In this document: piece after piece, positions 1-64,000 of the stretch
Layout: the number at the start of each line of letters is the position of its first letter
How positions within the stretch are numbered: position 1 is the first letter of the stretch
Source: a bacterium
GTDB lineage: Bacteria > Patescibacteriota > Microgenomatia > Woykebacterales > RBG-16-39-9b
Assembly (NCBI GenBank): GCA_030704665.1
Contig: JAUYID010000009.1
Coordinates: 163-64,162, forward strand
DNA: 64,000 nt
Direction of reading: 5' to 3'
Program-made: the position numbers and the translations under genes
Notes under the pieces: generated by a model
Seen by the model: only the letters and a program-made list of their open reading frames with translations
What the model was told of the DNA's origin: nothing
Database searches by the model: none

Positions 1-201
1 CAAGTCTGGTGCAACCAAGGCAACGTTAAAAGCGTCAACTGAAACCCCGGCTCCAAAATAACGAGCTAGAAACCAGTTGCGAGCTAGTCCCAAAATTCGA
101 CTAGCCAGCATCAAAACCATCATGATCCCTGCTGCAGAGAGTATTGTAGTTTGGCGTCTGAATAGTAGGGAGGTTCCGTTTCGTAATATACTTTTGACCA
201 T
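1..201 (-). CDS. N-terminal part of a MurJ/MviN-like lipid II flippase; the gene continues leftward out of the window
   Basis: Minus-strand translation reads MVKSILRNGTSLLFRRQTTILSAAGIMMVLMLASRILGLARNWFLARYFGAG..DAF. This matches the conserved MurJ N-terminus pattern (LG..R......A..FG.....DAF). Confidence 0.4.
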   Translation of the reverse strand, partial: MVKSILRNGTSLLFRRQTTILSAAGIMMVLMLASRILGLARNWFLARYFGAGVSVDAFNVALVAPDL

Positions 202-306
202 TTGATCTTAGGGTAGTAACAAGTATATCAGGCTCACTTGCTAGTCTCAATAGCTCTCACACTTGCATCAACCTCTTCCAATCTGCTATAGTGCCTTTTT
301 TGAAAA

Positions 307-603
307 ATGCCATTAATCAAGGGTGCGATAAAAAAACTACGTCAAGATCAAGCCAGGACCGAAAAAAATCGGGCCTCTCGTGCTGGTCTGCGCACCACTT
401 TGAAGCGGACTGAGGCCAACCTGACTTCAGAAGCTCTTTCTGAGGCTTTTTCAGTTTTGGACAAGGCTGTAAAACGAGGTTTGATAAAAAAGGGCAAAGC
501 CGATCGTGTCAAGTCACGCCTCAGCAAAAAGGTGAAACCAACAGCTACAAAAGCCAAAACTGTTAAACCGTCGAGTAAAAAATCCCCATCTAAAACAAAA
601 TAA
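307..603 (+). CDS. rpsT: 30S ribosomal protein S20
   Basis: 98-aa basic protein. Motifs KKLRQDQARTEKNRASRAGLRT and KGLIKKGKADRVKSRLSKK are typical of S20. Confidence 0.8.
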   Translation: MPLIKGAIKKLRQDQARTEKNRASRAGLRTTLKRTEANLTSEALSEAFSVLDKAVKRGLIKKGKADRVKSRLSKKVKPTATKAKTVKPSSKKSPSKTK

Positions 604-652
604 TCAGGAACCTCGTTGCCAGCTAGTTTTCTCTTCTGTTATACTCTAACTG

Positions 653-1267
653 ATGGCTAAAGCTGCCCAAAAACCTCAAGAGTTAAATATCAATTTGTTA
701 CAAAAAGAAGAAGTAGGTGGTGTCACTGGCGATTTGATCAAGTGGGTTCTTACTATTGGTCGCTATCTAATCATCGTCACTGAAATCATCGCCCTTGCCA
801 CCTTCCTCTTTGGTATCAAACTTGCTGCTGACAAAAATGATTTAAAAGGTAAGGTGGCGGCAGCTAAAATCGATGTTGATACCAAAGCAAAATGTAACGA
901 AGCCGACCCAACTGCTTTTTGTGAAGACAATTTTTTGGCTCTTCAAGACAGAATTAACCAAGTAGGTTCGGGCAAAAATACCCAAATTCAAACTAGCGCA
1001 GTAGTCAAAGAGTTTCTCAGCTTGCTTCCCAACGAACTAAATTTAACTACTCTTTCCCTAGAAAGTGGGAAGATTTCTTTCAACGGCTATTTTCCTGACT
1101 CTGTCACCCTACAAACTTTGATCATCTCCCTGGGAAGTTCAAAAAGTATAACTGATTTGGACATTCAGGAATTAAACAGCCCTTCCAGCAAAAACACGAA
1201 TTTTACTTTTAAGGCTGAAGCTGTCATAGATACGCAGCAGTTCACAGCAATTAATACACGAGACTAA
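653..1267 (+). CDS. Type IV pilus assembly protein PilN-like (fimbrial assembly family)
   Basis: N-terminal INLL motif followed by a single TM helix, then a periplasmic domain. Sits immediately upstream of a PilO-like ORF. Confidence 0.55.
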   Translation: MAKAAQKPQELNINLLQKEEVGGVTGDLIKWVLTIGRYLIIVTEIIALATFLFGIKLAADKNDLKGKVAAAKIDVDTKAKCNEADPTAFCEDNFLALQDRINQVGSGKNTQIQTSAVVKEFLSLLPNELNLTTLSLESGKISFNGYFPDSVTLQTLIISLGSSKSITDLDIQELNSPSSKNTNFTFKAEAVIDTQQFTAINTRD

Positions 1268-1271
1268 TTTT

Positions 1272-1907
1272 ATGCGCTTAACTGATCAAGTTTACGAAAA
1301 ATACAATAGCTACAGCCAAAATCAGAAGCACTATCTGAACCTAGCTTTGACTTTGGGATTGTTGATTCTTCTCATCGCCCTGATTTACCCTGCTATCAAC
1401 CACATTCTGCAGCTACGACGGGAGTTAAAGGACGGTCGAGAGGTTCTCACCAAACTTCAAGAAAAATCAGTCCAACTTGATCAGGCCAAGGTTGAATACG
1501 ACAGTGTCCAGGACAAACTCGCGGTACTAGATGAGGCTTTACCGAAGGAAAGTGGTTTAAAGAATTATCTAAAACGACCTTTGGAGCTTTTGGCGAATAA
1601 ATATAGTCTGACAATCTCAGGCTTGCAGTTTAATGAAGTTCCTTTGTCCAAACCCCAATTCACTGAAACCCTGACTATCAAAAAGCTTCCTTACTCACTT
1701 GTAGTAGCGGGGAATTTCGCCGATTTCTCCAAATTCCTTTCTGATATCGAGCACTTCATTCGTACTACTCAAGTTGGTTCGGTCAGCATTGTTTCCACCA
1801 AAGGTGGTCATGTTACTGCTACCCTAAGAGCGCAAACGACCTTTCTTGGCTCGATGACTAGTCTTGAAATACCGCAAACTGGCCAAAGCGCAGGAGGTAA
1901 CAAATGA
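1272..1907 (+). CDS. Type IV pilus assembly protein PilO-like
   Basis: N-terminal TM helix followed by coiled-coil and periplasmic domain, adjacent to the PilN-like gene. Classic PilN-PilO pair. Confidence 0.45.
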   Translation: MRLTDQVYEKYNSYSQNQKHYLNLALTLGLLILLIALIYPAINHILQLRRELKDGREVLTKLQEKSVQLDQAKVEYDSVQDKLAVLDEALPKESGLKNYLKRPLELLANKYSLTISGLQFNEVPLSKPQFTETLTIKKLPYSLVVAGNFADFSKFLSDIEHFIRTTQVGSVSIVSTKGGHVTATLRAQTTFLGSMTSLEIPQTGQSAGGNK

Positions 1908-2101
1908 TATCGAAAAATCTCACCAATATTCTCGGTCTTACTCTGATCACTTTGTTGGTTTGGGTTGGTTTTCAAGTTTTTCAGATCTTTACCACAAGCA
2001 GTATTCCGCCGGCAACCCAAAAACAACTTCAGCCACTAAACCCGAATTTGGATACAGCTTTGCTTGAAGAATTGAACGACCCAGAAAAAACTTTGAAATA
2101 A
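1904..2101 (+). CDS. Small single-TM membrane protein in the pilus cluster
   Basis: 65 aa with a hydrophobic N-terminal helix. Overlaps the PilO-like stop by 4 nt (ATGA). Confidence 0.3.
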   Translation: MISKNLTNILGLTLITLLVWVGFQVFQIFTTSSIPPATQKQLQPLNPNLDTALLEELNDPEKTLK

Positions 2102-2129
2102 TTTAGTTAAAAAAGGAAAAACCTGCCCA

Positions 2130-2639
2130 ATGTTGATTCAAGGTCGAATCGAAAAATCGACAACTACTGGCCTTCCCCAGATACAAAAAAGGACGGTAGA
2201 AAAATTTCTCTTTCTGACTTCGGTTGGACTAGTTGGTTTCCTTTTGGTGATAGTTCTTCTTCAACTGTTCGGCTCTATAACTGGCTTTGGAGCGACCACT
2301 CGGCCCCATAGTTTGGTTGTCCAAAGTGTGACTGATGTCTCTTTCACCGTAACTTGGCAAACCAAGACTAAAAGTAGTGGTTATGTTTTGTACGGCGATC
2401 GTCCTGATCAGCTCACGAAAAAGGCTTTTGACAATCAAGCTAGCGGAAACATGTCTACTTTTCTTGCCAACGACCATAGAGTAACGCTAACCAATTTAGA
2501 TCCAAATACCTATTACTATTACCAAATTGTCTCGGATGGGAAAGATGTAGATAGTGTTGATAGCTCTCTTCTCAAACCAGTAAAAACTGCTCTTGAGTCT
2601 TATCTGACCAACCCTAGCTTGGGAGGAAATCCTCCCTAA
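2130..2639 (+). CDS. Membrane-anchored protein with a fibronectin-III/purple-acid-phosphatase-N-like beta domain
   Basis: TM helix, then SFTVTWQTKT...YYYYQIV, which is typical of FN3-like domains. Confidence 0.4.
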   Translation: MLIQGRIEKSTTTGLPQIQKRTVEKFLFLTSVGLVGFLLVIVLLQLFGSITGFGATTRPHSLVVQSVTDVSFTVTWQTKTKSSGYVLYGDRPDQLTKKAFDNQASGNMSTFLANDHRVTLTNLDPNTYYYYQIVSDGKDVDSVDSSLLKPVKTALESYLTNPSLGGNPP

Positions 2640-3271
2640 ATTTGGGTCTTGGCAAGTGCCAAGCTGATAGAAAACTTTGGCTCAAGTCCTGATTTGATCG
2701 CCAAATCTGCCTCGAGCAAACTACGAAAAGCCCTTTTTATCCCCTTTTCACTCCAAAGTTTGGCTTGATCTGTTATTTTTTGCTGAACAAAAGAAGAGTG
2801 GCTGACTTTCTTGGCTTCCCCACTTAAAGCCAAACTGATTTGTTTCAGTTGACGTGAAAGTAAGCTCAGGATTACCTCCGGAGGGTTTTTCTCTGACAAG
2901 GCCAGCTCGAGATACTCCTGGGAAAGCTTTGCTTGTCGCAGACCGAAAGCATCGGTTAATTTAAAGACACCAACACTTTTGATCGGGAAGAAGCTTGTTT
3001 TTCCCGCCCAAGAAGTATTAGTCAGCGTGGAAGAGGACCAAAAAACAATTTCCTGTTGCAGAGATTTAAAACCTTCAACAAAATGTTTTTCCTCAAACCA
3101 ATCGACAATCAAAAAATTTCCAAAAAGATTTTCTTGCTCCAAGGTTTCTAAGAATTTATGCTTGGGGATACTTCTTGCATCCAAAACCACCACCTGCGGA
3201 TTTTGCTCTCGCAAACGAAGAAGAAAGGTTCGTGAAGAAACTACATCAGGTCCATGGATGAGGCGGATCAT
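2636..3271 (-). CDS. DNA polymerase III delta subunit-like (short form)
   Basis: C-terminal LLEADLAIKSG resembles the HolA C-terminal domain. 211 aa is short for HolA, so confidence is low. Confidence 0.4.
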   Translation of the reverse strand: MIRLIHGPDVVSSRTFLLRLREQNPQVVVLDARSIPKHKFLETLEQENLFGNFLIVDWFEEKHFVEGFKSLQQEIVFWSSSTLTNTSWAGKTSFFPIKSVGVFKLTDAFGLRQAKLSQEYLELALSEKNPPEVILSLLSRQLKQISLALSGEAKKVSHSSFVQQKITDQAKLWSEKGIKRAFRSLLEADLAIKSGLEPKFSISLALAKTQI

Positions 3272-4419
3272 TGCTTTTGTTTTTTCCCTGCCTCAGTTGT
3301 AGCTTTAGCTTCTTCTTGGAAGATATTTTTGACTGCTTGCTGAATATTTGTCCAACTTCCACCTTTCGGTATTACAACATAGGCTCCCCCGTACTGGGAA
3401 GACGGTGGGTGGATCATGTAATTTGTCGTATCAAGCACTAAATTCTTTATGGTGGCAGCATTAATTTCTCGACTGTATTTGTAAAGTTTTGGTAGGGCAG
3501 CGAGATCAACATCAGTTGAAACCGTCTCTCCAAAGGCAGAAAAGAGTTTGTTTATTTTTAAGGGGTCAAAAATTGTAAAGAGTGACAAAGCTTTGTCTCG
3601 GGCGGCCAAAATCACTTTTTGTTGTCTCTTGGCACGGGCAAAGTCACTTCCTTCGCCATTCGTTCCTTTACGGCTGCGGACAAATTCCAATGCTCGACTC
3701 CCACTCATATGTTGTAAACCAGCGTTGAAATGAATGTGCTTGTAGCCACTGGCAGTTTTGGTCGAATCTGGGTAGCTCCAATCATCAAAAGCTTTGTCCA
3801 CTTTTACATCTACTCCACCCAAACTATCAATTCCTTTTTTAAAGCCGGCAAAATCAATTCTGGTCACATAATGAATTGGAATTCCCAGGCTTTGGCTGAT
3901 AACAGTTTTCGCCATTGCCGCACCCCCACCCGGATAGCCAAGACTTTCCCCATACGAATAGGAGGCGTTAATTTTTGTATACGCTGAGCCGTGACCCTCC
4001 CAAGAAGGAAGTTGGACCCAAGTATCCCGGGGAATTGAAATCATCGCCACCTTTTTGGTGTTTTGGTCAAGGGAAATTATCAGCATAGTATCGGAGAGAA
4101 AACCGTTGCGTTTAACTTCTCCGTTACCAAGATTGTAAGAGTAAGGAACGTTGTCTCTTTTATCAATTCCTAAAAGTAAGAAGTTTGTTCGGCCGTTGTC
4201 AGATTTTAATGTTCCCTCTGGATTTTTTACCAAAGAAAGGGCTGCTGAAGGGTTTTTGAGGATTTCCCGAAGCAAAGCTGCCGCCGGAAAATACAAAACA
4301 TAGCCAGCGTAAAGAACAATGGTTGTCAAAAACACCAGGGCTGACCATTTAACAATTTTTTTGGTTCTAGATCTCTCTTTCTTTTTCTGGGAGAGAACAC
4401 CCAAATCTACGTATTGCAT
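3268..4419 (-). CDS. LytR-CpsA-Psr (LCP) family cell-envelope phosphotransferase
   Basis: N-terminal TM helix, then LLLGIDKRD...SDTMLIISLD...ISIPRDTWV, which are typical LCP motifs. Confidence 0.8.
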   Translation of the reverse strand: MQYVDLGVLSQKKKERSRTKKIVKWSALVFLTTIVLYAGYVLYFPAAALLREILKNPSAALSLVKNPEGTLKSDNGRTNFLLLGIDKRDNVPYSYNLGNGEVKRNGFLSDTMLIISLDQNTKKVAMISIPRDTWVQLPSWEGHGSAYTKINASYSYGESLGYPGGGAAMAKTVISQSLGIPIHYVTRIDFAGFKKGIDSLGGVDVKVDKAFDDWSYPDSTKTASGYKHIHFNAGLQHMSGSRALEFVRSRKGTNGEGSDFARAKRQQKVILAARDKALSLFTIFDPLKINKLFSAFGETVSTDVDLAALPKLYKYSREINAATIKNLVLDTTNYMIHPPSSQYGGAYVVIPKGGSWTNIQQAVKNIFQEEAKATTEAGKKQKQ

Positions 4420-4477
4420 AATTGCCGTGGAAAAAAACGAAGCCTGCCAGGCCTCTAAGTTTTCATTTTACCACAGA

Positions 4478-5173
4478 TTACCTAGACGCGGTACTGACCA
4501 GGGCCGCAAAACCATCTACCGAGAGAGAGGCTTGGCCGACAAGAAAACCGTTGATTTGTCCTTGTTCAAGAAAACCCGTAATATTTTCAGAGTTGACACT
4601 TCCTCCGTACAGGACAACCACGTCCTGGCCGATTTTTTCTTTGATAGTCTTTACTTCCTCGTTAGCTCTCTCTGGCTCCTGAGGATGGTAATCTTTCCCC
4701 CCACTGATCGCTCCCGGTGGTTCATGAACAAAAATAATCTTTTCAACTGACTTTGCGATTGCTTCTGAAGATAGATAAGTTTCTAGTTGCCTTTGATCGC
4801 TAACACAAAGAATCGGAGTGATTCCATTGCTCAAGAGCTTTTCTACCTTTTGGGCCACCGTTTGAGCATTTTCTCCAAAAAACTTCCATCTTTCCGAGTG
4901 CCCTACAATACAGTGGCTCGCTATACCCTGCAGCATTTGAGCAGTTACCTCACCAGTGTAAGCTCCATTGTCATAGCGGGAAACGTTTTGTGCCCCCACT
5001 TTGAAATTGTACTCATCGGTCAATTCAAATAAAGTGTAGAGATAGGGAAAAGGAACACACAGGATGGCGGCAGAAGAAGAATTGGCTATTTCCTGACCAA
5101 ACTTCTGCGCAAAATCAACCGCTTCCTTGACAGTTTTATTTGCCTTCCAATTCGCAACAAACAAAGGTTTCAT
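4478..5173 (-). CDS. tpiA: Triosephosphate isomerase
   Basis: Motifs ANWKAN, HSERR-like HSERW, YGGSV. Confidence 0.9.
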   Translation of the reverse strand: MKPLFVANWKANKTVKEAVDFAQKFGQEIANSSSAAILCVPFPYLYTLFELTDEYNFKVGAQNVSRYDNGAYTGEVTAQMLQGIASHCIVGHSERWKFFGENAQTVAQKVEKLLSNGITPILCVSDQRQLETYLSSEAIAKSVEKIIFVHEPPGAISGGKDYHPQEPERANEEVKTIKEKIGQDVVVLYGGSVNSENITGFLEQGQINGFLVGQASLSVDGFAALVSTASR

Positions 5174-5176
5174 AGT

Positions 5177-6169
5177 TTAATCGTAGTAACCAATTGCTTC
5201 CAGTCCAGCTAGCTTCTTTCCAGCCAGAAAATCAAGCATGGCGCCCCCACCCATTGAAACATAGGCAATTTTTGAAAGCAAGCCAATCTTGCTCAAAGCA
5301 GCGGCCGTATCCCCACCACCGACAACACTGTAACAACCTGAAGCAACTACTGCTTGGGCAATTGCCTTCGTTCCGTTGAGATAGCGCTCGTCTTCATATT
5401 TGCCCATGGTTCCATTCCAAACTACAGTAGCTGCTTTGGCGATTTCGTCTTGAAAAGATTGAATTGAAACTGGCCCAATGTCGGCACCATCAACATCGTC
5501 ACTGGCAACAATGACGTTGGAAATTTTTTCTTTAAACTCAAACATAAGTTTACCAGCTACCAAAACTTTGTCTGCAATCTTACTCATGTTGGTAATTGCC
5601 GGCAGTTTTGTTTCCAGCTTTGCTCCTGCCAAAATTGCTACTAATGGTCGTTTCGGGTTTCTCATGACCGAAGCGAGTTCATGAACTTCTTCTTCTAAGG
5701 CTATTCCAATAAAGGGTGGTAAAAATTTAGGTAAAAAAAGCATGGTTGCACCGGCGTGGTGAGAAGTTGCAAAGCAATCATTAACGTAACACTCACCCAA
5801 AAGAGCAACTTGTTTTGCAAAATTTTCTTCCCTAGCTTCTTCTTCAGGCCAAAAACGAATGTTTTCCAAACACGCTAGATCAGAAGTTGGTTTTTGAACT
5901 TCTGAAAGTAATTCGATTGGTTTGCCCACGAGCTGGGAAAGACTTGCAACTACCGGTTTTAAGGAAAAATTTGGGTCTCGACCCTCCGGGCGCCCGAGAT
6001 GGCCGAGAAGAATGACTTTTGCTTTTTGCTCGAGAAGAAATTTAATGGTTTTGCTCGAAGAGAGCAAACGAGCCTTCTCGACAACTTGCCCATTCTCGAG
6101 AGGAACATCAAGATCAGTCCAAACTATGACTGTCTTGTCGATTAGATCGGCGTCGCGGACAGAATGCAT
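5177..6169 (-). CDS. pgk: Phosphoglycerate kinase (short form)
   Basis: GHLGRPEG motif, C-terminal GGGD/GGGA motifs, and adjacency to tpiA. Confidence 0.85.
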   Translation of the reverse strand: MHSVRDADLIDKTVIVWTDLDVPLENGQVVEKARLLSSSKTIKFLLEQKAKVILLGHLGRPEGRDPNFSLKPVVASLSQLVGKPIELLSEVQKPTSDLACLENIRFWPEEEAREENFAKQVALLGECYVNDCFATSHHAGATMLFLPKFLPPFIGIALEEEVHELASVMRNPKRPLVAILAGAKLETKLPAITNMSKIADKVLVAGKLMFEFKEKISNVIVASDDVDGADIGPVSIQSFQDEIAKAATVVWNGTMGKYEDERYLNGTKAIAQAVVASGCYSVVGGGDTAAALSKIGLLSKIAYVSMGGGAMLDFLAGKKLAGLEAIGYYD

Positions 6170-6196
6170 ACTTTCATATTAGCAGTAAAAAGGGGC

Positions 6197-6466
6197 TTAG
6201 GCGAGATGAGCTTCAATTTTTGTTTTTAGGATGTCCTTGCTGGTTGCTCCAACAAACCTCTCAACCTCCTGACCATCTTTAAGAACAATGTAGGTGGGAA
6301 TACTCATGACACCGTACTTCATTGAAGCTTCGCTTTCGGAATCGACGTCGATTTTAGTAATTTTTACCTTGTCCCCAAGCTCTTTTTCCAAGGCTTCTAG
6401 TGTCGGTTCCATCACCTTACAAGGCCCACACCAATCAGCATAAAAATCTAAAAATTCAACTTCCAC
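6197..6466 (-). CDS. trxA: Thioredoxin
   Basis: WCGPC active site; 89 aa. Confidence 0.9.
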   Translation of the reverse strand: MEVEFLDFYADWCGPCKVMEPTLEALEKELGDKVKITKIDVDSESEASMKYGVMSIPTYIVLKDGQEVERFVGATSKDILKTKIEAHLA

Positions 6467-6606
6467 AAAAACCTCCTCTTTGTTGATGAGAGTGTCGGAA
6501 ATAATTCTTCTATCTTAAGAATACCACTTTTGTAAAATAGAAAAAATGACACTCTTATCTTTTTTGACTGTAGCCAACAACCTGAAATCCTTGTTAAGAT
6601 ATTCGG

Positions 6607-8445
6607 GTGAAATCTCTTGAAGGTCTCAATCCAACTCAAAAACAGGCGGTTACCTACGAGGGCTCGGCGGCTTTAGTGCTTTCCGGACCTGGCAGCGGCA
6701 AAACTCGTGTTATCACCCACCGCATTGCTTATTTGATCAATGAACTTGGCGTTTCCCCCGATGAGATACTGGCGGTAACTTTTACCAACAAAGCCGCCAA
6801 TGAAATGAAGGAGAGGCTCAAAAAACTGGTTGCTAACTCTCCAACCTGGATGGGTACTTTTCACAGTTTATCAAGTCGTATTCTTCGGAAAGACGGTTTT
6901 GCAATCGGAATCAACCCCAATTTTGTTATTTATGATGAAGGTGATAGTTTGGATTTGATCAAGGATTGCATGAAAGAACTGAATATTAACCCCAAAAATT
7001 TTTCGCCGGGTTCAATCAAAGCTAGCATTGAGAGTGCCAAAAACGAGCTGATTGGCCCAAACGAATACAAAACTTTAGCACGAGGTTATTTTCAAGAGGT
7101 AGTGGAGAAAGTTTATTCCGCTTACCAAAAAGCTTTAAAGAAAAGCCAGGCTTTGGATTTTAATGATTTGCTCATGCAAGTGGTCGTTCTTTTCGAAAAA
7201 GATCAGACGACTTTAGAAAAATATCAAAAACGTTTTAAATATGTTCTAGTAGATGAATACCAAGATACGAACCGGGCTCAATATCTTTTTTCCAAAATGA
7301 TTGCGGCTGCCTCGCGCTCTCTTTTTGTAGTTGGCGATGCTTCTCAGGCGATTTACGGCTGGCGCGGAGCTGACTACCGCAATATTCTTAACTTTGAAAA
7401 GGATTTCCCAGAGTCAAAAGTTTTTAACCTTGAGCAGAACTACCGTTCCACCAAAAGAATTCTTGACGCCGCCAAAGCTGTCATCGGTCAAAACCGTTCC
7501 CACCCAATTCTTGATCTTTGGACTGAAAATGATGAAGGCATACCTTTGGTGACCTATGAAGCGAAGAATGAGATTGAAGAGGCTGCCTTTGTGACAAGAA
7601 CAATTAACAAGTTGTTGGCTAGCAATCAAGGCTTTAATTTAAACAGTTTTGCTGTTCTCTACCGAACCAATGCTCAAAGCCGGGTCCTAGAGGAAGCTTT
7701 TTTGGCGGATGGGACACCTTACCTTTTGATCGGCGGGACACGTTTTTACGAGCGGAGGGAAATCAAAGACGTTCTCGCCTATCTAAAATTGGTTTACAAC
7801 CCTGCTGATACGGTTAGTTTTAAAAGAGCGGTCAACACCCCACCCCGAGGTATTGGCCCTGCTAGTCTGGGGGATCCAAAAAATCCTAAACTAAACAAAT
7901 TTCACGATTTGCTTGAGGAAATCAGAAACAAAGCCAAAAACCTAGAAACTATTGATCTTGTTGATTTGGTTCTTGCCCAAAGCGCCTATTTATCTTACCT
8001 TGATGATGGAACTCTGGAAGGTGTTTCTAGAATCGAAAACGTCAAAGAACTGCGTAGTGTGGCTACCCAATTTCCCGTTCTCGAAGATTTTCTAGAAAAT
8101 GTTGCCTTGGTCGAGCAAGAATATTTTCCTGACAAGAAAAACCCCGGCACTAAAGATAATGCCGTGACTTTGATGACCTTGCACTCAGCTAAAGGGCTCG
8201 AGTTTCCGGTTGTTTTCATGGTTGGTATGGAGGAAGGTATTTTTCCTCACTCCCGAGCCATGGAAGAGCACTCCGAGCTTGAAGAGGAGAGGCGCCTCTG
8301 CTACGTCGGTATTACTCGAGCCCAAAAGCAGCTCTATTTAACTTTCACTCAATCACGGCTCTATTTTGGGGCTCGAACTGCGGGAATAGTCTCCCGCTTC
8401 ATTCTCGATATTCCCAGCGAACTCGTTATTCCGATCCGGGTTTAG
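6607..8445 (+). CDS. UvrD/PcrA/Rep-family ATP-dependent DNA helicase
   Basis: Walker A GSGKTRVITHRIAYLI, DEYQDTN, VGD..QAIYGWRGA and other SF1 helicase motifs. Confidence 0.9.
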   Translation: MKSLEGLNPTQKQAVTYEGSAALVLSGPGSGKTRVITHRIAYLINELGVSPDEILAVTFTNKAANEMKERLKKLVANSPTWMGTFHSLSSRILRKDGFAIGINPNFVIYDEGDSLDLIKDCMKELNINPKNFSPGSIKASIESAKNELIGPNEYKTLARGYFQEVVEKVYSAYQKALKKSQALDFNDLLMQVVVLFEKDQTTLEKYQKRFKYVLVDEYQDTNRAQYLFSKMIAAASRSLFVVGDASQAIYGWRGADYRNILNFEKDFPESKVFNLEQNYRSTKRILDAAKAVIGQNRSHPILDLWTENDEGIPLVTYEAKNEIEEAAFVTRTINKLLASNQGFNLNSFAVLYRTNAQSRVLEEAFLADGTPYLLIGGTRFYERREIKDVLAYLKLVYNPADTVSFKRAVNTPPRGIGPASLGDPKNPKLNKFHDLLEEIRNKAKNLETIDLVDLVLAQSAYLSYLDDGTLEGVSRIENVKELRSVATQFPVLEDFLENVALVEQEYFPDKKNPGTKDNAVTLMTLHSAKGLEFPVVFMVGMEEGIFPHSRAMEEHSELEEERRLCYVGITRAQKQLYLTFTQSRLYFGARTAGIVSRFILDIPSELVIPIRV

Positions 8446-8505
8446 AGGATCTAACACCCCTGTCAACTTTACATATGAGCAACTTTCCTGAGAAAATTTA
8501 GAATA

Positions 8506-9267
8506 ATGTCTACCGTGAAAGCCCTGGCAGGAGCTGGTCGGTCCTTTTTTGCAGTCCTAAAAAACTTCTTTCTTCTTTTCTTTGCCCGCTTGTCCTATAA
8601 ACTAATCGGAGTTTTTCTTTTTATTTTTTTGTCCCTCCTTGTTTTTGCCGAGGGTATTTTCCTAGAAAAAACGTCAGTTGAAGCGGCGAGTTTTGGTTTG
8701 CGGCTCAGCCCAATTGAAGAAAGGTTCTCCGTGGTCAGCAAAGAACTTGGCTTTGAAGAAAAGGAAGTTCCAGACAACAAACTAGCAGTTGGGGAAAGGA
8801 AGGTGGTTCAGAGCGGCAAAAAAGGTCTTCTCAAGACTAAAACTCGTTTGCTGCTTTTTGCCGGTAAGGCTTTTACCAAAGATGTAGTGGAAACAAAAAT
8901 CATTCCCCCAACTGACCGAGTTGTTGCCTTCGGGACGAAAAAAATTTACCAACAAGGTAGGGTTGACGATCAGAATTTACACTATTGGGCCAAACTAACT
9001 ATGTTTTCCACCTCTTACGACAGTAATTGCCCTGGCTGCAACGAGAGCACGGCCTTGGGTCTGAAAACTGGCTTTGGGGTCGTCGCGGTGGATCCAAAAG
9101 TGATTCCTCTTGGTACCAAGGTCTTCATCCCCAACTACGGCTTTGCTGTTGCTGGCGATACCGGTGGCTCGATCAAGGGCAACAAAATTGACCTCGGTTT
9201 TGACGATGTCAAAAAAGGCTGGTGGTCAGCTCGCTACACTGATGTTTATTTACTAACTGAGCCTTAG
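8506..9267 (+). CDS. 3D-domain (MltA/RlpA-like) cell-wall-binding protein, with a G5-like region
   Basis: C-terminal VAVDPKVIPLGTKVFIP...GDTGGSIKGNKIDL is the 3D-domain signature. N-terminal TM helix. Confidence 0.65.
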   Translation: MSTVKALAGAGRSFFAVLKNFFLLFFARLSYKLIGVFLFIFLSLLVFAEGIFLEKTSVEAASFGLRLSPIEERFSVVSKELGFEEKEVPDNKLAVGERKVVQSGKKGLLKTKTRLLLFAGKAFTKDVVETKIIPPTDRVVAFGTKKIYQQGRVDDQNLHYWAKLTMFSTSYDSNCPGCNESTALGLKTGFGVVAVDPKVIPLGTKVFIPNYGFAVAGDTGGSIKGNKIDLGFDDVKKGWWSARYTDVYLLTEP

Positions 9268-9303
9268 AATTCCCCTTTTCTCCAAAGCAGTTTAGAATAA
9301 AAA

Positions 9304-10182
9304 GTGATGGACATTCACCAAAGTAGTCTTTGGGCCAAGTACATGGAGGCGCTGGGTTGGCAAACAGTCGATCTCAAACCGGGCTATGCTTACATCAGAA
9401 AACTTCCTCTCCTCGGCTCGATAGTAAAAATTCCCAAGGCCAGTTCAGAAATAGATTTGGTTCTAGTTAACGAGGTTTCGGAAAAGAACAAAGCAATTTT
9501 TACCAAAATCGAACCGGTTGGTGAAGTTGGTGATCAAAAGCTTTCGAACTCTTTAGTTAAAGCTGGTTTTGAAGCTGACAACTGGAGCCTGCAACCAACC
9601 AAAACTTTGGTTGTGGATTTAAAGGCCCCCGAAGAAGAAATCCTTACTCGTATGGAAAAGGATACACGCTACAGTATCCGTAGTGCTGAAAAGAAAGGGG
9701 TAAGGGTAGAGAAAGCAGACGACTTTGAAACCTTCTGGTCACTACACTCCCAAACGGCGAAGCGAGGTAAATTCTGGACGATTCGAGCCGACGTCGAAAA
9801 GCTCTGGAAAGTTTTTTCTGAGGCAAAACAAGGGCTGATATTAGTTGCTAGTTTTAATGAGCAACCACTCGCAACCTCAATGGTTCTTTTTCAAAATAAA
9901 AAAGCTTACTACTATCATGCCGGTTCCAGTACGCAGCGTAGAGACCTTTTTGCCCCTTATTTGGTAGTTTGGGAAAGTATCAAAGAGGCTAAGAAAAAAG
10001 GTTGTACGAGCTTGGACTTGATGGGAATAGTTGACCCAAGAATAAAAGCAACCCGGTCTTGGGCTGGTTTTTCTCATTTCAAAAAAGGCTTTGGAGGCGA
10101 AGAAAAAACTTATCTAGGCTCTTACGCCAAATTCTACAACCCAATCTTCAAACTCATTTTTAAGTTAAACAAATTTTTCTAA
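9304..10182 (+). CDS. FemAB-family peptidoglycan interpeptide-bridge peptidyltransferase
   Basis: Overall FemX/FemAB-like layout, including a YYYHAGSS-type motif. Confidence 0.55.
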   Translation: MMDIHQSSLWAKYMEALGWQTVDLKPGYAYIRKLPLLGSIVKIPKASSEIDLVLVNEVSEKNKAIFTKIEPVGEVGDQKLSNSLVKAGFEADNWSLQPTKTLVVDLKAPEEEILTRMEKDTRYSIRSAEKKGVRVEKADDFETFWSLHSQTAKRGKFWTIRADVEKLWKVFSEAKQGLILVASFNEQPLATSMVLFQNKKAYYYHAGSSTQRRDLFAPYLVVWESIKEAKKKGCTSLDLMGIVDPRIKATRSWAGFSHFKKGFGGEEKTYLGSYAKFYNPIFKLIFKLNKFF

Positions 10183-10185
10183 AAG

Positions 10186-10225
10186 AAATGAAAAACGCCA
10201 GGGCATTTGTGGTGCTCTGGCGTTT
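10186..10225. terminator. Bidirectional intrinsic terminator
   Basis: Stem AACGCCAG-(15 nt loop)-CTGGCGTT flanked by T-runs on both strands. It lies between the FemAB gene (+) and the island small-ORF unit (-). Confidence 0.6.
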
Positions 10226-10255
10226 TCGGTAGTGTCGGTTCGACGCGGGTGTGCT

Positions 10256-10522
10256 TTAGGCGACCGCTGCGGCCTCTACACAGTGATTCGCACAGCGCGA
10301 GGTCTGCTCGTCGATGGGGCCGCCGTGGTTGCCGGGGTCGACGATGACGCACTGGCGTACCTTCTTCGAGAGCACAGGGCTGGTCCGGGACCTGGGTGGT
10401 GTCTGGCGCCGGTCGCGGTGCGACTGGCAGATCACCTTGTCGGGGTTCTCGGGATCCTGGAACATCTGACCCTTGTGGTCATACTTGTCCTTGATCCAGC
10501 AGTCATTCAGGTTGGCCTCCAC
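10256..10522 (-). CDS. Small (88 aa) cysteine-containing protein with strongly GC3-biased codon usage; unknown function
   Basis: GTG start 6 nt downstream of a perfect AGGAGG Shine-Dalgarno. Third codon positions are almost all G/C, unlike the surrounding genes. Five Cys (..DCW.., ..ICQSH.., ..RQCVIV.., ..RCANHC..). Confidence 0.55.
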   Translation of the reverse strand: MEANLNDCWIKDKYDHKGQMFQDPENPDKVICQSHRDRRQTPPRSRTSPVLSKKVRQCVIVDPGNHGGPIDEQTSRCANHCVEAAAVA

Positions 10523-10952
10523 GTTGATCCTCCTGTGAATTTCCCTTTGGGTAAAGGGAATCCTACCGATTTTTGGCCTTGAAAGCCAAAGATCTGGTTT
10601 CTCATCAAGGTGTTAGCCCTTTTTTGAGACGAAAAACCAGATCTCTGACTGCCAAAATATTTACTTTTTCCTAACAATCACAAATTTGGCCCTTAAGAAC
10701 CGGGGGAGTTTTGTATTCACCACCTTTCCTTTAAGTTCTGCCCCGTAATTGCTTACGGGCCAAGTTTGTGATTACTAGTGCGAGAGGGGAGGAACGGTGT
10801 AGACGCTTGCGTCCCATTCGTCCTCCCCTGCGCGCCGGCTCGCTATTCAGTTGTCGCTTCTGAGTGTCACGTCCAGGTCATGGTCGTAACTGCTCCTTTC
10901 GTGAACTGAGACTTCGTGACCTTGCGGTCGCGTCGTCGCCGGTCGGTTGGGT
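10523..10952 (-). ncRNA. About 430-nt GC-rich, multi-hairpin leader/spacer RNA between two small ORFs (possible riboswitch or cis-regulatory RNA)
   Basis: Nested perfect stems: AATCACAAATTTGGCCC/GGGCCAAGTTTGTGATT enclosing CCCGTAAttgcTTACGGG; GGGGAGGA...TCCTCCCC; CCCTTTgggtAAAGGG; CTTTGGCcttgaaaGCCAAAG; AGATCTGGTTT...AAACCAGATCT. Confidence 0.4.
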
Positions 10953-11123
10953 CTAGTCGTTGGTGTCGTACTCCCTGTCGCCGCTGCCTTCAGTGGCGAA
11001 GAGGACACCACGGAGAACCCGGGAGGAAGGCACGGACCTGACGTTTTCCGTCGGCCCCATGAACTTCCACTGTGTGCGAACGATGCCATCCGCACCACGC
11101 TCCGCTTTCATCTGCTGCATCAT
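10953..11123 (-). CDS. Candidate small ORF (56 aa, below the ORF-track cutoff) with GC3-rich codons
   Basis: ATGATG start with AGGAGG 13 nt upstream (long spacer). Codon usage is coding-like and GC3-rich. No homolog recognised. Confidence 0.3.
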   Translation of the reverse strand: MMQQMKAERGADGIVRTQWKFMGPTENVRSVPSSRVLRGVLFATEGSGDREYDTND

Positions 11124-11321
11124 TTGGCGGGTTTAACCTCCTGAACTAAGATCCTAACCGCGTTTGTCTCAAATTGCTCTGGGGCAAACGCCATAAAATC
11201 TAGTCCTATAGTTCTATATTTTCAAAGAACAAAAAGATCTCGCTCTTCTTCCCTGTATTCAACTTTTCTTGAATTATGTGTCTGTTTTCGCAAAGCTCAA
11301 CATCCACGTAATTACTTTGTA

Positions 11322-11350
11322 ATTATAGCACAAGACAGACCTATAGTCAA
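11322..11350 (-). promoter_or_regulatory. Near-perfect sigma70 promoter (TTGACT-N17-TATAAT) reading leftward into the GC-rich island
   Basis: Minus-strand reads cTTGACT-ataggtctgtcttgtgc-TATAAT, read from the sequence. It lies just downstream of the helicase-nuclease stop. Confidence 0.6.
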
Positions 11351-11375
11351 GTTGTGGGCTTTTGTTTTGTTTTGG

Positions 11376-14324
11376 TTACTTAGCAAGTGAAAAAGGACAA
11401 ATGGCGTTGTACGGACAATAAAAACAAGCTGGCTTTTGTCCAAAGTATTTGGGGTTAGCAGGAAAGTCATCTTTTTGTAAATTGGCACGAATTTCTTTAG
11501 CAACTTCAACTACCCTTTTCTCTGTTTGCTCGATGTCTTCCTCTTTCGGTGAGTAACCACCGACTAGTCCAGTTTCCAAATCGTAGATACCGACAAAATC
11601 TGGGACTTTTTTGTAATTTTTATAGTAGCCCAAAGTGTAAACCCTCAGCTGAATGCTTTCCTTGGCGTCTTTTTCCAGTTGCTCCTCACTACGATTTTCA
11701 GTGGATTTAAAATCGATGATTTTTACCTTGCCGTCTTTCTCGTCAACACGGTCGAAGCGGCCAGAGACCAAAACTTGTGTCTCCCCGTTTGTTAAGTTAA
11801 AACGGAACTCTTTCTCGACGAAACTTGGGGTGTCTTTTGTAGTCTTCTCTCGGGAGTAAAAACTAGTCAGTACGCGGCGGGCTTGCAAAAGACGTTTTTC
11901 CTCGTGCTCGGCAGTTAGAAAGCCCTCCGTCACCCAAGTGTTTTCTAAAACCTGCAAGCAAGAATCTAACTCAAGAAGTTTCCCGTTCATCTTCGAGCGG
12001 TAAAACTCCGCCACGGCGGCGTGGAGCGCAAAACCATAAACAATGGCGTGGTGGCGGAGTATCGGTAGACGCAGCACATGAGCGTAGCGGTATTTGTAGG
12101 CGCAAGTTTCATAGTCATCAATTGACCCCTGCGAAAGACGAATGATTTTGTTCTCCGCTGAGGGTAGTTTGTAGTTTTTCGGTTCGGAAAAAGCAAACTG
12201 CTCAATCTTTTCTTTTGGGTTTAGTTTCACAGCAACCGAGCCAGCACCAGGCAAGTCTAAGGCTTCAAGAATAAAGGGTGAAATTTTCTTGGCCCTGACT
12301 CCTCCAGTATCTTTCGACCAGGTGTAGTAGAGAAATCTTTTGGCGCGAGTGCTGCCAACATAAAAGAGCCGTCTTTCTTCTTGCAGGTGAAAATCTCCAG
12401 AAGGTAAAAGTTCCTTAATTAGCTCTTCTGGAATTGGAATGGCTTCTTTTCTTTCCCGGCTGGGAAAGCGGTCGGCAACCAAACCAACCATAAAAACCGC
12501 CTCAAACTCCAAACCTTTAGCCGAGTGCACCGTCATGACGTTGACTGCATCTTGATCGGGATCAAAGTCAGCAGTAGCCGGATCATCCCCGGCCAGGCGC
12601 ATTGCTTCGAGATAGTCCACGAAAACCCGGACTGATTCGTTTTGGGCCAGATCGATAAACTCAGCGATTTTGTCAAAAAACCTCGCAATATTCTGAATCT
12701 TTATTTCAGCTTCAACCCCACCTTCTCTTTCGAGACGCGTCAGGTAAGCAGTTTTCTGTAAATAAATATAGAGGACGCGGCCGACGTTTTCTTTTTGGGA
12801 AAGCTCGGCTGCCTCAGAGAGGTCTTTAATAAGTTTTTTGATGATTTCCCTTCCCTCAGCACTTATCTCAAGACCTTCCTCAGAATTGGCAACTACTATC
12901 TCGAAGACACTGCGCAGCGTTTTGTTTTTTCTCCTGGCCGTGTCCATACAGGCAATCGCATCCGGAACTGGAAGTTGATAAAGCTCACTGCTGACCAAAT
13001 TGTAAAGGTTAATACTGTCATCAAAGTTGGATATTGCTGTTAAAAACGAGATTAGCAGACGAATTTCTGGCTGGGTGTAAAGTCCAGAAGAACCAACGAA
13101 TTTGTGAGGGATTGCTTTTAAATTTAGGGCTCTCAAGAAAGAGTCTGCCTGGGAGTTAGCACGGACTAATATCGCAATGTCTTTGTAGTGAATTTTTTCC
13201 TTTTTAACCAGTTTTTGAATTTCTTTCACTACCTCTTCTGTTTCTTCAGTCAGAGTCGTACCACAAATTTCCTTCGGGCCTTCTCCTTTCTTCTCGGCAA
13301 CCGTTAAAAGTTTCTTGTCAATTTTGTTTTGCACTTCAAGCCGATCGGGATCGTTGTTTTTTATCAGCCGGTAGGAGGTGTCAAGAATTTCTTGGCTAGA
13401 ACGGTAGTTCTTGGTTAAAACCACTTGCTCTGCTTTTGCAAAATCCTCTTTAAACTTCATGATATTGGAAATTGCCGCTCCCCGAAATTTGTAAATACTC
13501 TGATCGTCATCACCAACAACACAAAGATTTTTGTGGGAGTTTGCTAGAAGCTTAACTAACTCGTTTTGTGAGTAGTTGGTGTCCTGATACTCATCAACAA
13601 GAATATATTTAAACTTTTCTTGATACTTTTGGAGAATTCTCGGCTTGGCTCTAAAAAGGTTGAGAGTCAGGCTGACTTGGTCACCGAAATCAAGCTTTCC
13701 CGCTTCCTTTTTAAACTGTTCGTACTTTTGATAAACTCGGACAAGCTCTTCCTGTCTTTTTATTTCTTGCAACCAGTCATCTTTTTCAAACTCCTCTGGT
13801 TGTTTCTTTTTCTTCAATTTCTCTACATAGACAGCAAAATCCTCAGCGCCGATGTCCTCATCTTTGCAACGACTGACGAATGTGAGAATTGCCTCAATAA
13901 ATTTCGTCGGATTCGAGAGTGGTCGGTAATAATCAAGATCAAAAGCGAAAAGATTCTGCTGGAAAAAAAGAACCTGTTGGGCTCGACTCAACACTTGGAA
14001 GTCGGGGGGTAAACCAAGATCCAAAGCATTTTCTCGCAAAACCCGGTCGCCGAAGGCGTGAAAAGTGCTGATCCAAGTATCCACATATCCATAAGGAACC
14101 AAGAGGTCGACTCTTTCTTCCATTTCGGAAGCAGCTTTTTCAGTAAAGGTAAGGGCGATAATTTCTGAAGGTTTAGCTAGTTTTTTTTCGATCAGGTAGG
14201 CGATGCGGCGGGTAATAACTGTGGTCTTGCCAGTACCAGCTCCGGCGATGATAAGCAGTGGGCCTTCTGTTGTTTCAACTGCTTGCTTCTGTTCTTTGTT
14301 TAATCCTTCGAGAATTGAGCTCAT
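11376..14324 (-). CDS. UvrD-like SF1 helicase fused to a C-terminal RecB/Cas4-like PD-(D/E)XK nuclease with a Cys cluster (AddA/AddB-like single polypeptide)
   Basis: N-terminal Walker A AGAGTGKTTVITRRIAYLI and DEYQDTN motifs. C-terminal CFYCPYNAICPF is typical of Fe-S-containing RecB-family nucleases. Confidence 0.75.
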   Translation of the reverse strand: MSSILEGLNKEQKQAVETTEGPLLIIAGAGTGKTTVITRRIAYLIEKKLAKPSEIIALTFTEKAASEMEERVDLLVPYGYVDTWISTFHAFGDRVLRENALDLGLPPDFQVLSRAQQVLFFQQNLFAFDLDYYRPLSNPTKFIEAILTFVSRCKDEDIGAEDFAVYVEKLKKKKQPEEFEKDDWLQEIKRQEELVRVYQKYEQFKKEAGKLDFGDQVSLTLNLFRAKPRILQKYQEKFKYILVDEYQDTNYSQNELVKLLANSHKNLCVVGDDDQSIYKFRGAAISNIMKFKEDFAKAEQVVLTKNYRSSQEILDTSYRLIKNNDPDRLEVQNKIDKKLLTVAEKKGEGPKEICGTTLTEETEEVVKEIQKLVKKEKIHYKDIAILVRANSQADSFLRALNLKAIPHKFVGSSGLYTQPEIRLLISFLTAISNFDDSINLYNLVSSELYQLPVPDAIACMDTARRKNKTLRSVFEIVVANSEEGLEISAEGREIIKKLIKDLSEAAELSQKENVGRVLYIYLQKTAYLTRLEREGGVEAEIKIQNIARFFDKIAEFIDLAQNESVRVFVDYLEAMRLAGDDPATADFDPDQDAVNVMTVHSAKGLEFEAVFMVGLVADRFPSRERKEAIPIPEELIKELLPSGDFHLQEERRLFYVGSTRAKRFLYYTWSKDTGGVRAKKISPFILEALDLPGAGSVAVKLNPKEKIEQFAFSEPKNYKLPSAENKIIRLSQGSIDDYETCAYKYRYAHVLRLPILRHHAIVYGFALHAAVAEFYRSKMNGKLLELDSCLQVLENTWVTEGFLTAEHEEKRLLQARRVLTSFYSREKTTKDTPSFVEKEFRFNLTNGETQVLVSGRFDRVDEKDGKVKIIDFKSTENRSEEQLEKDAKESIQLRVYTLGYYKNYKKVPDFVGIYDLETGLVGGYSPKEEDIEQTEKRVVEVAKEIRANLQKDDFPANPKYFGQKPACFYCPYNAICPFSLAK

Positions 14325-14384
14325 CGCTCAACCATTTTAGCACAGGACTACTCGTCTGTTGTTTTGGTCAAAGGGTAAGTTTAG

Positions 14385-15245
14385 TTAGCTTAAAAGCTTC
14401 AGGGTAGCGTGGTAGCTTTCTTTAATCACTTTTTCAGTTTTTTCGGGAGTGAAATCATAAGGGGAGAGCTCAAAACCACTCCTTGGTTCGATGGGGATGA
14501 TTTTTATTCTTGGGTAGAGTGCTTTTATTAATTCAACTTCATAACGCGTCGTCTGGTACTGGGCAATATCGCGACTGTCAATAATATTTTCCAAAAAGTT
14601 TTTTGGTTCTCTTTTTGTTTCGCCGGCATAGCCTGCGTTAACGGCATAAATTGTTCCGCACGTCTTTCGGGCCAGCTCGAAGAGAGGTAAATTGTCGGAA
14701 ACTCCTCCGTCAATATAAACTTTTTCTCCTATTCTAACTGGCTGAAAAATTCCCGGCGTGGCTGAGGAGGCAAGCAAGGCAGGAATGATCGGTCCTTGCC
14801 GAAACCAACTGTCGCTGCCAGTTTCAATGTTGGTAGCCCCGAGAGCTAAAGGAACCTTCAACTCAGAAAAATCTTTAAACGGTAGCCTTTCTTCCAAAAA
14901 TTTCTTGATTTTACCAGAGTCCCCTAAACTTTTTGTCCCAAAGCCGTGGGCCAAGAGCCTCGATAGCACCTGCCAAGGTGAAAGTCCAATGAAAGCGCGG
15001 TTGATAAAGGAAAAAATTACTTTTAAATCAGTAAAAGAGTTGTTCGTGAATGGGTCAAAAGCGTGGAAGGCAGCCACAAAAGCTCCGGCAGAAACCCCCA
15101 CGACGTGGGTTGGAGTTATTTTCTTTTCCAGAAAGGCGCGTAACACTCCAATGTGGACTACCCCACGGTTGCCTCCACCAGAATAAGAAATCCCGACAAT
15201 TTCTTCTCTGCAAAGGTTTTGATCAAGCTCGTGGATCTGCTTCAC
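14385..15245 (-). CDS. Patatin-like phospholipase
   Basis: GGGNRG oxyanion motif, GVSAGA (GxSxG) and DGGVSDNLP (catalytic Asp). Confidence 0.85.
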   Translation of the reverse strand: MKQIHELDQNLCREEIVGISYSGGGNRGVVHIGVLRAFLEKKITPTHVVGVSAGAFVAAFHAFDPFTNNSFTDLKVIFSFINRAFIGLSPWQVLSRLLAHGFGTKSLGDSGKIKKFLEERLPFKDFSELKVPLALGATNIETGSDSWFRQGPIIPALLASSATPGIFQPVRIGEKVYIDGGVSDNLPLFELARKTCGTIYAVNAGYAGETKREPKNFLENIIDSRDIAQYQTTRYEVELIKALYPRIKIIPIEPRSGFELSPYDFTPEKTEKVIKESYHATLKLLS

Positions 15246-15289
15246 CTTTTAATGGTAGAACTTTTTGCCAGTGGTTGGCAAACCGAAAA

Positions 15290-16348
15290 TTAAACCTCAG
15301 TAACTTCTTCGGCCTGGTCAAGGGGTAATGGTTCAGTTTCAAAGACGGCTTTTTTATCAGCAACTTTACCCGGCAAACCTTGCGCGTTTTCGATTTTGGA
15401 ATTCAGGGTCAGGAAACGGGAGTTCACCAAATCAGCAGTGTTTTTCGTATCATTAACGTGCTTGGTGAGAACTCGCAGTACATCCCCAAATTTTTCTGAA
15501 TCCCCTTTGATTGAACGTAAAGAGGCAAGTATGGTCCGCGCCCGCTCTTCAATCTTTTTGCCCTCAAAACTCATCAGAATCGCGCGCATGTACGCATAAA
15601 ACGTTGAGGGGGAAACTGGCAAAACTCTTTTGGTGTGGGCATACTCGGAAAGCTCCGGCATATTGGCCATGATTTCATAGTAAATTGGCTCGCTCGGTAC
15701 GTACATCAGAGCGTAATCAATCGTTCCTTCCTCAGGCAAGATATATTTTTTGGCAATATCGTCAATGTGTTTTTTTACATCCCGAGCGAAGTCTTTTTGA
15801 AACCCAGTTTTTTCTGCTTCAGTGTCGGCTCCCATCATCGCTTTGAAATTTTCCATCGGAAACTTTGAATCAATGGGGATGACACCGGAATCGGTTTTTA
15901 TGGCAGCGTCAACAATATCACCAGATCGAAACCGATACTGCAGATGAAAACTCTCTTTCGGCAGAAACTGTCCGAGTAGTTCGCGGAGAACTTGCTCCCC
16001 AATATTTCCCCGCAACTTCGGGCTGCGGAGAAAATCCTGCAAATCTTTCATGGAGCGACCAATTTCGCTCATCTGACCGACTTCTTTGCCGACCATACCG
16101 ATGATTTTGGCGGCGTTGTCGAGCCGCTCATTGATTGCTTTGTTGGTTGAGGTCAATTGCGACTGAAGGGTGTCAGTATTTTTGTCCAAAGAACTGCGCA
16201 TTTCTTTGAGCCACTCCATGAGGACCTTGGTACTTTCGTCATCGCTATCTTTACCTTTGAGTTCTTCGAGTTTTTTGAAGAAAAAGAAAAAGCCTGCAAC
16301 AATGACTCCACCAACAATAAGAATGAGGGTCTGGGTGTCCAAGTTCAT
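15290..16348 (-). CDS. rmuC: DNA recombination protein RmuC
   Basis: N-terminal TM helix, long coiled coil, and a conserved RmuC C-terminal region (PIDSKFP...YALMYVPSE). Confidence 0.7.
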   Translation of the reverse strand: MNLDTQTLILIVGGVIVAGFFFFFKKLEELKGKDSDDESTKVLMEWLKEMRSSLDKNTDTLQSQLTSTNKAINERLDNAAKIIGMVGKEVGQMSEIGRSMKDLQDFLRSPKLRGNIGEQVLRELLGQFLPKESFHLQYRFRSGDIVDAAIKTDSGVIPIDSKFPMENFKAMMGADTEAEKTGFQKDFARDVKKHIDDIAKKYILPEEGTIDYALMYVPSEPIYYEIMANMPELSEYAHTKRVLPVSPSTFYAYMRAILMSFEGKKIEERARTILASLRSIKGDSEKFGDVLRVLTKHVNDTKNTADLVNSRFLTLNSKIENAQGLPGKVADKKAVFETEPLPLDQAEEVTEV

Positions 16349-16395
16349 AATTAGGGCTATGTTAGCAGAACCACTTTACGTTGTAAAATAGTTTC

Positions 16396-16800
16396 ATGGG
16401 AGTTTTTCTTTTCGCTTTGCTGGTTGTCTTTTTGCTAGGCCTGTCAGCCTTGTGGTTTATTGGCAATAACCTTCCCCCCCTGGACTCTTCTGGCAATTTA
16501 CTGACCGCGAATCTGGTCTATTTTTTCCTAGCCCTTTTCGCTAGCCTTGCTGCAGGCTTGAGCTTGGTGCTATACTGCCTTAGCTTCGTTTTGGAGAGAA
16601 AAAAGGCTGAGACCCTGACGCGTTCTGAAAGAGCAAAATTCTTGATCAGAAAAGCACTACGTCGGGGTTTGGAACTAGCAGCCACTGGTTGCTTACTTTT
16701 CCTTCTGAAACTGTTGGGAATCTTTAACCCTGTGAACGCTGTGCTGATAGTTTTAATAATCAGCTTGATTGAAGTTTACTTTGTTAGCAACAAGAGTTGA
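16396..16800 (+). CDS. Polytopic membrane protein, unknown function
   Basis: Four predicted hydrophobic helices in 134 aa. Confidence 0.4.
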   Translation: MGVFLFALLVVFLLGLSALWFIGNNLPPLDSSGNLLTANLVYFFLALFASLAAGLSLVLYCLSFVLERKKAETLTRSERAKFLIRKALRRGLELAATGCLLFLLKLLGIFNPVNAVLIVLIISLIEVYFVSNKS

Positions 16801-18212
16801 AACAAATGACCAAAATAAAGAATTTTTTTCTGACAACTACCATCTATTATATCAACGACGTACCTCATATCGGGCACGCTTATACAACTATTGCTGCTGA
16901 TATTCTGGCCCGCTTCCATCGGCTTTTGGGTGAAAAAACCTTTTTTCTTACTGGTTTAGATGAGAACTCGCAAAAGACAGTTCTTGCTGCGGAAAAATCC
17001 GGCCAAGACTTGAGAACCTACACTGATGATTTGGCGAAAATCTGGGAAACAACTTGGAAAAAGCTTGGAATAACCAATGACGATTTCATCCGCACCACAC
17101 AGGTACGACACAAAAAGGTTGTCACTGATTTTTTTCAGAAAGTACTCGATAATGGGGACGTTTACAAGAGTAAGTATGAGGGTCTTTATTGCGTTGGTCA
17201 CGAAGCTTTTTTGAAAGAAAGTGATTTGGACGAAAACGGTTTTTGTCCGGATCACAAAACCAAGCCAGAACAAATCGCTGAAGAAAACTATTTTTTCCGT
17301 CTTTCCAAGTATCAAGAACAACTTTTGAAGTTTTATAAAGAAAATCCTGATTTTGTTTTACCCCACCAGCGTTTTAACGAAGTAGTGAAATTTGTTGAAT
17401 CTGGTCTGCAGGATATTTCGGTCACCCGAGCAAGTCAAAAATGGGGTATTCCGGCGCCAAACGACCCGAAACAGGTGATTTACGTTTGGTTTGACGCACT
17501 CATCAACTACCTTTCCGCTGAACCCCCCCTCTGGCCAGCTGATCTTCATCTTATAGGTAAAGACATCACTCGTTTTCACGCGGTTATTTGGCCGGCGATG
17601 CTACTCTCGGCTGGCTACCCACTGCCCAAGCAAATTTTTGCCCACGGTTTTTTTACTGTTGACGGAACGAAAATAAGTAAGTCTCTGGGCAACGCCATCG
17701 ACCCGGTCAAAATCTCGCAGGACTATGGCAACGACAGCCTCCGCTACTTTCTTTTTCATGAGTTTCCCTTTGGTAACGATGGTGATTTTTCTTTTGATCG
17801 TCTGAAAGAAGTTTACAATTCTGATCTTGCCAACGGCTTGGGAAATCTGGTTTCCCGAGTTGCGCGCTTGGCAGAAAATCTGTCTTTGCCCGGAGTAGAG
17901 TTTCCTGAAAAACCACTTCTCGACTCAGCTTTCCGAATTCACCTAGAAAATTTAGAGTTTTTGGAAGCTTTGGAATATGTTTGGGGGAAAATTCGCAAAA
18001 CTGACAAAGAGATTGAGAAAAGCAAGCCCTGGGAATTAGCTAAAGAAAACCCGGAGAAAGCAAAAGCCGCGGTAGAAAATTTAATTCGGCAAATTGTCGA
18101 AATTGACGAGCTTCTACTTTGTTTTCTTCCCGAAACAGCCGAAAAAATCAAAGACCAATTCTCCCAGGACAAAATAAAATCTTCCGCGCCGCTTTTTCCA
18201 AGGAGAGGCTAA
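16797..18212 (+). CDS. metG: Methionyl-tRNA synthetase
   Basis: HIGH-type motif PHIGHAYT and KMSKS-type KISKSLGN. Confidence 0.9.
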   Translation: MKQMTKIKNFFLTTTIYYINDVPHIGHAYTTIAADILARFHRLLGEKTFFLTGLDENSQKTVLAAEKSGQDLRTYTDDLAKIWETTWKKLGITNDDFIRTTQVRHKKVVTDFFQKVLDNGDVYKSKYEGLYCVGHEAFLKESDLDENGFCPDHKTKPEQIAEENYFFRLSKYQEQLLKFYKENPDFVLPHQRFNEVVKFVESGLQDISVTRASQKWGIPAPNDPKQVIYVWFDALINYLSAEPPLWPADLHLIGKDITRFHAVIWPAMLLSAGYPLPKQIFAHGFFTVDGTKISKSLGNAIDPVKISQDYGNDSLRYFLFHEFPFGNDGDFSFDRLKEVYNSDLANGLGNLVSRVARLAENLSLPGVEFPEKPLLDSAFRIHLENLEFLEALEYVWGKIRKTDKEIEKSKPWELAKENPEKAKAAVENLIRQIVEIDELLLCFLPETAEKIKDQFSQDKIKSSAPLFPRRG

Positions 18213-18985
18213 TGAAGCTGGTCGATACCCACGCTCACTTTCAATTCGAAGCTTACAAAGAAGATCGCGATCAAGTGATCAAAGAGAACCTGAAAGAACT
18301 TTCAGCCATCATGACCGTTGGTGCCAGTTTAGAGTCTTCGAAAAATGGGGTTAGTCTCGTCCAAAACTACGACGGCCTCTTCGCCGCGGTTGGAGTTCAT
18401 CCCCACCACGTTGATCAATTTAGCCCTGAGACAATGAAAGAGTTGGAGCAGTTAATCATTCAACCCAAAGTCGTTGCGGTTGGGGAAATTGGCTTGGACA
18501 AGCATCTCTATCAGGGCTATCCGGAACCAAATATTAAAGACCAAATCAAAATCTTGGAACCCCAAATTAACCTGGCTTTAAAAAGCAAAAGACCAATTCT
18601 TTTTCATTGTCGCGACGCCTACGACGAACTTTTCGATTTGCTAAAAACTCTACCTCAGCCTTTGCTTGGACTGATGCATTGCTTCATGGGTGATGTCAGC
18701 TTTGCTAAAAAATTTCTTGACCTCGGCTTGTTTATCTCCTTCAGTGGCAACCTTACTTACAAAGGTAATGACTACATTCGGCAGGCGGCCAAATTTGTTC
18801 CTCTGGATCGGCTCTTGCTTGAAACTGATTCTCCCTACTTGACCCCACACCCTTTTCGTGGCCAGCGTAATGAACCTAAATATGTTAAAATAATAGCGGA
18901 AACTGTTTCTCTCCTCAAAAGCCTGAGCCTAGAGACAGTCGCACAGGCAACTACCACCAACGCAAAAAAATTACTATCCATTTGA
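18211..18985 (+). CDS. tatD: TatD-family metal-dependent DNase/hydrolase
   Basis: MKLVDTHAHF start motif, GEIGLD, and histidine ladder. The true start is taken at the ATG of MKLVDT. Confidence 0.85.
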
Positions 18986-18989
18986 GGAG

Positions 18990-20474
18990 ATGTTCAACTC
19001 ACGTTTCTCAATCCGTTTATTAGAAATTTCTTCCGGCCTAATTTCCTGGGCACTTTTAACTAGCCCTTTCTGGGCTTCTTTTCTTATTCCGGAAGTAGTT
19101 GCCTATTTTATCATTCTTTTTGATTTCTACTTTTTCTATAAGGCCTCATCGCTAAGTTTCAACTCGGTTCGTAGTTACCTAAAAATTAAGCGAACTGGCT
19201 TTACAAATTGGGTGGAAAAAATGGATCAAGAAAACCTTGATTATTCAAAAATTCGCCATCTAGTTTTCATCCCAACCTACAAGGAGCCAAAAGAGATTCT
19301 AGAAAGAACGCTGACCTTTCTAGCTGCTCAGGAGTTTCCCGCCAAGCAGCTTGATGTTGTCTTGGCAATGGAAGATAGAGACAATTCTGCACCCGAAAAG
19401 GTGGAGGCCTTGAAGAAAGCTTTTTCGACTCACTTCGGCAACTTCTGGGTAACTAGCCATACTCTTTCTCCTGGGGAAGTCATCGGAAAATCCTCAAACT
19501 TGGCTTTTTCGGCTCAGAGAGTGAGAAGTCTGATCGAGGAGGCAGGATACGACAAAAACTTTTTGACCGTCACCTCCTGTGATGCCGATGTTGCCTTTCA
19601 CCCCAAGTATTTTTCCAATCTTACTTATCAGTTTTTAACTGACGCAGAACGGCATTTTCATTTTTGGCAAGCGGCTTTGGTTTTCTACAACAATATTTGG
19701 CGAGTTCCAATTTTTGTGCGTGTCGTGCACACGATTTACTCGATCAGTGGAATTGCCGAATTGATGCGGCCAAAATCAAATTTTAACTATTCCAGCTATT
19801 CTTTAAGTTGGAAACTTCTGGAGGAAACTGGTTTTTGGGACGTTGATGTTGTTGCTGAAGACTGGCATTTATTTTTCAAAGCTTTCTTTTCGCACCAGGG
19901 AAAGGTGGAGCTTGAATCAATCTTTTTGCCTCTCTATGCCGATGCTGTTGAAGGTCAAAACTACTGGCAATCAGCGGTTGCCCAATACACACAAAACCGT
20001 CGTTGGGCTTGGGGAGTAACTGATATCGCCTACGCAGTCAGACAATTTTGGTCCAAGCGGCGTGAGATACCAGTCGGAAATTTCGTCTTTCGCTTCGTTG
20101 CGGCCCTACAACAACACTTACTTTGGCCAGTTACCTGGTGGATTCTTACTTTAGGTGCTACCATTCCTCCGCTGATCAATGAGCAGTTTGCCCACACTGC
20201 CTTGGGTTTTTACCTCCCGAAAGTTTCTGGTTTGATTCTGACTACAACGACAGTCTTCATAATCTCGGTAATAATCATTGATTGGCAACTTCGCCCACCC
20301 AAACCAGCTGATTATAAAAACCGTTTCCTCCTCTTCAACTTACTCCAATACCTGCTTCTTCCGATCACCGGTTTCTTTTTTGGCTCTCTGCCTGGAATGG
20401 ATGCTCACACGCGCTTGATTTTCGGCAAAAGAATTGAGTACAAAGCAACTGAGAAATTCGTTGAAAAAAATTAG
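18990..20474 (+). CDS. Family 2 glycosyltransferase, membrane-integrated (cellulose/PNAG-synthase-like)
   Basis: VFIPTYKEP...D.D...QxxRW-like motifs, plus multiple C-terminal TM helices. Confidence 0.55.
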   Translation: MFNSRFSIRLLEISSGLISWALLTSPFWASFLIPEVVAYFIILFDFYFFYKASSLSFNSVRSYLKIKRTGFTNWVEKMDQENLDYSKIRHLVFIPTYKEPKEILERTLTFLAAQEFPAKQLDVVLAMEDRDNSAPEKVEALKKAFSTHFGNFWVTSHTLSPGEVIGKSSNLAFSAQRVRSLIEEAGYDKNFLTVTSCDADVAFHPKYFSNLTYQFLTDAERHFHFWQAALVFYNNIWRVPIFVRVVHTIYSISGIAELMRPKSNFNYSSYSLSWKLLEETGFWDVDVVAEDWHLFFKAFFSHQGKVELESIFLPLYADAVEGQNYWQSAVAQYTQNRRWAWGVTDIAYAVRQFWSKRREIPVGNFVFRFVAALQQHLLWPVTWWILTLGATIPPLINEQFAHTALGFYLPKVSGLILTTTTVFIISVIIIDWQLRPPKPADYKNRFLLFNLLQYLLLPITGFFFGSLPGMDAHTRLIFGKRIEYKATEKFVEKN

Positions 20475-20499
20475 TGTATAATTTATCTCGAGGCTGCCT

Positions 20500-22047
20500 A
20501 TGACTAATTTTTTGGCAAAGCTAGCTAACTTCACTACTAAAAATAGGTTTATCCTTGTTCTTCTTGTTATCACTTTTTTTGTTCGCCTCCCCTCTCTTTT
20601 CGAGCCTTTCTGGTACGGAGATGAGGCAATCTACGCTGTGATCGGGCAAAAGATTTTGCGGGGAGGTCTGCTCTATGTCGACATTTTTGACCACAAAACC
20701 CCTGGAATCTACTACCTGACTGCTCTCAGTCTGAAGGTTTTTGGCCAAACTATTTGGTCCTTACGGTTTGTGTTGATGGGCTTTTCCCTTGCTAGTTTGG
20801 TTGTTTTTTTTCAAGTTGGTAAAAAGCTTTTTGACGAACGGGTAGCAAAACTAGCCAGTATCATTCTTGCAGCTTTGATAGCCACCCCTTTGATTGAGGG
20901 TAATATTTTCAACAGTGAAATTTTGATGATTCTGCCTTTGTCTCTAGGGGTACTTCTTGGATTAAACAAAAGATATTTCTGGTCTGGTTTCTTTTTCTCC
21001 CTTGGCTTTTTACTTAAATTCCCAGCTGTCTTTGACTTCGGGGCCTTTTTTGTTTTTCTGGCTTTGGCAACAACTAGAAAAACCTTCTTGGAAAACCTAA
21101 AATCTCTCTTCTTATTAACTTTAGGTTACAGTCTGCCGATTGTTTTGACAGTTGTTTACTTCGCCCTCCAAAACGCCCTTGGCGACTACCTTTTTTCAGC
21201 CCTTCTCTTTAACTTTTCTTATACCAACTACGGCAATCAGCTAGTTTTGGCCGGACGAACAATCCCCAATGGCCTAATCATGCTGAAAGGGCTACCTCTT
21301 CTATCTTTAGTCATTTATTTCCTCTGGAAACTTTATCAGCCTTTGGTCAAAGGTAAGGAAACTAAGAACCCAGTCTCCAGTCTTGAGTTTGTCATCATTT
21401 GGCTTGGTTTTGCCTTTTACGGGGCGGTTTTCGGGGGAAGAGCTTATCCTCATTATTTAATTCAAGCAACACCAGCTTTTGCTCTTTTACTTGGCGCTGG
21501 GCTTGGAATGGCTGCATTTAAAAAAATAACCTTCATGATCGCGGCCCTGGTCGTCAGCTTGGCACTTCTACTTGGTTTCCGTTCCTGGACAACAACCACT
21601 TACTACAGTACCTTTTTCAGGTTTGTCACCAACCAAATCACTGAAGAAACGTATATGAACAGCTTTGACAAAAAAACAGCGCGCAACTACTCAATTGCCA
21701 GTTTTCTCGACGGTTGTGTTGTTTTCAGCGGCGAGAAATGTCTCAAAACGCGTACTAGTCAGACCGACAGCATTTATATTTGGGGGAACTCTCCGGTCAT
21801 TTACTTCCTTTCTCAAAGAGACCCAAGCGCAAAATACATTACTGCTTTTCACGTCACTGGCAACAACGTTTTCAAAAAAGAGGTTCTTTCTTCAATCAGG
21901 GAGCGACTGCCAGTTTACATCCTACGAGAAAGCTCGGCTCCTGACTTCCCTGAGTTGGACAATATTTTAACTAAACAGTATAATTTCTTCGCCCAAACTG
22001 ATGACATCAAAATTTATCAACGCTTTGGAGGCCTTGAGGCCGACTAG
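20500..22047 (+). CDS. Family 39/ArnT-like (PMT-type) membrane glycosyltransferase
   Basis: N-terminal FEPFWYGDEAIYA...DHKTPGIYYL motif typical of dolichyl-phosphate-mannose/ArnT-type transferases. About 11 TM helices. Confidence 0.65.
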   Translation: MTNFLAKLANFTTKNRFILVLLVITFFVRLPSLFEPFWYGDEAIYAVIGQKILRGGLLYVDIFDHKTPGIYYLTALSLKVFGQTIWSLRFVLMGFSLASLVVFFQVGKKLFDERVAKLASIILAALIATPLIEGNIFNSEILMILPLSLGVLLGLNKRYFWSGFFFSLGFLLKFPAVFDFGAFFVFLALATTRKTFLENLKSLFLLTLGYSLPIVLTVVYFALQNALGDYLFSALLFNFSYTNYGNQLVLAGRTIPNGLIMLKGLPLLSLVIYFLWKLYQPLVKGKETKNPVSSLEFVIIWLGFAFYGAVFGGRAYPHYLIQATPAFALLLGAGLGMAAFKKITFMIAALVVSLALLLGFRSWTTTTYYSTFFRFVTNQITEETYMNSFDKKTARNYSIASFLDGCVVFSGEKCLKTRTSQTDSIYIWGNSPVIYFLSQRDPSAKYITAFHVTGNNVFKKEVLSSIRERLPVYILRESSAPDFPELDNILTKQYNFFAQTDDIKIYQRFGGLEAD

Positions 22048-22357
22048 CATCACTGCTCTTTCAATTAATTTTCTAATCACCCTGCTTAGCTATTGGCTTC
22101 TGTTTTATAAATACAGTAGCTTAGCACCGGCTGTACCTCTCTGGTTTTCCCGAGAATGGGGGGAGGCTCGACTCGCCAACCCGTCTTGGCTTTGGGTACT
22201 ACCTTTCAGTAGTTTGGGGATACTTTTGCTAAACAATATTTTCGCCAGCCTGATCAGAAAACCCCGCGTCGTCGTCGCGATGTTGGTCTGGTTTTCTACT
22301 TTCTTCTCTCTCTTGGTTTTTTATACCCTGTACCGTCTTTTGGTACTAACTAGCTAA
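22001..22357 (+). CDS. Small membrane protein (4 TM), unknown
   Basis: Hydrophobic profile only. Confidence 0.3.
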   Translation: MTSKFINALEALRPTSITALSINFLITLLSYWLLFYKYSSLAPAVPLWFSREWGEARLANPSWLWVLPFSSLGILLLNNIFASLIRKPRVVVAMLVWFSTFFSLLVFYTLYRLLVLTS

Positions 22358-22358
22358 A

Positions 22359-23456
22359 ATGTTTTTAATCAGTCTTTTTCTTTTTTCGGCGCTAATTACT
22401 TTTTCGGTCACCCCACTGGTGATCAAACTGGCACGGCAGCACGGGTTTCTTGATTATCCCAACCGCCCGCACCCAGCTATTATTCACACCAAACCTTTGC
22501 CGAGGGGGGGAGGACTAGCAGTTCTGGTCGGTTTGATAGGTTGTCTGACTCTCATCAGTTTTGTACAACCAAGCTTTGATAAGCGTCTCTTAGCTATCTT
22601 TATTGCTAGTTTCTTGATTGTCCTGGTTGGTCTAGCTGACGATAAATACGATTTGAATCCTTACTTACGACTCTTGGCGAACTTCTTTACGGTTCTGATT
22701 GTGGTCGGCTTTGGAATTGGGATAACAAGCTTTCACAACCCTCTCGGGGGAAACATCAACTTAGATATTTGGAGAATCTCCTTTAGCATTCCTGAGTTTC
22801 TTCCCTTTGCCGGACTGCACTCGATTCTGGTTCTGGCCGATATCTTTGCCCTGATTTGGATCGTCTGGATCATGAATGCAATCAATTGGTCCAGTGGGGT
22901 CGATGGCCAACTTTCGGGCATTGCTTTCATCAGCCTGTCTTTCATTGGTTTTGTCGCCCTGCGCAATTTACAAACTGATCCCAATCAACTCATTGTCGCG
23001 AGTCTAGCCTTCGGAGCTGCCGGGGCTTTTCTTGGCTTTTTGCCTTGGAGCTTTTACCCGCAAAGAATTATGCCTGGGTACGGTGGTTCAGCCCTGGCTG
23101 GGTTTTTGATTGCTACCCTCGCGATCCTCTCTGGGGCGAAGCTCGCCACTGCCTTCTTAGTACTGGCTGTGCCTTTGGTTGACAGTCTCTGGGCAATAGT
23201 ACGCCGGCTCTACCAGCACCGCTCCCCAGTTTGGGGAGATCGGCAACACCTCCACCACCAACTCTTAAAAAGAGGTTGGAGCATCCCAAAAATCGCCTTT
23301 CTCTACTACGCTCTGACTGCCTTTTTTGGTTTGGCTTCTCTGAGTTTGGACAGTCGTGGTAAGCTTTTTGCAATTGCGATGGTAGTTGTTGTTCTTCTCT
23401 CTTTTATCATTAGCGTGGGTTATTTAGGAAGAAAAGTTAGGAATGAAACAACTTAG
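22359..23456 (+). CDS. Glycosyltransferase family 4 (MraY/WecA-like polyprenyl-phosphate sugar-phosphate transferase)
   Basis: LVGLADDKYDL (DD motif), VDGQ, polytopic membrane topology. Confidence 0.7.
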   Translation: MFLISLFLFSALITFSVTPLVIKLARQHGFLDYPNRPHPAIIHTKPLPRGGGLAVLVGLIGCLTLISFVQPSFDKRLLAIFIASFLIVLVGLADDKYDLNPYLRLLANFFTVLIVVGFGIGITSFHNPLGGNINLDIWRISFSIPEFLPFAGLHSILVLADIFALIWIVWIMNAINWSSGVDGQLSGIAFISLSFIGFVALRNLQTDPNQLIVASLAFGAAGAFLGFLPWSFYPQRIMPGYGGSALAGFLIATLAILSGAKLATAFLVLAVPLVDSLWAIVRRLYQHRSPVWGDRQHLHHQLLKRGWSIPKIAFLYYALTAFFGLASLSLDSRGKLFAIAMVVVVLLSFIISVGYLGRKVRNETT

Positions 23457-24366
23457 CAGTTTACTTATTTCCTTACGGCCAGCCCAGTGGGTGAAAAATC
23501 TAGCGGTTTTTGTCGCTATTTTTTTTGGTGGCAATCTCTTTAACGAATCCAAACTCATTGCCGCTCTTTTCTCCTTTGTCGCTTTTTGTTTGATTGCCTC
23601 GAGCACTTATCTCATCAATGATTTGGTTGATGCCAAGGTAGACAAAATCCATTACGCGAAGAAAAACCGTCCCATTGCCGCGGGCAAACTGAGCATACAA
23701 ACTGCTTTTACCGCTGCGGCTACTCTGGCTCTGCTGGCTCTTTTTCTCGGTTCCTTTGTCTCCAAGGGAGTTTTGGTAGCAATCGGTCTCTATTTGCTAA
23801 CCCAAATTGCCTACAATTTTTACTTAAAGAGAGTTTTACTCTTAGAACTTCTAGTTATTGCTTTTGGTTTTATGCTCCGAGTTTTCGCTGGCTCTTTTGC
23901 AACTCAAACCTCTCTTTCCTCCTGGTTGATTCTGACGGTGATGATGATTTCTCTGTTTTTGGCAATCGGCAAAAGACGTTCGGAAGTGACTCTACTGGGA
24001 GAAACAGCTGCCCAACACCGTCCCACTCTTTCAGGTTATCCCTTGACTCTATTGGATGGTTTGGTTTTTCTCAGTGCCACAGCAAGTTTACTTACCTACA
24101 GCCTCTTTACCTTTAATACTAGCCGGCCAACTGTTACTAACTTTTTGGCACAATATCTACCCCAAACCCTAGTCAATGCCAAATGGTTGATGGTGACTAT
24201 ACCGATAGTTGTTTATGGGATTTTCCGCTATCTCTATTTAATTTTTGAGAAAAAGGAAGGCGATTCACCTGAAAAAATATTACTTAACGACAAAGCCATC
24301 TTGTTCACTTTACTTCTTTGGCTAGCAATCTCCGGACTGGTCATCTACCTTCTACCTGCGGCCTAA
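23443..24366 (+). CDS. UbiA-family prenyl/phosphoribosyl transferase (decaprenyl-phosphate phosphoribosyltransferase-like)
   Basis: NDLVDAKVDKIHYAKKNRPIAAGK and a second Asp-rich region. 8-9 TM helices. Confidence 0.7.
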   Translation: MKQLSSLLISLRPAQWVKNLAVFVAIFFGGNLFNESKLIAALFSFVAFCLIASSTYLINDLVDAKVDKIHYAKKNRPIAAGKLSIQTAFTAAATLALLALFLGSFVSKGVLVAIGLYLLTQIAYNFYLKRVLLLELLVIAFGFMLRVFAGSFATQTSLSSWLILTVMMISLFLAIGKRRSEVTLLGETAAQHRPTLSGYPLTLLDGLVFLSATASLLTYSLFTFNTSRPTVTNFLAQYLPQTLVNAKWLMVTIPIVVYGIFRYLYLIFEKKEGDSPEKILLNDKAILFTLLLWLAISGLVIYLLPAA

Positions 24367-24925
24367 AACTTTCAACTTCCCTGGCCAAATCATCAAAAAG
24401 CAAGTAAACGAAACTGATCGCGGTTCCAATCTCAAGGGAAAGGATAAAAAGAGAAATGTTGCCGCTGAGAAAATTTAAACACCCCTCAATGGAAAGATAA
24501 ATCAGCAAAACAAGCCAAACTACCGCTTGGTGGTAAAGTTCATGGCTATCAATGAAAAGCCCGTCCAAATTCTTGACTGTCAGTCTTTTGGCTTTGTTGG
24601 GATGGAGGTGGGTCAGGTGAAACTCATGAGCTCGAAACAAAGCCCAACCGAAGCAAACTCCAAGAACTAGAAAAGTCAGCAGACTAGAAGCAGTAGTAGC
24701 AAAAGCTAAGGCCCCTGGGTCTGTAAAACGCAGGAATGGGGTTGCGAGAGAAAACTCCTGAAAGCTAAATTCCCAGCCAGAAGGAAGAAAGAGGCTCGTC
24801 AAAAGTAAACCAGCCCACTTTGAACCAAAAACTAGGACAACTGGGAGGAAGGCTTCGTCAATTAATTTTGTGGCCGAAACTTTAGGCATTAATCTAATTA
24901 AATACTTTTTGCTTTTCCTGCGCAA
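24341..24925 (-). CDS. Polytopic membrane protein, unknown
   Basis: Hydrophobic profile. Convergent with the glycosyltransferase block. Confidence 0.35.
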   Translation of the reverse strand: MRRKSKKYLIRLMPKVSATKLIDEAFLPVVLVFGSKWAGLLLTSLFLPSGWEFSFQEFSLATPFLRFTDPGALAFATTASSLLTFLVLGVCFGWALFRAHEFHLTHLHPNKAKRLTVKNLDGLFIDSHELYHQAVVWLVLLIYLSIEGCLNFLSGNISLFILSLEIGTAISFVYLLFDDLAREVESFRPQVEGR

Positions 24926-24963
24926 GTTCTAGCACAGGTATGGTAAGATTTTAATTAAAGACC

Positions 24964-26073
24964 ATGAAGAAATATTTAACTGCCGCTGCCACTGCCATTA
25001 CTCTAGTTGTTGCCTTGTTCCTTCTCTCACGTTTAGTCTTACCCCTATTTACTCCAAAAAACGGTTTTTTACAGGTTTCTACTTCTTTACCCGCAAAAAT
25101 TTCCCTTGACAACAAGAACCTGGGGGAAAGCCCCTTCCGCGGCGAGAATCTGAAAACCGGCACACACCGTTTGCAACTTGAAGCGAAATTTTCAACCGCC
25201 AGTTCGAAAGTTGTTGGTGGTAGAAAGGTAAGCTGGACGGGAAATATCAGTCTCTATAGCAATGTTTTATCAGTCGTGAACTTTGACTTTGGCCCGACCG
25301 CGGCTTTCAATGCCTCAGAAATTCTCACCTTGCGTAAGGGCTCCACCTCAATCTCAGTTGTCAGCCAACCGGAAAACACCGAAGTTAGTTTGGATGGTTC
25401 AAGTCTAGGAGCAACTCCGCTCGTCAAAAGCATAAAATCAGGGGTACATCGACTCAAACTCAGCAAGGAAAACTACTTGGAGCGCCAAATCGATATCAAC
25501 GTAGCCGACGGTTTCCAAACTGTCATTCAGGTTGATCTCGCCCTAAACCCGTTACCAAAAGCTATCTCCAAACTCTCAACCAAGGAAAGTACCACTTTTT
25601 ACGACCTGTCTACCCTGGAGTCGTCTCTCTTCGAAAAACCTGATCAGTGGGCAGAGGCAGCCTGGTTTTTTCAAGAAAAGACTAATTCTCTAGAAACAAA
25701 GTTCGACGCCTTCATCGATCGGGCTGGGACGGTTTATTACTATGATCAGGCCAGTTTCAAGGCTAGTTTAAAAGCGAAAAAGAGTCTGAACGTAGGTTAC
25801 TTGGGAAATAAGGCGGACAAGGTTTTGTCCAGTCAAGCCAAAGCTAACTGGGAAAAACTCTTTCCGACAACGAAGGTTGCTCAAATTCAGGTTCTTAGCA
25901 CACCAACCGGAATTCTGAACGTGCGTTCTGGGCCCAGCCAAAGCGAGCGGATTCTGACAAAAATTAAACCTGGAGAAAAATACCCCTTACTTGGTGAGCA
26001 AGAGGGCTGGTACAAAATTAAAGTCGGCTCAATTACTGGTTGGGTCTCGGCCCAATACGCTAAAAAACTTTGA
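24964..26073 (+). CDS. Secreted/anchored protein with PEGA-like beta domains and a C-terminal bacterial SH3 domain
   Basis: ISVVSQPENTEVSLDGSSLGATP (PEGA-like) and GWYKIKVGSITGWVSAQY (SH3b). Confidence 0.45.
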   Translation: MKKYLTAAATAITLVVALFLLSRLVLPLFTPKNGFLQVSTSLPAKISLDNKNLGESPFRGENLKTGTHRLQLEAKFSTASSKVVGGRKVSWTGNISLYSNVLSVVNFDFGPTAAFNASEILTLRKGSTSISVVSQPENTEVSLDGSSLGATPLVKSIKSGVHRLKLSKENYLERQIDINVADGFQTVIQVDLALNPLPKAISKLSTKESTTFYDLSTLESSLFEKPDQWAEAAWFFQEKTNSLETKFDAFIDRAGTVYYYDQASFKASLKAKKSLNVGYLGNKADKVLSSQAKANWEKLFPTTKVAQIQVLSTPTGILNVRSGPSQSERILTKIKPGEKYPLLGEQEGWYKIKVGSITGWVSAQYAKKL

Positions 26074-26605
26074 GAAATTTTTTAAACTCCTCCAAGGCTT
26101 GGCGGCGGTGGGAAACTTGGTTTTTTGCTTCTGGACCCATTTCAGCGTAAGTCAGCTCCCCTCCCTCTGGAATAAAAACTGGATCCCAACCCCAGCCACC
26201 AGGTTTTTCTTCTTTGGCTAGCCTACCTGCCACTTTACCCAAAAAGGTGTGAATTTTTTGCCCATCATGAAAAGCAAAGACAGCTTGAGCGCTGGCAGCT
26301 CGATTCTCCACTCCTTCCATCATTTGAAGAAGCAGCTGGTTGCCACCAGCGGCCAAAACGTGTTTGACCAAAGGACCGGGGAAGCCTTTCCACTGATCTA
26401 GAAAAAGCCCAGCGTCTTCAACAATGAGGGGTTTTCCTGTCTGCTCAAAGGCTAATTTTGCTTTTTTCTGCGCAATTTCAACTAAATCTAAACTTTGAAC
26501 TTCGTCAATTTCTAGGCTTACACTCTCAACCGGAATTCCCAAAATCATCGCTACTTCTTTAGCTTTGTTGGGATTCCCAGTAACAAAAAAAAGTTTGTTC
26601 AACAT
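26060..26605 (-). CDS. rdgB: Non-canonical purine NTP pyrophosphatase (RdgB/HAM1)
   Basis: FVTGNPNKAKE N-terminal motif and overall ITPase pattern. Confidence 0.85.
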   Translation of the reverse strand: MLNKLFFVTGNPNKAKEVAMILGIPVESVSLEIDEVQSLDLVEIAQKKAKLAFEQTGKPLIVEDAGLFLDQWKGFPGPLVKHVLAAGGNQLLLQMMEGVENRAASAQAVFAFHDGQKIHTFLGKVAGRLAKEEKPGGWGWDPVFIPEGGELTYAEMGPEAKNQVSHRRQALEEFKKFLKVF

Positions 26606-26679
26606 TTATTGTAATTTACCAGCTTTCAAAAACTTGTGCTAGGGACTAGCATCGGATATAATCTGAGCCTAAGTTCCAA

Positions 26680-26754
26680 GGCGAGGTAGCCAAGTGGTAA
26701 GGCAAAGGTCTGCAAAACCTTTATACGCCGGTTCGAATCCGGTCCTCGCCTCCA
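26680..26754 (+). tRNA. tRNA-Cys (GCA), CCA encoded
   Basis: Cloverleaf read by eye: acceptor GGCGAGG/CCTCGCC, anticodon stem AAGGT/ACCTT with loop CTGCAAA (anticodon GCA), T-arm GCCGGTTCGAATCCGGT, 3-prime TCCA. Upstream TTGTGC-N17-TATAAT promoter. Confidence 0.8.
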
Positions 26755-26756
26755 AA

Positions 26757-26895
26757 GTAAGGGTTCGTTTTCCCGAAGGGAAACAATGTTTTAACATTCT
26801 TCCCGCTCGCGCCTCCATGTCCGGTTCGTTCCCGCGAAGTTTTAACGAAGCGGGACTGGATGCTTTAGCATCCGCCTCCGGTCCTCGCCTCCAAA
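26757..26895 (+). repeat. GC-rich structured segment ending in a 16-nt direct repeat of the tRNA-Cys 3-prime end (ccggtcctcgcctcca)
   Basis: Exact 16-nt repeat at 26739-26754 and 26880-26895. Intervening hairpins TTCCCgaaGGGAA and GGATGCtttaGCATCC. Confidence 0.5.
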
Positions 26896-26990
26896 AACTT
26901 GACTTAAGCAAGCTTTTTTGCTAGAATTAGTTTGTAATTCTCTCAACGCCGAGAGAATTTTTCTTTTTTGGCCCCGATTATCGGGGTTTT

Positions 26991-27701
26991 ATGTTGGGAA
27001 CTATTGTTCGTACTTCTCTGGTCAGTGCCAGAGAAAGACAACTTCATAGTCTGCCCCGACTCAATTCTCACCCTTACGTCCTCTCTACCACTGGCTATGA
27101 GACTTTAGCGGTGGTCGTGGACGCAGCAGCGGTGATCCTCCTTCTTTCAAGGCTGGGCCGCGCTGTGGGAAAAATTGCCAGCCAAGCGCTTCCGGCCATC
27201 CTTCTCACGGTTTTTACTGTTCTAGGCATGATCTTTCTTAAAACTGACTCGCCAGTCAGTCCAAGTATTGCTGCTCAAAGCAAAGACCTTCCGAAAATTG
27301 AACAGTTTGTTAGCGCAGTCGCCACCAACAATTTCCAAAAGCCTCTTGCCGGCTTGGTTTCGCAACACTATTGGTGGGGCCACCCGGGAACTGATATCCG
27401 TGCTCCTTATAGTACAAAAATTCGTCCAATCGAATCAGGGACAGTCATCGAAACCTCTTTTGAGGCCGGGGGCTATGGTTTCCAAATTCTTGTCCGACAT
27501 AAAGATGGCTTTGTTTCCCGTTATGCCCATTTGTCCAAAATCCTTGTCAAAGTTGGGGACAAAATAACAAAATTTAAGGTAATCGGTACTGTCGGTACTT
27601 CCGGAGACGCTACCGGACCACACCTTCATTTGGAACTCACACGCAAAGGAGAGACTCTTGACGCTGAGAAATACCTGCCTAACTACCAATTTAGCCCCTA
27701 A
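26991..27701 (+). CDS. M23-family (LytM-like) peptidoglycan endopeptidase with N-terminal membrane anchor
   Basis: HYWWGHPGTDI, GTVGTSGDATGPHLHLE (HxH), which are M23 zinc-ligand motifs. Confidence 0.8.
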   Translation: MLGTIVRTSLVSARERQLHSLPRLNSHPYVLSTTGYETLAVVVDAAAVILLLSRLGRAVGKIASQALPAILLTVFTVLGMIFLKTDSPVSPSIAAQSKDLPKIEQFVSAVATNNFQKPLAGLVSQHYWWGHPGTDIRAPYSTKIRPIESGTVIETSFEAGGYGFQILVRHKDGFVSRYAHLSKILVKVGDKITKFKVIGTVGTSGDATGPHLHLELTRKGETLDAEKYLPNYQFSP

Positions 27702-27714
27702 ACGAACAAGGCGA

Positions 27715-27738
27715 ACTTTTCGTGTGCACGAAAAAGTC
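27715..27738. terminator. Bidirectional terminator hairpin between the M23 peptidase and the RT gene
   Basis: Perfect inverted repeat ACTTTTCGTG-tg-CACGAAAAAGT. Confidence 0.5.
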
Positions 27739-27746
27739 CGCCCCGA

Positions 27747-28847
27747 TCAACTCTCCCACAACCTCAGCTGGTGACCTTCTGGGTAGATGGTTTCCAACTG
27801 TTTCTCAATTGTTTCTCCTTCCCCCAACTTTCCAATGATCTGGCGAGGTAGGTCCTCACCATAAATCTGTCTCGGCAAGGAAAGCAGCCCGGCTGCTCTG
27901 GCGACATCGCCTTTGGTCAAAGCAGTGTGAAGCGCTCCTCGCAGCCGACGTCTTGTCCGCTTCGGCAATCTCAACTCACCGTCGCGAATACTCACCCCCA
28001 AAACCTGGAGATTGGTATGGCCACTGATCTCCATAAGCTTGGTTTTGCGCTCGTTCAACTCGAAGGGAGTCTTCTCGTTGACGATTCGGCAGAGGGTGCG
28101 AACTTCAAGCTCAGTAATGGGACCATCTGCCGAGATCGCAATATTGTCCGCATAGCGGGTGTAGATCGCTCCCATCTTGTCAGCAAAGATCGCCAGACGC
28201 CGGTCCAGGTCACGGCAAACGAAATTGAAGAGAACCGGCGAGCTTGGTGCTCCCTGGGGCAAACGTGGCTCTAGTCCCAAACCTGGCACTAGAGTGGTGC
28301 AAAGGCGAGTGATCGCCAAAGCAAGCCACTTACCGATCTTGACTGCTCCAACCTCCTGCTCCAAGAGCTCTTCGAGCAACCACTTTCTGGTTACACTGCT
28401 GAAAGCGTCTTTGAGATCCAAGCTGAGCAGGTAGCGTGAGTGTCGGTGAGCCTCCACTGCGGTCAGCATTTTTCGATCCCGTACAAAACCGTGACACGCC
28501 CTGTGCACCGGCAGACCGGAGAGCAGGTTGCGTAGCATTCGTCGCTGCAGCCAGCGCAGCCGGGGGTCGGGAATCATCAGGATCCGAAAGTCCCCTGACC
28601 TCTTCCTGATCAGTCGCATGTCGTAGGACTCATCAATTCCACTTTCAACAATTGCCTGCAGTTGAGCCGGCCAAACGTGAAAGAGCAGGGCGAGGTAGCG
28701 GTAGGGGTTAAAGGACCGCCGAATCCGAAAAGGATCCAGCTGTGTCCATTCCCGCCAATTTCCAACCCCGTAAGAATCGTAAACGTCATCCTCAAGTTCG
28801 CCGAAACGAAACTCTTCTCCCGCCTCTTCCCAGGCAATATCAAGCAT
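27747..28847 (-). CDS. Retron-type reverse transcriptase (366 aa), GC-rich
   Basis: RT domains: RILMIPDP (domain 1), HRACHGFVRDRK (domain 2), LDLKDAFSSV (domain 3), LPQGAPSSPVLFN (domain 4, QGxxxSP, not the DGR variant), YTRYADNIAIS (domain 5; YADN rather than YADD), NERKTKLM (domain 7), and a VTG-like LQVLGVSI. AAGGAG SD 6 nt upstream of the ATG. Confidence 0.7.
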   Translation of the reverse strand: MLDIAWEEAGEEFRFGELEDDVYDSYGVGNWREWTQLDPFRIRRSFNPYRYLALLFHVWPAQLQAIVESGIDESYDMRLIRKRSGDFRILMIPDPRLRWLQRRMLRNLLSGLPVHRACHGFVRDRKMLTAVEAHRHSRYLLSLDLKDAFSSVTRKWLLEELLEQEVGAVKIGKWLALAITRLCTTLVPGLGLEPRLPQGAPSSPVLFNFVCRDLDRRLAIFADKMGAIYTRYADNIAISADGPITELEVRTLCRIVNEKTPFELNERKTKLMEISGHTNLQVLGVSIRDGELRLPKRTRRRLRGALHTALTKGDVARAAGLLSLPRQIYGEDLPRQIIGKLGEGETIEKQLETIYPEGHQLRLWES

Positions 28848-28859
28848 GATCGTCTCCTT

Positions 28860-29050
28860 ATTGGGTCAGGGGAGGTTCAGTAAGAGCTTCACTAAACCTC
28901 CCCTTCTTCCGGCAGCTGGGTTATCTCTGCTTCTGGGCTCCGTACTCGGCGAGCCGGGCCCCCACTAATCACCTCTCACCAGGCAGCTACTGCCGGTGCG
29001 GGTCAGCCCTGAGATCAGGAGTCAAACCCTTTAAATTAACCCAGCTATGA
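28860..29050 (-). ncRNA. Candidate retron msr-msd non-coding RNA upstream of the RT
   Basis: 10-bp inverted repeats AGCTGGGTTA (29046-29037 on minus) and TAACCCAGCT (28923-28914), as in retron a1/a2. Internal stems GGGGAGGTT-17nt-AACCTCCCC, GGCTCgccgagtacgGAGCC, CCGGCAGtagCTGCCtGG. TGgTATATA extended -10 upstream. Confidence 0.5.
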
Positions 29051-29077
29051 CCTATATACCAGTTTCCCGGCAAAAGA

Positions 29078-29102
29078 AAAAGGGCCCGAAAGCCCTTTTC
29101 TC
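29078..29102. terminator. Intrinsic terminator downstream of groEL
   Basis: aaaAAGGGCccgaaaGCCCTTttct, palindromic with T/A runs either side. Confidence 0.6.
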
Positions 29103-29128
29103 TTTATCTTTAATCTGTTGATCTTAGT

Positions 29129-31077
<1,949 letters not shown>

Positions 31078-31252
31078 TTTTTTATTTACCTCCTAATTTA
31101 ACTAACGAGTAATTGTTGACTTAGAAAATGAAGGAAATCAAGGAGCAGGAAATTGGTAACTCCCTCAAGACCCGTCACTTTCTTTATCACTCGGGCAATT
31201 GTGCTGCTAAATTTTAGGGAAGTTGGCTTGGTTTGTCAAGCGCTAGATCAAG

Positions 31253-32614
31253 TTAATTCGACTGGGGAACTCCGGGCGGGGCTAAAGCAGACGAAAGGCC
31301 GAATTTTTCAAGGGTCGGTTCAATTTCTTTGGCAATCGTAATGATACTTCCCAACTGGTCGTCTGAGGTGGCACTCAGATCAAGCCATTTCCGAAAGCTT
31401 TCGACAATCTTTCCATTGAGAAGATCCTCGCCTGTATCCGAATTCAAATACCAAGTTTTGGCAAAAGGTGCTTGTTTTACGTAAGGGGCTAAAAGAGGGT
31501 CGCCGGTCAGCTCGGCAGCCATCGCCACCCGAGGGTAAGCTCGACCAAGACCACGAATTTTTGTTTCAAGAATAAAGATTTTTTTTAGTGCACTCTCTTC
31601 AGAAAGAAACTTAGCGAATTTCCAAGCCTCAAGCTGATTCTCACCCGCGGCGTTGACGGCGTTGGCCCAATAACTTCCCCAGCTGACCGGATCAGACTCA
31701 ACTACTTGGGGGACCGGGGCAACACCAAAACTAAGTTTGACACCTTTATCTTTGGCAATTTCGGAAATTTCGGCTAGTTTGTAGGCTGGAAAAAAGGCCA
31801 TGGCGACCTTACCCTGCGCAAAAGCTTCAAGCGAAGGTGGTAAGATCGCTTCCCAAACCTTGTATTTGGAAGCAAAGTTTAAATAAACCAGAAGAGCGTC
31901 TGCTCCTAAATTCCTACCATCGAGGGAGGAGTTGGAAGCAAGGAAGTTCTTTTTATCTTTGATGAAGCTAACTTTATTCTGCAAAAGCAACTGTCCAACA
32001 ATCTCAGAGAAATAGTCAACATTTTTACTACTTCCCAGAGCGACTCCGGCGGTTTTGATTTTGCCGCGATCATCGTAATTGGTAATGACAGAGGCCATGT
32101 TAACCAGGGAATCAAGGTCTTTTGGAGGAGAGTCAAAACCTTTGGCTTTGAGTAAAGTTTTGTTGTAAACCAAGGCCAGACCATCAATTTCCAAAGGGAT
32201 TCCTCGATAAGAACCGTTTGACTTTAAACTTTCTTTGACGAGAGGGTAAAAGGTTTTTTCAAACTCAGAGCTCGAATAAATTTCATCAGGAAGACTGGCC
32301 AGGTGACTGCCTAGCACAGGCAGCCAACCGCTGTGGGACCAAAAGAGATCTGGCCCATTCTTTTCGCCCAGGGCTTTGTTTAGGAAAGAAAAATAGCTGC
32401 TTGCATTTTTCTGCTCGTATTCGATGATGATGTTGGGGTTTTTCTTTTGGTACTCTTCCTTGAGAGGGTTAATCGCTTCCGGATCCCAAAGACCGAGATA
32501 GTGAAGAACGACCGGTCCGGGAGCCTTTTTTCGGGAGAAAAACAGGACTAAGACAATACTGAGAACCAGAAAAAGAACAAGTCCAACAATGATGAAAGGC
32601 AGAAAGCGCTTCAT
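31253..32614 (-). CDS. ABC transporter extracellular solute-binding protein (family 1, sugar-type), membrane-anchored
   Basis: N-terminal TM anchor and general SBP_bac_1 composition. No permease genes seen nearby. Confidence 0.5.
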   Translation of the reverse strand: MKRFLPFIIVGLVLFLVLSIVLVLFFSRKKAPGPVVLHYLGLWDPEAINPLKEEYQKKNPNIIIEYEQKNASSYFSFLNKALGEKNGPDLFWSHSGWLPVLGSHLASLPDEIYSSSEFEKTFYPLVKESLKSNGSYRGIPLEIDGLALVYNKTLLKAKGFDSPPKDLDSLVNMASVITNYDDRGKIKTAGVALGSSKNVDYFSEIVGQLLLQNKVSFIKDKKNFLASNSSLDGRNLGADALLVYLNFASKYKVWEAILPPSLEAFAQGKVAMAFFPAYKLAEISEIAKDKGVKLSFGVAPVPQVVESDPVSWGSYWANAVNAAGENQLEAWKFAKFLSEESALKKIFILETKIRGLGRAYPRVAMAAELTGDPLLAPYVKQAPFAKTWYLNSDTGEDLLNGKIVESFRKWLDLSATSDDQLGSIITIAKEIEPTLEKFGLSSALAPPGVPQSN

Positions 32615-33486
32615 TCCGCAATTTTTTCTTTAAGATATTTTTTAACTTCGTCACCGAAATCAGGATGCTCAAGGCCAATATCGATCAGGGCCTTTAAATA
32701 ACCAAACTTATCCCCAGTGTCGTAATAAACACCGTTTTTGATCTCAATTGTATAAACATCCTGAATTTTCAACAAATGGTTCAGCGCGTCCACGTAAACC
32801 AACTCTTGACCTTCTTCCACCTCGACTGCTTCGATAGCGTCGAAAATTTCCGGGGTGAAAAGAAATCCAGAGACAATTGCTAAATCAGAAGGGACTTTGT
32901 CTTGCCCAGGTTTTTCGATGACCCTGTCTACTTTAACCACTCCATCAGCAATTTCTTTGCCTGCGGCAAAACCGTATTTTTTTGTGTCCTCTGGTTTGCT
33001 AGTTTTGTAACCTGAAAGTATCGATGAACCATACTTTTCGTAAGCTGCAACCAGCTGTTGGGAACGAGTTGGGTTTGACTTGATAAAATCATCCCCCCAA
33101 AGGACGAGAAAAGGTTCGTTGCCAACAATGTGGCGAGCATTGAGTATTGGAGTAGCGTTGCCGAGGTGGCCCTTTTGACGGATGTAGATAAAGTTGGCGA
33201 GGTTGGCGATTTCGCGAATCTCAGCTAGTTCTTTTTCTTTACCCGAAGCTTCCAATCTTTTTTCAAGTTCGAAGGGGTAGTCAAAGTGATCCTCAATACT
33301 TTTTTTGTGCCAACCAGTGACGATGATCACATCCTCAATACCAGCTGAAACTGCGTCCTCAACCACGTATTGGATGATTGGCTTGTCGATCAGGGGGAGC
33401 ATTTCCTTCGGCATCGCCTTGGTAGCGGGGAGAAAACGGGTTCCGAAACCGGCTGCCGGAATAATACACTTACGAATCTTTTTCAT
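32611..33486 (-). CDS. galU: UTP--glucose-1-phosphate uridylyltransferase
   Basis: KCIIPAAGFGTRFLPATKAMPKEMLP nucleotidyltransferase signature; 291 aa. Confidence 0.9.
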   Translation of the reverse strand: MKKIRKCIIPAAGFGTRFLPATKAMPKEMLPLIDKPIIQYVVEDAVSAGIEDVIIVTGWHKKSIEDHFDYPFELEKRLEASGKEKELAEIREIANLANFIYIRQKGHLGNATPILNARHIVGNEPFLVLWGDDFIKSNPTRSQQLVAAYEKYGSSILSGYKTSKPEDTKKYGFAAGKEIADGVVKVDRVIEKPGQDKVPSDLAIVSGFLFTPEIFDAIEAVEVEEGQELVYVDALNHLLKIQDVYTIEIKNGVYYDTGDKFGYLKALIDIGLEHPDFGDEVKKYLKEKIAE

Positions 33487-33573
33487 TGTTTTGAACCTAA
33501 GTGAATTAATGGTATCATAGGTATGAGAAGAGAGGCAAATTAATCTCCAGAGAAAGGTGGTGAATAAAAATTT

Positions 33574-34152
33574 ATGTTAAAGAAAAATCCCAACCAACGT
33601 GTTGGTGTTTTCGTTGATGTCCAAAATATGTACTACTCGGCCAAAAACCTTTATGAAGGTCAGCGGGTCAATTTCAGCCAGATTTTGGAAAAGGCCACCG
33701 CTGGTCGACAAATGATTCGTGCTTTTGCTTACGTCATTAAAGCTTCAATGCCTGAGGAGCAGACCTTTTTTGATGCTCTCGAAAAGGCCGGTTTTGAAGT
33801 CAAAAGTAAAGATGTTCAAATTTTCCCGGGTGGGGTAAAAAAAGGTGATTGGGACGTCGGAATTGCGATCGATATGATTCGCCTCGCCCCAAGACTAGAT
33901 GTTCTAGTTTTGGTCTCTGGTGATGGGGACTACATTAACCTAGTCGAATATCTCCAAAACCAAGGCTACCGAGTCGAGTCGATGAGTTTTGGCAAATCTA
34001 CTTCTGGGAAACTGATCGAGCAAATCGATGAGTTCACGGATATGGATGAAAATTATCAACAGTATCTTTTCCCGATGAAAAGCTCAAAAGTCAGACGCAG
34101 TTTCCGACCCAAGTCTGATCCTGGCTCAACTCCGATCTTGCCCGAACTTTAG
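33574..34152 (+). CDS. NYN/LabA-like domain protein (predicted RNase/limkain-type)
   Basis: VGVFVDVQN...LVLVSGDGDY motif. Confidence 0.65.
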   Translation: MLKKNPNQRVGVFVDVQNMYYSAKNLYEGQRVNFSQILEKATAGRQMIRAFAYVIKASMPEEQTFFDALEKAGFEVKSKDVQIFPGGVKKGDWDVGIAIDMIRLAPRLDVLVLVSGDGDYINLVEYLQNQGYRVESMSFGKSTSGKLIEQIDEFTDMDENYQQYLFPMKSSKVRRSFRPKSDPGSTPILPEL

Positions 34153-34154
34153 GT

Positions 34155-35075
34155 CTCTAAAAACGAGAAAGCCACCCTAGGTCAAGTCAACCTGTGAAAG
34201 GTCTTCCTGATCTGGGTGGCCCTCTCTCCAATCAGATGTAATTCGGTTTTGTCGACATTACAGGCCGGTCTTTCCCAAGTTAGGTCTGATCAGCCTTGTC
34301 GGCGCCGGGACGGTCGCTTAGAGCTTCTTCAGGGTGAGGTCACTTCGCATGAAGTTGTCCTTTCCATGCGCTACTCGCTCTACCTGAGCGGATCCGGCAG
34401 TGGAGAAACACTCCACTTACTAGTCACTCTCGTTTCCAAGCCAACGTCTCGAAGTTAAAGCGTCCTTTGATCGGTTACGATGAGCCGGCGGCCCTCGACA
34501 CCGTAGCGGACGCAGACTCACCCGGTGTTCTCGCCCTTCGCGAGGCGCGACGACGACGCGCAGATTTCGTCAAACAACGTCACCAGAGCGAGGGCCGGGC
34601 CGTTCTTGTTGTGGAACATCTTCACTTCCTTTCTGTTCCACTCGTGTCGGCACACCGTGTGTCGATCACACCTTTCTTCCCAGAAAAGTGCCGCGATTAT
34701 AGCGCAGTCGATCTAGGTCTTGGTTAGACCTCCATGACGTTTGTCATGGGCCGACACCTGTTTCGCTCGTCAGTACACTACGTAGGAGCGGACCAGGATA
34801 AATGAAGCCCAGGTTTTAGTCGACATGCCTCGGCTCTACGAAAGGGTTGGTAGTGGGGTTCGTCACGTGTCCGGTTTGAGCATATGCTCAGAGTCCTTTC
34901 TACTGGAGACGTTGCCACGACCCTACTACGCTGCCTAATGGTGCTGTTCTTTATCGTCGTATGACGCCGACTTGAGGTGAACATCCTCACAATTTTCCCA
35001 GAAGCCATAGCACATGGTCTTATACGGGTAAGAGTCGGTTGAACACAGCACGCTCGAACAGCGGAGTATTCTCTC
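34155..35075 (-). ncRNA. Candidate ~0.9 kb GC-rich non-coding RNA (no credible ORF in six frames)
   Basis: Perfect consensus promoter immediately upstream on the minus strand. Many perfect hairpins/palindromes (TGAGCATATGCTCA, CATGACgtttGTCATG, GGTCTtggttAGACC). Terminal stem GCCACCC...GGGTGGC followed by a T-run at the far end. Confidence 0.4.
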
Positions 35076-35088
35076 TTTAATCGCCGTT

Positions 35089-35117
35089 ATTATAGTTAAG
35101 ACTTGCTTGCTTGTCAA
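35089..35117 (-). promoter_or_regulatory. Perfect consensus sigma70 promoter TTGACA-N17-TATAAT directed leftward into the GC-rich ORF-less island
   Basis: Minus strand reads TTGACA-agcaagcaagtcttaac-TATAAT (plus 35112-35117 tgtcaa; 35089-35094 attata). Overlaps the divergent tsaD promoter region. Confidence 0.6.
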
Positions 35118-35144
35118 GTTTCTCCCCACTGGTACAATCAAACT

Positions 35145-36128
35145 ATGAAAATTTTGGGGATTGAAACTTCTTGTGATGAAACTGCTCTGGCAGTGGTTGA
35201 AGACGGACAAAGAATTTTAAGTAATGTCATTTCTTCTTCTTTACCCTTGCACACCGAGACTGGGGGAATCATTCCCGAGAGAGCTGCACGCGAACAAACA
35301 AAAGCGATCATCCCTACCTTGCAAGCAGCTTTGGACGAAGCGAGTCTAAAACTTGAACAGCTCGATGCGGTCGCGGTCACAGCCGGTCCCGGCCTGATTG
35401 GCTCTTTATTAGTTGGGGTGGAAACTGCCAAAACTCTTGCTTATTTATCCAGTCTACCTCTAGTTCCCATTAACCACTTGATCGGACACGTCTACGCCAA
35501 CTGGCTCGAAAGAGAGGTTGAACCAACTTTTCCCAATCTGGCTTTAATAGTTTCTGGGGGACACACCGAAATTTTTTTGATGTACGGACACGGAAAATTT
35601 GAACGCCTCGGGGGAACCCGTGATGACGCCGCTGGTGAGGCTTTTGACAAAGGGGCCCGCCTACTTGGTCTTCCGTATCCGGGCGGACCTTCAATTCAGA
35701 AAAAGGCGGACTTAACCAAAACAGCTCTTTATAAACTCCCCCGACCAATGCTTGGTAGCCTTGATTTTGATTTTTCTTTTTCTGGGCTAAAAACTGCTTT
35801 AGCAACTTTGATCGAAAAAGAAAACATCCGCGCTAAAGATATTCCCGCCCTTGCAGCCAGTTTCCAAGAAGCGATTGTTGATACCTTGGTAACCAAAACC
35901 TTGAAAGCTACCGAAAAGTACAGGGTAAAAACAATTCTTCTTTCTGGTGGAGTTGCGGCCAACCAAAGGTTGCGGAACAAGTTCCAAGAAAGTTTCGATG
36001 GGGAAATAATTGTTTCTCGACCTGACTTGTCCGTCGACAACGGGGCGATGATTGCCGCCGCCGCTTTTTACAATTTTAAGAAAACGGGTTGGGACACAGT
36101 ACAAACCGATCCTGGCTTACTGCTTTAA
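35145..36128 (+). CDS. tsaD: tRNA N6-adenosine threonylcarbamoyltransferase TsaD (Kae1/Gcp)
   Basis: MKILGIETSCDETALAV, HxxGH metal site (NHLIGHVYANW), GGVAAN. Confidence 0.9.
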   Translation: MKILGIETSCDETALAVVEDGQRILSNVISSSLPLHTETGGIIPERAAREQTKAIIPTLQAALDEASLKLEQLDAVAVTAGPGLIGSLLVGVETAKTLAYLSSLPLVPINHLIGHVYANWLEREVEPTFPNLALIVSGGHTEIFLMYGHGKFERLGGTRDDAAGEAFDKGARLLGLPYPGGPSIQKKADLTKTALYKLPRPMLGSLDFDFSFSGLKTALATLIEKENIRAKDIPALAASFQEAIVDTLVTKTLKATEKYRVKTILLSGGVAANQRLRNKFQESFDGEIIVSRPDLSVDNGAMIAAAAFYNFKKTGWDTVQTDPGLLL

Positions 36129-36725
36129 CTTTCCTTCAACCTGCTCCTTGAGCAGTTCATAGTTTTGGCCACTTGAATCAAAAACTAGGGCTTGTTCTTC
36201 TGGCAAAGGCATTTGAGTCGAGGAAACTTCATACTGAAAAAGGTCTTTATCGAGAATAAAGCCTTTCTTCTCCCCTCTGGAAACTGCAAAGTTGGCTTTG
36301 CTGACTCTCTCAAAAGCGAGCTCTTCCTCAACTTGAAGGTTGATGAGAAGGAATTTACCACCCGAGCCGGCGACCAAATCCCGAATCACCTCTCTGTCGG
36401 TTCTATTTTTAACATTCGAGTCATAAACACAACTGTAACCTTGCTGAACAAGTTTCTCAATTGTTTTGCTTGCCAGCTCGAGAGACTCTTTTTGGGAATG
36501 CTCAAGCAGAGTCGATTTAGTGGTAAAAAGAAAGTGGGCCATTTGCTCATCGCTAATTAAAGCTAAGGGGAAGTCCTCACTCAACTTTGTTGCTAAGGTG
36601 CTTTTTCCTGAGCCCGGAATTCCGACAAAAAGGATTGCGACCGAAGGAGAAATTTTCTTATCTGGCAGTTTTAAAAGCCGAATGTTGTCAGCGGCTAGTT
36701 TGTCGATATTTCCCAAAACGCTCAT
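36117..36725 (-). CDS. P-loop kinase/NTPase (AAA_33/zeta-toxin-like fold)
   Basis: Walker A GIPGSGKST; about 200 aa. Confidence 0.5.
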   Translation of the reverse strand: MSVLGNIDKLAADNIRLLKLPDKKISPSVAILFVGIPGSGKSTLATKLSEDFPLALISDEQMAHFLFTTKSTLLEHSQKESLELASKTIEKLVQQGYSCVYDSNVKNRTDREVIRDLVAGSGGKFLLINLQVEEELAFERVSKANFAVSRGEKKGFILDKDLFQYEVSSTQMPLPEEQALVFDSSGQNYELLKEQVEGKLKQ

Positions 36726-36776
36726 TCAGTTAAATTGTACCACTTCAGCAGCACTCGCTAACAAAGGTCTTCTAGC

Positions 36777-39272
36777 TTGAGCTTGAACAAAGCTCACGCT
36801 ATAATAAGCCGAATGGAAAAGGTTTACGAACACCAAGAAGTGGAAAAGCGTTGGTACGACTTCTGGGAAAAGAAAGGTTACTTTCAACCCAGAGAAAGCA
36901 AAAAACACTTTTCAATAATCTTGCCCCCACCCAATGCCAACGGCAGACTGCACATTGGGCATGCCATGTATGTCATTGAAGATATTATGGTTCGTTACCA
37001 CCGTCTGCTCGGCGACTCAACTCTTTGGCTGCCCGGAGCTGATCACGCCGGGATTCTGACTCAAGTGGTTTACGAGCGCGAACTAGAAAAGAGCGGTAAA
37101 ACGCGCCAGGATTTGGGTCGAGAGGAATTCTTCAAACAAACTTACGCTTTTTCTCAGGAAAACAAAAAGCAGATGTATGAACAACTGCGGGCCATGGGTT
37201 TCTCTCTGGACTGGTCACGTGAAAAATTCACCTTGGATCCTGAAATAACCAAAGTTGTCTACCAAACTTTCAAAGCTCTCTACGATGACGGCCTGATTTA
37301 CCGCGGGACGCGGATGATCAACTGGTGTCCGCGCTGTGCCACGGTTCTTTCGGATCTCGAAGTGGTTCACCAAGAAAAAGAAAGTAACCTTTGGTTTATC
37401 CGCTATCCAATTAAGAATTCCAAAGAATTTGTCACTGTTGCTACCACTCGACCCGAAACGATGCTCGGCGACACTGCGGTGGCGGTACATCCGCAGGACA
37501 AGCGCTATAAAGATTTAGTCGGGAAAACGGCCATTTTACCACTCATGAACCGAGAAATCCTGATCATCGCTGATTCCTATGTCAACTCAGAGTTTGGGAC
37601 CGGTGCTGTCAAGATCACCCCAGCGCACGACCCCAATGACTACGAAATTGGCCAAAAACACAACTTAAGTCAGATCCAAGTCGTTGGCTTGGATGACAAA
37701 ATGACTGATTTATCGGGTAGTTATACTGGTCTTGATAAATATGCAGCCCGCAAACAAGTCGTTGCTGATTTGGAAAAACTCAGTTTAATTGAAAAAACCG
37801 ATCGCCTAAAAAACAACGTCGGGGTTTGTGAGCGCTGTGCTACCGTGGTGGAACCACAAGTTTCGCTGCAATGGTTTGTCGCCGTCAACAAAACCGGTAA
37901 AAGCGGGAAGAATCTGGCCAAGGACGCTCTAGCAGCTGTTAAATCTAAAAAAATTAAGATCATTCCAGCTCGTTTTGAAAAAATTTATTACAACTGGATG
38001 GAAAACATTCATGATTGGTGTATTAGCCGGCAACTGTGGTGGGGCCACCAAATTCCGGTTTGGTATTGTGGTGAGCCGAATCAAAAAAGAATGGGCTTTG
38101 CCGAAAGCATTGTTTCTCAGGTTTTAGAAAGTAAAACCAAAACTTACCGTCTACGTGATCACAGTTTTCAAGTCGGTGACAAGGTAGTTTTCGAAAATAG
38201 TGGTACGAAGAGAGTCTTTGGTCACGGAAGGATTAACGAAGTAACAAGAACAACAGTCGGTGAGCTGCCTTTAGCCGACAAAGCTCATGGCGCCGTTTAC
38301 CAGAACGTCGACGAGCTTATCGCCGCTTTCAAAAAACACAACCCAGACAAAGAAGTAACTTCCGAAACAGCCGCCTTTATTTATGGTTATGAATTCATCC
38401 CAGCAGAAAAACTGGCCAAAATTTGTGGTGAATTAATTGTTTCGTCTGAAAAACCAAAGCAATGTCCTGTTTGTGGCAACGAAAAGTTGACCCAGGATCC
38501 TGATACCCTGGACACCTGGTTTTCCTCAGGCCAGTGGCCGTTTACGACTCTTGGCTATGGACAAAAAGATGACTCTGACTTTAAAAATTTCTATCCAACC
38601 AGTGTCATGGAGACTGGCTATGACATTTTGTTCTTCTGGGTGGCGCGGATGATCATGCTTGGTTTGTACGTGACTGAAGATGTTCCTTTTCAGACAGTTT
38701 ACCTACACGGCCTGGTTCGGGATGAAAGGGGCCAAAAGATGAGTAAAAGCAAGAATAACGCCATTGATCCGCTGACCGTAGCTGAACAGTACGGTGCTGA
38801 CGCAGTGAGAATGGCCTTAGTTTTTGGAACTGGTCCTGGAAACGATGCCAACCTGGGTGAAGCTAAAATCAAAGGCATGCGCAACTTTACCAACAAACTC
38901 TGGAATATTGCCCGCTATATCATTGATATGGCCCCGGAAAAGACTGCTGAGCGTGTTGAAGAAACTGAAGATGACAAATGGATTCTAGCCGAGCTAGACA
39001 AAACTAAAACTAGTGTTACCAAGGCTCTTGATGACTATAGGTTTTCTCAGGCGGCGGAAGAGCTCTACGACTTCGTTTGGCGCCGACTGGCCGATAGGTA
39101 TATTGAAAGTACTAAGTCTCGTCGTAGTGAAGCACAGGCGGTCCTAGAGAAGGTTCTTGAGGACTCACTTCGCCTCCTCCACCCCTTCATGCCTTTCATA
39201 ACTGAGGAGATATGGCAACGCTTGCCCAACAAAAAAGGCACCTCGATAATGGTGTCCGAATGGCCAGTCTAA
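36777..39272 (+). CDS. valS: Valyl-tRNA synthetase (with a lineage-specific zinc-ribbon insertion)
   Basis: PPPNANGRLHIGHAMY (HIGH), KMSKSKNN (KMSKS), DTWFSSGQWPF. About 140-aa insertion between WYCGEP and DTLDTWF containing CPVCGNEKL. Confidence 0.9.
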   Translation: MSLNKAHAIISRMEKVYEHQEVEKRWYDFWEKKGYFQPRESKKHFSIILPPPNANGRLHIGHAMYVIEDIMVRYHRLLGDSTLWLPGADHAGILTQVVYERELEKSGKTRQDLGREEFFKQTYAFSQENKKQMYEQLRAMGFSLDWSREKFTLDPEITKVVYQTFKALYDDGLIYRGTRMINWCPRCATVLSDLEVVHQEKESNLWFIRYPIKNSKEFVTVATTRPETMLGDTAVAVHPQDKRYKDLVGKTAILPLMNREILIIADSYVNSEFGTGAVKITPAHDPNDYEIGQKHNLSQIQVVGLDDKMTDLSGSYTGLDKYAARKQVVADLEKLSLIEKTDRLKNNVGVCERCATVVEPQVSLQWFVAVNKTGKSGKNLAKDALAAVKSKKIKIIPARFEKIYYNWMENIHDWCISRQLWWGHQIPVWYCGEPNQKRMGFAESIVSQVLESKTKTYRLRDHSFQVGDKVVFENSGTKRVFGHGRINEVTRTTVGELPLADKAHGAVYQNVDELIAAFKKHNPDKEVTSETAAFIYGYEFIPAEKLAKICGELIVSSEKPKQCPVCGNEKLTQDPDTLDTWFSSGQWPFTTLGYGQKDDSDFKNFYPTSVMETGYDILFFWVARMIMLGLYVTEDVPFQTVYLHGLVRDERGQKMSKSKNNAIDPLTVAEQYGADAVRMALVFGTGPGNDANLGEAKIKGMRNFTNKLWNIARYIIDMAPEKTAERVEETEDDKWILAELDKTKTSVTKALDDYRFSQAAEELYDFVWRRLADRYIESTKSRRSEAQAVLEKVLEDSLRLLHPFMPFITEEIWQRLPNKKGTSIMVSEWPV

Positions 39273-39430
39273 TGTCATTCTCAGTTTGACTGAGAATCTA
39301 GATTCTCGATTTCTCGAGAATGACCCCTACTTTAGGCATGAAAAAACGGCCGGCCTGCGAAATGCACATCGTGCCTCGCAGTTGTGGATTTAACCACAGC
39401 CGACCGTCTTCGCTCTTCTCCAATTTCCGA

Positions 39431-39931
39431 TCAGGACACCGACGCTGGTTCACCAGTCTCGATAGCGCCAGGTTCTACCAGACCGTCTCCCTCGAGGCGA
39501 TGAACCACCAAGCCAAAGACGATAACCCGATCCAGCTCCATAGCAGCCAGACGCGCCGCCTCCGCGACTCTAATAGTCGGCTCGAGACCTAAACCCAGAA
39601 GTAACCTATCCGCAACTTCAACGAGCAGATCGACACTCCCAGTCCCAGACCAGGGGTAACCCTTGAAGATCGCCACTGCTTCCTTGAGCTCACTACGAAC
39701 AATGGCAGGGTGGTTCTGGAAGAACATCATCCGGAAGGTCAGCTCAACCAGAAACTGGTTGATCACTGTGGCCCTGCGCAGCATCAGACTCAGCTTGTCG
39801 AACTGCTGCTCGTCGAGCTGGCCAGCGAGATGGGCGTTGATCAGGGTTGGCCCCACCCACTCTGGAAGGAGCTTACCGCTGATCACTCGGTAAACCAGGT
39901 CTTGCATCTGCCGAAAGTTGTCTGTAATCAC
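39431..39931 (-). CDS. Island gene 4: 166-aa all-alpha protein, unknown function (GTG start)
   Basis: GTG start preceded by AAGGAG 8 nt upstream. GC-rich codon usage. No recognisable motif. Confidence 0.5.
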   Translation of the reverse strand: MITDNFRQMQDLVYRVISGKLLPEWVGPTLINAHLAGQLDEQQFDKLSLMLRRATVINQFLVELTFRMMFFQNHPAIVRSELKEAVAIFKGYPWSGTGSVDLLVEVADRLLLGLGLEPTIRVAEAARLAAMELDRVIVFGLVVHRLEGDGLVEPGAIETGEPASVS

Positions 39932-39996
39932 AGTACGTTCTCCTTCTAGCTTTCCTCAAGTCTCCAGCTTCCACCAGGCTTGTCGTCTGAGTGCGA

Positions 39997-40389
39997 CTAA
40001 TAGTCGAGTGGGTTGCACTCGTAGCAGTCGCGCTCGTCGCCAGTGTGGATTTTCCCCGCAGCGATGTGAAATGCGTCTCGGTCATCGTCCTCGACCGGAT
40101 ACATCTCATCGAACACATCGTCGTCGCTGACGCCGTGCTCGATCGACTGAAGCTCAGCGATAATCGCTCTCCTGACGGACGGTGGTGTATCGGAGGCCGT
40201 CAGCCTGGCAGTGTTGTAGTCCCCTTCTTCAGGAACCCTACCACCAGTAATCTGATCCAGCCGCTCCCAGTAAGTTGCCAAAACGTTTCCCCTCTCACTC
40301 TCATGCGAGACTCTGGCTTTCCGCCAGGCTACTCGGTGTAGGTGACGATTGCAGTCAGGAAGATTGCTCGCCCGCCGCTTTGGAGCCAC
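39997..40389 (-). CDS. Island gene 3: acidic small protein (95-130 aa depending on start; a TTG at 40281 avoids overlap), unknown function
   Basis: C-terminal acidic stretch DDDVFDEMYPVEDDDRD and CYECNPLDY. Start is ambiguous: GTG at 40389 overlaps gene 2 by 61 nt, while TTG at 40281 follows the conserved intergenic motif. Confidence 0.4.
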   Translation of the reverse strand: MAPKRRASNLPDCNRHLHRVAWRKARVSHESERGNVLATYWERLDQITGGRVPEEGDYNTARLTASDTPPSVRRAIIAELQSIEHGVSDDDVFDEMYPVEDDDRDAFHIAAGKIHTGDERDCYECNPLDY

Positions 40390-40547
40390 TGAACAGAGGC
40401 CCCCGGATGCTCAGCAACGAAGTTGTTCACTTCGTCCTGCAGCGTCTTCAAACGCTCTTCGTACTGACCCGCGTAACCATAGGTCGGACGACTAAACACT
40501 TGGAACATTTCCACCTTTCCCTTCTGGCTGTCGGTCTGAGTGACCAT
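40329..40547 (-). CDS. Island gene 2: 72-aa soluble protein with a DUF4177-like pattern (weak resemblance)
   Basis: ATG with GGAGGA 4 nt upstream. Pattern: beta-strand (VEMFQVF), GY.G, helix, GG, terminal strand (AIFLTAIVTY). Confidence 0.5.
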   Translation of the reverse strand: MVTQTDSQKGKVEMFQVFSRPTYGYAGQYEERLKTLQDEVNNFVAEHPGASVQWLQSGGRAIFLTAIVTYTE

Positions 40548-40581
40548 TCTTTCCTCCGCGTGTCTCTGGCTTCACGCCAGG

Positions 40582-40812
40582 CTAATCGGCAAAGATTCGG
40601 TCCGCTCGCACCAGGAATAGCACAAGGGCTGCGAAGCCCAGTGCATAGGTACCAGCGGCGAGCGTGACGATCCGATCCTTGTTGCCTATCGTGTCTGAAG
40701 GCCAGCCCAGAAGGCCAAAGACGGCGTTCACCACAAGGGCCAGTCCGGCTACGACGACTATGAGCATGACTGTAGACACGTACTTCTGCAAGAAGTTGCT
40801 GGTGATTACCAT
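40582..40812 (-). CDS. Island gene 1: 76-aa two-TM membrane protein
   Basis: ATG start. Two hydrophobic helices (VMLIVVVAGLALVVNAVFGLL and LAAGTYALGFAALVLFLV). First gene after the consensus promoter. Confidence 0.5.
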   Translation of the reverse strand: MVITSNFLQKYVSTVMLIVVVAGLALVVNAVFGLLGWPSDTIGNKDRIVTLAAGTYALGFAALVLFLVRADRIFAD

Positions 40813-41239
40813 TGCCTGGCCTCTCGTCCTCTGACCTTGCGATCAAGCTACTGCTTGCCGTTGCCGCGTCGCCTTCGGTCCTGAGTTACAAGTCGCTCGA
40901 GGCGTGCTTGCACCTTGGGCGTGGCGTTCCTGCGTATCTGCGCATCCGAACGCGCCGCCGGTTTCTTGGACCGAGAAAACACAAGTCTCATAGGTTTGCC
41001 GAAATCCTTTTGATTTCAAAGAGCTGGGTGGATACAAGAGCGCAAAGCTTGTGCTCCTGCTTAAGCAAACCAACCTTGCGGCTGACTTTCTTAAGAAAAT
41101 CAAAAAAGGCACCTGGTAACTGGTATCGATCTGTCCAAGACTTCAGGGCGGTTTTCGCAATGACAGTTCTACTTAAACATTCAATTCCAGTTACTAGATG
41201 CCTTATCTAAGTAACTACTATTCAGTTTTTAATAAAAGG

Positions 41240-41268
41240 ATTATAACAAAGTGTAAAAGAAAAGTCAA
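41240..41268 (-). promoter_or_regulatory. Near-perfect sigma70 promoter TTGACT-N17-TATAAT reading leftward into the four-gene GC-rich island
   Basis: Minus strand reads TTGACT-tttcttttacactttgt-TATAAT. The -35 overlaps the rplY terminator hairpin GTAACTAC...GTAGTTgAC. Confidence 0.6.
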
Positions 41269-41284
41269 CTACTATGGGTCGTAG

Positions 41285-41983
41285 TTACTCTTTGGGGGTT
41301 TCTTCAGTACTCTCAGTGGCTTTCTCTTCTCCACCTTCGGCTGCTTCACCTTCTTCACCTTCACCTTTTTCGGCAATAGCCTCAACCGCTTCTGGGGAGA
41401 CCACTTCCTCTTCAACTTCTTCTTTCATTTCCGCGGTTTGGACGGAAACAATCACTTCTTCAGGATCGTTTTGAATAGCGACTTTTTCTTTGTCGGCTTT
41501 CAAATCCTTGACGTGAATTGCTTGTCCCACCTCTTCAAGTTTATCCACCGAAACTTCAAAATTGTGGGGAATGTCAGCTGGCAAACACTCAACTTCAACT
41601 TCGTTCAGGGTTTGTAGAATCAAACCGACACCGGATTTTTCCGCTGGTGACTCACCTGCCAAAACAACTGGAACGTTGGTGACAATTTTTTCCTTGAGGT
41701 TCACTTCGTGGAAGTCAATGTGAATAACCGAGTCACTCTTGGGATCACGCTGAACACGGTGAACCAGTACTGGGTGTGTCTTTGAACCAACCGCAAGTTC
41801 GACTAGGCCGGTTTCCCCGACCTGACGGAAAGTTTTCTGAAATTCCTTTTTATCAACCTGAAGAGCCTCAGACTTAATTTCTTTACCAAAGAGGTTGGCT
41901 GGAATAATTCCGCTAGCACGCAGCCTCTTTACTTTTTTACCCAGATCGGTTCTTTCTTGAACGGTTAGTTTTATTTTATCCAT
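41285..41983 (-). CDS. rplY: 50S ribosomal protein L25/general stress protein Ctc, with a long acidic C-terminal extension
   Basis: MDKIKLTVQERTDLGKKVKRLRASGIIPANLFGK. C-terminal EEVEEEVV...GEGEEGE tail. Confidence 0.8.
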   Translation of the reverse strand: MDKIKLTVQERTDLGKKVKRLRASGIIPANLFGKEIKSEALQVDKKEFQKTFRQVGETGLVELAVGSKTHPVLVHRVQRDPKSDSVIHIDFHEVNLKEKIVTNVPVVLAGESPAEKSGVGLILQTLNEVEVECLPADIPHNFEVSVDKLEEVGQAIHVKDLKADKEKVAIQNDPEEVIVSVQTAEMKEEVEEEVVSPEAVEAIAEKGEGEEGEAAEGGEEKATESTEETPKE

Positions 41984-42059
41984 AGAAGAGTACTTATTAT
42001 CAACTATAAAAGGAGATCTTGCTAGAAGCAATTATATCCGGCTTGTCAATTGGTTGGTT

Positions 42060-42461
42060 TTAGTTAACTGAATCTGAGCCAAGGGAAACTCCTAGGTCAG
42101 TTTGGGCTTGGCGCGAGAAGCGCAGCGAGCGGTCCAGTCCGCGAATCGCGCTGGTTTTGAGTTTTTTTAACTCTTCTTTGATGTCCAGAACATCATCAGC
42201 GGTAATCGTTGAGTGCGGCAAATTTATTCGTGGGTTTTTAGCCTCCTGCTTCCTTTCGACCCCGTTGTGGCGAACCGCAGCCGCCAGCATCTGCTCCCGC
42301 TGACAATTGGGACAAACATAATGGGCAATCAGTGAATTTTTGTTTTCTGAGATGATCTCCAAAGACTTTGGGTCAAACGGAGCAGAACAAGTACAAACCC
42401 ATTCCTTACCAAACTGTTCCTCAAATTGTTTAACTAAACTTTTTTTCATTGCTAGCTTCAA
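42060..42461 (-). CDS. Hypothetical protein with CxC...CPNC zinc-ribbon-like motif
   Basis: CTCS and CPNCQ pairs; no family recognised. Confidence 0.35.
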   Translation of the reverse strand: MKLAMKKSLVKQFEEQFGKEWVCTCSAPFDPKSLEIISENKNSLIAHYVCPNCQREQMLAAAVRHNGVERKQEAKNPRINLPHSTITADDVLDIKEELKKLKTSAIRGLDRSLRFSRQAQTDLGVSLGSDSVN

Positions 42462-42480
42462 TTTAAGTATAGCACGGGCC

Positions 42481-44166
42481 TCAAGGAGCTGTCGAGGCAG
42501 AGGCCTCGATACTCTCTAAACTTGTTTTTAGTGCTTCAGACACAGAGCTAGCAAGAGCTGCAATTTTCTGATTGAGACTTTTTAATTTAACTGCCTCAAC
42601 CCCAAGACTGGGAGCCAGTTTGGAAGTTTTAACTTGATCCAAATTTGCCTCGGACAAATCCAAGTTCTGCTGGACCTCAACTAGAACTTGGCTTGTTTCA
42701 CTGAGCTTTTCTCGGCCTTTTTCTACTTCTCCACTCTTGGTCAGCTCGTCAGCATCGATAATATTTTTTACTGCTTGAGCGGTCAATTCAACCGCCGTGG
42801 CAGAATTTTCAGTCGCCAAAAGATACTGCTCGTTGGCTCGATAAGTAGTTGCCTGACCGCTAATTTGGAAAAGCCAACGAATATTGGTCAAGTTTTGGTC
42901 CGCCGCGCGAGTTTTCTCCTGAACTGTCTTGATCAGGTCAATCGTCGTGGTAGTCTTGTCCTGATCCAAATTCTCACTTGCTTTAAGGAGATTTTTGCTC
43001 GCTTCCCGACTGTTCCAAACAAAGCTAATGAAGGGAACAGCGGTCGTCAAAAGGACTAGTGCTAGCGAAGAGGAGAAAATCAGTAAGCGCAAATGAGACC
43101 GGTTTTTTCCCTTCTCTTCCTTTTTGTAGATTTTTTCAGCTGGGCTCGTTGGCGCAAGAGCCAAATCGACCATCTTGGCTGGTACACCACGGAAGGCTTG
43201 GAAAGTACTACTCAAACCTTCGGCTAAATTGACACGCGGGTGCCACTTCAGTTTTTCTTTACTCCCCTCAAGATCGATTGGAGCCGGTGGCAGTTCAACA
43301 CTGCTTGAAGCTTTGCTATGCTCAATTTCTAAATCCCCTGCTACCAAGCGCAAAGTCTCGGCCAAACCTAAGGCGGTTGTTTTTTCCGGATCGATGAGGT
43401 TAAAAATCTCCCCTTTAAAGTCTCCGGTAGCAATTTTGATCAAACCAAAAACCACGTCAGAAACGAAAGTTGGGTTTAAAGTGGTCAGCCCATCTCCCAC
43501 GATGAGCAGCTTCTCACCCTCTTTGGCCGAAGCAATCAAGCTGGTCAGCTCCCCTTCTCCTTCCAAATTCATCCGTGGACCATAAACATCAAGGACACGA
43601 GCGATAGATGCTTCCAAAGAATAGTTTTTATAAAATTCGACCGTCAGAGCTTCGGCAAAGCGCTTGGCTTCGTGTTGGCTCATAATTGCTTCTTGCTTGC
43701 CCTCGCCAAAATAAATTTTTAGTGAACTAGAAGAAAAACTGCCTTGGTAAATATCGGCCGAGGAAACCAAGATAAACTTAGCTTTGTATTTTTTGGCTGT
43801 TTCCAGGAGATTGCGGGTGCCACTGGAGTTAACGAGCAGAGTTTCCAGAGAAAACTTTTGGTTTTGGCTTTGAGCTTCAAGGGAAGCCAAGTGGAAAATG
43901 ACGTCCAAACCCTCTACCCCTTCGAGAAAATCCAAGGGGTGGGTGATATCAGCTTCGATGAAATGGAAGTTCGGGTTGACCAGAAGGTCCTTGATGGTTT
44001 CTTTACTTCCCGTACTGAGATTGTCAGCGCAAAAAACTCGCCAGTTTTGATTTAACAAAGCTTCGCAGAGATGCGAGCCAATGAAACCGGCTCCCCCTGC
44101 CACCAGAGCAGTTTGAGTGTTTTCTTTTGAGAATTCTGGTTTTTCTTTTTTGGGTTCGGCAGTCAT
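42481..44166 (-). CDS. NAD-dependent sugar-nucleotide epimerase/dehydratase (UDP-glucuronate decarboxylase-like) fused to a C-terminal TM and coiled-coil region
   Basis: N-terminal Rossmann motif VAGGAGFIGSHL and a YxxxK-type region. A TM helix near residue 350, then a coiled-coil tail. Confidence 0.65.
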   Translation of the reverse strand: MTAEPKKEKPEFSKENTQTALVAGGAGFIGSHLCEALLNQNWRVFCADNLSTGSKETIKDLLVNPNFHFIEADITHPLDFLEGVEGLDVIFHLASLEAQSQNQKFSLETLLVNSSGTRNLLETAKKYKAKFILVSSADIYQGSFSSSSLKIYFGEGKQEAIMSQHEAKRFAEALTVEFYKNYSLEASIARVLDVYGPRMNLEGEGELTSLIASAKEGEKLLIVGDGLTTLNPTFVSDVVFGLIKIATGDFKGEIFNLIDPEKTTALGLAETLRLVAGDLEIEHSKASSSVELPPAPIDLEGSKEKLKWHPRVNLAEGLSSTFQAFRGVPAKMVDLALAPTSPAEKIYKKEEKGKNRSHLRLLIFSSSLALVLLTTAVPFISFVWNSREASKNLLKASENLDQDKTTTTIDLIKTVQEKTRAADQNLTNIRWLFQISGQATTYRANEQYLLATENSATAVELTAQAVKNIIDADELTKSGEVEKGREKLSETSQVLVEVQQNLDLSEANLDQVKTSKLAPSLGVEAVKLKSLNQKIAALASSVSEALKTSLESIEASASTAP

Positions 44167-44224
44167 TTTTTTGTTGCTAACTTCAGGCCATTTTAGTGAA
44201 AAACTTTTTTCTGCGCAACAACTA

Positions 44225-44671
44225 TTATTCTATCTCTTTAGAGAAGTCTTGTCTTGAGTCCAAGGTGAGGTTTACTGCCCGATCAGCCTGGTAGTTTTTC
44301 TCTCTCGGTACGTGAGTATACGAAACCTGTGTAAATTTTCCTTCCAGTTCTCGTATTTGCTCGACCAAAGGACCTAGATTGGGGGCCTTGATTTTGAAGA
44401 GCCCATTCAACTGCTGAACCACTAGATTCGAATCTAAAAAGAACTCAACCTGAGCTCTTCCTGGTTCAGCAAAGTTAAGGGCCTGTTTCAAACCCAAAAT
44501 CACACCTTGATATTCGGCGTAATTGTTGGTATTAATCCCTAAATATTTACCGCACAATAACCGCAGTTTTTCCGCAGGAATTTCCAAAAAAACTCCGGCT
44601 GCAGCTGGGCCCGGGTTACCCCGTGCACCCCCGTCGGAAAATATCGTTATCCTTTTGGGACTGACAACCAT
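44225..44671 (-). CDS. rnhA: Ribonuclease HI
   Basis: IFSDGGARGNPGPAA and DEDD-type catalytic pattern. Confidence 0.85.
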   Translation of the reverse strand: MVVSPKRITIFSDGGARGNPGPAAAGVFLEIPAEKLRLLCGKYLGINTNNYAEYQGVILGLKQALNFAEPGRAQVEFFLDSNLVVQQLNGLFKIKAPNLGPLVEQIRELEGKFTQVSYTHVPREKNYQADRAVNLTLDSRQDFSKEIE

Positions 44672-45235
44672 TTAATTCTTGGTGGTAATGACAATATGGC
44701 GCTCTGCGCCTTCGTCCTGGGAAACTGCTTCCAAATCAGAGTCTTCTGAAAAGAGAAGGTGGACAAAGCGTCTTTGTGAAGCTGGCATTGGTGGTAAACT
44801 GGCGGGTTGGCCAGTTTCTTTTACTTTAGTAGTGGCCTGCTCTACCAAACTACGCAGAGCTTCCTCTCTTTCGCCCTTCCAACCCCCAACGTCAAGGTCC
44901 ACATGCAGCCACTCTTCGGGCGCTAGTTTTTTATTGACCACTAAACTAAGGAGCAGCTGTAGTGATTCCAGCGTTTCACCGTGAAAGCCAATGAGAATTC
45001 CTAAATTTTCCCCGAGAATTTTTACAACAACCCGATCGCTTTGCTTCTCTACCTCCAAATCGGCTTGGATACCGAGGTTACCAACAAATTCAGAGGCGAT
45101 GTCTTTTATTTTTTGTTCCAAACTATCCATGACTTTAGGCCTCCCCATCCGGCAATATAGTATTGCTGGAATATACCAAAAACCGTACTGACAAGCCAGT
45201 AGAGAAAGATTCCCGCTGGTAAAACGTTGGCCCAC
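44672..45235 (-). CDS. jag: Jag/SpoIIIJ-associated KH-R3H RNA-binding protein
   Basis: R3H-type GENLGILIGFHGETLESLQ. Position downstream of yidC. The true start is probably the internal MDSLEQ. Confidence 0.65.
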   Translation of the reverse strand: MGQRFTSGNLSLLACQYGFWYIPAILYCRMGRPKVMDSLEQKIKDIASEFVGNLGIQADLEVEKQSDRVVVKILGENLGILIGFHGETLESLQLLLSLVVNKKLAPEEWLHVDLDVGGWKGEREEALRSLVEQATTKVKETGQPASLPPMPASQRRFVHLLFSEDSDLEAVSQDEGAERHIVITTKN

Positions 45236-45834
45236 AAAAGTAAGAAGGCGGGGAAAAGATAGACGAGCTGACCCTGACTCGCCTGCAAGGCTTCAGCAAA
45301 ATCCTTTTTTTCTGCCTTTTCTTCCTTAGAGTCTTCTTTGTGGGTTTTGACTGGCTCGGGCAAAGTCATTTTTGCTTGCAGCAAAGTTGCCACCGCGGTC
45401 AGAGCTACCAACAAGCCGGGCAATTTAAAGGGAACGCCTTGCACGGTCCAAGTATCAAAGCGGGCTAAATCAAAATAGAGAAAGTGGGTTTCGACCCCAG
45501 CTTTGAGGATATGTTGCAAACTTGTAAAAAGCAGAAAGGCGATGGCAATTTGAACTAAAGGAGCCAGACAACCAGTAGCGGGGTTGAGCCCGGCCTCACG
45601 GTAGAGTTTAGTTTGCTCTTCCATGTGTTTAGCTTTGTTGTGACCATGTTTTTTCTTAATCTCATCAAGTTTGGGCTTAAGATCCCGCATTTTTTGGGTA
45701 TAGCTCAAACTACTTTTCAAAAAAGGGTGGAAAACAGCTCTCGAAACAATACCAATGAAAATGATCGTCAAGCCGAGGTTGTTAAAAAGAATTTTGTTTA
45801 TTGCTAGTAGTAAATCTACAAAAAGATTAATCAT
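45106..45834 (-). CDS. yidC: Membrane protein insertase YidC/Oxa1 (short form)
   Basis: Five TM helices, conserved [14 protein letters not shown] region, and rpmH-rnpA-yidD-yidC synteny. Confidence 0.8.
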
Positions 45835-46133
45835 TTGACTGGGTCAAAACCCCCTTTCGAAAATGGGTTACAAGAAAGAATTCTTTTTGAACCCAAAAAA
45901 GTTCCTCTTATGATACCATACTTATCAATTGCTTCATAAGTATACTGGGAGCAACTTGGGTAATAGCGGCAAACTTTCTTTCCCCCCATCAAAACTTTCA
46001 GCATTCCAGTATCAAAGGAGAGATATTTTTGGTAAAACCTGATGCAAACTAGTGCGAATTTCCTCATAACTAGACTCAATAATAGTCGGATAGCCAATAA
46101 AAATAAAGTCAAAACCAGAAGGAAGGTCTCCAA
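45831..46133 (-). CDS. yidD: Membrane protein insertion efficiency factor YidD
   Basis: [10 protein letters not shown]...[11 protein letters not shown] signature. The real start is probably the internal MLKVLM. Confidence 0.8.
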
Positions 46134-46347
46134 TTTTTTCCTGGACCGCCTCGGTCAGTCTCCTCTTGGCGAGATTCCTTTTGCTCGCCTTACCCAGCTT
46201 GCCGGTCAACAAAAAACCAAATCGAGAGGCGGCCAATTTGTTCTTTTTGACGAGAATTTTGAACAGCTTGGTCGAAAACTCCCGATCAGAATAGCGGTAA
46301 CGCCATTTGGCCTGCGCTAAATTTAGTCTTTGTTCTGAAGGCAACAT
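46012..46347 (-). CDS. rnpA: RNase P protein component
   Basis: RL..RxxF....G basic pattern, KRNLAKRRL, and position after rpmH. Confidence 0.85.
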
Positions 46348-46348
46348 T

Positions 46349-46486
46349 TTAGAGGGAAAGCTTTTTTCTCTTTGAGGAGCGACGTGCCTTGATGATGGCT
46401 CGACCAGTGCGCGTGGCCATGCGGGCCAAAAAGCCGTGCTTGCGAGCTCTTTTTACTTTTTTGGGTTGATAAGTTCTTTTTGGCAT
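46349..46486 (-). CDS. rpmH: 50S ribosomal protein L34 (45 aa, below the ORF-track cutoff)
   Basis: Manual minus-strand translation gives [45 protein letters not shown], the classic L34 sequence. Confidence 0.85.
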
Positions 46487-46685
46487 TTCGGGGCTTAGTA
46501 TACTGAGAGAAAGAATTAGTGTCAACTTTGCTTAAATTTTCTGAGACAAAAATTATATAGAAAGCAATAGTTTTATTGTCTTGCCAACCTTTGTTTCCGG
46601 CGCCTATGATAGTAGAACTTTTGAGGGCTTCCCTTTCTTAGGGTGAATTTCAAAATTTAAATCTAGCCTCTGCCTAAAGGAACTA

Positions 46686-48059
46686 ATGGATCAACACCGT
46701 GTTTGGGAATCAGTTCTCGCCGAACTGAGGATAAATCTTTCTAGTGCCAACTATCAAACTTGGTTCAGGGGGAAGACGCAAATTCTTGCCATCAATGAGC
46801 GCCTAGTAGAAATTGGCTGCCAAAGCTCTTTCGTTCGGGACTGGCTTGAACAGAGATATTACGAGCAAATCAAGGTTTCCCTGGAAAGATTACTCGAGAA
46901 AAACGTCAATTTAGTTTTCAGTGTCAGCCCTCTGACTGATGTGGTGGCAGTCAAAGGCAAAGCAAAACTTTCTGATTCTGAACCGCCTCTTTTTACCTCG
47001 AACAAAAACTTGGACAAAGAAGAGCAGGAACGGGTAGCTCAGGCTGGGCTCAACCCCAATTATACTTTTGCAAACTTCGTCGTGGGCGGCAGCAACCAGC
47101 TTGCCTATGCAGTGGCGGAGGCGATCAGCAAAAAACCAGGGTCGGAATACAACCCTTATTTTATCTACGGCGGGGTCGGGGTCGGCAAGACCCACTTGAT
47201 GCAGGCAATCGGTGGTGCAGTTTTGGCAACCAAGCCTGGCCTTAGAGTTTTTTACTGCACAGCAGAACGATTCACCAACGAGTTGATTGAGTCGATTCAA
47301 ATGCGGAAAACCGCCGCTTTCCGAAATCGTTATCGCAGTATTGACCTTTTGATGATTGATGATGTCCAGTTCATCGCGGGAAGAGAAAGCACTCAGGAAG
47401 AGTTTTTCCACACCTTTAACGCGCTCTATTCAAACGGCAAGCAAGTCGTTCTGACTTCTGACCGACCTCCCGCGGAAATAAAAAAGCTTGAAGAGCGGCT
47501 GCGCAGCCGCTTTGAAGGGGGAATGATTTCTGACATCCAAAGCCCTGATGTTGACTTGAAAGAAGCGATTCTGCTCTCCAAGTGCCGCCTCCAAAACCAG
47601 GAGATTCCCGCAGAAGTCCTCCACTTTCTGGCGTTGGCCAGCGCGGGTAGTGTTCGGGATCTTGAGGGTTGTTTGGTCCGGCTAATTACCCGCTCAAAAA
47701 TGAGCGGGGAAGCTTACAGTCTCGAACTAGCGAAAAAAATTGTTGGCGACAAGATTGTTGAGCGCCGCCCCAACTCGGCGCGGAAGGTAGTCGAGCTGGT
47801 AGCTAGCTTCTTCGACGTCAAACAAGGGGATCTCAAAGGCTCAAGCCGGCAAGCACGTTTTGTTTTACCGCGACAGATTGCCATGTATCTTCTGCGCAAG
47901 GATCTAGGGTTGCCTTTAGAAAAGGTTGCTGAAATCCTAGGGAAAAAAGACCACACGACCGTAATTCACGGTGTGGACAAAGTAGAAAAGAATGTGGTTA
48001 ACTCAGAGATGTTAGCTTCTTGGCTGCGCCAGCTCCGCGAACAACTCTCTGACGGCTAA
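46686..48059 (+). CDS. dnaA: Chromosomal replication initiator DnaA
   Basis: Walker A GGVGVGKTHL, box VII, C-terminal DNA-binding helix HTTVIHG. Confidence 0.95.
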   Translation: MDQHRVWESVLAELRINLSSANYQTWFRGKTQILAINERLVEIGCQSSFVRDWLEQRYYEQIKVSLERLLEKNVNLVFSVSPLTDVVAVKGKAKLSDSEPPLFTSNKNLDKEEQERVAQAGLNPNYTFANFVVGGSNQLAYAVAEAISKKPGSEYNPYFIYGGVGVGKTHLMQAIGGAVLATKPGLRVFYCTAERFTNELIESIQMRKTAAFRNRYRSIDLLMIDDVQFIAGRESTQEEFFHTFNALYSNGKQVVLTSDRPPAEIKKLEERLRSRFEGGMISDIQSPDVDLKEAILLSKCRLQNQEIPAEVLHFLALASAGSVRDLEGCLVRLITRSKMSGEAYSLELAKKIVGDKIVERRPNSARKVVELVASFFDVKQGDLKGSSRQARFVLPRQIAMYLLRKDLGLPLEKVAEILGKKDHTTVIHGVDKVEKNVVNSEMLASWLRQLREQLSDG

Positions 48060-48238
48060 GAGACTTTTGTACTGTTTCTGTCCACAAAACTGTTCACAAA
48101 AAGCGTCTTTGTTTTGCACACCAATCCGGCTAAGGCTAGCAAGCGTCTGGTAGCACGCCTGCTTGCTGGGTTTTTTCAACAAAACCACACTAACTAATAT
48201 AACTACTAATTAAGTTGTTTAATAATTATTAATAGTAG
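48060..48238. promoter_or_regulatory. Candidate oriC (DnaA-box-like motifs plus AT-rich unwinding element) between dnaA and dnaN
   Basis: TGTCCACAA and TGTTCACAA (near TTATCCACA consensus) at about 48080-48100. Very AT-rich taactaatataactactaattaagttgtttaataattattaatag. Confidence 0.4.
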
Positions 48239-49345
48239 ATGAAAACCACCATTTTAAAAGAAGATTTGGCAAAAGCGCTCAACTTGGTTTCTCGAATTGT
48301 TTCTCCCAGACCAAGCTTGCCAGTGTTAAATAACGTTTTGCTCTCAGTAACCAAAGAGGGTGTTACTTTATCAGCCACCAACCTAGAAACCTCAATAAAA
48401 GTTAAAGCTCCGGCCAAAACAAGTTTGGAGGGATCAACCACAGTTCCGGCCAAGGTCTTCGGAGAGTTTATCAATAGTCTAAAGGAAGAAAAGCTGGACC
48501 TGGTTTTGGAAAAGGAGAACCTTGAGGTAGTCGGTGAAGCCACCAAAGCACAACTGGCGACAATTAATCCTTTGGAGTTTCCCGCCTTGCCGGAAATAAG
48601 GAAAGAAGAAACCGAAGTGTTGGAAAGCGCCGAGTTGGTTGAGGCAATTAACCAGGTGGTTTTTGCTGCCTCTGTTGATGAAGCCAGACCGATCCTGACT
48701 GGTGTTTTGCTCCGAGAAGAAAAGGGAGGCTTACTTTTTGTTGCCACCGATGGCTATCGGTTAGCAAAAAAGGAAACGAAAATTAAAACTAACTTAAAGG
48801 AGATGGTCGTACCGGCTAAGTCTTTACTAGAAGTTGCCAAGCTCATTACCGAGATGGGTGAGGAGGAAATCAGGTTGGGGCTTTTGGGAGAGAAAAACCA
48901 AGTGGTCTTTGTGGGCAACAACTTCGAGCTCTCTACCCGAGTTTTGGATGGGGCTTTTCCCAACTTCGAGCAAATTGTTCCCAAAAAGCTTATTCTGGAA
49001 ACAAAGCTGGACCGGGAGGGCCTCAGCGAGGCGGTCCGCCAAACAGCGGTTCTAGCCAAGGATTTAGGTAGTGTAGTCCAGATCGAAGCAAAACCGGGTA
49101 AGGAAATAGTCTTGAGCGCCAAGACCGCACAGCTTGGTCAAGCTACTACCAGACTGAGCGGCGAGGTCAGCGGGGAGGCAGTAAGCGTGGCCTTAAACTC
49201 AAGGTTTTTGTTGGAGGGTCTGTCCAACTTTAAAGCAAAGGAGATAAGCTTTGACCTTAGTGGAGCAACTAGCCCGGCGCTGCTTTCCGACAAAAAAGAC
49301 CCAAGCTTTATCTACATTGTCATGCCGGTTCGGGTCCAAGGTTAA
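48239..49345 (+). CDS. dnaN: DNA polymerase III beta sliding clamp
   Basis: 368 aa, position after dnaA, typical three-domain beta-clamp pattern. Confidence 0.9.
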   Translation: MKTTILKEDLAKALNLVSRIVSPRPSLPVLNNVLLSVTKEGVTLSATNLETSIKVKAPAKTSLEGSTTVPAKVFGEFINSLKEEKLDLVLEKENLEVVGEATKAQLATINPLEFPALPEIRKEETEVLESAELVEAINQVVFAASVDEARPILTGVLLREEKGGLLFVATDGYRLAKKETKIKTNLKEMVVPAKSLLEVAKLITEMGEEEIRLGLLGEKNQVVFVGNNFELSTRVLDGAFPNFEQIVPKKLILETKLDREGLSEAVRQTAVLAKDLGSVVQIEAKPGKEIVLSAKTAQLGQATTRLSGEVSGEAVSVALNSRFLLEGLSNFKAKEISFDLSGATSPALLSDKKDPSFIYIVMPVRVQG

Positions 49346-50439
49346 TGTTGGCCAGTCTTGAAATAACCAACTTCCGTAATCTCAAAAACTCTAAACTGGA
49401 GTTTGCCAAAACCTTAAACATTTTTTATGGGGACAACGCTCAGGGAAAAACCAATCTCCTCGAGGCGATTTTCCTAATTAGCACGGGTAAGTCCTTCAAA
49501 TCCGAAGTTGATCGGGAACTGATCGCCTGGGGACAAACCTCAGCCCGAGTCGTTGCTCAAGCACCACCTCTAGAGATAGAACTAACGATAAATGAGACAA
49601 ACAAAAGACTGCTCGTCAACCGCCAGAGCCGGCGTCTGATTGAGCTAGTGGGCGAGTTTTTAGTGGTTTTGTTTGCTCCCGAGGATTTAAGTCTGGTCTA
49701 CGGCGCCCCAAGTCAGAGAAGAGCTTGGATCAACAGCCTGATCTCTCGTGTCGATCGCAAGTACCTCTTTAATTTAGGTAAGTTTAACCAGGTAATCAAA
49801 AACCGCAATCGGGTCCTTCTCTCGCTAAACCAAGGAGGCAGCCCGGATCTAGGAGTTTGGGATGAACAGTTTATCAAACTCTCAGTCGATCTTTGGGTCA
49901 GCCGGCAAGAATATCTCGCTAAGGTGAACAGCTTTTTAAAACAAATTGCCCCGAAGCTCGGAGTCAGCAAAATTACCGTTGAGTACCATCCGCAACTTGC
50001 AGTCAAAGACGCAAAATCGTTAAAGGCAGTTTTGACCAAAGAGCTCGAAAAACGAAGAAGAGAGGAGGTAGCCCGCGCGCAGACTGTTTTGGGTCCCCAC
50101 CGCGACGACTTTAAACTCATTTTTGAACAAATTGAGAGCGAGAAGGTTTTGACCAAGGATGTTTCTGTCTTTGGTTCCCGCGGTGAGCAGAGAACCGGAG
50201 TGCTCAGCCTGAAACTAGCAGAAATTGAGCTGATTGAAATGATCAAAGGTAAAAGACCGACGTTACTTTTGGATGACGTTTTAAGTGAATTTGACAAAAA
50301 ACACCGAGAAATGATTCAAGGGTTGCTTTATCGCCAGCAAAGTTTTATTACCACTACCGCGACCGACCTGCTCGATAAAAAACTTTTGAGCAAGGCAAAA
50401 CTCTTTCAGCTTAAAACTGGGCAAGTTGAGGCTGGCTAA
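49345..50439 (+). CDS. recF: DNA replication and repair protein RecF
   Basis: Walker A GDNAQGKTNLLEAI, signature motif and Walker B LLLDDV. Confidence 0.9.
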   Translation: MLASLEITNFRNLKNSKLEFAKTLNIFYGDNAQGKTNLLEAIFLISTGKSFKSEVDRELIAWGQTSARVVAQAPPLEIELTINETNKRLLVNRQSRRLIELVGEFLVVLFAPEDLSLVYGAPSQRRAWINSLISRVDRKYLFNLGKFNQVIKNRNRVLLSLNQGGSPDLGVWDEQFIKLSVDLWVSRQEYLAKVNSFLKQIAPKLGVSKITVEYHPQLAVKDAKSLKAVLTKELEKRRREEVARAQTVLGPHRDDFKLIFEQIESEKVLTKDVSVFGSRGEQRTGVLSLKLAEIELIEMIKGKRPTLLLDDVLSEFDKKHREMIQGLLYRQQSFITTTATDLLDKKLLSKAKLFQLKTGQVEAG

Positions 50440-52508
50440 CGCTCCAGGGGGTGGTAGGGCACCTTTTGTTTGGTGTTGAGGCTGACCTGGGTGGTCGTCT
50501 CTGATTTGAGTTCGACCGGAGCTGGTTTGGCCTCTTCCGGTTTTGGTTCTCGGGCCGGTGGCGCCTCAACTTCCTTTGGAGCCAAGGGTGTTTCTTGCCT
50601 CTCCTCCGCTTTGACTGGGAGCGCTGGTCCCGTTTCTCTAGCCAGTTTGGGGGCGGGGGGTATCTCCCCGCGTTCCAGTTTTTCCAGCAGGGCTGGGTCC
50701 TCTCGTCCCAGACGACGCAGTTTTTCTAGCTCCTTTGGGTTGGAGGTGATCAGAACGTGCTCGTGTTCGGCAGCCTGGACGCGGATAGCGACATGGTTTG
50801 CGCCAGCAAAGAAAAGACCCTCCCCGATATCAGCGCTGAGAAGCAGATTCTTCTCCCCCTCGGAAAGGTAGAAAACGGCCGAGACTTCGTTTATCGAAGC
50901 CGGTGACTGTTTGAGAAGAATTTGGATTGAGGAGTTGGTTACGATCGCCTTACCGTAATCAGTGTTGAGGAAATCTTCCACGTCTTGGGTGATGGTTGTC
51001 AAACCAAGGAAATACTTACGGGCTCTTTTAGCAATCGAGTACATGAAAGAAGCAGAATCAGGATGTTTCATCAGGTACCAAGCTTCATCAACGACGAGAA
51101 TTCTGCGCTTGCGGTCCTTTTTGATCCGAGTCCAAATGTAGTCAAGAATGATAAACATGGCAATCGGCCGCAGTTCGTCCTCCAGATCCCGTATCGAGAA
51201 GACCGTGAAAGTGTTTTTAATATCAACTGTGCTTTGTTGATCAAAAATTCCAGAAAGAGAACCTTTGATGAATTTTTCGAGCCTTTCCGCCATGGATTTG
51301 GCTTCGGGTTCGGCCATGTTTTGCAGAACCGAGTAAAGGTCTTCCATGACCGGAGATTCACTTGTTTGGGTGGTTGGATCTGGAGTGATTCCTTTCTGTT
51401 TGTAAGTAAGAATCAAGGCCCGGTCAAGGACAGCGTCTTCGGTTGAAGTGAGTTTCCCCAGAATGACCCGAAAAAGGGAATGCAGGGAAAGAATCTTAAG
51501 CCCTAGTTCGTTTTCGCCTTCCTCGTAAACTCCGGAGAGGTCGAAGGGGTTAATTTTAGCCTCAGTTTCTGTAGCAAACTTGATGTACTCCCCACCAATG
51601 GCTTTACAGAGCTCGCCATACTCTTCTTCTGGGTCGATAACGATGACTTCAGTGCCAAACATTAAACTGCGCAGAGTTTCCAGCTTGACCATGTAGCTTT
51701 TCCCCGCCCCAGACTTGGCAAAAACGACGCTATTAGCGTTTTCCAAAGTGAAACGATCAAAAATAATTAAAGAGCCGTTGTGCTCATTGATACCGTACAT
51801 GATTCCTTCGTTGGCAGTTAGCTCTGAAGAAGTAAAGGGAAAGGTTGTTGCCAAGCTCGTGGTGTCCATGTTGCGGGTAACAAAAAGCTTGTCACTAAAA
51901 GTGGGTAAGGTAGCCCGAAAGCCATCTTCTTGTTGAAGAGTAGCGTGTTTGGTGACCACCAGCAAAGAGCCTAGGGTCGACTCGACCTGCTTGGTGATGG
52001 AGTTGAGCTCCTCCAGAGATTCAGCTGGGATGGTGATATAAAAAGACATTTGAAAAAAGCGTTCAATACCCGCCGCTAGTTGCTCCTGCAGAGATTGGGC
52101 GTCTTCCAAGGCAACACGAACAGCCGGATCAACCACCCGACCAGCTTCCAGGTCACTTTGAACAGTTGCCTCCATCTCGGCAATTTTGTGGCGCAGGTCG
52201 TCAAGGATCCCCTTTGATTCTACGGGGTAGCAGTAAAAACAAAGGTCCAGGGTGTGGTCAAAGTTAATAATTGGGGCAAGCCAATTAGCCCCGACAAAAC
52301 GAGGGTAGCCGGAAACAAAGAGAGTTCGAAAGTAAAGATCCCCTAGTTTAAGGTTGTCAAAATCAACTTCAAGCGCCGGTGGAGCGATAATATCTTTAAC
52401 ATCGACCATCCCCGCTCCCAAAGTCTTAGAAATTTTGTTCCTCGTTTTCGCAAGCTCTATTTCCTGAGGAGAAGGAGTTTTTTTCTTCGGGAGGAGAGAA
52501 AATTTCAT
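50436..52508 (-). CDS. virB4: VirB4/TrbE/CagE-type type IV secretion ATPase (ATPase portion)
   Basis: Walker A FAKSGAGKS, Walker B ILVVDEAW, overall VirB4 C-terminal organisation. Confidence 0.75.
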   Translation of the reverse strand: MKFSLLPKKKTPSPQEIELAKTRNKISKTLGAGMVDVKDIIAPPALEVDFDNLKLGDLYFRTLFVSGYPRFVGANWLAPIINFDHTLDLCFYCYPVESKGILDDLRHKIAEMEATVQSDLEAGRVVDPAVRVALEDAQSLQEQLAAGIERFFQMSFYITIPAESLEELNSITKQVESTLGSLLVVTKHATLQQEDGFRATLPTFSDKLFVTRNMDTTSLATTFPFTSSELTANEGIMYGINEHNGSLIIFDRFTLENANSVVFAKSGAGKSYMVKLETLRSLMFGTEVIVIDPEEEYGELCKAIGGEYIKFATETEAKINPFDLSGVYEEGENELGLKILSLHSLFRVILGKLTSTEDAVLDRALILTYKQKGITPDPTTQTSESPVMEDLYSVLQNMAEPEAKSMAERLEKFIKGSLSGIFDQQSTVDIKNTFTVFSIRDLEDELRPIAMFIILDYIWTRIKKDRKRRILVVDEAWYLMKHPDSASFMYSIAKRARKYFLGLTTITQDVEDFLNTDYGKAIVTNSSIQILLKQSPASINEVSAVFYLSEGEKNLLLSADIGEGLFFAGANHVAIRVQAAEHEHVLITSNPKELEKLRRLGREDPALLEKLERGEIPPAPKLARETGPALPVKAEERQETPLAPKEVEAPPAREPKPEEAKPAPVELKSETTTQVSLNTKQKVPYHPLER

Positions 52509-53236
52509 TGCTGCTCCCCCCCTTTTGCTTGGTTGATGACCGGTTCGAGAGCGGGTTGAACAATGGGGGTGGTGTATTCTTGGGTTGAAAGAGCTGCTTT
52601 TTGTTCTCGAGCCACTTCTGGGTTGTAAAGATCGTAGAAAAGCTCGACCAGCTCTTCCGTCGCGAGCTGTTTGCCTTTGATCCCAATACGGTTGAGTTGT
52701 TTGACGAGATGAGCGATTTTTGGGGCTAAGTTTATCTTAGCTTTTTCGAGAGTACTCCACTTGTTCCCCACCACAGTTTTTTTTGGGAAAAGAGCTGGTG
52801 GTTTGATTTGCGATAAATCTCCTGAGAAATAGGGGACTACTACATAAAAACGCTTGTCGAGAACTTGATTGCGAGAAACCAGATCGCGGACAAACCGAGA
52901 GTAAAGGTCAATCTGTCCCGCCAAACGCTCATTTTTGGTTTCTGCTTTGGCTCCATCCAAGAGTTTGAGGTAGTTGGAAATATCCATCCTTTTGGACCGC
53001 ACAATGATCTGAATTGGAAAGGTCAGTGAGTTCAAAAGAGCTGCATAAGCAAAGATCATTGCGTCTTGCTCGGATTCGCTTAAAAGGTCAAAATTGACCG
53101 CGTTGGTCTGAAGGATAGCCGCTGCTCCTCCGTTTTTCAAAATGATCAGATCATCGCGAATGTCTTCGACATCGAGGTGTTCTTGAGTTGTCGGAAGTCT
53201 TTTTGCTTTGGACATTTTAAATTGCCTTGATTTCAA
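52505..53236 (-). CDS. VirB4 N-terminal-domain-like protein (possible split VirB4 or separate T4SS component)
   Basis: ATGA start/stop overlap with the downstream ATPase ORF. Combined length about 930 aa, matching full-length VirB4. Confidence 0.4.
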   Translation of the reverse strand: MKSRQFKMSKAKRLPTTQEHLDVEDIRDDLIILKNGGAAAILQTNAVNFDLLSESEQDAMIFAYAALLNSLTFPIQIIVRSKRMDISNYLKLLDGAKAETKNERLAGQIDLYSRFVRDLVSRNQVLDKRFYVVVPYFSGDLSQIKPPALFPKKTVVGNKWSTLEKAKINLAPKIAHLVKQLNRIGIKGKQLATEELVELFYDLYNPEVAREQKAALSTQEYTTPIVQPALEPVINQAKGGEQQ

Positions 53237-55334
53237 TTGGCTTCATGATTTCCCCGCCTAATTGAACTTGGGTAATGTCGAATTCCAAACTATCTTTTTC
53301 AAGCTCAATATTGTAAGTCCCGTTGGGTAGAGGAGTGGAGATCACAAATTGACCAATTTTGTTGGATTTTAGAGCCCGAACCGGCTCCCCCTTCTCATCT
53401 TTGATAATCATGACTGCTCCAGAAACGAGTAAACCCCCCTTGTCGCGAACAATCCCATTGACGACATTGGGGAAGGAAACTTTGGGCGGAATCATTTTTC
53501 CAAAAGCCGGCTGGGCAGCTACAACATTCCTCCCCCGCGCTTTCTTGGCCCTTTCCTTCTCGGCGAGAGCCTTTACTTCCTCTGCAATTTTGGCTTTCTG
53601 AACTACCAATTCTTTTTGTCTTTCGGTCGCCGCTTCCCCTTCGTTTCTGGCCTTTAGCTCACTTTCCCGAATTTTTTTGTCGATCTGCTCGTTGAGAAGG
53701 TGAACTTCGGCCGCAATTCTCTGTTTTTCACCTTGATATTGAAGCCCCTCGTATTGAACCATGATATCTGCTTGGTGCTCCAAATTTTTTAAAGTATCAG
53801 ACAACTTGTCCCGCTCCCCTTCGGAGAGCTGCTCTCGGCCCAGTTTGGCAAGTTTGCCTTCTGCCACAATGGTATCTTTTTGAATTTCTTGGCGATCGGC
53901 GCGGTGGGCCAAAACTTTCGGATCGACCGGAGTTTTAACGGGTTCGGCAATTTGGGCCGCCTGTTTTTCTGAAATTATTACCGGGTTGTTGATGACAAGA
54001 GGTGGCTGGGTGGGGCCCATTTTACTCATATCGAGGTTCTTGGATGTTTCTTCCAGGTTGCCCGGGAGTTTGATTACTTCTTGACCAGTCTTTTCTTCAG
54101 AAGCCTCGAGTTTAACTTCTTTTGGCTCGGTTTGTTTTTCTTCAACCACTTTAGGAGGGCTTGGAGGTACTAGTTGCGGGTTTTCCCCGCTTGGTTTTTC
54201 GACAGCCTCAGTTTCTAGGGCCGTTTTGGTAGGTTGTGGGCTTTCGGGGGCTTTAACGGCGGGTTCTTTGACCGCCTCAACACTTGTACTAGCTAGCGCG
54301 CTTACTGGGTTCTGTTCAGCTACTTCGGGAAGTAATTCTTTTTGAGCCGGGATATTTATTGGGGTATAAGAAGCCTTGGTCAGCTCAGAGGGTTTTTTTG
54401 AAAGCTCAATCAGTTTCTCGGCCAAAGGCGGTAGTTTGGCTAGGGACTCAAGTGGCGAGCCCTTGGTTTCGGTCGAGGGCCCGAGCGGACGCACTTCAGA
54501 GACCACAACCTCCTTGGGCTCAAATTTAATTTTTTGACTTGGAGGGGTCGGCTCTGCCTTGAGAGTTGGCGGCAGGCTAATTTGTTTGTTAGGTTGGGGC
54601 AACTCGCGCCCTTCTTCTTTGGGGGGTGCTGCTGGGAGAGGGTTTGGTGTCTTGGTTTCGGGTTGAGCGGAAGCGCCCAGCCCCGCAGTTGGGTTTTTGG
54701 TCTCCTCGAGCCGTGGTTCAGGCGTTTTTGTTGCCGGCAAGCTACCAACAACTGGCTTGGGAGCTGGCTGGTTGACGGCGACGGTCTTGGCGGAAACAGG
54801 AAGAGCCTGAGAAGCTGCTTGAGCCACGGCCTGTTTTTGGTTTCGTTGACTCAAAAGACTGCGGGCAGCCTGGGTAGTTTTGGTTAGCTCGGAAAGCAGT
54901 TTGCTGCGGTCAGCCAAAGGGGAAATCTGACTTTTGAAGCTTGGGGCCGGGACGCCCAAGTAGATAGGAGCTGTTTGCGGCTCGAGTAGGGGCCTGGCAG
55001 CGGCCTGAACTTGGGAACCAATTCCAGCCTGCAAGCTCTCCGGAAACTCAAAGACACGCTCACCGCGAACGGGCAAAATTGCTTGGCCATTAAGAGCAAC
55101 AGGACGAAGGTAACGAGGTTGGCTATTGTTGACACCTCTGACATAGACTAGCTTCCGACCCATCTTGACGGTGGCGACGGGGTTGAAGCCAACTTCGGAG
55201 GCAATTTTTGGTTTATCCTCTTTAGTCTCACTGATAGTCCGCGCCTTTTCGGTCGGTGAAAAACGATGCAGGGTGGGGATGTGAACAAAGGTACGCAGCT
55301 TTGCCGCAGCTTTGGTCAGAACCTCATTGCTCAT
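53217..55334 (-). CDS. Pro/Thr/Lys-rich T4SS-associated protein with coiled coil and a C-terminal carboxypeptidase-regulatory-like beta domain
   Basis: Long low-complexity P/T/K-rich spacer, coiled-coil KERAKKARG region, and C-terminal VISTPLPNGTYNIELEKD beta-sandwich-like end. Confidence 0.4.
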   Translation of the reverse strand: MSNEVLTKAAAKLRTFVHIPTLHRFSPTEKARTISETKEDKPKIASEVGFNPVATVKMGRKLVYVRGVNNSQPRYLRPVALNGQAILPVRGERVFEFPESLQAGIGSQVQAAARPLLEPQTAPIYLGVPAPSFKSQISPLADRSKLLSELTKTTQAARSLLSQRNQKQAVAQAASQALPVSAKTVAVNQPAPKPVVGSLPATKTPEPRLEETKNPTAGLGASAQPETKTPNPLPAAPPKEEGRELPQPNKQISLPPTLKAEPTPPSQKIKFEPKEVVVSEVRPLGPSTETKGSPLESLAKLPPLAEKLIELSKKPSELTKASYTPINIPAQKELLPEVAEQNPVSALASTSVEAVKEPAVKAPESPQPTKTALETEAVEKPSGENPQLVPPSPPKVVEEKQTEPKEVKLEASEEKTGQEVIKLPGNLEETSKNLDMSKMGPTQPPLVINNPVIISEKQAAQIAEPVKTPVDPKVLAHRADRQEIQKDTIVAEGKLAKLGREQLSEGERDKLSDTLKNLEHQADIMVQYEGLQYQGEKQRIAAEVHLLNEQIDKKIRESELKARNEGEAATERQKELVVQKAKIAEEVKALAEKERAKKARGRNVVAAQPAFGKMIPPKVSFPNVVNGIVRDKGGLLVSGAVMIIKDEKGEPVRALKSNKIGQFVISTPLPNGTYNIELEKDSLEFDITQVQLGGEIMKPIEIKAI

Positions 55335-55939
55335 TTAGAAGCCTCCAAATCATCTGCGCCAAGAGGGGGTAAAACTTGTCCTGGTGGGGAAGATTTAATT
55401 TCTGAGGTCATCTGGGCGACTTGTTGGCTGAGCTGCCCTAGTCTTTTTTCCTCTTCCACATCAAGAGCCGATTTGGCTCCGAGGTGGTGGTGAGAAACCA
55501 AATACTGGTTAAGTTTGGCCCTGTCGGAGTGGGCAATTGGCTTTGGTCCTTGCTGATGTTGGAGATAGATGGAAAACTCAGGAGCTAAGAAGCCGAGCTC
55601 AACTGGCTCTTTGCGCCAAACTCGCTGGGTTGGAGTATAGACGGAGCGGACAAAAGCAACAAGCCAACGATCGAAAGGAATGTCGTTTATCGGCAAAAAA
55701 GCAAGCGCCAAGCCCAGAGGACCGATTAGAAAGATGAGTAAAAAGCGAACTATTATATACAGAGGTATGAGATAAATAACAAAGCAGAGAATACCCGCAG
55801 CCGCCAAATAACCAAACTGACGAATGGTCAGAAAACCAACTAATTTAAATTCAAACCCAGTTATGTTCTGCGGGACAGGATGAGACTGCATACTTTTTTG
55901 TTTAAAACTCGGGAAGCGAGTTTTTCCTTGCTTTGTCAC
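55331..55939 (-). CDS. VirB3/PrgI-like small membrane T4SS protein
   Basis: Two adjacent TM helices (FGYLAAAGILCFVIYLIPLYIIVRFLLIFLIGPLGLALAF). Immediately upstream of the other T4SS genes. Confidence 0.4.
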   Translation of the reverse strand: MTKQGKTRFPSFKQKSMQSHPVPQNITGFEFKLVGFLTIRQFGYLAAAGILCFVIYLIPLYIIVRFLLIFLIGPLGLALAFLPINDIPFDRWLVAFVRSVYTPTQRVWRKEPVELGFLAPEFSIYLQHQQGPKPIAHSDRAKLNQYLVSHHHLGAKSALDVEEEKRLGQLSQQVAQMTSEIKSSPPGQVLPPLGADDLEASK

Positions 55940-56168
55940 TTCTTTCGGCGAAAAAATCTCGATAAATCAGGCCAAAAGAGACATTAAGTAAGTTAATTGC
56001 TTCTCTCTTCTTTTGATCGCAAGCATAATTATGCTGTTCTTTAGCCTCAAAAGCAAGTGCTTCAAAGTAGTTCTAACTAGCTATAAAGATAACCCTGATT
56101 CGGGCCTTTTCCGCAGCAAAATTAGCGAAGAAAGTCTTTAGGCCTTCGAGGTCCCAAGCTCGAAGAGC

Positions 56169-56202
56169 GCAAGCTTTTCTTGATTTAGCTCTCAAGAAAA
56201 GC
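56169..56202. promoter_or_regulatory. Perfect 13-bp palindrome (AAGCTTTTCTTGA-N8-TCAAGAAAAGCTT) abutting the -35 of a consensus promoter: candidate operator
   Basis: Read directly from the sequence; ends 6 nt before the -35 TTGACT. Confidence 0.45.
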
Positions 56203-56208
56203 TTATAG

Positions 56209-56237
56209 TCTTGACTTTTAGCTTCAGTCGAGTTATA
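56209..56237 (+). promoter_or_regulatory. Near-perfect sigma70 promoter TTGACT-N17-TATAAT
   Basis: TTGACT-tttagcttcagtcgagt-TATAAT on the plus strand. Confidence 0.6.
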
Positions 56238-56243
56238 ATAGCT

Positions 56244-56418
56244 CAAACTAAAAACCGGCTAAGGTAGACCCCGGAAAAATAGTCTGACAGAAATGAAAAA
56301 GACATTTAAGCTTCAGAAACAGAAAGCTAGAGCCAATCCCCAGCAATGGGGTCTTTCGGCATAAGGCTGAAAGAACGGGCTCTGGCAATCAGCAATGATC
56401 ACCAGAGCCCGTTTTTTG
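56244..56418 (+). ncRNA. About 170-nt promoter-to-terminator unit (small RNA, or a 34-aa Lys-rich peptide MKKTFKLQKQKARANPSNGVFRHKAERTGSGNQQ)
   Basis: Consensus promoter upstream. Intrinsic terminator GGGCTCTGG-15nt-CCAGAGCCC plus TTTTTT at 56375-56418. Internal hairpin CCCCAgcaaTGGGG. The ORF lacks a convincing SD and runs into the terminator stem. Confidence 0.4.
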
Positions 56419-56710
56419 TTGAGTAGCCCTTTTACAATTAAAGAGTTAGAAAATTGTTCACCTCAAAGTGCGCGAGAGCCTTGGGGGAAAGATGGAAGCT
56501 GAGCTTAGAAAATGGCCTCTAGTAGCGAAAAAAGAGCTAAACTAGTTGTAATAGGCAGCCTAGAGCTTGCTTTTATCTTCCCCCCAATGCGCTGTTGCTT
56601 TTATGCACTCGCTTGGGGATCAACTTCACTTACACGTCTGGCTTTCAGGCTAGTACGTTTTGATCCACAACAACGAGTTGCATAGCAACAAGAGCAGCAC
56701 TGGGAGGTGC

Positions 56711-59700
56711 AAAATGACAGACGGTATCGATGACGCAACTCCTGATGAGGGACTAACACCTCAGGAAGAAGCGATTCTCCGTGGAAAGGAAGCTGCTTGG
56801 CTGACTGACTACGGCTATCTAGCTGGCGAGGGGACCCCCTACGCCAACGACAATCAGCATCTGCTTCACCTCGGGTGGAGGGACAGCAGTAATAACTACG
56901 ATCGAGTCATGAGTATGGAAATGATTCAGCGTCGGTACCACTCGAAGCTGGTCTTTTTCGCAGTAACTCGAGAAGCCAAGTTCTCAGTACAGCAGCAGTT
57001 TCGTACTACTGAAGGGGGAATCCAACGCCCCTTGTATGTCTCGTCCGAGTGGTATGTCTGGGAGTACAAGAAAACTGACGGACCCACACATGACGAAAAG
57101 GGTTGGCCTCTCAAAAGAGAAAGCAGACGGGTTCCAGCACAGGCAACGGATCAAGGGGCTTTTAGGGAGCCTAGTACTACTTTGGACATTCAGAAGGCCG
57201 ATAGGGACCGTGATGGCACTCCGATAGTCGCCACCGGTTCTGTATTCATGGGGTGGAAGTACAACTTCCAGCCTGTGGGCGACGCCGACATTCGGGCCGA
57301 AGACAGCAAGGTCTACGCACGAGTTCAGAGGATCTGGAACAATACCGGCAAGCTACCGAGTGTACTTCAGACGGGTGAGGAGAAGACGATTAAGAACGAC
57401 CTTCTCCAGCTTCTGAAGGACCTTAAAGAATTGACCGGTGAGGACTGGAGTACCAAGGGCAATCCCAACGAGGCCAATCGCCGTGTCATTATGGAGCGGC
57501 GCTGGATACTCGGCCGGAACCACCCCGAGACTTACCAACAGCATCTTCGGGTGCTGGGTGGCAAGATCCCAGAGGAGTACTTCTTCGCTGAGTACAACGA
57601 GCTCCGCCGGCAGAAGGCCCGCAATATGGACCGCCCGCTGGAAGAGCAGGATCGTGTTCGCGATCCCTACTCGGCCAGCCTGAAACACCTGCTCGACAAG
57701 CGGGTCGACGGACGGATCGTTTACGCGGGAACTCCAGAGTATGATGAGGCTCGCGGTAGACTGATTCCCGAGATCAGGATCACTCTGCTCAATGACCACG
57801 GCCTCTCAACCTTGGCCGAGTACAATATCACGCAGAAGTACCTGATCAACGGCTACACTTTCGAAAGAACCTGGGAGTGGCAGCAGAACATGCGGGCGAA
57901 GGCTCTTCAACGAGCTAGCCTCAGGGTTAAGCTGCCGAAGAGTCACCCACTCCACTTGTCCCCGAACGCAGTGGGGGATTTTGTGGACGATTATCCTGAA
58001 GGTCGAACCTTCTGGATAACTCCATCCTGCAGCGACGCTTTTGTACGTTCCTTGGCAAATCAGATTCGCACCGATTACCGGGAAGAGCTTCCGGAAGGTG
58101 TCGAATTCACTCGGGACGAAGGCGGTCGTGAAGTGATGCGTCGGCTCCCGTCATTGCGAAACCAAGGCGGGGAAGAGGAGAAGCAGTTCTCCGATGAGTT
58201 GAACGCAGATATCCTCACCGCCACGTCAATAACGACCCTGGCGGATAAGAAGTGCCGTAACGTCAACGCCTTCGCGCATATTGTGAAGAGCTGTCGTATC
58301 ACTCGGGACGGTCAAGCTGACTTTACCGAGGCGAAAGAGGTACGTCTCACGATCGAGGAGGATCGTGATAAGCAGAGGCGTAATGAAGATCAAGTACAAA
58401 CTCGAACTCTAACCATGGCTTATGATGCTGGTCAGCTCGACCAGAATCGCCCTGGCCAGGCACGAGATCGAGGAATTGGTGGTCCGCGCAGCGCAGAGCC
58501 GTGGATTGCTGATCCAAAGTTCCGCCTCAATTGGTGTCTCTTGTACAAGCAGAGGCGAGACCCGAGAACAGGCAAGATTCTGCGCAACGATCTAGGCAAC
58601 CCTCTTTGGGAGCCACGCTACAGCTCAGAGGATGGGGCTCGTGCCTCGGTAATGATACAGAGAGCACTTGCGAACCCAGCCACAGATGTTGTGGTACCGA
58701 CTCAAGAAGAGGCCGTCAAGAAGGCCTGGAAGAAGCGCTGCGACGAGAACCTCTTCGTGGCCCAGTTCGTTCAGGATCCCTACTACGACCGGCGGCCCGC
58801 GGACACGGCCATCGCTACCAACCTGATCGGTCGCAAGACCAGTATCACGGGTGGGGTGAAGCTAAATATTACGGGGGCCACCAAGGCTGCCAACGGCAAG
58901 GGCTACACCTTCGACGATCTTCTCAAGGATCTGCCGGGGCTACGTAACTACTTGCCGAACGACTACGATCAGAACGGAGCCTTCGATGGCAAGCTCGATG
59001 AGGAATTTTACATCCTTCAACTCGAGCTCATGTTCTACATCGACCCTCGCTATGTTGCCAAGATTCACAAGGGTTCGTGGAGTTGGTATCTCTTCCACGA
59101 GCAGAACATGCGTGTCACACGCATCAGCGAGGACCTGCGTGCCACCCGAGCCAATTTCCTGCGTCAGCAGGACGTTGCCTGGGGGATGTGGGCTGGACAA
59201 TCGCCGAAGGGGATGGTGCTACACTGTGACGAGACGCTTAGCACCGACATCCACAACGGGATTTTCAACCCGTTGCCGGACTTGCAGAAGGCTGCCAACG
59301 GCTACCCCGGCATTCACATGCCGAACGTAATCATGGTGGCTCCAGATGGGCAGAAGTGGAACCTTCAGGACCGGCCCAGGAAAGACTTCGAAGATGCTTA
59401 CACACCGCTCAACTGGAGAGCTCACGAGCATATCGGCAGAGGAGAGGCAGACGACACCTTCATTGGTTACGCGACTGCTTTCTCGACCAGTACCTTCACC
59501 GGACTAGCTCACTCTGGCCTGGGGCGGCGTCTGGGTGATACAGAGGCGGAAACCTATCTCGTTCGTGCTCAGGGTAGGCAGTCTTGGGTGAATGGAGTAG
59601 TTCCGGCTCTCAAGTCCCACGCTGAGGCAGTCTCAGCCTTTGGGACCGGTGACCTGAACGAGAATGATTGGATGAGGTCTGCTCTTGATAGCGGTAAGGT

Positions 59701-60085
59701 GACTGGCGAGTGGTTTAAGTCCACAGGACAGTTGTTCTGGAAGGGCGAGAAGGTTCAGGAGGTCAAGATCCTCCACACTGCCGAATACATCAAGGACCAC
59801 TCCTACCCAGACAATCCTCGCGATGCTCACGAGCTGGCGAAGATGATCTGGGAACGCCGTATTGACGGGAAAGGTTACCGCTATGGTTGGGAAGAGGTTG
59901 AGGCGGAAGCAATACGGATTCTCTTTGGTGGTCAGCGACCGGCTCAGTTGAACCCGCATGGCCGCTGGAGGCTGAACGCGATCTACTGGGCTTACCGAAC
60001 TACCCGCCATTTCCGTGCGGTCTCACTGACCAGCGAGGAGGAGAGGAGTCACGAACGGCCGGTAATCCATTTAGCAGCGGCTTAG
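56711..60085 (+). CDS. Large (1124 aa) GC-rich orphan protein of no recognisable family, inserted inside the T4SS locus
   Basis: ATG with GGGAGGTG 4 nt upstream (the ORF-track start at 56660 is 17 codons earlier, without an RBS). Consistent GC-rich codon usage over 3.4 kb. No P-loop, HExxH, TM or signal peptide seen. Trp/Tyr/Arg/Asp-rich. Confidence 0.6.
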   Translation, partial: KMTDGIDDATPDEGLTPQEEAILRGKEAAWLTDYGYLAGEGTPYANDNQHLLHLGWRDSSNNYDRVMSMEMIQRRYHSKLVFFAVTREAKFSVQQQFRTTEGGIQRPLYVSSEWYVWEYKKTDGPTHDEKGWPLKRESRRVPAQATDQGAFREPSTTLDIQKADRDRDGTPIVATGSVFMGWKYNFQPVGDADIRAEDSKVYARVQRIWNNTGKLPSVLQTGEEKTIKNDLLQLLKDLKELTGEDWSTKGNPNEANRRVIMERRWILGRNHPETYQQHLRVLGGKIPEEYFFAEYNELRRQKARNMDRPLEEQDRVRDPYSASLKHLLDKRVDGRIVYAGTPEYDEARGRLIPEIRITLLNDHGLSTLAEYNITQKYLINGYTFERTWEWQQNMRAKALQRASLRVKLPKSHPLHLSPNAVGDFVDDYPEGRTFWITPSCSDAFVRSLANQIRTDYREELPEGVEFTRDEGGREVMRRLPSLRNQGGEEEKQFSDELNADILTATSITTLADKKCRNVNAFAHIVKSCRITRDGQADFTEAKEVRLTIEEDRDKQRRNEDQVQTRTLTMAYDAGQLDQNRPGQARDRGIGGPRSAEPWIADPKFRLNWCLLYKQRRDPRTGKILRNDLGNPLWEPRYSSEDGARASVMIQRALANPATDVVVPTQEEAVKKAWKKRCDENLFVAQFVQDPYYDRRPADTAIATNLIGRKTSITGGVKLNITGATKAANGKGYTFDDLLKDLPGLRNYLPNDYDQNGAFDGKLDEEFYILQLELMFYIDPRYVAKIHKGSWSWYLFHEQNMRVTRISEDLRATRANFLRQQDVAWGMWAGQSPKGMVLHCDETLSTDIHNGIFNPLPDLQKAANGYPGIHMPNVIMVAPDGQKWNLQDRPRKDFEDAYTPLNWRAHEHIGRGEADDTFIGYATAFSTSTFTGLAHSGLGRRLGDTEAETYLVRAQGRQSWVNGVVPALKSHAEAVSAFGTGDLNENDWMRSALDSGKVTGEWFKSTGQLFWKGEKVQEVKILHTAEYIKDHSYPDNPRDAHELAKMIWERRIDGKGYRYGWEEVEAEAIRILFGGQRPAQLNPHGRWRLNAIYWAYRTTRHFRAVSLTSEEERSHERPVIHLAAA

Positions 60086-60175
60086 GTTAGAAGGGAAGAG
60101 TATGTAAGGAGAGAGAAGGGTCCTCGGACAAAAGCACACTACAAGTGCGTCCGGGGGCCTTTTTCTTTGGCTAAA

Positions 60176-62203
60176 TTAGGTGTTTTCGTTGTCAGGCGGA
60201 GTGTTATTAGGTGGGTTTTGGCGAAGAGTACGACCAATACTTCTTAGGTGTTCTGCAGCTTCACGAGCAGCAGCGTTCAGATCATGAATTCCCTCCACGT
60301 CGCCCATATTGACAGGGGGTCTAGAAGTATCACCTTGACCTCCACCTGCAGCGGCGCCCGCTCCCTGAGCCCCCTGTTCACGGTCAGCTGCCGGAACTGC
60401 CGCACCTGCGTTTGCCTCTGATCTAGATTTCCAGCGTTTAGTTGGGTCTTGGAAGACTGTGTTGCCGACACTAGTTACAAGATTATCCAATTTCCCCGCT
60501 CCGGGGATGCCTATTCCAGCTTTATTAGCACCCAGCCGCCCTGCAGTAAAAGGTATCTTGAAATTGCTGATTCTTTCAGTAATAGGTTTAATTGAGTTTA
60601 TCGGACTTGTCCTTGGGTTGGTAAGGTTAGTGTAAGCACTCACTGGAGCAAAGATCAGAGGGCCGGCGGAGAGACCACCGCGAGTAGTGTCTTTGACACC
60701 AAAGAGATCTTGAAGAGCATTGGGGACTTTGGTAGCAAAGAAAAGAATCCCGATCCCAATCAAATAGGGTAGATTTAAAATATTGGAACCAATTGGAGGC
60801 GGAACCTTGATGGGATCATTGCCCGGACCTATTTGTACCCACCAAGAGGAAAACCACATGAAACTGAGAGCTAGGTGCATGAGGAGCACAACTGCCGGAA
60901 AGGCTAGGGCGGCCGCCGCCATACGTTTGAACCAATTACTGATGATGCTTTCATAGCCGGGGAGAGCTCCGGCCAGGAAAAAGAAAGGGCTGAAGATGAT
61001 GAGGAGAAGCATGCTGGCATAAGTAGTCAGCAGTTTCCAAAAAAGCCAGACCGCGACTGCAAAAGCTGAGAGGCGGATCAGTATATCAATCAGGGGGATG
61101 ACGATAGTCAGCAGAATAGAGGCTGAGATGCCAATAGCGGCAACTCCACCTAAAACTGGTATATGACCGCCAATGGCGTTGTAATCAATGAAACTGTTAG
61201 TACTAAAAAGAGTAAAGACCGGAATCCAGATCAGTTCACCACCGGCTTTGGTCGAAAGGACATTGAAGACCCCGTTGAGGACACCATTGGAGTAATAGTC
61301 ACGGACTATATTGACGGAAAGAAAAATAAAATCAAGAAAGAGCCCGGAGATTGCAAAGCTAAAGACAATCAGAAAAAGAGCAAGGACGACTCGGGGTAGC
61401 GAGTTGAGAACAGAAACCACGTTTTTGTCTGGCAGGCGACGGCGGAAGATGATCATGACGCTGATAGCGAGCATGACTAGAACCATGAAGATGAGAGCCA
61501 GTTGGCGCGCCTTGGCCCAAGTATCTTTGACGATAGCGGTATCAATTGAGTCCGGACCGACGCCGCCTTGGGCATTGGCCGAGCCGATTCCCAGAAGATT
61601 ATCTTTGAGCGCGTCAGCCACATAAGAGCCCGGGCTTTGGTAAGGAATAGCTTTGTAGACTCCACCAATGGCTATATCAGCCACCATGAAAACGTTGTAT
61701 TCATCTGGGGAGTTCAGAAAAGCATTGTTGTTACAGAAAGGCAGGTCGATTAGGGGAATTGTGCAAACAGATTTGCCCATAATTTTTAATGCCACGGCAA
61801 TCCCACCCTGAACTGCTAGGTAAAATAGATCAACTATGTTTCCCTTCAGCCAACCGAAAATAGTTCCCGGCAAATCAGTTACTCCGTTGTAGGCATCTTG
61901 AACTGCTCCGCAGGCCTTACCAATTCCTGGAGCCTTACAGGGATTGAGAATTCCTGGAAGTTCCGCTCTTTGGTCGCTGGGAGCTAGGGCGGTTGAGCTG
62001 TCCGTCAGCGAAGAAGAGGAATTCGTCTCGTCATTCGTATTTTGGTAGGAAGGAAGCGCTTGATTTGAGGTTTTCGTCTGAGTGGATAAGTTTAGTTGAG
62101 TAGGATCTGCTTCGACTGCAAGAGCAGGGACAGCAGAAACCAGACTAAAAAATACCAAGAGATAGCCAAAGAGAAGTTTTTGCAGTAAACCTTTTTTGAA
62201 CAT
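60176..62203 (-). CDS. TrbL/VirB6-like polytopic membrane T4SS protein
   Basis: Signal peptide, about 200-aa extracytoplasmic domain, at least 6 TM helices, Gly/Ala-rich C-terminal tail (GAQGAGAAAGGGQG). Confidence 0.5.
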   Translation of the reverse strand: MFKKGLLQKLLFGYLLVFFSLVSAVPALAVEADPTQLNLSTQTKTSNQALPSYQNTNDETNSSSSLTDSSTALAPSDQRAELPGILNPCKAPGIGKACGAVQDAYNGVTDLPGTIFGWLKGNIVDLFYLAVQGGIAVALKIMGKSVCTIPLIDLPFCNNNAFLNSPDEYNVFMVADIAIGGVYKAIPYQSPGSYVADALKDNLLGIGSANAQGGVGPDSIDTAIVKDTWAKARQLALIFMVLVMLAISVMIIFRRRLPDKNVVSVLNSLPRVVLALFLIVFSFAISGLFLDFIFLSVNIVRDYYSNGVLNGVFNVLSTKAGGELIWIPVFTLFSTNSFIDYNAIGGHIPVLGGVAAIGISASILLTIVIPLIDILIRLSAFAVAVWLFWKLLTTYASMLLLIIFSPFFFLAGALPGYESIISNWFKRMAAAALAFPAVVLLMHLALSFMWFSSWWVQIGPGNDPIKVPPPIGSNILNLPYLIGIGILFFATKVPNALQDLFGVKDTTRGGLSAGPLIFAPVSAYTNLTNPRTSPINSIKPITERISNFKIPFTAGRLGANKAGIGIPGAGKLDNLVTSVGNTVFQDPTKRWKSRSEANAGAAVPAADREQGAQGAGAAAGGGQGDTSRPPVNMGDVEGIHDLNAAAREAAEHLRSIGRTLRQNPPNNTPPDNENT

Positions 62204-62308
62204 AGGCAGTGACTAAAGTATAAAACACTTTTGCTCTTGTTTGCAACCAAGGCCTTGGTTGTAAATCAGGGAAAAGAGCCCTAAAATGGAAGAAGGTAAG
62301 ATACTGCC

Positions 62309-63766
62309 ATGAGCCATTTTTTTGACGACCCAGAAGAACAAGCCCAAAATGAGCAAAGAGAACAGCTTGGTGAAGAAGCCCTTGATCGCGGTGTTGAAAA
62401 AGCCGCCAAAGGCCTAGAAAAAAAAGCCGCTGCCGGTCGTGCTACTACTGCTGCTGGTAAGGCCGGGGTTGAGGCAGGTGAAGCTGCCGGAGAGCGGGGA
62501 GCCCTCACCGCCGGCGGAAAAGCAGGTGCTGAGGCAGTCGGTAGGACTGGTGCGGCGGTGGCCGAAACAGCCGCAATTGAGGCAGCCGAAGAAGGAGTTG
62601 CCGCGGCGGCTACTCCTGAAACCTTTGGTATAAGTGAAGCAATCATGCTCGCCTATCTGGCAGCGAAAAAACTGCCGGTGCTTGGAAGTCTGATCAAAGG
62701 CGGAGAAAGAGCGCTTGCTAAGATCCTTGAGGTAGTAGTTTGGCCAATTGCGGGTTTTTGTATTACTTGCTGCGGAGCCTGCCTTGTTTGTTGTCTAGCT
62801 CCGGCTGCACTTGTGGCGGCTGTAATAGCTTTGCTTGTTTTCGGAGTGATGAATTTGTATGACGCTGTCCGTCCTTCGGCATCTGAAGCAGGGGGTGGTA
62901 CCTATACCCCCCCGACGATAAGTGTCTCCAAAACCGCGAGTCCGGTTTTCATTGTGAAATGTGCTTCTGGCACGGCCGCTGATGTCGAGTACCGGATTAC
63001 GGTTCAAAACAACTCAGATTCTGATCAGACGGTTTCCATTACAGACTCTTTTGATGATGAGCCGAGTTTGGGAACAGTGAGAACCTTTAGCGGAGTCGAT
63101 ATCGCCCAAGGAGAGACTTGGGTTTCCCCGGTTATTAAGGTGAGGATGCCGAGTACTTGTGATGAAAGAGTTGTTGTTAACACCGTCCGAGTCAATGGGG
63201 GTGGTAGCCTAGCCAGCACGGTAGCTTTTGTTACCATTGGAAACCCCGTCAATGCTCCACCTCAAGGCTGTCCAATCGTAGGAACAATTTTTACTCCTTT
63301 GGGAATAAATATTCCCGGCTACACTTACTTCGGCGGAACCCACTACGGTATGGATATTTCTGACACTGCCGGTACTGCTCTTGGTTCACCGGTGCATAGT
63401 ACTTTGACCGGCAGTGCAGTTGCTTCAGTTGGGAGGGCGGGAAATCAAATTGTCACCGTGACCAGCCCGGACGGGGTCTGGCAAGTGAAGTTTTTGCATC
63501 TCGCCGTTGGAACTACGGTCAGTGGTCCAGTAGTGGTAGGCCAGGTGATCGGAACTGAAGATAACACCGGGGTTTCGGGCGGAACTCATGTTCACTACGA
63601 AATTTACAAAAATGGTGCTATCCAAAACCCTTTCAACTACACTCCTTCGACCAACGCTTTGGGTTACATTCCAGATATCGACCCGGGCACGGGCTTGCCA
63701 GACTACGCCGGTGTCAGCGACCCTGGTACTTGGGGAACTTGTAACGCTCTACCACCGGGGTCGTAA
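62309..63766 (+). CDS. Membrane-anchored M23-family peptidoglycan hydrolase (T4SS-associated lytic enzyme candidate)
   Basis: C-terminal GGTHYGMDIS...GGTHVHYEIY M23 zinc motifs. Ala/Gly-rich N-terminal region, then a TM segment with a CCGAC cluster. Confidence 0.65.
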   Translation: MSHFFDDPEEQAQNEQREQLGEEALDRGVEKAAKGLEKKAAAGRATTAAGKAGVEAGEAAGERGALTAGGKAGAEAVGRTGAAVAETAAIEAAEEGVAAAATPETFGISEAIMLAYLAAKKLPVLGSLIKGGERALAKILEVVVWPIAGFCITCCGACLVCCLAPAALVAAVIALLVFGVMNLYDAVRPSASEAGGGTYTPPTISVSKTASPVFIVKCASGTAADVEYRITVQNNSDSDQTVSITDSFDDEPSLGTVRTFSGVDIAQGETWVSPVIKVRMPSTCDERVVVNTVRVNGGGSLASTVAFVTIGNPVNAPPQGCPIVGTIFTPLGINIPGYTYFGGTHYGMDISDTAGTALGSPVHSTLTGSAVASVGRAGNQIVTVTSPDGVWQVKFLHLAVGTTVSGPVVVGQVIGTEDNTGVSGGTHVHYEIYKNGAIQNPFNYTPSTNALGYIPDIDPGTGLPDYAGVSDPGTWGTCNALPPGS

Positions 63767-63816
63767 TGAATTGTTGAAGAGTTTTTGAAGGAGTACTATT
63801 AAAGTTAGCAAACTAT

Positions 63817-64000
63817 GAATTTGGATAAATTGCGACAACTTATTTTGGAAAACCAAAAGCGAGTCTTGTTACTTTTGGTTGTGGTTGGCTCGATCATTAT
63901 TACCTTCAGTCTGATCAATTGGTGGTTTACACGAATTAACACTGTTTTTGGAAAACTCGAGCGACCGAAGCTGGTTAGTACGATCGAGGGCCAACCAATT
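63817..64000 (+). CDS. 5-prime part of an ORF running out of the window (TM-anchored, unknown)
   Basis: MNLDKLRQLILENQKRVLLLLVVVGSIIITFSL...; open to the end of the window. Confidence 0.3.

Follow-up and report, generated by a model that had tools for sequence, protein, structure and literature searches.

A divergent gene family behind a conserved leader in a type IV secretion locus of Patescibacteria: a candidate for an exported protein

Inside a type IV secretion system (T4SS) locus of Patescibacteria, between the genes for a VirB6-like and a PrgI/VirB3-like protein, we detected a gene for a large soluble protein (hereafter, the slot gene and the slot protein) that belongs to a new protein family, unusual in the way it has evolved; this holds even if the product is a non-secreted factor or the gene an unrelated cassette. 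The slot gene is a self-contained transcription unit with a conserved promoter, leader, coding sequence and terminator, and it is the best candidate so far for a protein exported by this T4SS. We favor the interpretation, with a probability of roughly 0.45, that its product is a substrate or effector of the T4SS that is kept under tight control and is subject to diversifying selection.

Three reports (PMC10633639, PMC12102498, PMC12857230) describe the Patescibacteria T4SS as essential to epibiotic growth in the sole species tested genetically, as usually devoid of a relaxase, as often encoded without a nearby coupling protein, and as having no known substrate.

Results

The features of the locus in the window, that is, the whole 64,000-nt stretch of DNA analyzed, are collected in Table 1. 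The setting within a VirB4/VirB3/VirB6/M23 cluster, given in a preliminary description of this DNA, is supported by profile matches for VirB4, PrgI and M23; the VirB6-like protein has 8 predicted transmembrane (TM) segments and no family match. The PrgI/VirB3-like gene is the first gene of the prgI-to-VirB4 operon, and dnaA, dnaN and recF lie directly upstream of the T4SS locus. No coupling protein was seen in the window. The likely terminator of the unit is located between the convergent stops of the slot gene and the VirB6-like gene.

Table 1. Features of the slot and of the surrounding T4SS locus, in window coordinates
Feature	Position	Strand	Remarks
VirB4 ATPase	50436..52508	-	NCBIfam conju_CD1110, 396 bits against a cut-off of 325
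TrsD-like VirB4 N-terminal gene	52505..53236	-
Pro/Glu/Lys-rich protein, 705 aa	53217..55334	-	C-terminal CarboxypepD_reg match weak, sub-threshold
PrgI/VirB3-like	55331..55939	-	right slot border; Pfam 44 bits against 27
Sigma-70-type promoter	56211..56239	+	TTGACT / 17 nt / TATAAT
Leader ORF	56293..56364	+	23 codons, MKKTFKLQKQKARANPQQWGLSA
Region A, candidate anti-terminator	56325..56335	+	AGCTAGAGCCA; inside leader ORF
Intrinsic terminator hairpin, then T-run	56370..56423	+	arms 56370-56391, 56396-56417
Long 5' UTR with conserved blocks	56424..56701	+	candidate hairpin CCCCAA...TTGGGG, ~56582-56618
Ribosome-binding site	56702..56709	+	GGGAGGTG, 4 nt 5' of ATG
Slot gene, coding sequence	56714..60085	+	subfamily A family member, 1123 aa
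Hairpin and T-run, likely unit terminator	60110..60168		dG -36.7 kcal/mol
VirB6-like polytopic membrane protein	60176..62203	-	left slot border; 8 predicted TM segments
Peptidase_M23 cell-wall hydrolase of the T4SS locus	62309..63766	+

The open reading frame track gives a 1141-aa ORF with a TTG start (56660-60085, + strand), on the strand opposite to the T4SS genes, as noted before. The true start is the ATG at 56714, with the stop at 60085. Because this ATG follows the ribosome-binding site GGGAGGTG, for which a GGAGG counterpart was found in the homologous loci, the protein is 1123 aa long; the product is identical to NCBI MAG protein Q8P13_00465. The ORF of the preliminary description is real, whereas the start at 56711 and the length of 1124 aa are each off by one codon, and the ATG lies 18 rather than 17 codons past the TTG.

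The slot gene differs in composition from its surroundings, with a GC content of 55.4% in a window of 46.4% GC. Its GC3 is 63.7% (0.64 versus 0.42-0.52 in the flanking T4SS genes), in agreement with the GC-rich codon usage, distinct from the flanks, that had been reported. High-expression codon bias was rejected as the source of this excess given the GC3 values of GroEL (0.49) and ribosomal protein L25 (0.37). Elsewhere in the window, high GC3 is confined to a retron-type reverse transcriptase (RT) and one unidentified ORF. Each of the four genomes tested, and the GTDB loci as well, show elevated GC3 in the slot gene.

The previously noted abundance of Trp, Tyr, Arg and Asp in the slot protein was reproduced (W 2.7%, Y 3.8%, R 8.9%, D 7.2%), and its N-terminus is acidic. 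The protein contains none of the Walker A (G....GK[ST]), HExxH and C..C motifs. With a highest 19-residue hydropathy window of 0.76, it is predicted to have neither a TM segment nor a signal peptide; the motif and hydropathy scans thus bear out the earlier statement that a P-loop, HExxH, TM segment and signal peptide are all absent. The conserved core consists of D536, E548, R551, D552, R555, G589-G590, R744, Y746, D777-P778 and G787, and the conserved residues fall at positions 262-830.

Searches of Pfam, NCBIfam, PHROG, PADLOC and PDB sequences yielded no match for the slot protein, and none of 15 family members matched Pfam. There was likewise no match in a tblastn search of 50,697 phage records or in IMG/VR and plasmid collections. 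The protein is predicted to be mostly alpha-helical, including the C-terminal region; a medium-confidence AlphaFold model matches no known fold, although one could have been missed. The viral fold search against BFVD gave a best hit with E 0.04 and TM 0.06, and the match to a 'large polyvalent protein' fold was non-significant (E 0.09, TM 0.07). Two PDB profile hits, to the Sf6 small terminase (E 0.73, via an 'RLxxxRRWxLxRxxPxKY'-like stretch) and to a polyketide cyclase (E 0.95), were treated as chance.

Homology to a structural T4SS component, relaxase, coupling protein or phage protein, named earlier as what would speak against the initial proposal, was sought in Pfam, NCBIfam, PHROG and the phage, plasmid and viral searches, and none was found. 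Several identities were discarded along these lines. A core T4SS component (relaxase, VirD4, VirB4/VirB11, VirB6/VirB8 or adhesin) would be expected from none of the data, there being no profile match, Walker A motif or hydrophobic segment; a phage structural or other viral protein was rejected on the lack of a PHROG match, a viral-contig relative or a significant fold match, and a known anti-phage defence protein on the lack of a PADLOC model match. A polymorphic toxin of the CDI, Rhs or T6SS type was rejected because divergence extends over the full length, conservation is best in the center, and there is no immunity ORF: in the window, only the 90-nt terminator separates the slot gene from the VirB6-like gene. 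Around the slot gene, neither flanking repeats nor an integrase or transposase were found, and a transposon-type insertion was dismissed because no repeats flank it; a diversity-generating retroelement target was dismissed because the window has no direct repeats of at least 45 nt. The RT, at 27747-28847, is retron-like and lies 28 kb from the slot gene.

Exhaustive and profile searches identified about 20 relatives of the slot protein. A word-indexed search with the slot protein retrieved only itself, and one seeded with subfamily B/C sequences retrieved five proteins; the label of orphan is therefore apt for word-indexed searches and gives way to a small family with the more sensitive ones. 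A profile from a 4-sequence alignment had no match in GTDB genomes or IMG/VR and found only already known loci in JGI metagenomes; the GTDB members were found by an HMM scan of loci collected via VirB4. The slot, bordered by the VirB6-like gene on one side and PrgI on the other, holds a family member in at least 14 genomes. One common gene order (dnaA-dnaN-recF, VirB4-TrsD-X-PrgI, slot gene, VirB6-like, M23, T4SS pilins) is seen in the window and at the loci of P0002, P0004, P0007, P0009 and P0011, and eight more members from GTDB genomes reside in the identical slot. One member, P0003, lies on a GC-rich contig (L006) directly after Replic_Relax and TrwB/TraG-D_C ATPase genes; this relaxase/coupling-ATPase context is a single 11-kb contig. 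An SNF2 helicase adjoins the family copy on the mobile-like contig. Plasmid relatives of the L006 coupling ATPase show no conserved module with a large downstream gene.

All 15 readable contexts are linked to T4SS or conjugation, and none is in a defence island. The previously suggested check of homologs for linkage to T4SS loci thus gave a uniform answer: every homolog with a readable context lies either in the T4SS slot or after a relaxase and a coupling-protein gene. The slot gene is limited to one WWE3/Woykebacteria-like clade and is absent from about 65 other WWE3-type loci; more distant WWE3 loci encode the same machine and have VirB6 directly next to PrgI, the slot gene being absent. 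In two loci, L018 and L033, the slot is filled by large ORFs without detected similarity to the family. Neither the other slot occupants nor the small ORFs nearby matched Pfam.

Three deep subfamilies make up the family, and they are distributed in conflict with the genome tree, which indicates that alleles have been exchanged. Subfamilies A and C each have bootstrap support of 100/100, whereas L007 and L016 appear as sisters in 0/100 replicates; between these two loci, VirB4 is 94% identical, dnaN 72%, VirB6 55% and the slot protein 19%. Across the family, slot protein identity is 15-47%, compared to 71-94% for VirB4 of the same genomes. The mobile, GC-rich copy falls inside subfamily A. VirB4, TrsD and PrgI (45-94% identical) track the genome tree. 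The VirB6-like, M23 and Pro/Glu/Lys-rich neighbours also evolve fast (27-61% identical), so it is the tree incongruence, rather than low identity alone, that is special. We infer that the coding cassette has been swapped by recombination under diversifying or host-specific selection.

The promoter and leader are better conserved than the slot protein. The leader follows the genome tree and was found only next to the slot gene; Rfam holds no family for it. In the promoter, TTGAC and G.TA.A.T are invariant across 9 aligned loci. Judged by its sequence, the leader has the anatomy of a leader-peptide attenuator, comprising a promoter, an overlapping short ORF, a competing segment, a terminator and a U-run. 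Lys/Ile/Leu-rich ORFs of 17-23 codons are present at the matching place in 9 loci, and in all nine leaders region A is inside this ORF. Region A and the 5' terminator arm are complementary (dG -18.6 kcal/mol), and in L011 region A fits the variant terminator arm of that locus; in shuffle tests, the complementarity ranked at a fraction of <=0.03 in 6 of the 9 leaders. For 11 of the 17 terminator pairs, pairing is kept through two-sided changes in at least one sequence. Region A is read in one frame in the window and L001 and in another in L015 and L023, and hence the sequence of the leader peptide is not conserved. RNAalifold did not recover a consensus fold for the second hairpin, in the 5' UTR.

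At the C-terminus, 9 of the 13 full-length members end in -Ala-Ala, against a background of 1.15%. The preceding residue is usually hydrophobic, and the window protein ends in ...HLAAA. The conserved tail matches no known T4SS signal.

Discussion

Under the interpretation that we favor, the slot protein would belong to a new family of mostly alpha-helical proteins, be soluble and cytoplasmic, and serve as a substrate of the neighbouring T4SS, being exported to or into the host bacterium that carries the epibiont. It resembles a substrate in its solubility, in lacking a TM segment and a signal peptide, and in matching no family of enzymes or structural proteins, and it is encoded in or beside T4SS or conjugation genes in independent contexts (at least 14 same-slot genomes plus L006). 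No T4SS translocation signal, effector domain or chaperone of known type was found in it. Because all readable homologs are linked to T4SS or conjugation and no structural homology was detected, the T4SS-delivered effector, one of the identities raised at the outset, survives and is strengthened.

Expression of the slot gene is likely to be conditional. By default, as long as ribosomes move along the Lys/Ile/Leu-rich ORF through region A, transcription would end at the leader terminator; read-through would follow when ribosomes stall upstream of region A, for example, under amino acid shortage. Leader-peptide transcription attenuators are known from the trp, his, leu and ilv operons, and the leader described here shares with them the promoter, the biased short ORF, the segment pairing with the terminator 5' arm and the U-run. 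Unlike those attenuators, the putative one described here would control a gene of a secretion locus and not an operon for biosynthesis, and the frame in which its peptide crosses region A varies between lineages. The -Ala-Ala tail, in turn, might be an ssrA-like degron that clears unexported protein, or else a C-terminal secretion signal. In ssrA-like degrons, ..LAA-COOH is recognised by ClpXP; the slot family tail resembles these in its -AA end, usually after a hydrophobic residue, and differs in that it is genetically encoded rather than added by tmRNA, the degron role being a model derived from the amino acid sequence.

CagA of Helicobacter pylori and the Beps of Bartonella are examples of large orphan T4SS effectors whose genes lie within or next to the locus of the machine. 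Like these, the slot protein is large, soluble, devoid of a Sec signal, narrowly distributed, atypical in composition, diverse, and encoded within a T4SS locus. In contrast to them, it has no EPIYA, BID or other known signal, its putative recipient is a bacterium, and its translocation is a prediction; to our knowledge, allele replacement behind a conserved leader has not been described for effectors of the CagA/Beps type. Proteins transferred in conjugation, such as the RP4 TraC primase, ColIb Sog, ArdC-type and 'polyvalent' proteins, are likewise large and variable, and one slot-family member is in a relaxase/coupling-protein operon; the slot family differs from them in having no primase, Toprim, metalloprotease, methylase or helicase domains. 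The locus itself resembles the MPF-FATA-like T4SS at the dnaA locus of Patescibacteria (Wang et al. 2023, PMC10633639; Quinonero-Coronel et al. 2025, PMC12102498) in its VirB4, TrsD-like, PrgI/VirB3, VirB6-like and M23 genes, in the VirB2-like pilin arrays (in relatives), in the adjoining dnaA-dnaN-recF and in the lack of a relaxase. Unlike in our locus, no large soluble gene between VirB6 and PrgI is reported in the sections consulted (PMC10633639, PMC12102498).

Several other explanations have to be weighed. The slot protein could be a non-secreted cytoplasmic accessory factor or regulator of the T4SS, either a substrate receptor or adaptor that stands in for the missing coupling protein, or an assembly platform for VirB4. 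The fixed position in the locus across the clade, the soluble, helical character shared with adaptor proteins, and the L006 copy beside a coupling ATPase, which could reflect physical partnership, are all compatible with such a role. Nevertheless, we regard it as unlikely: a co-evolving structural interface is hard to reconcile with partners that are tree-like (VirB4, TrsD and PrgI, 45-94%) when the slot gene is not (15-47%), distant WWE3 loci run the same machine without the slot gene, and an attenuator combined with a degron-like tail would be unusual for a stoichiometric component. The odds also seem low for a selfish or defence/anti-defence cassette, for which the intergenic site would be a mere hotspot of integration or recombination with no tie to secretion. 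This explanation draws on the foreign GC3 in every genome, the patchy alleles together with the copy that neighbours an SNF2 helicase on a mobile-like contig, the dissimilar large ORFs that hold the same slot in L018 and L033, and the retron-type RT as the window's other GC-rich gene. However, there is no PADLOC, PHROG or Pfam match, no nuclease, ATPase or sensor motif, and no match in the IMG/VR, phage and plasmid collections; flanking repeats, integrase and transposase are missing, the leader, present only here, is inherited vertically with the T4SS locus, and all 15 contexts are T4SS- or conjugation-linked, with none in a defence island. The cargo of a mobile insertion, as initially considered, is right with respect to an exchangeable cassette of foreign composition, but not with respect to the mobility genes or flanking repeats, the position, which is fixed clade-wide, or the leader, which is vertical.

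A protein transferred together with DNA in conjugation, comparable to plasmid primases and anti-restriction proteins and left over from a conjugative ancestor, would agree with the order of relaxase, coupling ATPase and slot gene in L006 and with the assignment of the Patescibacteria T4SS to the monoderm conjugative type in PMC12102498. Such an origin appears quite improbable given that the link is one contig, that no primase, nuclease, methylase or ssDNA-binding signature is present, and that the chromosomal loci have no relaxase or oriT-processing genes (cf. PMC12102498). A protein of this kind would be a special case of the exported substrate, one acting on incoming DNA. Finally, the preliminary description hinted at an R-S-E ADP-ribosyltransferase (ART) toxin with its catalytic site near the C-terminus, on the strength of a spaced WRAHEH...FSTSTF...TEAETY pattern that is present in the window sequence only. 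This identity is scarcely credible: all three elements are unconserved across the family alignments (A1, A4), with STS replaced by KD, TPA, GTG, SGS or TGQ in relatives and the ExE positions varying freely, the conserved residues lie elsewhere (262-830), the C-terminal region is predicted to be helical, and neither Pfam searches with 15 members nor PDB sequence and fold searches matched an ART family or fold.

Being soluble, fold-less, embedded in the locus, swapped between lineages and equipped with its own conditional switch, the slot protein thus makes a concrete, testable candidate for T4SS cargo. A more far-reaching version, still doubtful, is that it is the first identifiable cargo of a Patescibacteria T4SS, a host-directed effector with ancient exchangeable alleles that are expressed from a dedicated 'expression site' consisting of the conserved promoter and a starvation-sensing leader. 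If so, the range of host bacteria open to the epibiont would depend on which allele it carries, and the Ala-Ala tail would link export with the breakdown of any protein that is not exported. The same criteria may be used to find analogous genes in other lineages, and the swapping of alleles hints at a genetic approach to the host specificity of ultrasmall bacteria that are uncultivated.

Results

The slot gene, so called for its position between the genes for PrgI and a VirB6-like protein of a type IV secretion (T4SS) locus, encodes 1123 aa and starts at an ATG four bases 3' of GGGAGGTG; the preliminary description was one codon off in both start and length. The product is identical to the NCBI MAG protein Q8P13_00465 (938-kb contig). 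With a GC content of 55.4% versus a window mean of 46.4%, and a GC3 of 63.7% versus 0.42-0.52 in the flanking secretion genes, the gene is indeed richer in GC than its T4SS neighbors, as that description held. It was also right in naming these neighbors (VirB4, VirB3, VirB6-like, M23) and in finding no P-loop, HExxH motif, TM segment or signal peptide in the protein. The remainder of the window contains ordinary housekeeping genes of the chromosome, and the layout is that of the Patescibacteria T4SS described as adjoining dnaA in PMC12102498.

Features of the slot-gene locus and other GC-rich genes in the window
Feature	Positions	Strand	Remarks
Reverse transcriptase (RT), 366 aa	27747-28847	-	GC3 0.61; YADN motif; between M23-like gene and groEL; best matches retron-type RT models in PADLOC (E 3e-52)
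ORF, 166 aa	39431-39931	-	GC3 0.65, window maximum; no match in Pfam or PADLOC; possibly another foreign gene
dnaA, dnaN, recF			directly upstream
VirB4; TrsD-like VirB4 N-terminal gene		-	
Pro/Glu/Lys-rich protein, 705 aa	53217-55334	-	low-complexity; weak sub-threshold C-terminal CarboxypepD_reg match; position between PrgI and TrsD conserved
PrgI/VirB3		-	
Near-consensus, conserved promoter	56211-56239		
Leader ORF			after promoter; 17-23 codons; Lys-, Ile- and Leu-rich
Intrinsic terminator	56370-56423		in 11 of 17 pairs, one or more sequences change both partners and keep the pairing
Long 5' UTR	56424-56701		blocks conserved between loci (GAGCACTTTAACAA.CGAATA, AAACAAACAAAAA)
5' UTR hairpin	~56582-56618		CCCCTTG(A/G)TG...CA(T/C)CAAGGGG
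Slot gene	56660-60085	+	ORF; functional start ATG 56714
Strong hairpin	60110-60168		closes slot-gene unit
VirB6-like protein, 8 TM		-	after slot gene
M23 peptidase			after VirB6-like gene

Neither the slot-gene protein nor any of 15 relatives matched Pfam, NCBIfam, PHROG, PADLOC or PDB sequences, and searches of phage collections, plasmid collections and IMG/VR gave no match. Six relatives were all that phmmer returned from 1.84 billion representatives searched exhaustively. Most other members were found by a separate route, in which 80 loci were retrieved via the VirB4 gene and scanned with a local family HMM, yielding eight more; a profile search added four, and the slot ORF of locus L022 was linked to the family by hhalign (95.6% probability). 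The slot gene is a real gene with relatives but without a known family or fold. The conserved positions of the family alignment are mostly central (R262, W264, E272, R279, D536, E548, R551, D552, R555, G589-G590, G728, R744, Y746, D777-P778 and G787).

The relatives P0002, P0004, P0007, P0009 and P0011 share both slot and locus with the window gene, with T4SS pilin arrays farther along where the contig is long enough, and eight GTDB members also occupy this slot. The exception is P0003: on its 59% GC contig (L006), it immediately follows a Replic_Relax relaxase-type gene and the gene of a TrwB/TraG-D_C coupling-type ATPase, with an SNF2 helicase downstream. Because of the shared slot and this conjugation-type context, the family is associated with T4SS or conjugation genes through two distinct architectures, and the linkage in other genomes that the preliminary description had made a point to check is present. 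More distant WWE3 loci lack the slot gene, and the VirB6-like gene directly abuts PrgI.

Several additional observations concern these loci. SNF2-related genes on plasmids of Hymenobacter, Blastomonas, Aeromonas and Klebsiella share 53-60% identity with the SNF2 helicase (L006 6797-9682), as would be expected of a cassette that travels widely. PrgI is apparently fused to a Pro/Glu/Lys-rich-type region in more distant WWE3 loci. In two GC-richer WWE3 loci (L042 2927-3658; L045 6445-7164), the VirB6-PrgI spacer carries opposite-strand ORFs of ~240 aa (GC3 0.76-0.80) without a Pfam match. Several GTDB records (L011, L013, L016, L022-L025, L032, L035 and L036) carry a clearly Patescibacteria-type T4SS beside dnaN, mostly with recF too, yet bear the title 'uncultured Gammaproteobacteria' or 'Nanoarchaeia archaeon'; the depositors' taxonomy looks wrong.

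The 774-nt spacer toward prgI is more conserved than the slot-gene protein itself. The best complement to the 5' arm of the terminator lies inside the leader ORF in all 9 of 9 distinct leaders (dG -14 to -20 kcal/mol), and in locus L011 the complementary segment CCTCAGAAG matches that locus's own variant arm CTTCTGAGG. The stretch from the terminator to the start codon showed no promoter-like site. Judging from these sequences, we infer that promoter, leader ORF and terminator form a candidate leader-peptide attenuator; Rfam has no family for the leader. The arms of the 5' UTR hairpin resemble anti-SD and SD sequences, and its outer stem is absent from the RNAalifold result. Locus L024 carries two copies of the promoter and leader region (1198-1568 and 3205-3329), one ahead of a 267-aa GC-rich ORF and one ahead of a truncated ORF of 358 aa, and neither ORF shows detectable similarity to the family; in L016, the spacer (4920-6072) is enlarged to 1153 nt, with two small extra ORFs of 96 and 87 aa on the opposite strand.

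Three genome clades are defined by VirB4, TrsD, PrgI, dnaN, recF, VirB6 and the Pro/Glu/Lys-rich protein. The three deep subfamilies of the slot-gene family (A, B and C) are scattered across them, with B and C in clade II and all three in clade III. Loci L007 and L016 are 94% identical in VirB4, 72% in dnaN, 55% in VirB6 and 19% in the slot gene, and L011 and L016 are 47% identical in the slot gene and 29% in VirB6. In the neighbour-joining tree, subfamilies A and C each received 100/100 bootstraps, no bootstrap joined L007 with L016, and the GC-rich mobile copy (P0003) is nested within A. This pattern suggests that slot-gene alleles have been exchanged repeatedly. Because the leader is present only beside the slot-gene family and its two terminator sequence variants follow genome clade, not subfamily, the putative switch is inherited with the locus, in contrast to the exchanged coding part. 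Large ORFs without detectable family similarity fill the slot in L018 and L033.

Across L001, L003, L007 and L011-L023, VirB4 is 71-94% and the TrsD-like gene 55-92% identical (window 50436-53236), compared to 35-75% for dnaN/recF, indicating either unusually strong constraint on the secretion ATPase or its recent spread.

Discussion

The most economical reading, to which we assign a probability of about 0.45, is that the slot gene encodes a T4SS substrate or effector, conditionally expressed and diversified through allele exchange. A conjugation-type transferred protein would be a sub-case of such export, and an improbable one, with P0003 as the member in a conjugation-type context. The last two residues are -Ala-Ala in 9 of the 13 distinct full-length members, against a background of 1.15% among ORFs of at least 200 aa in the same loci, half of those cases being family members. 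In ssrA-type ClpXP degrons the key determinant is a C-terminal ..AA, and the C-terminus is also where T4SS signals lie; by analogy, the -Ala-Ala could be a candidate for either. That the protein instead acts as a non-secreted accessory factor of the locus appears doubtful.

Slot-gene GC3 exceeds that of the neighbors in every genome examined. We rejected expression bias as the cause, since GC3 is low in GroEL and ribosomal protein L25; a foreign gene pool, or GC-biased gene conversion acting at a recombination hotspot, would be possible sources of the elevation. A selfish or defence cassette residing at a hotspot and unrelated to secretion is an unlikely identity for a family found beside T4SS or conjugation genes. 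An ADP-ribosyltransferase toxin, at which the preliminary description hinted from an R-S-E arrangement (WRAHEH, FSTSTF, TEAETY), is hardly credible, given that the aligned residues vary among relatives.

Three accounts (PMC10633639, PMC12102498, PMC12857230) state that the substrates of the essential Patescibacteria T4SS are unknown. For this reason, a candidate substrate embedded in the locus is useful.
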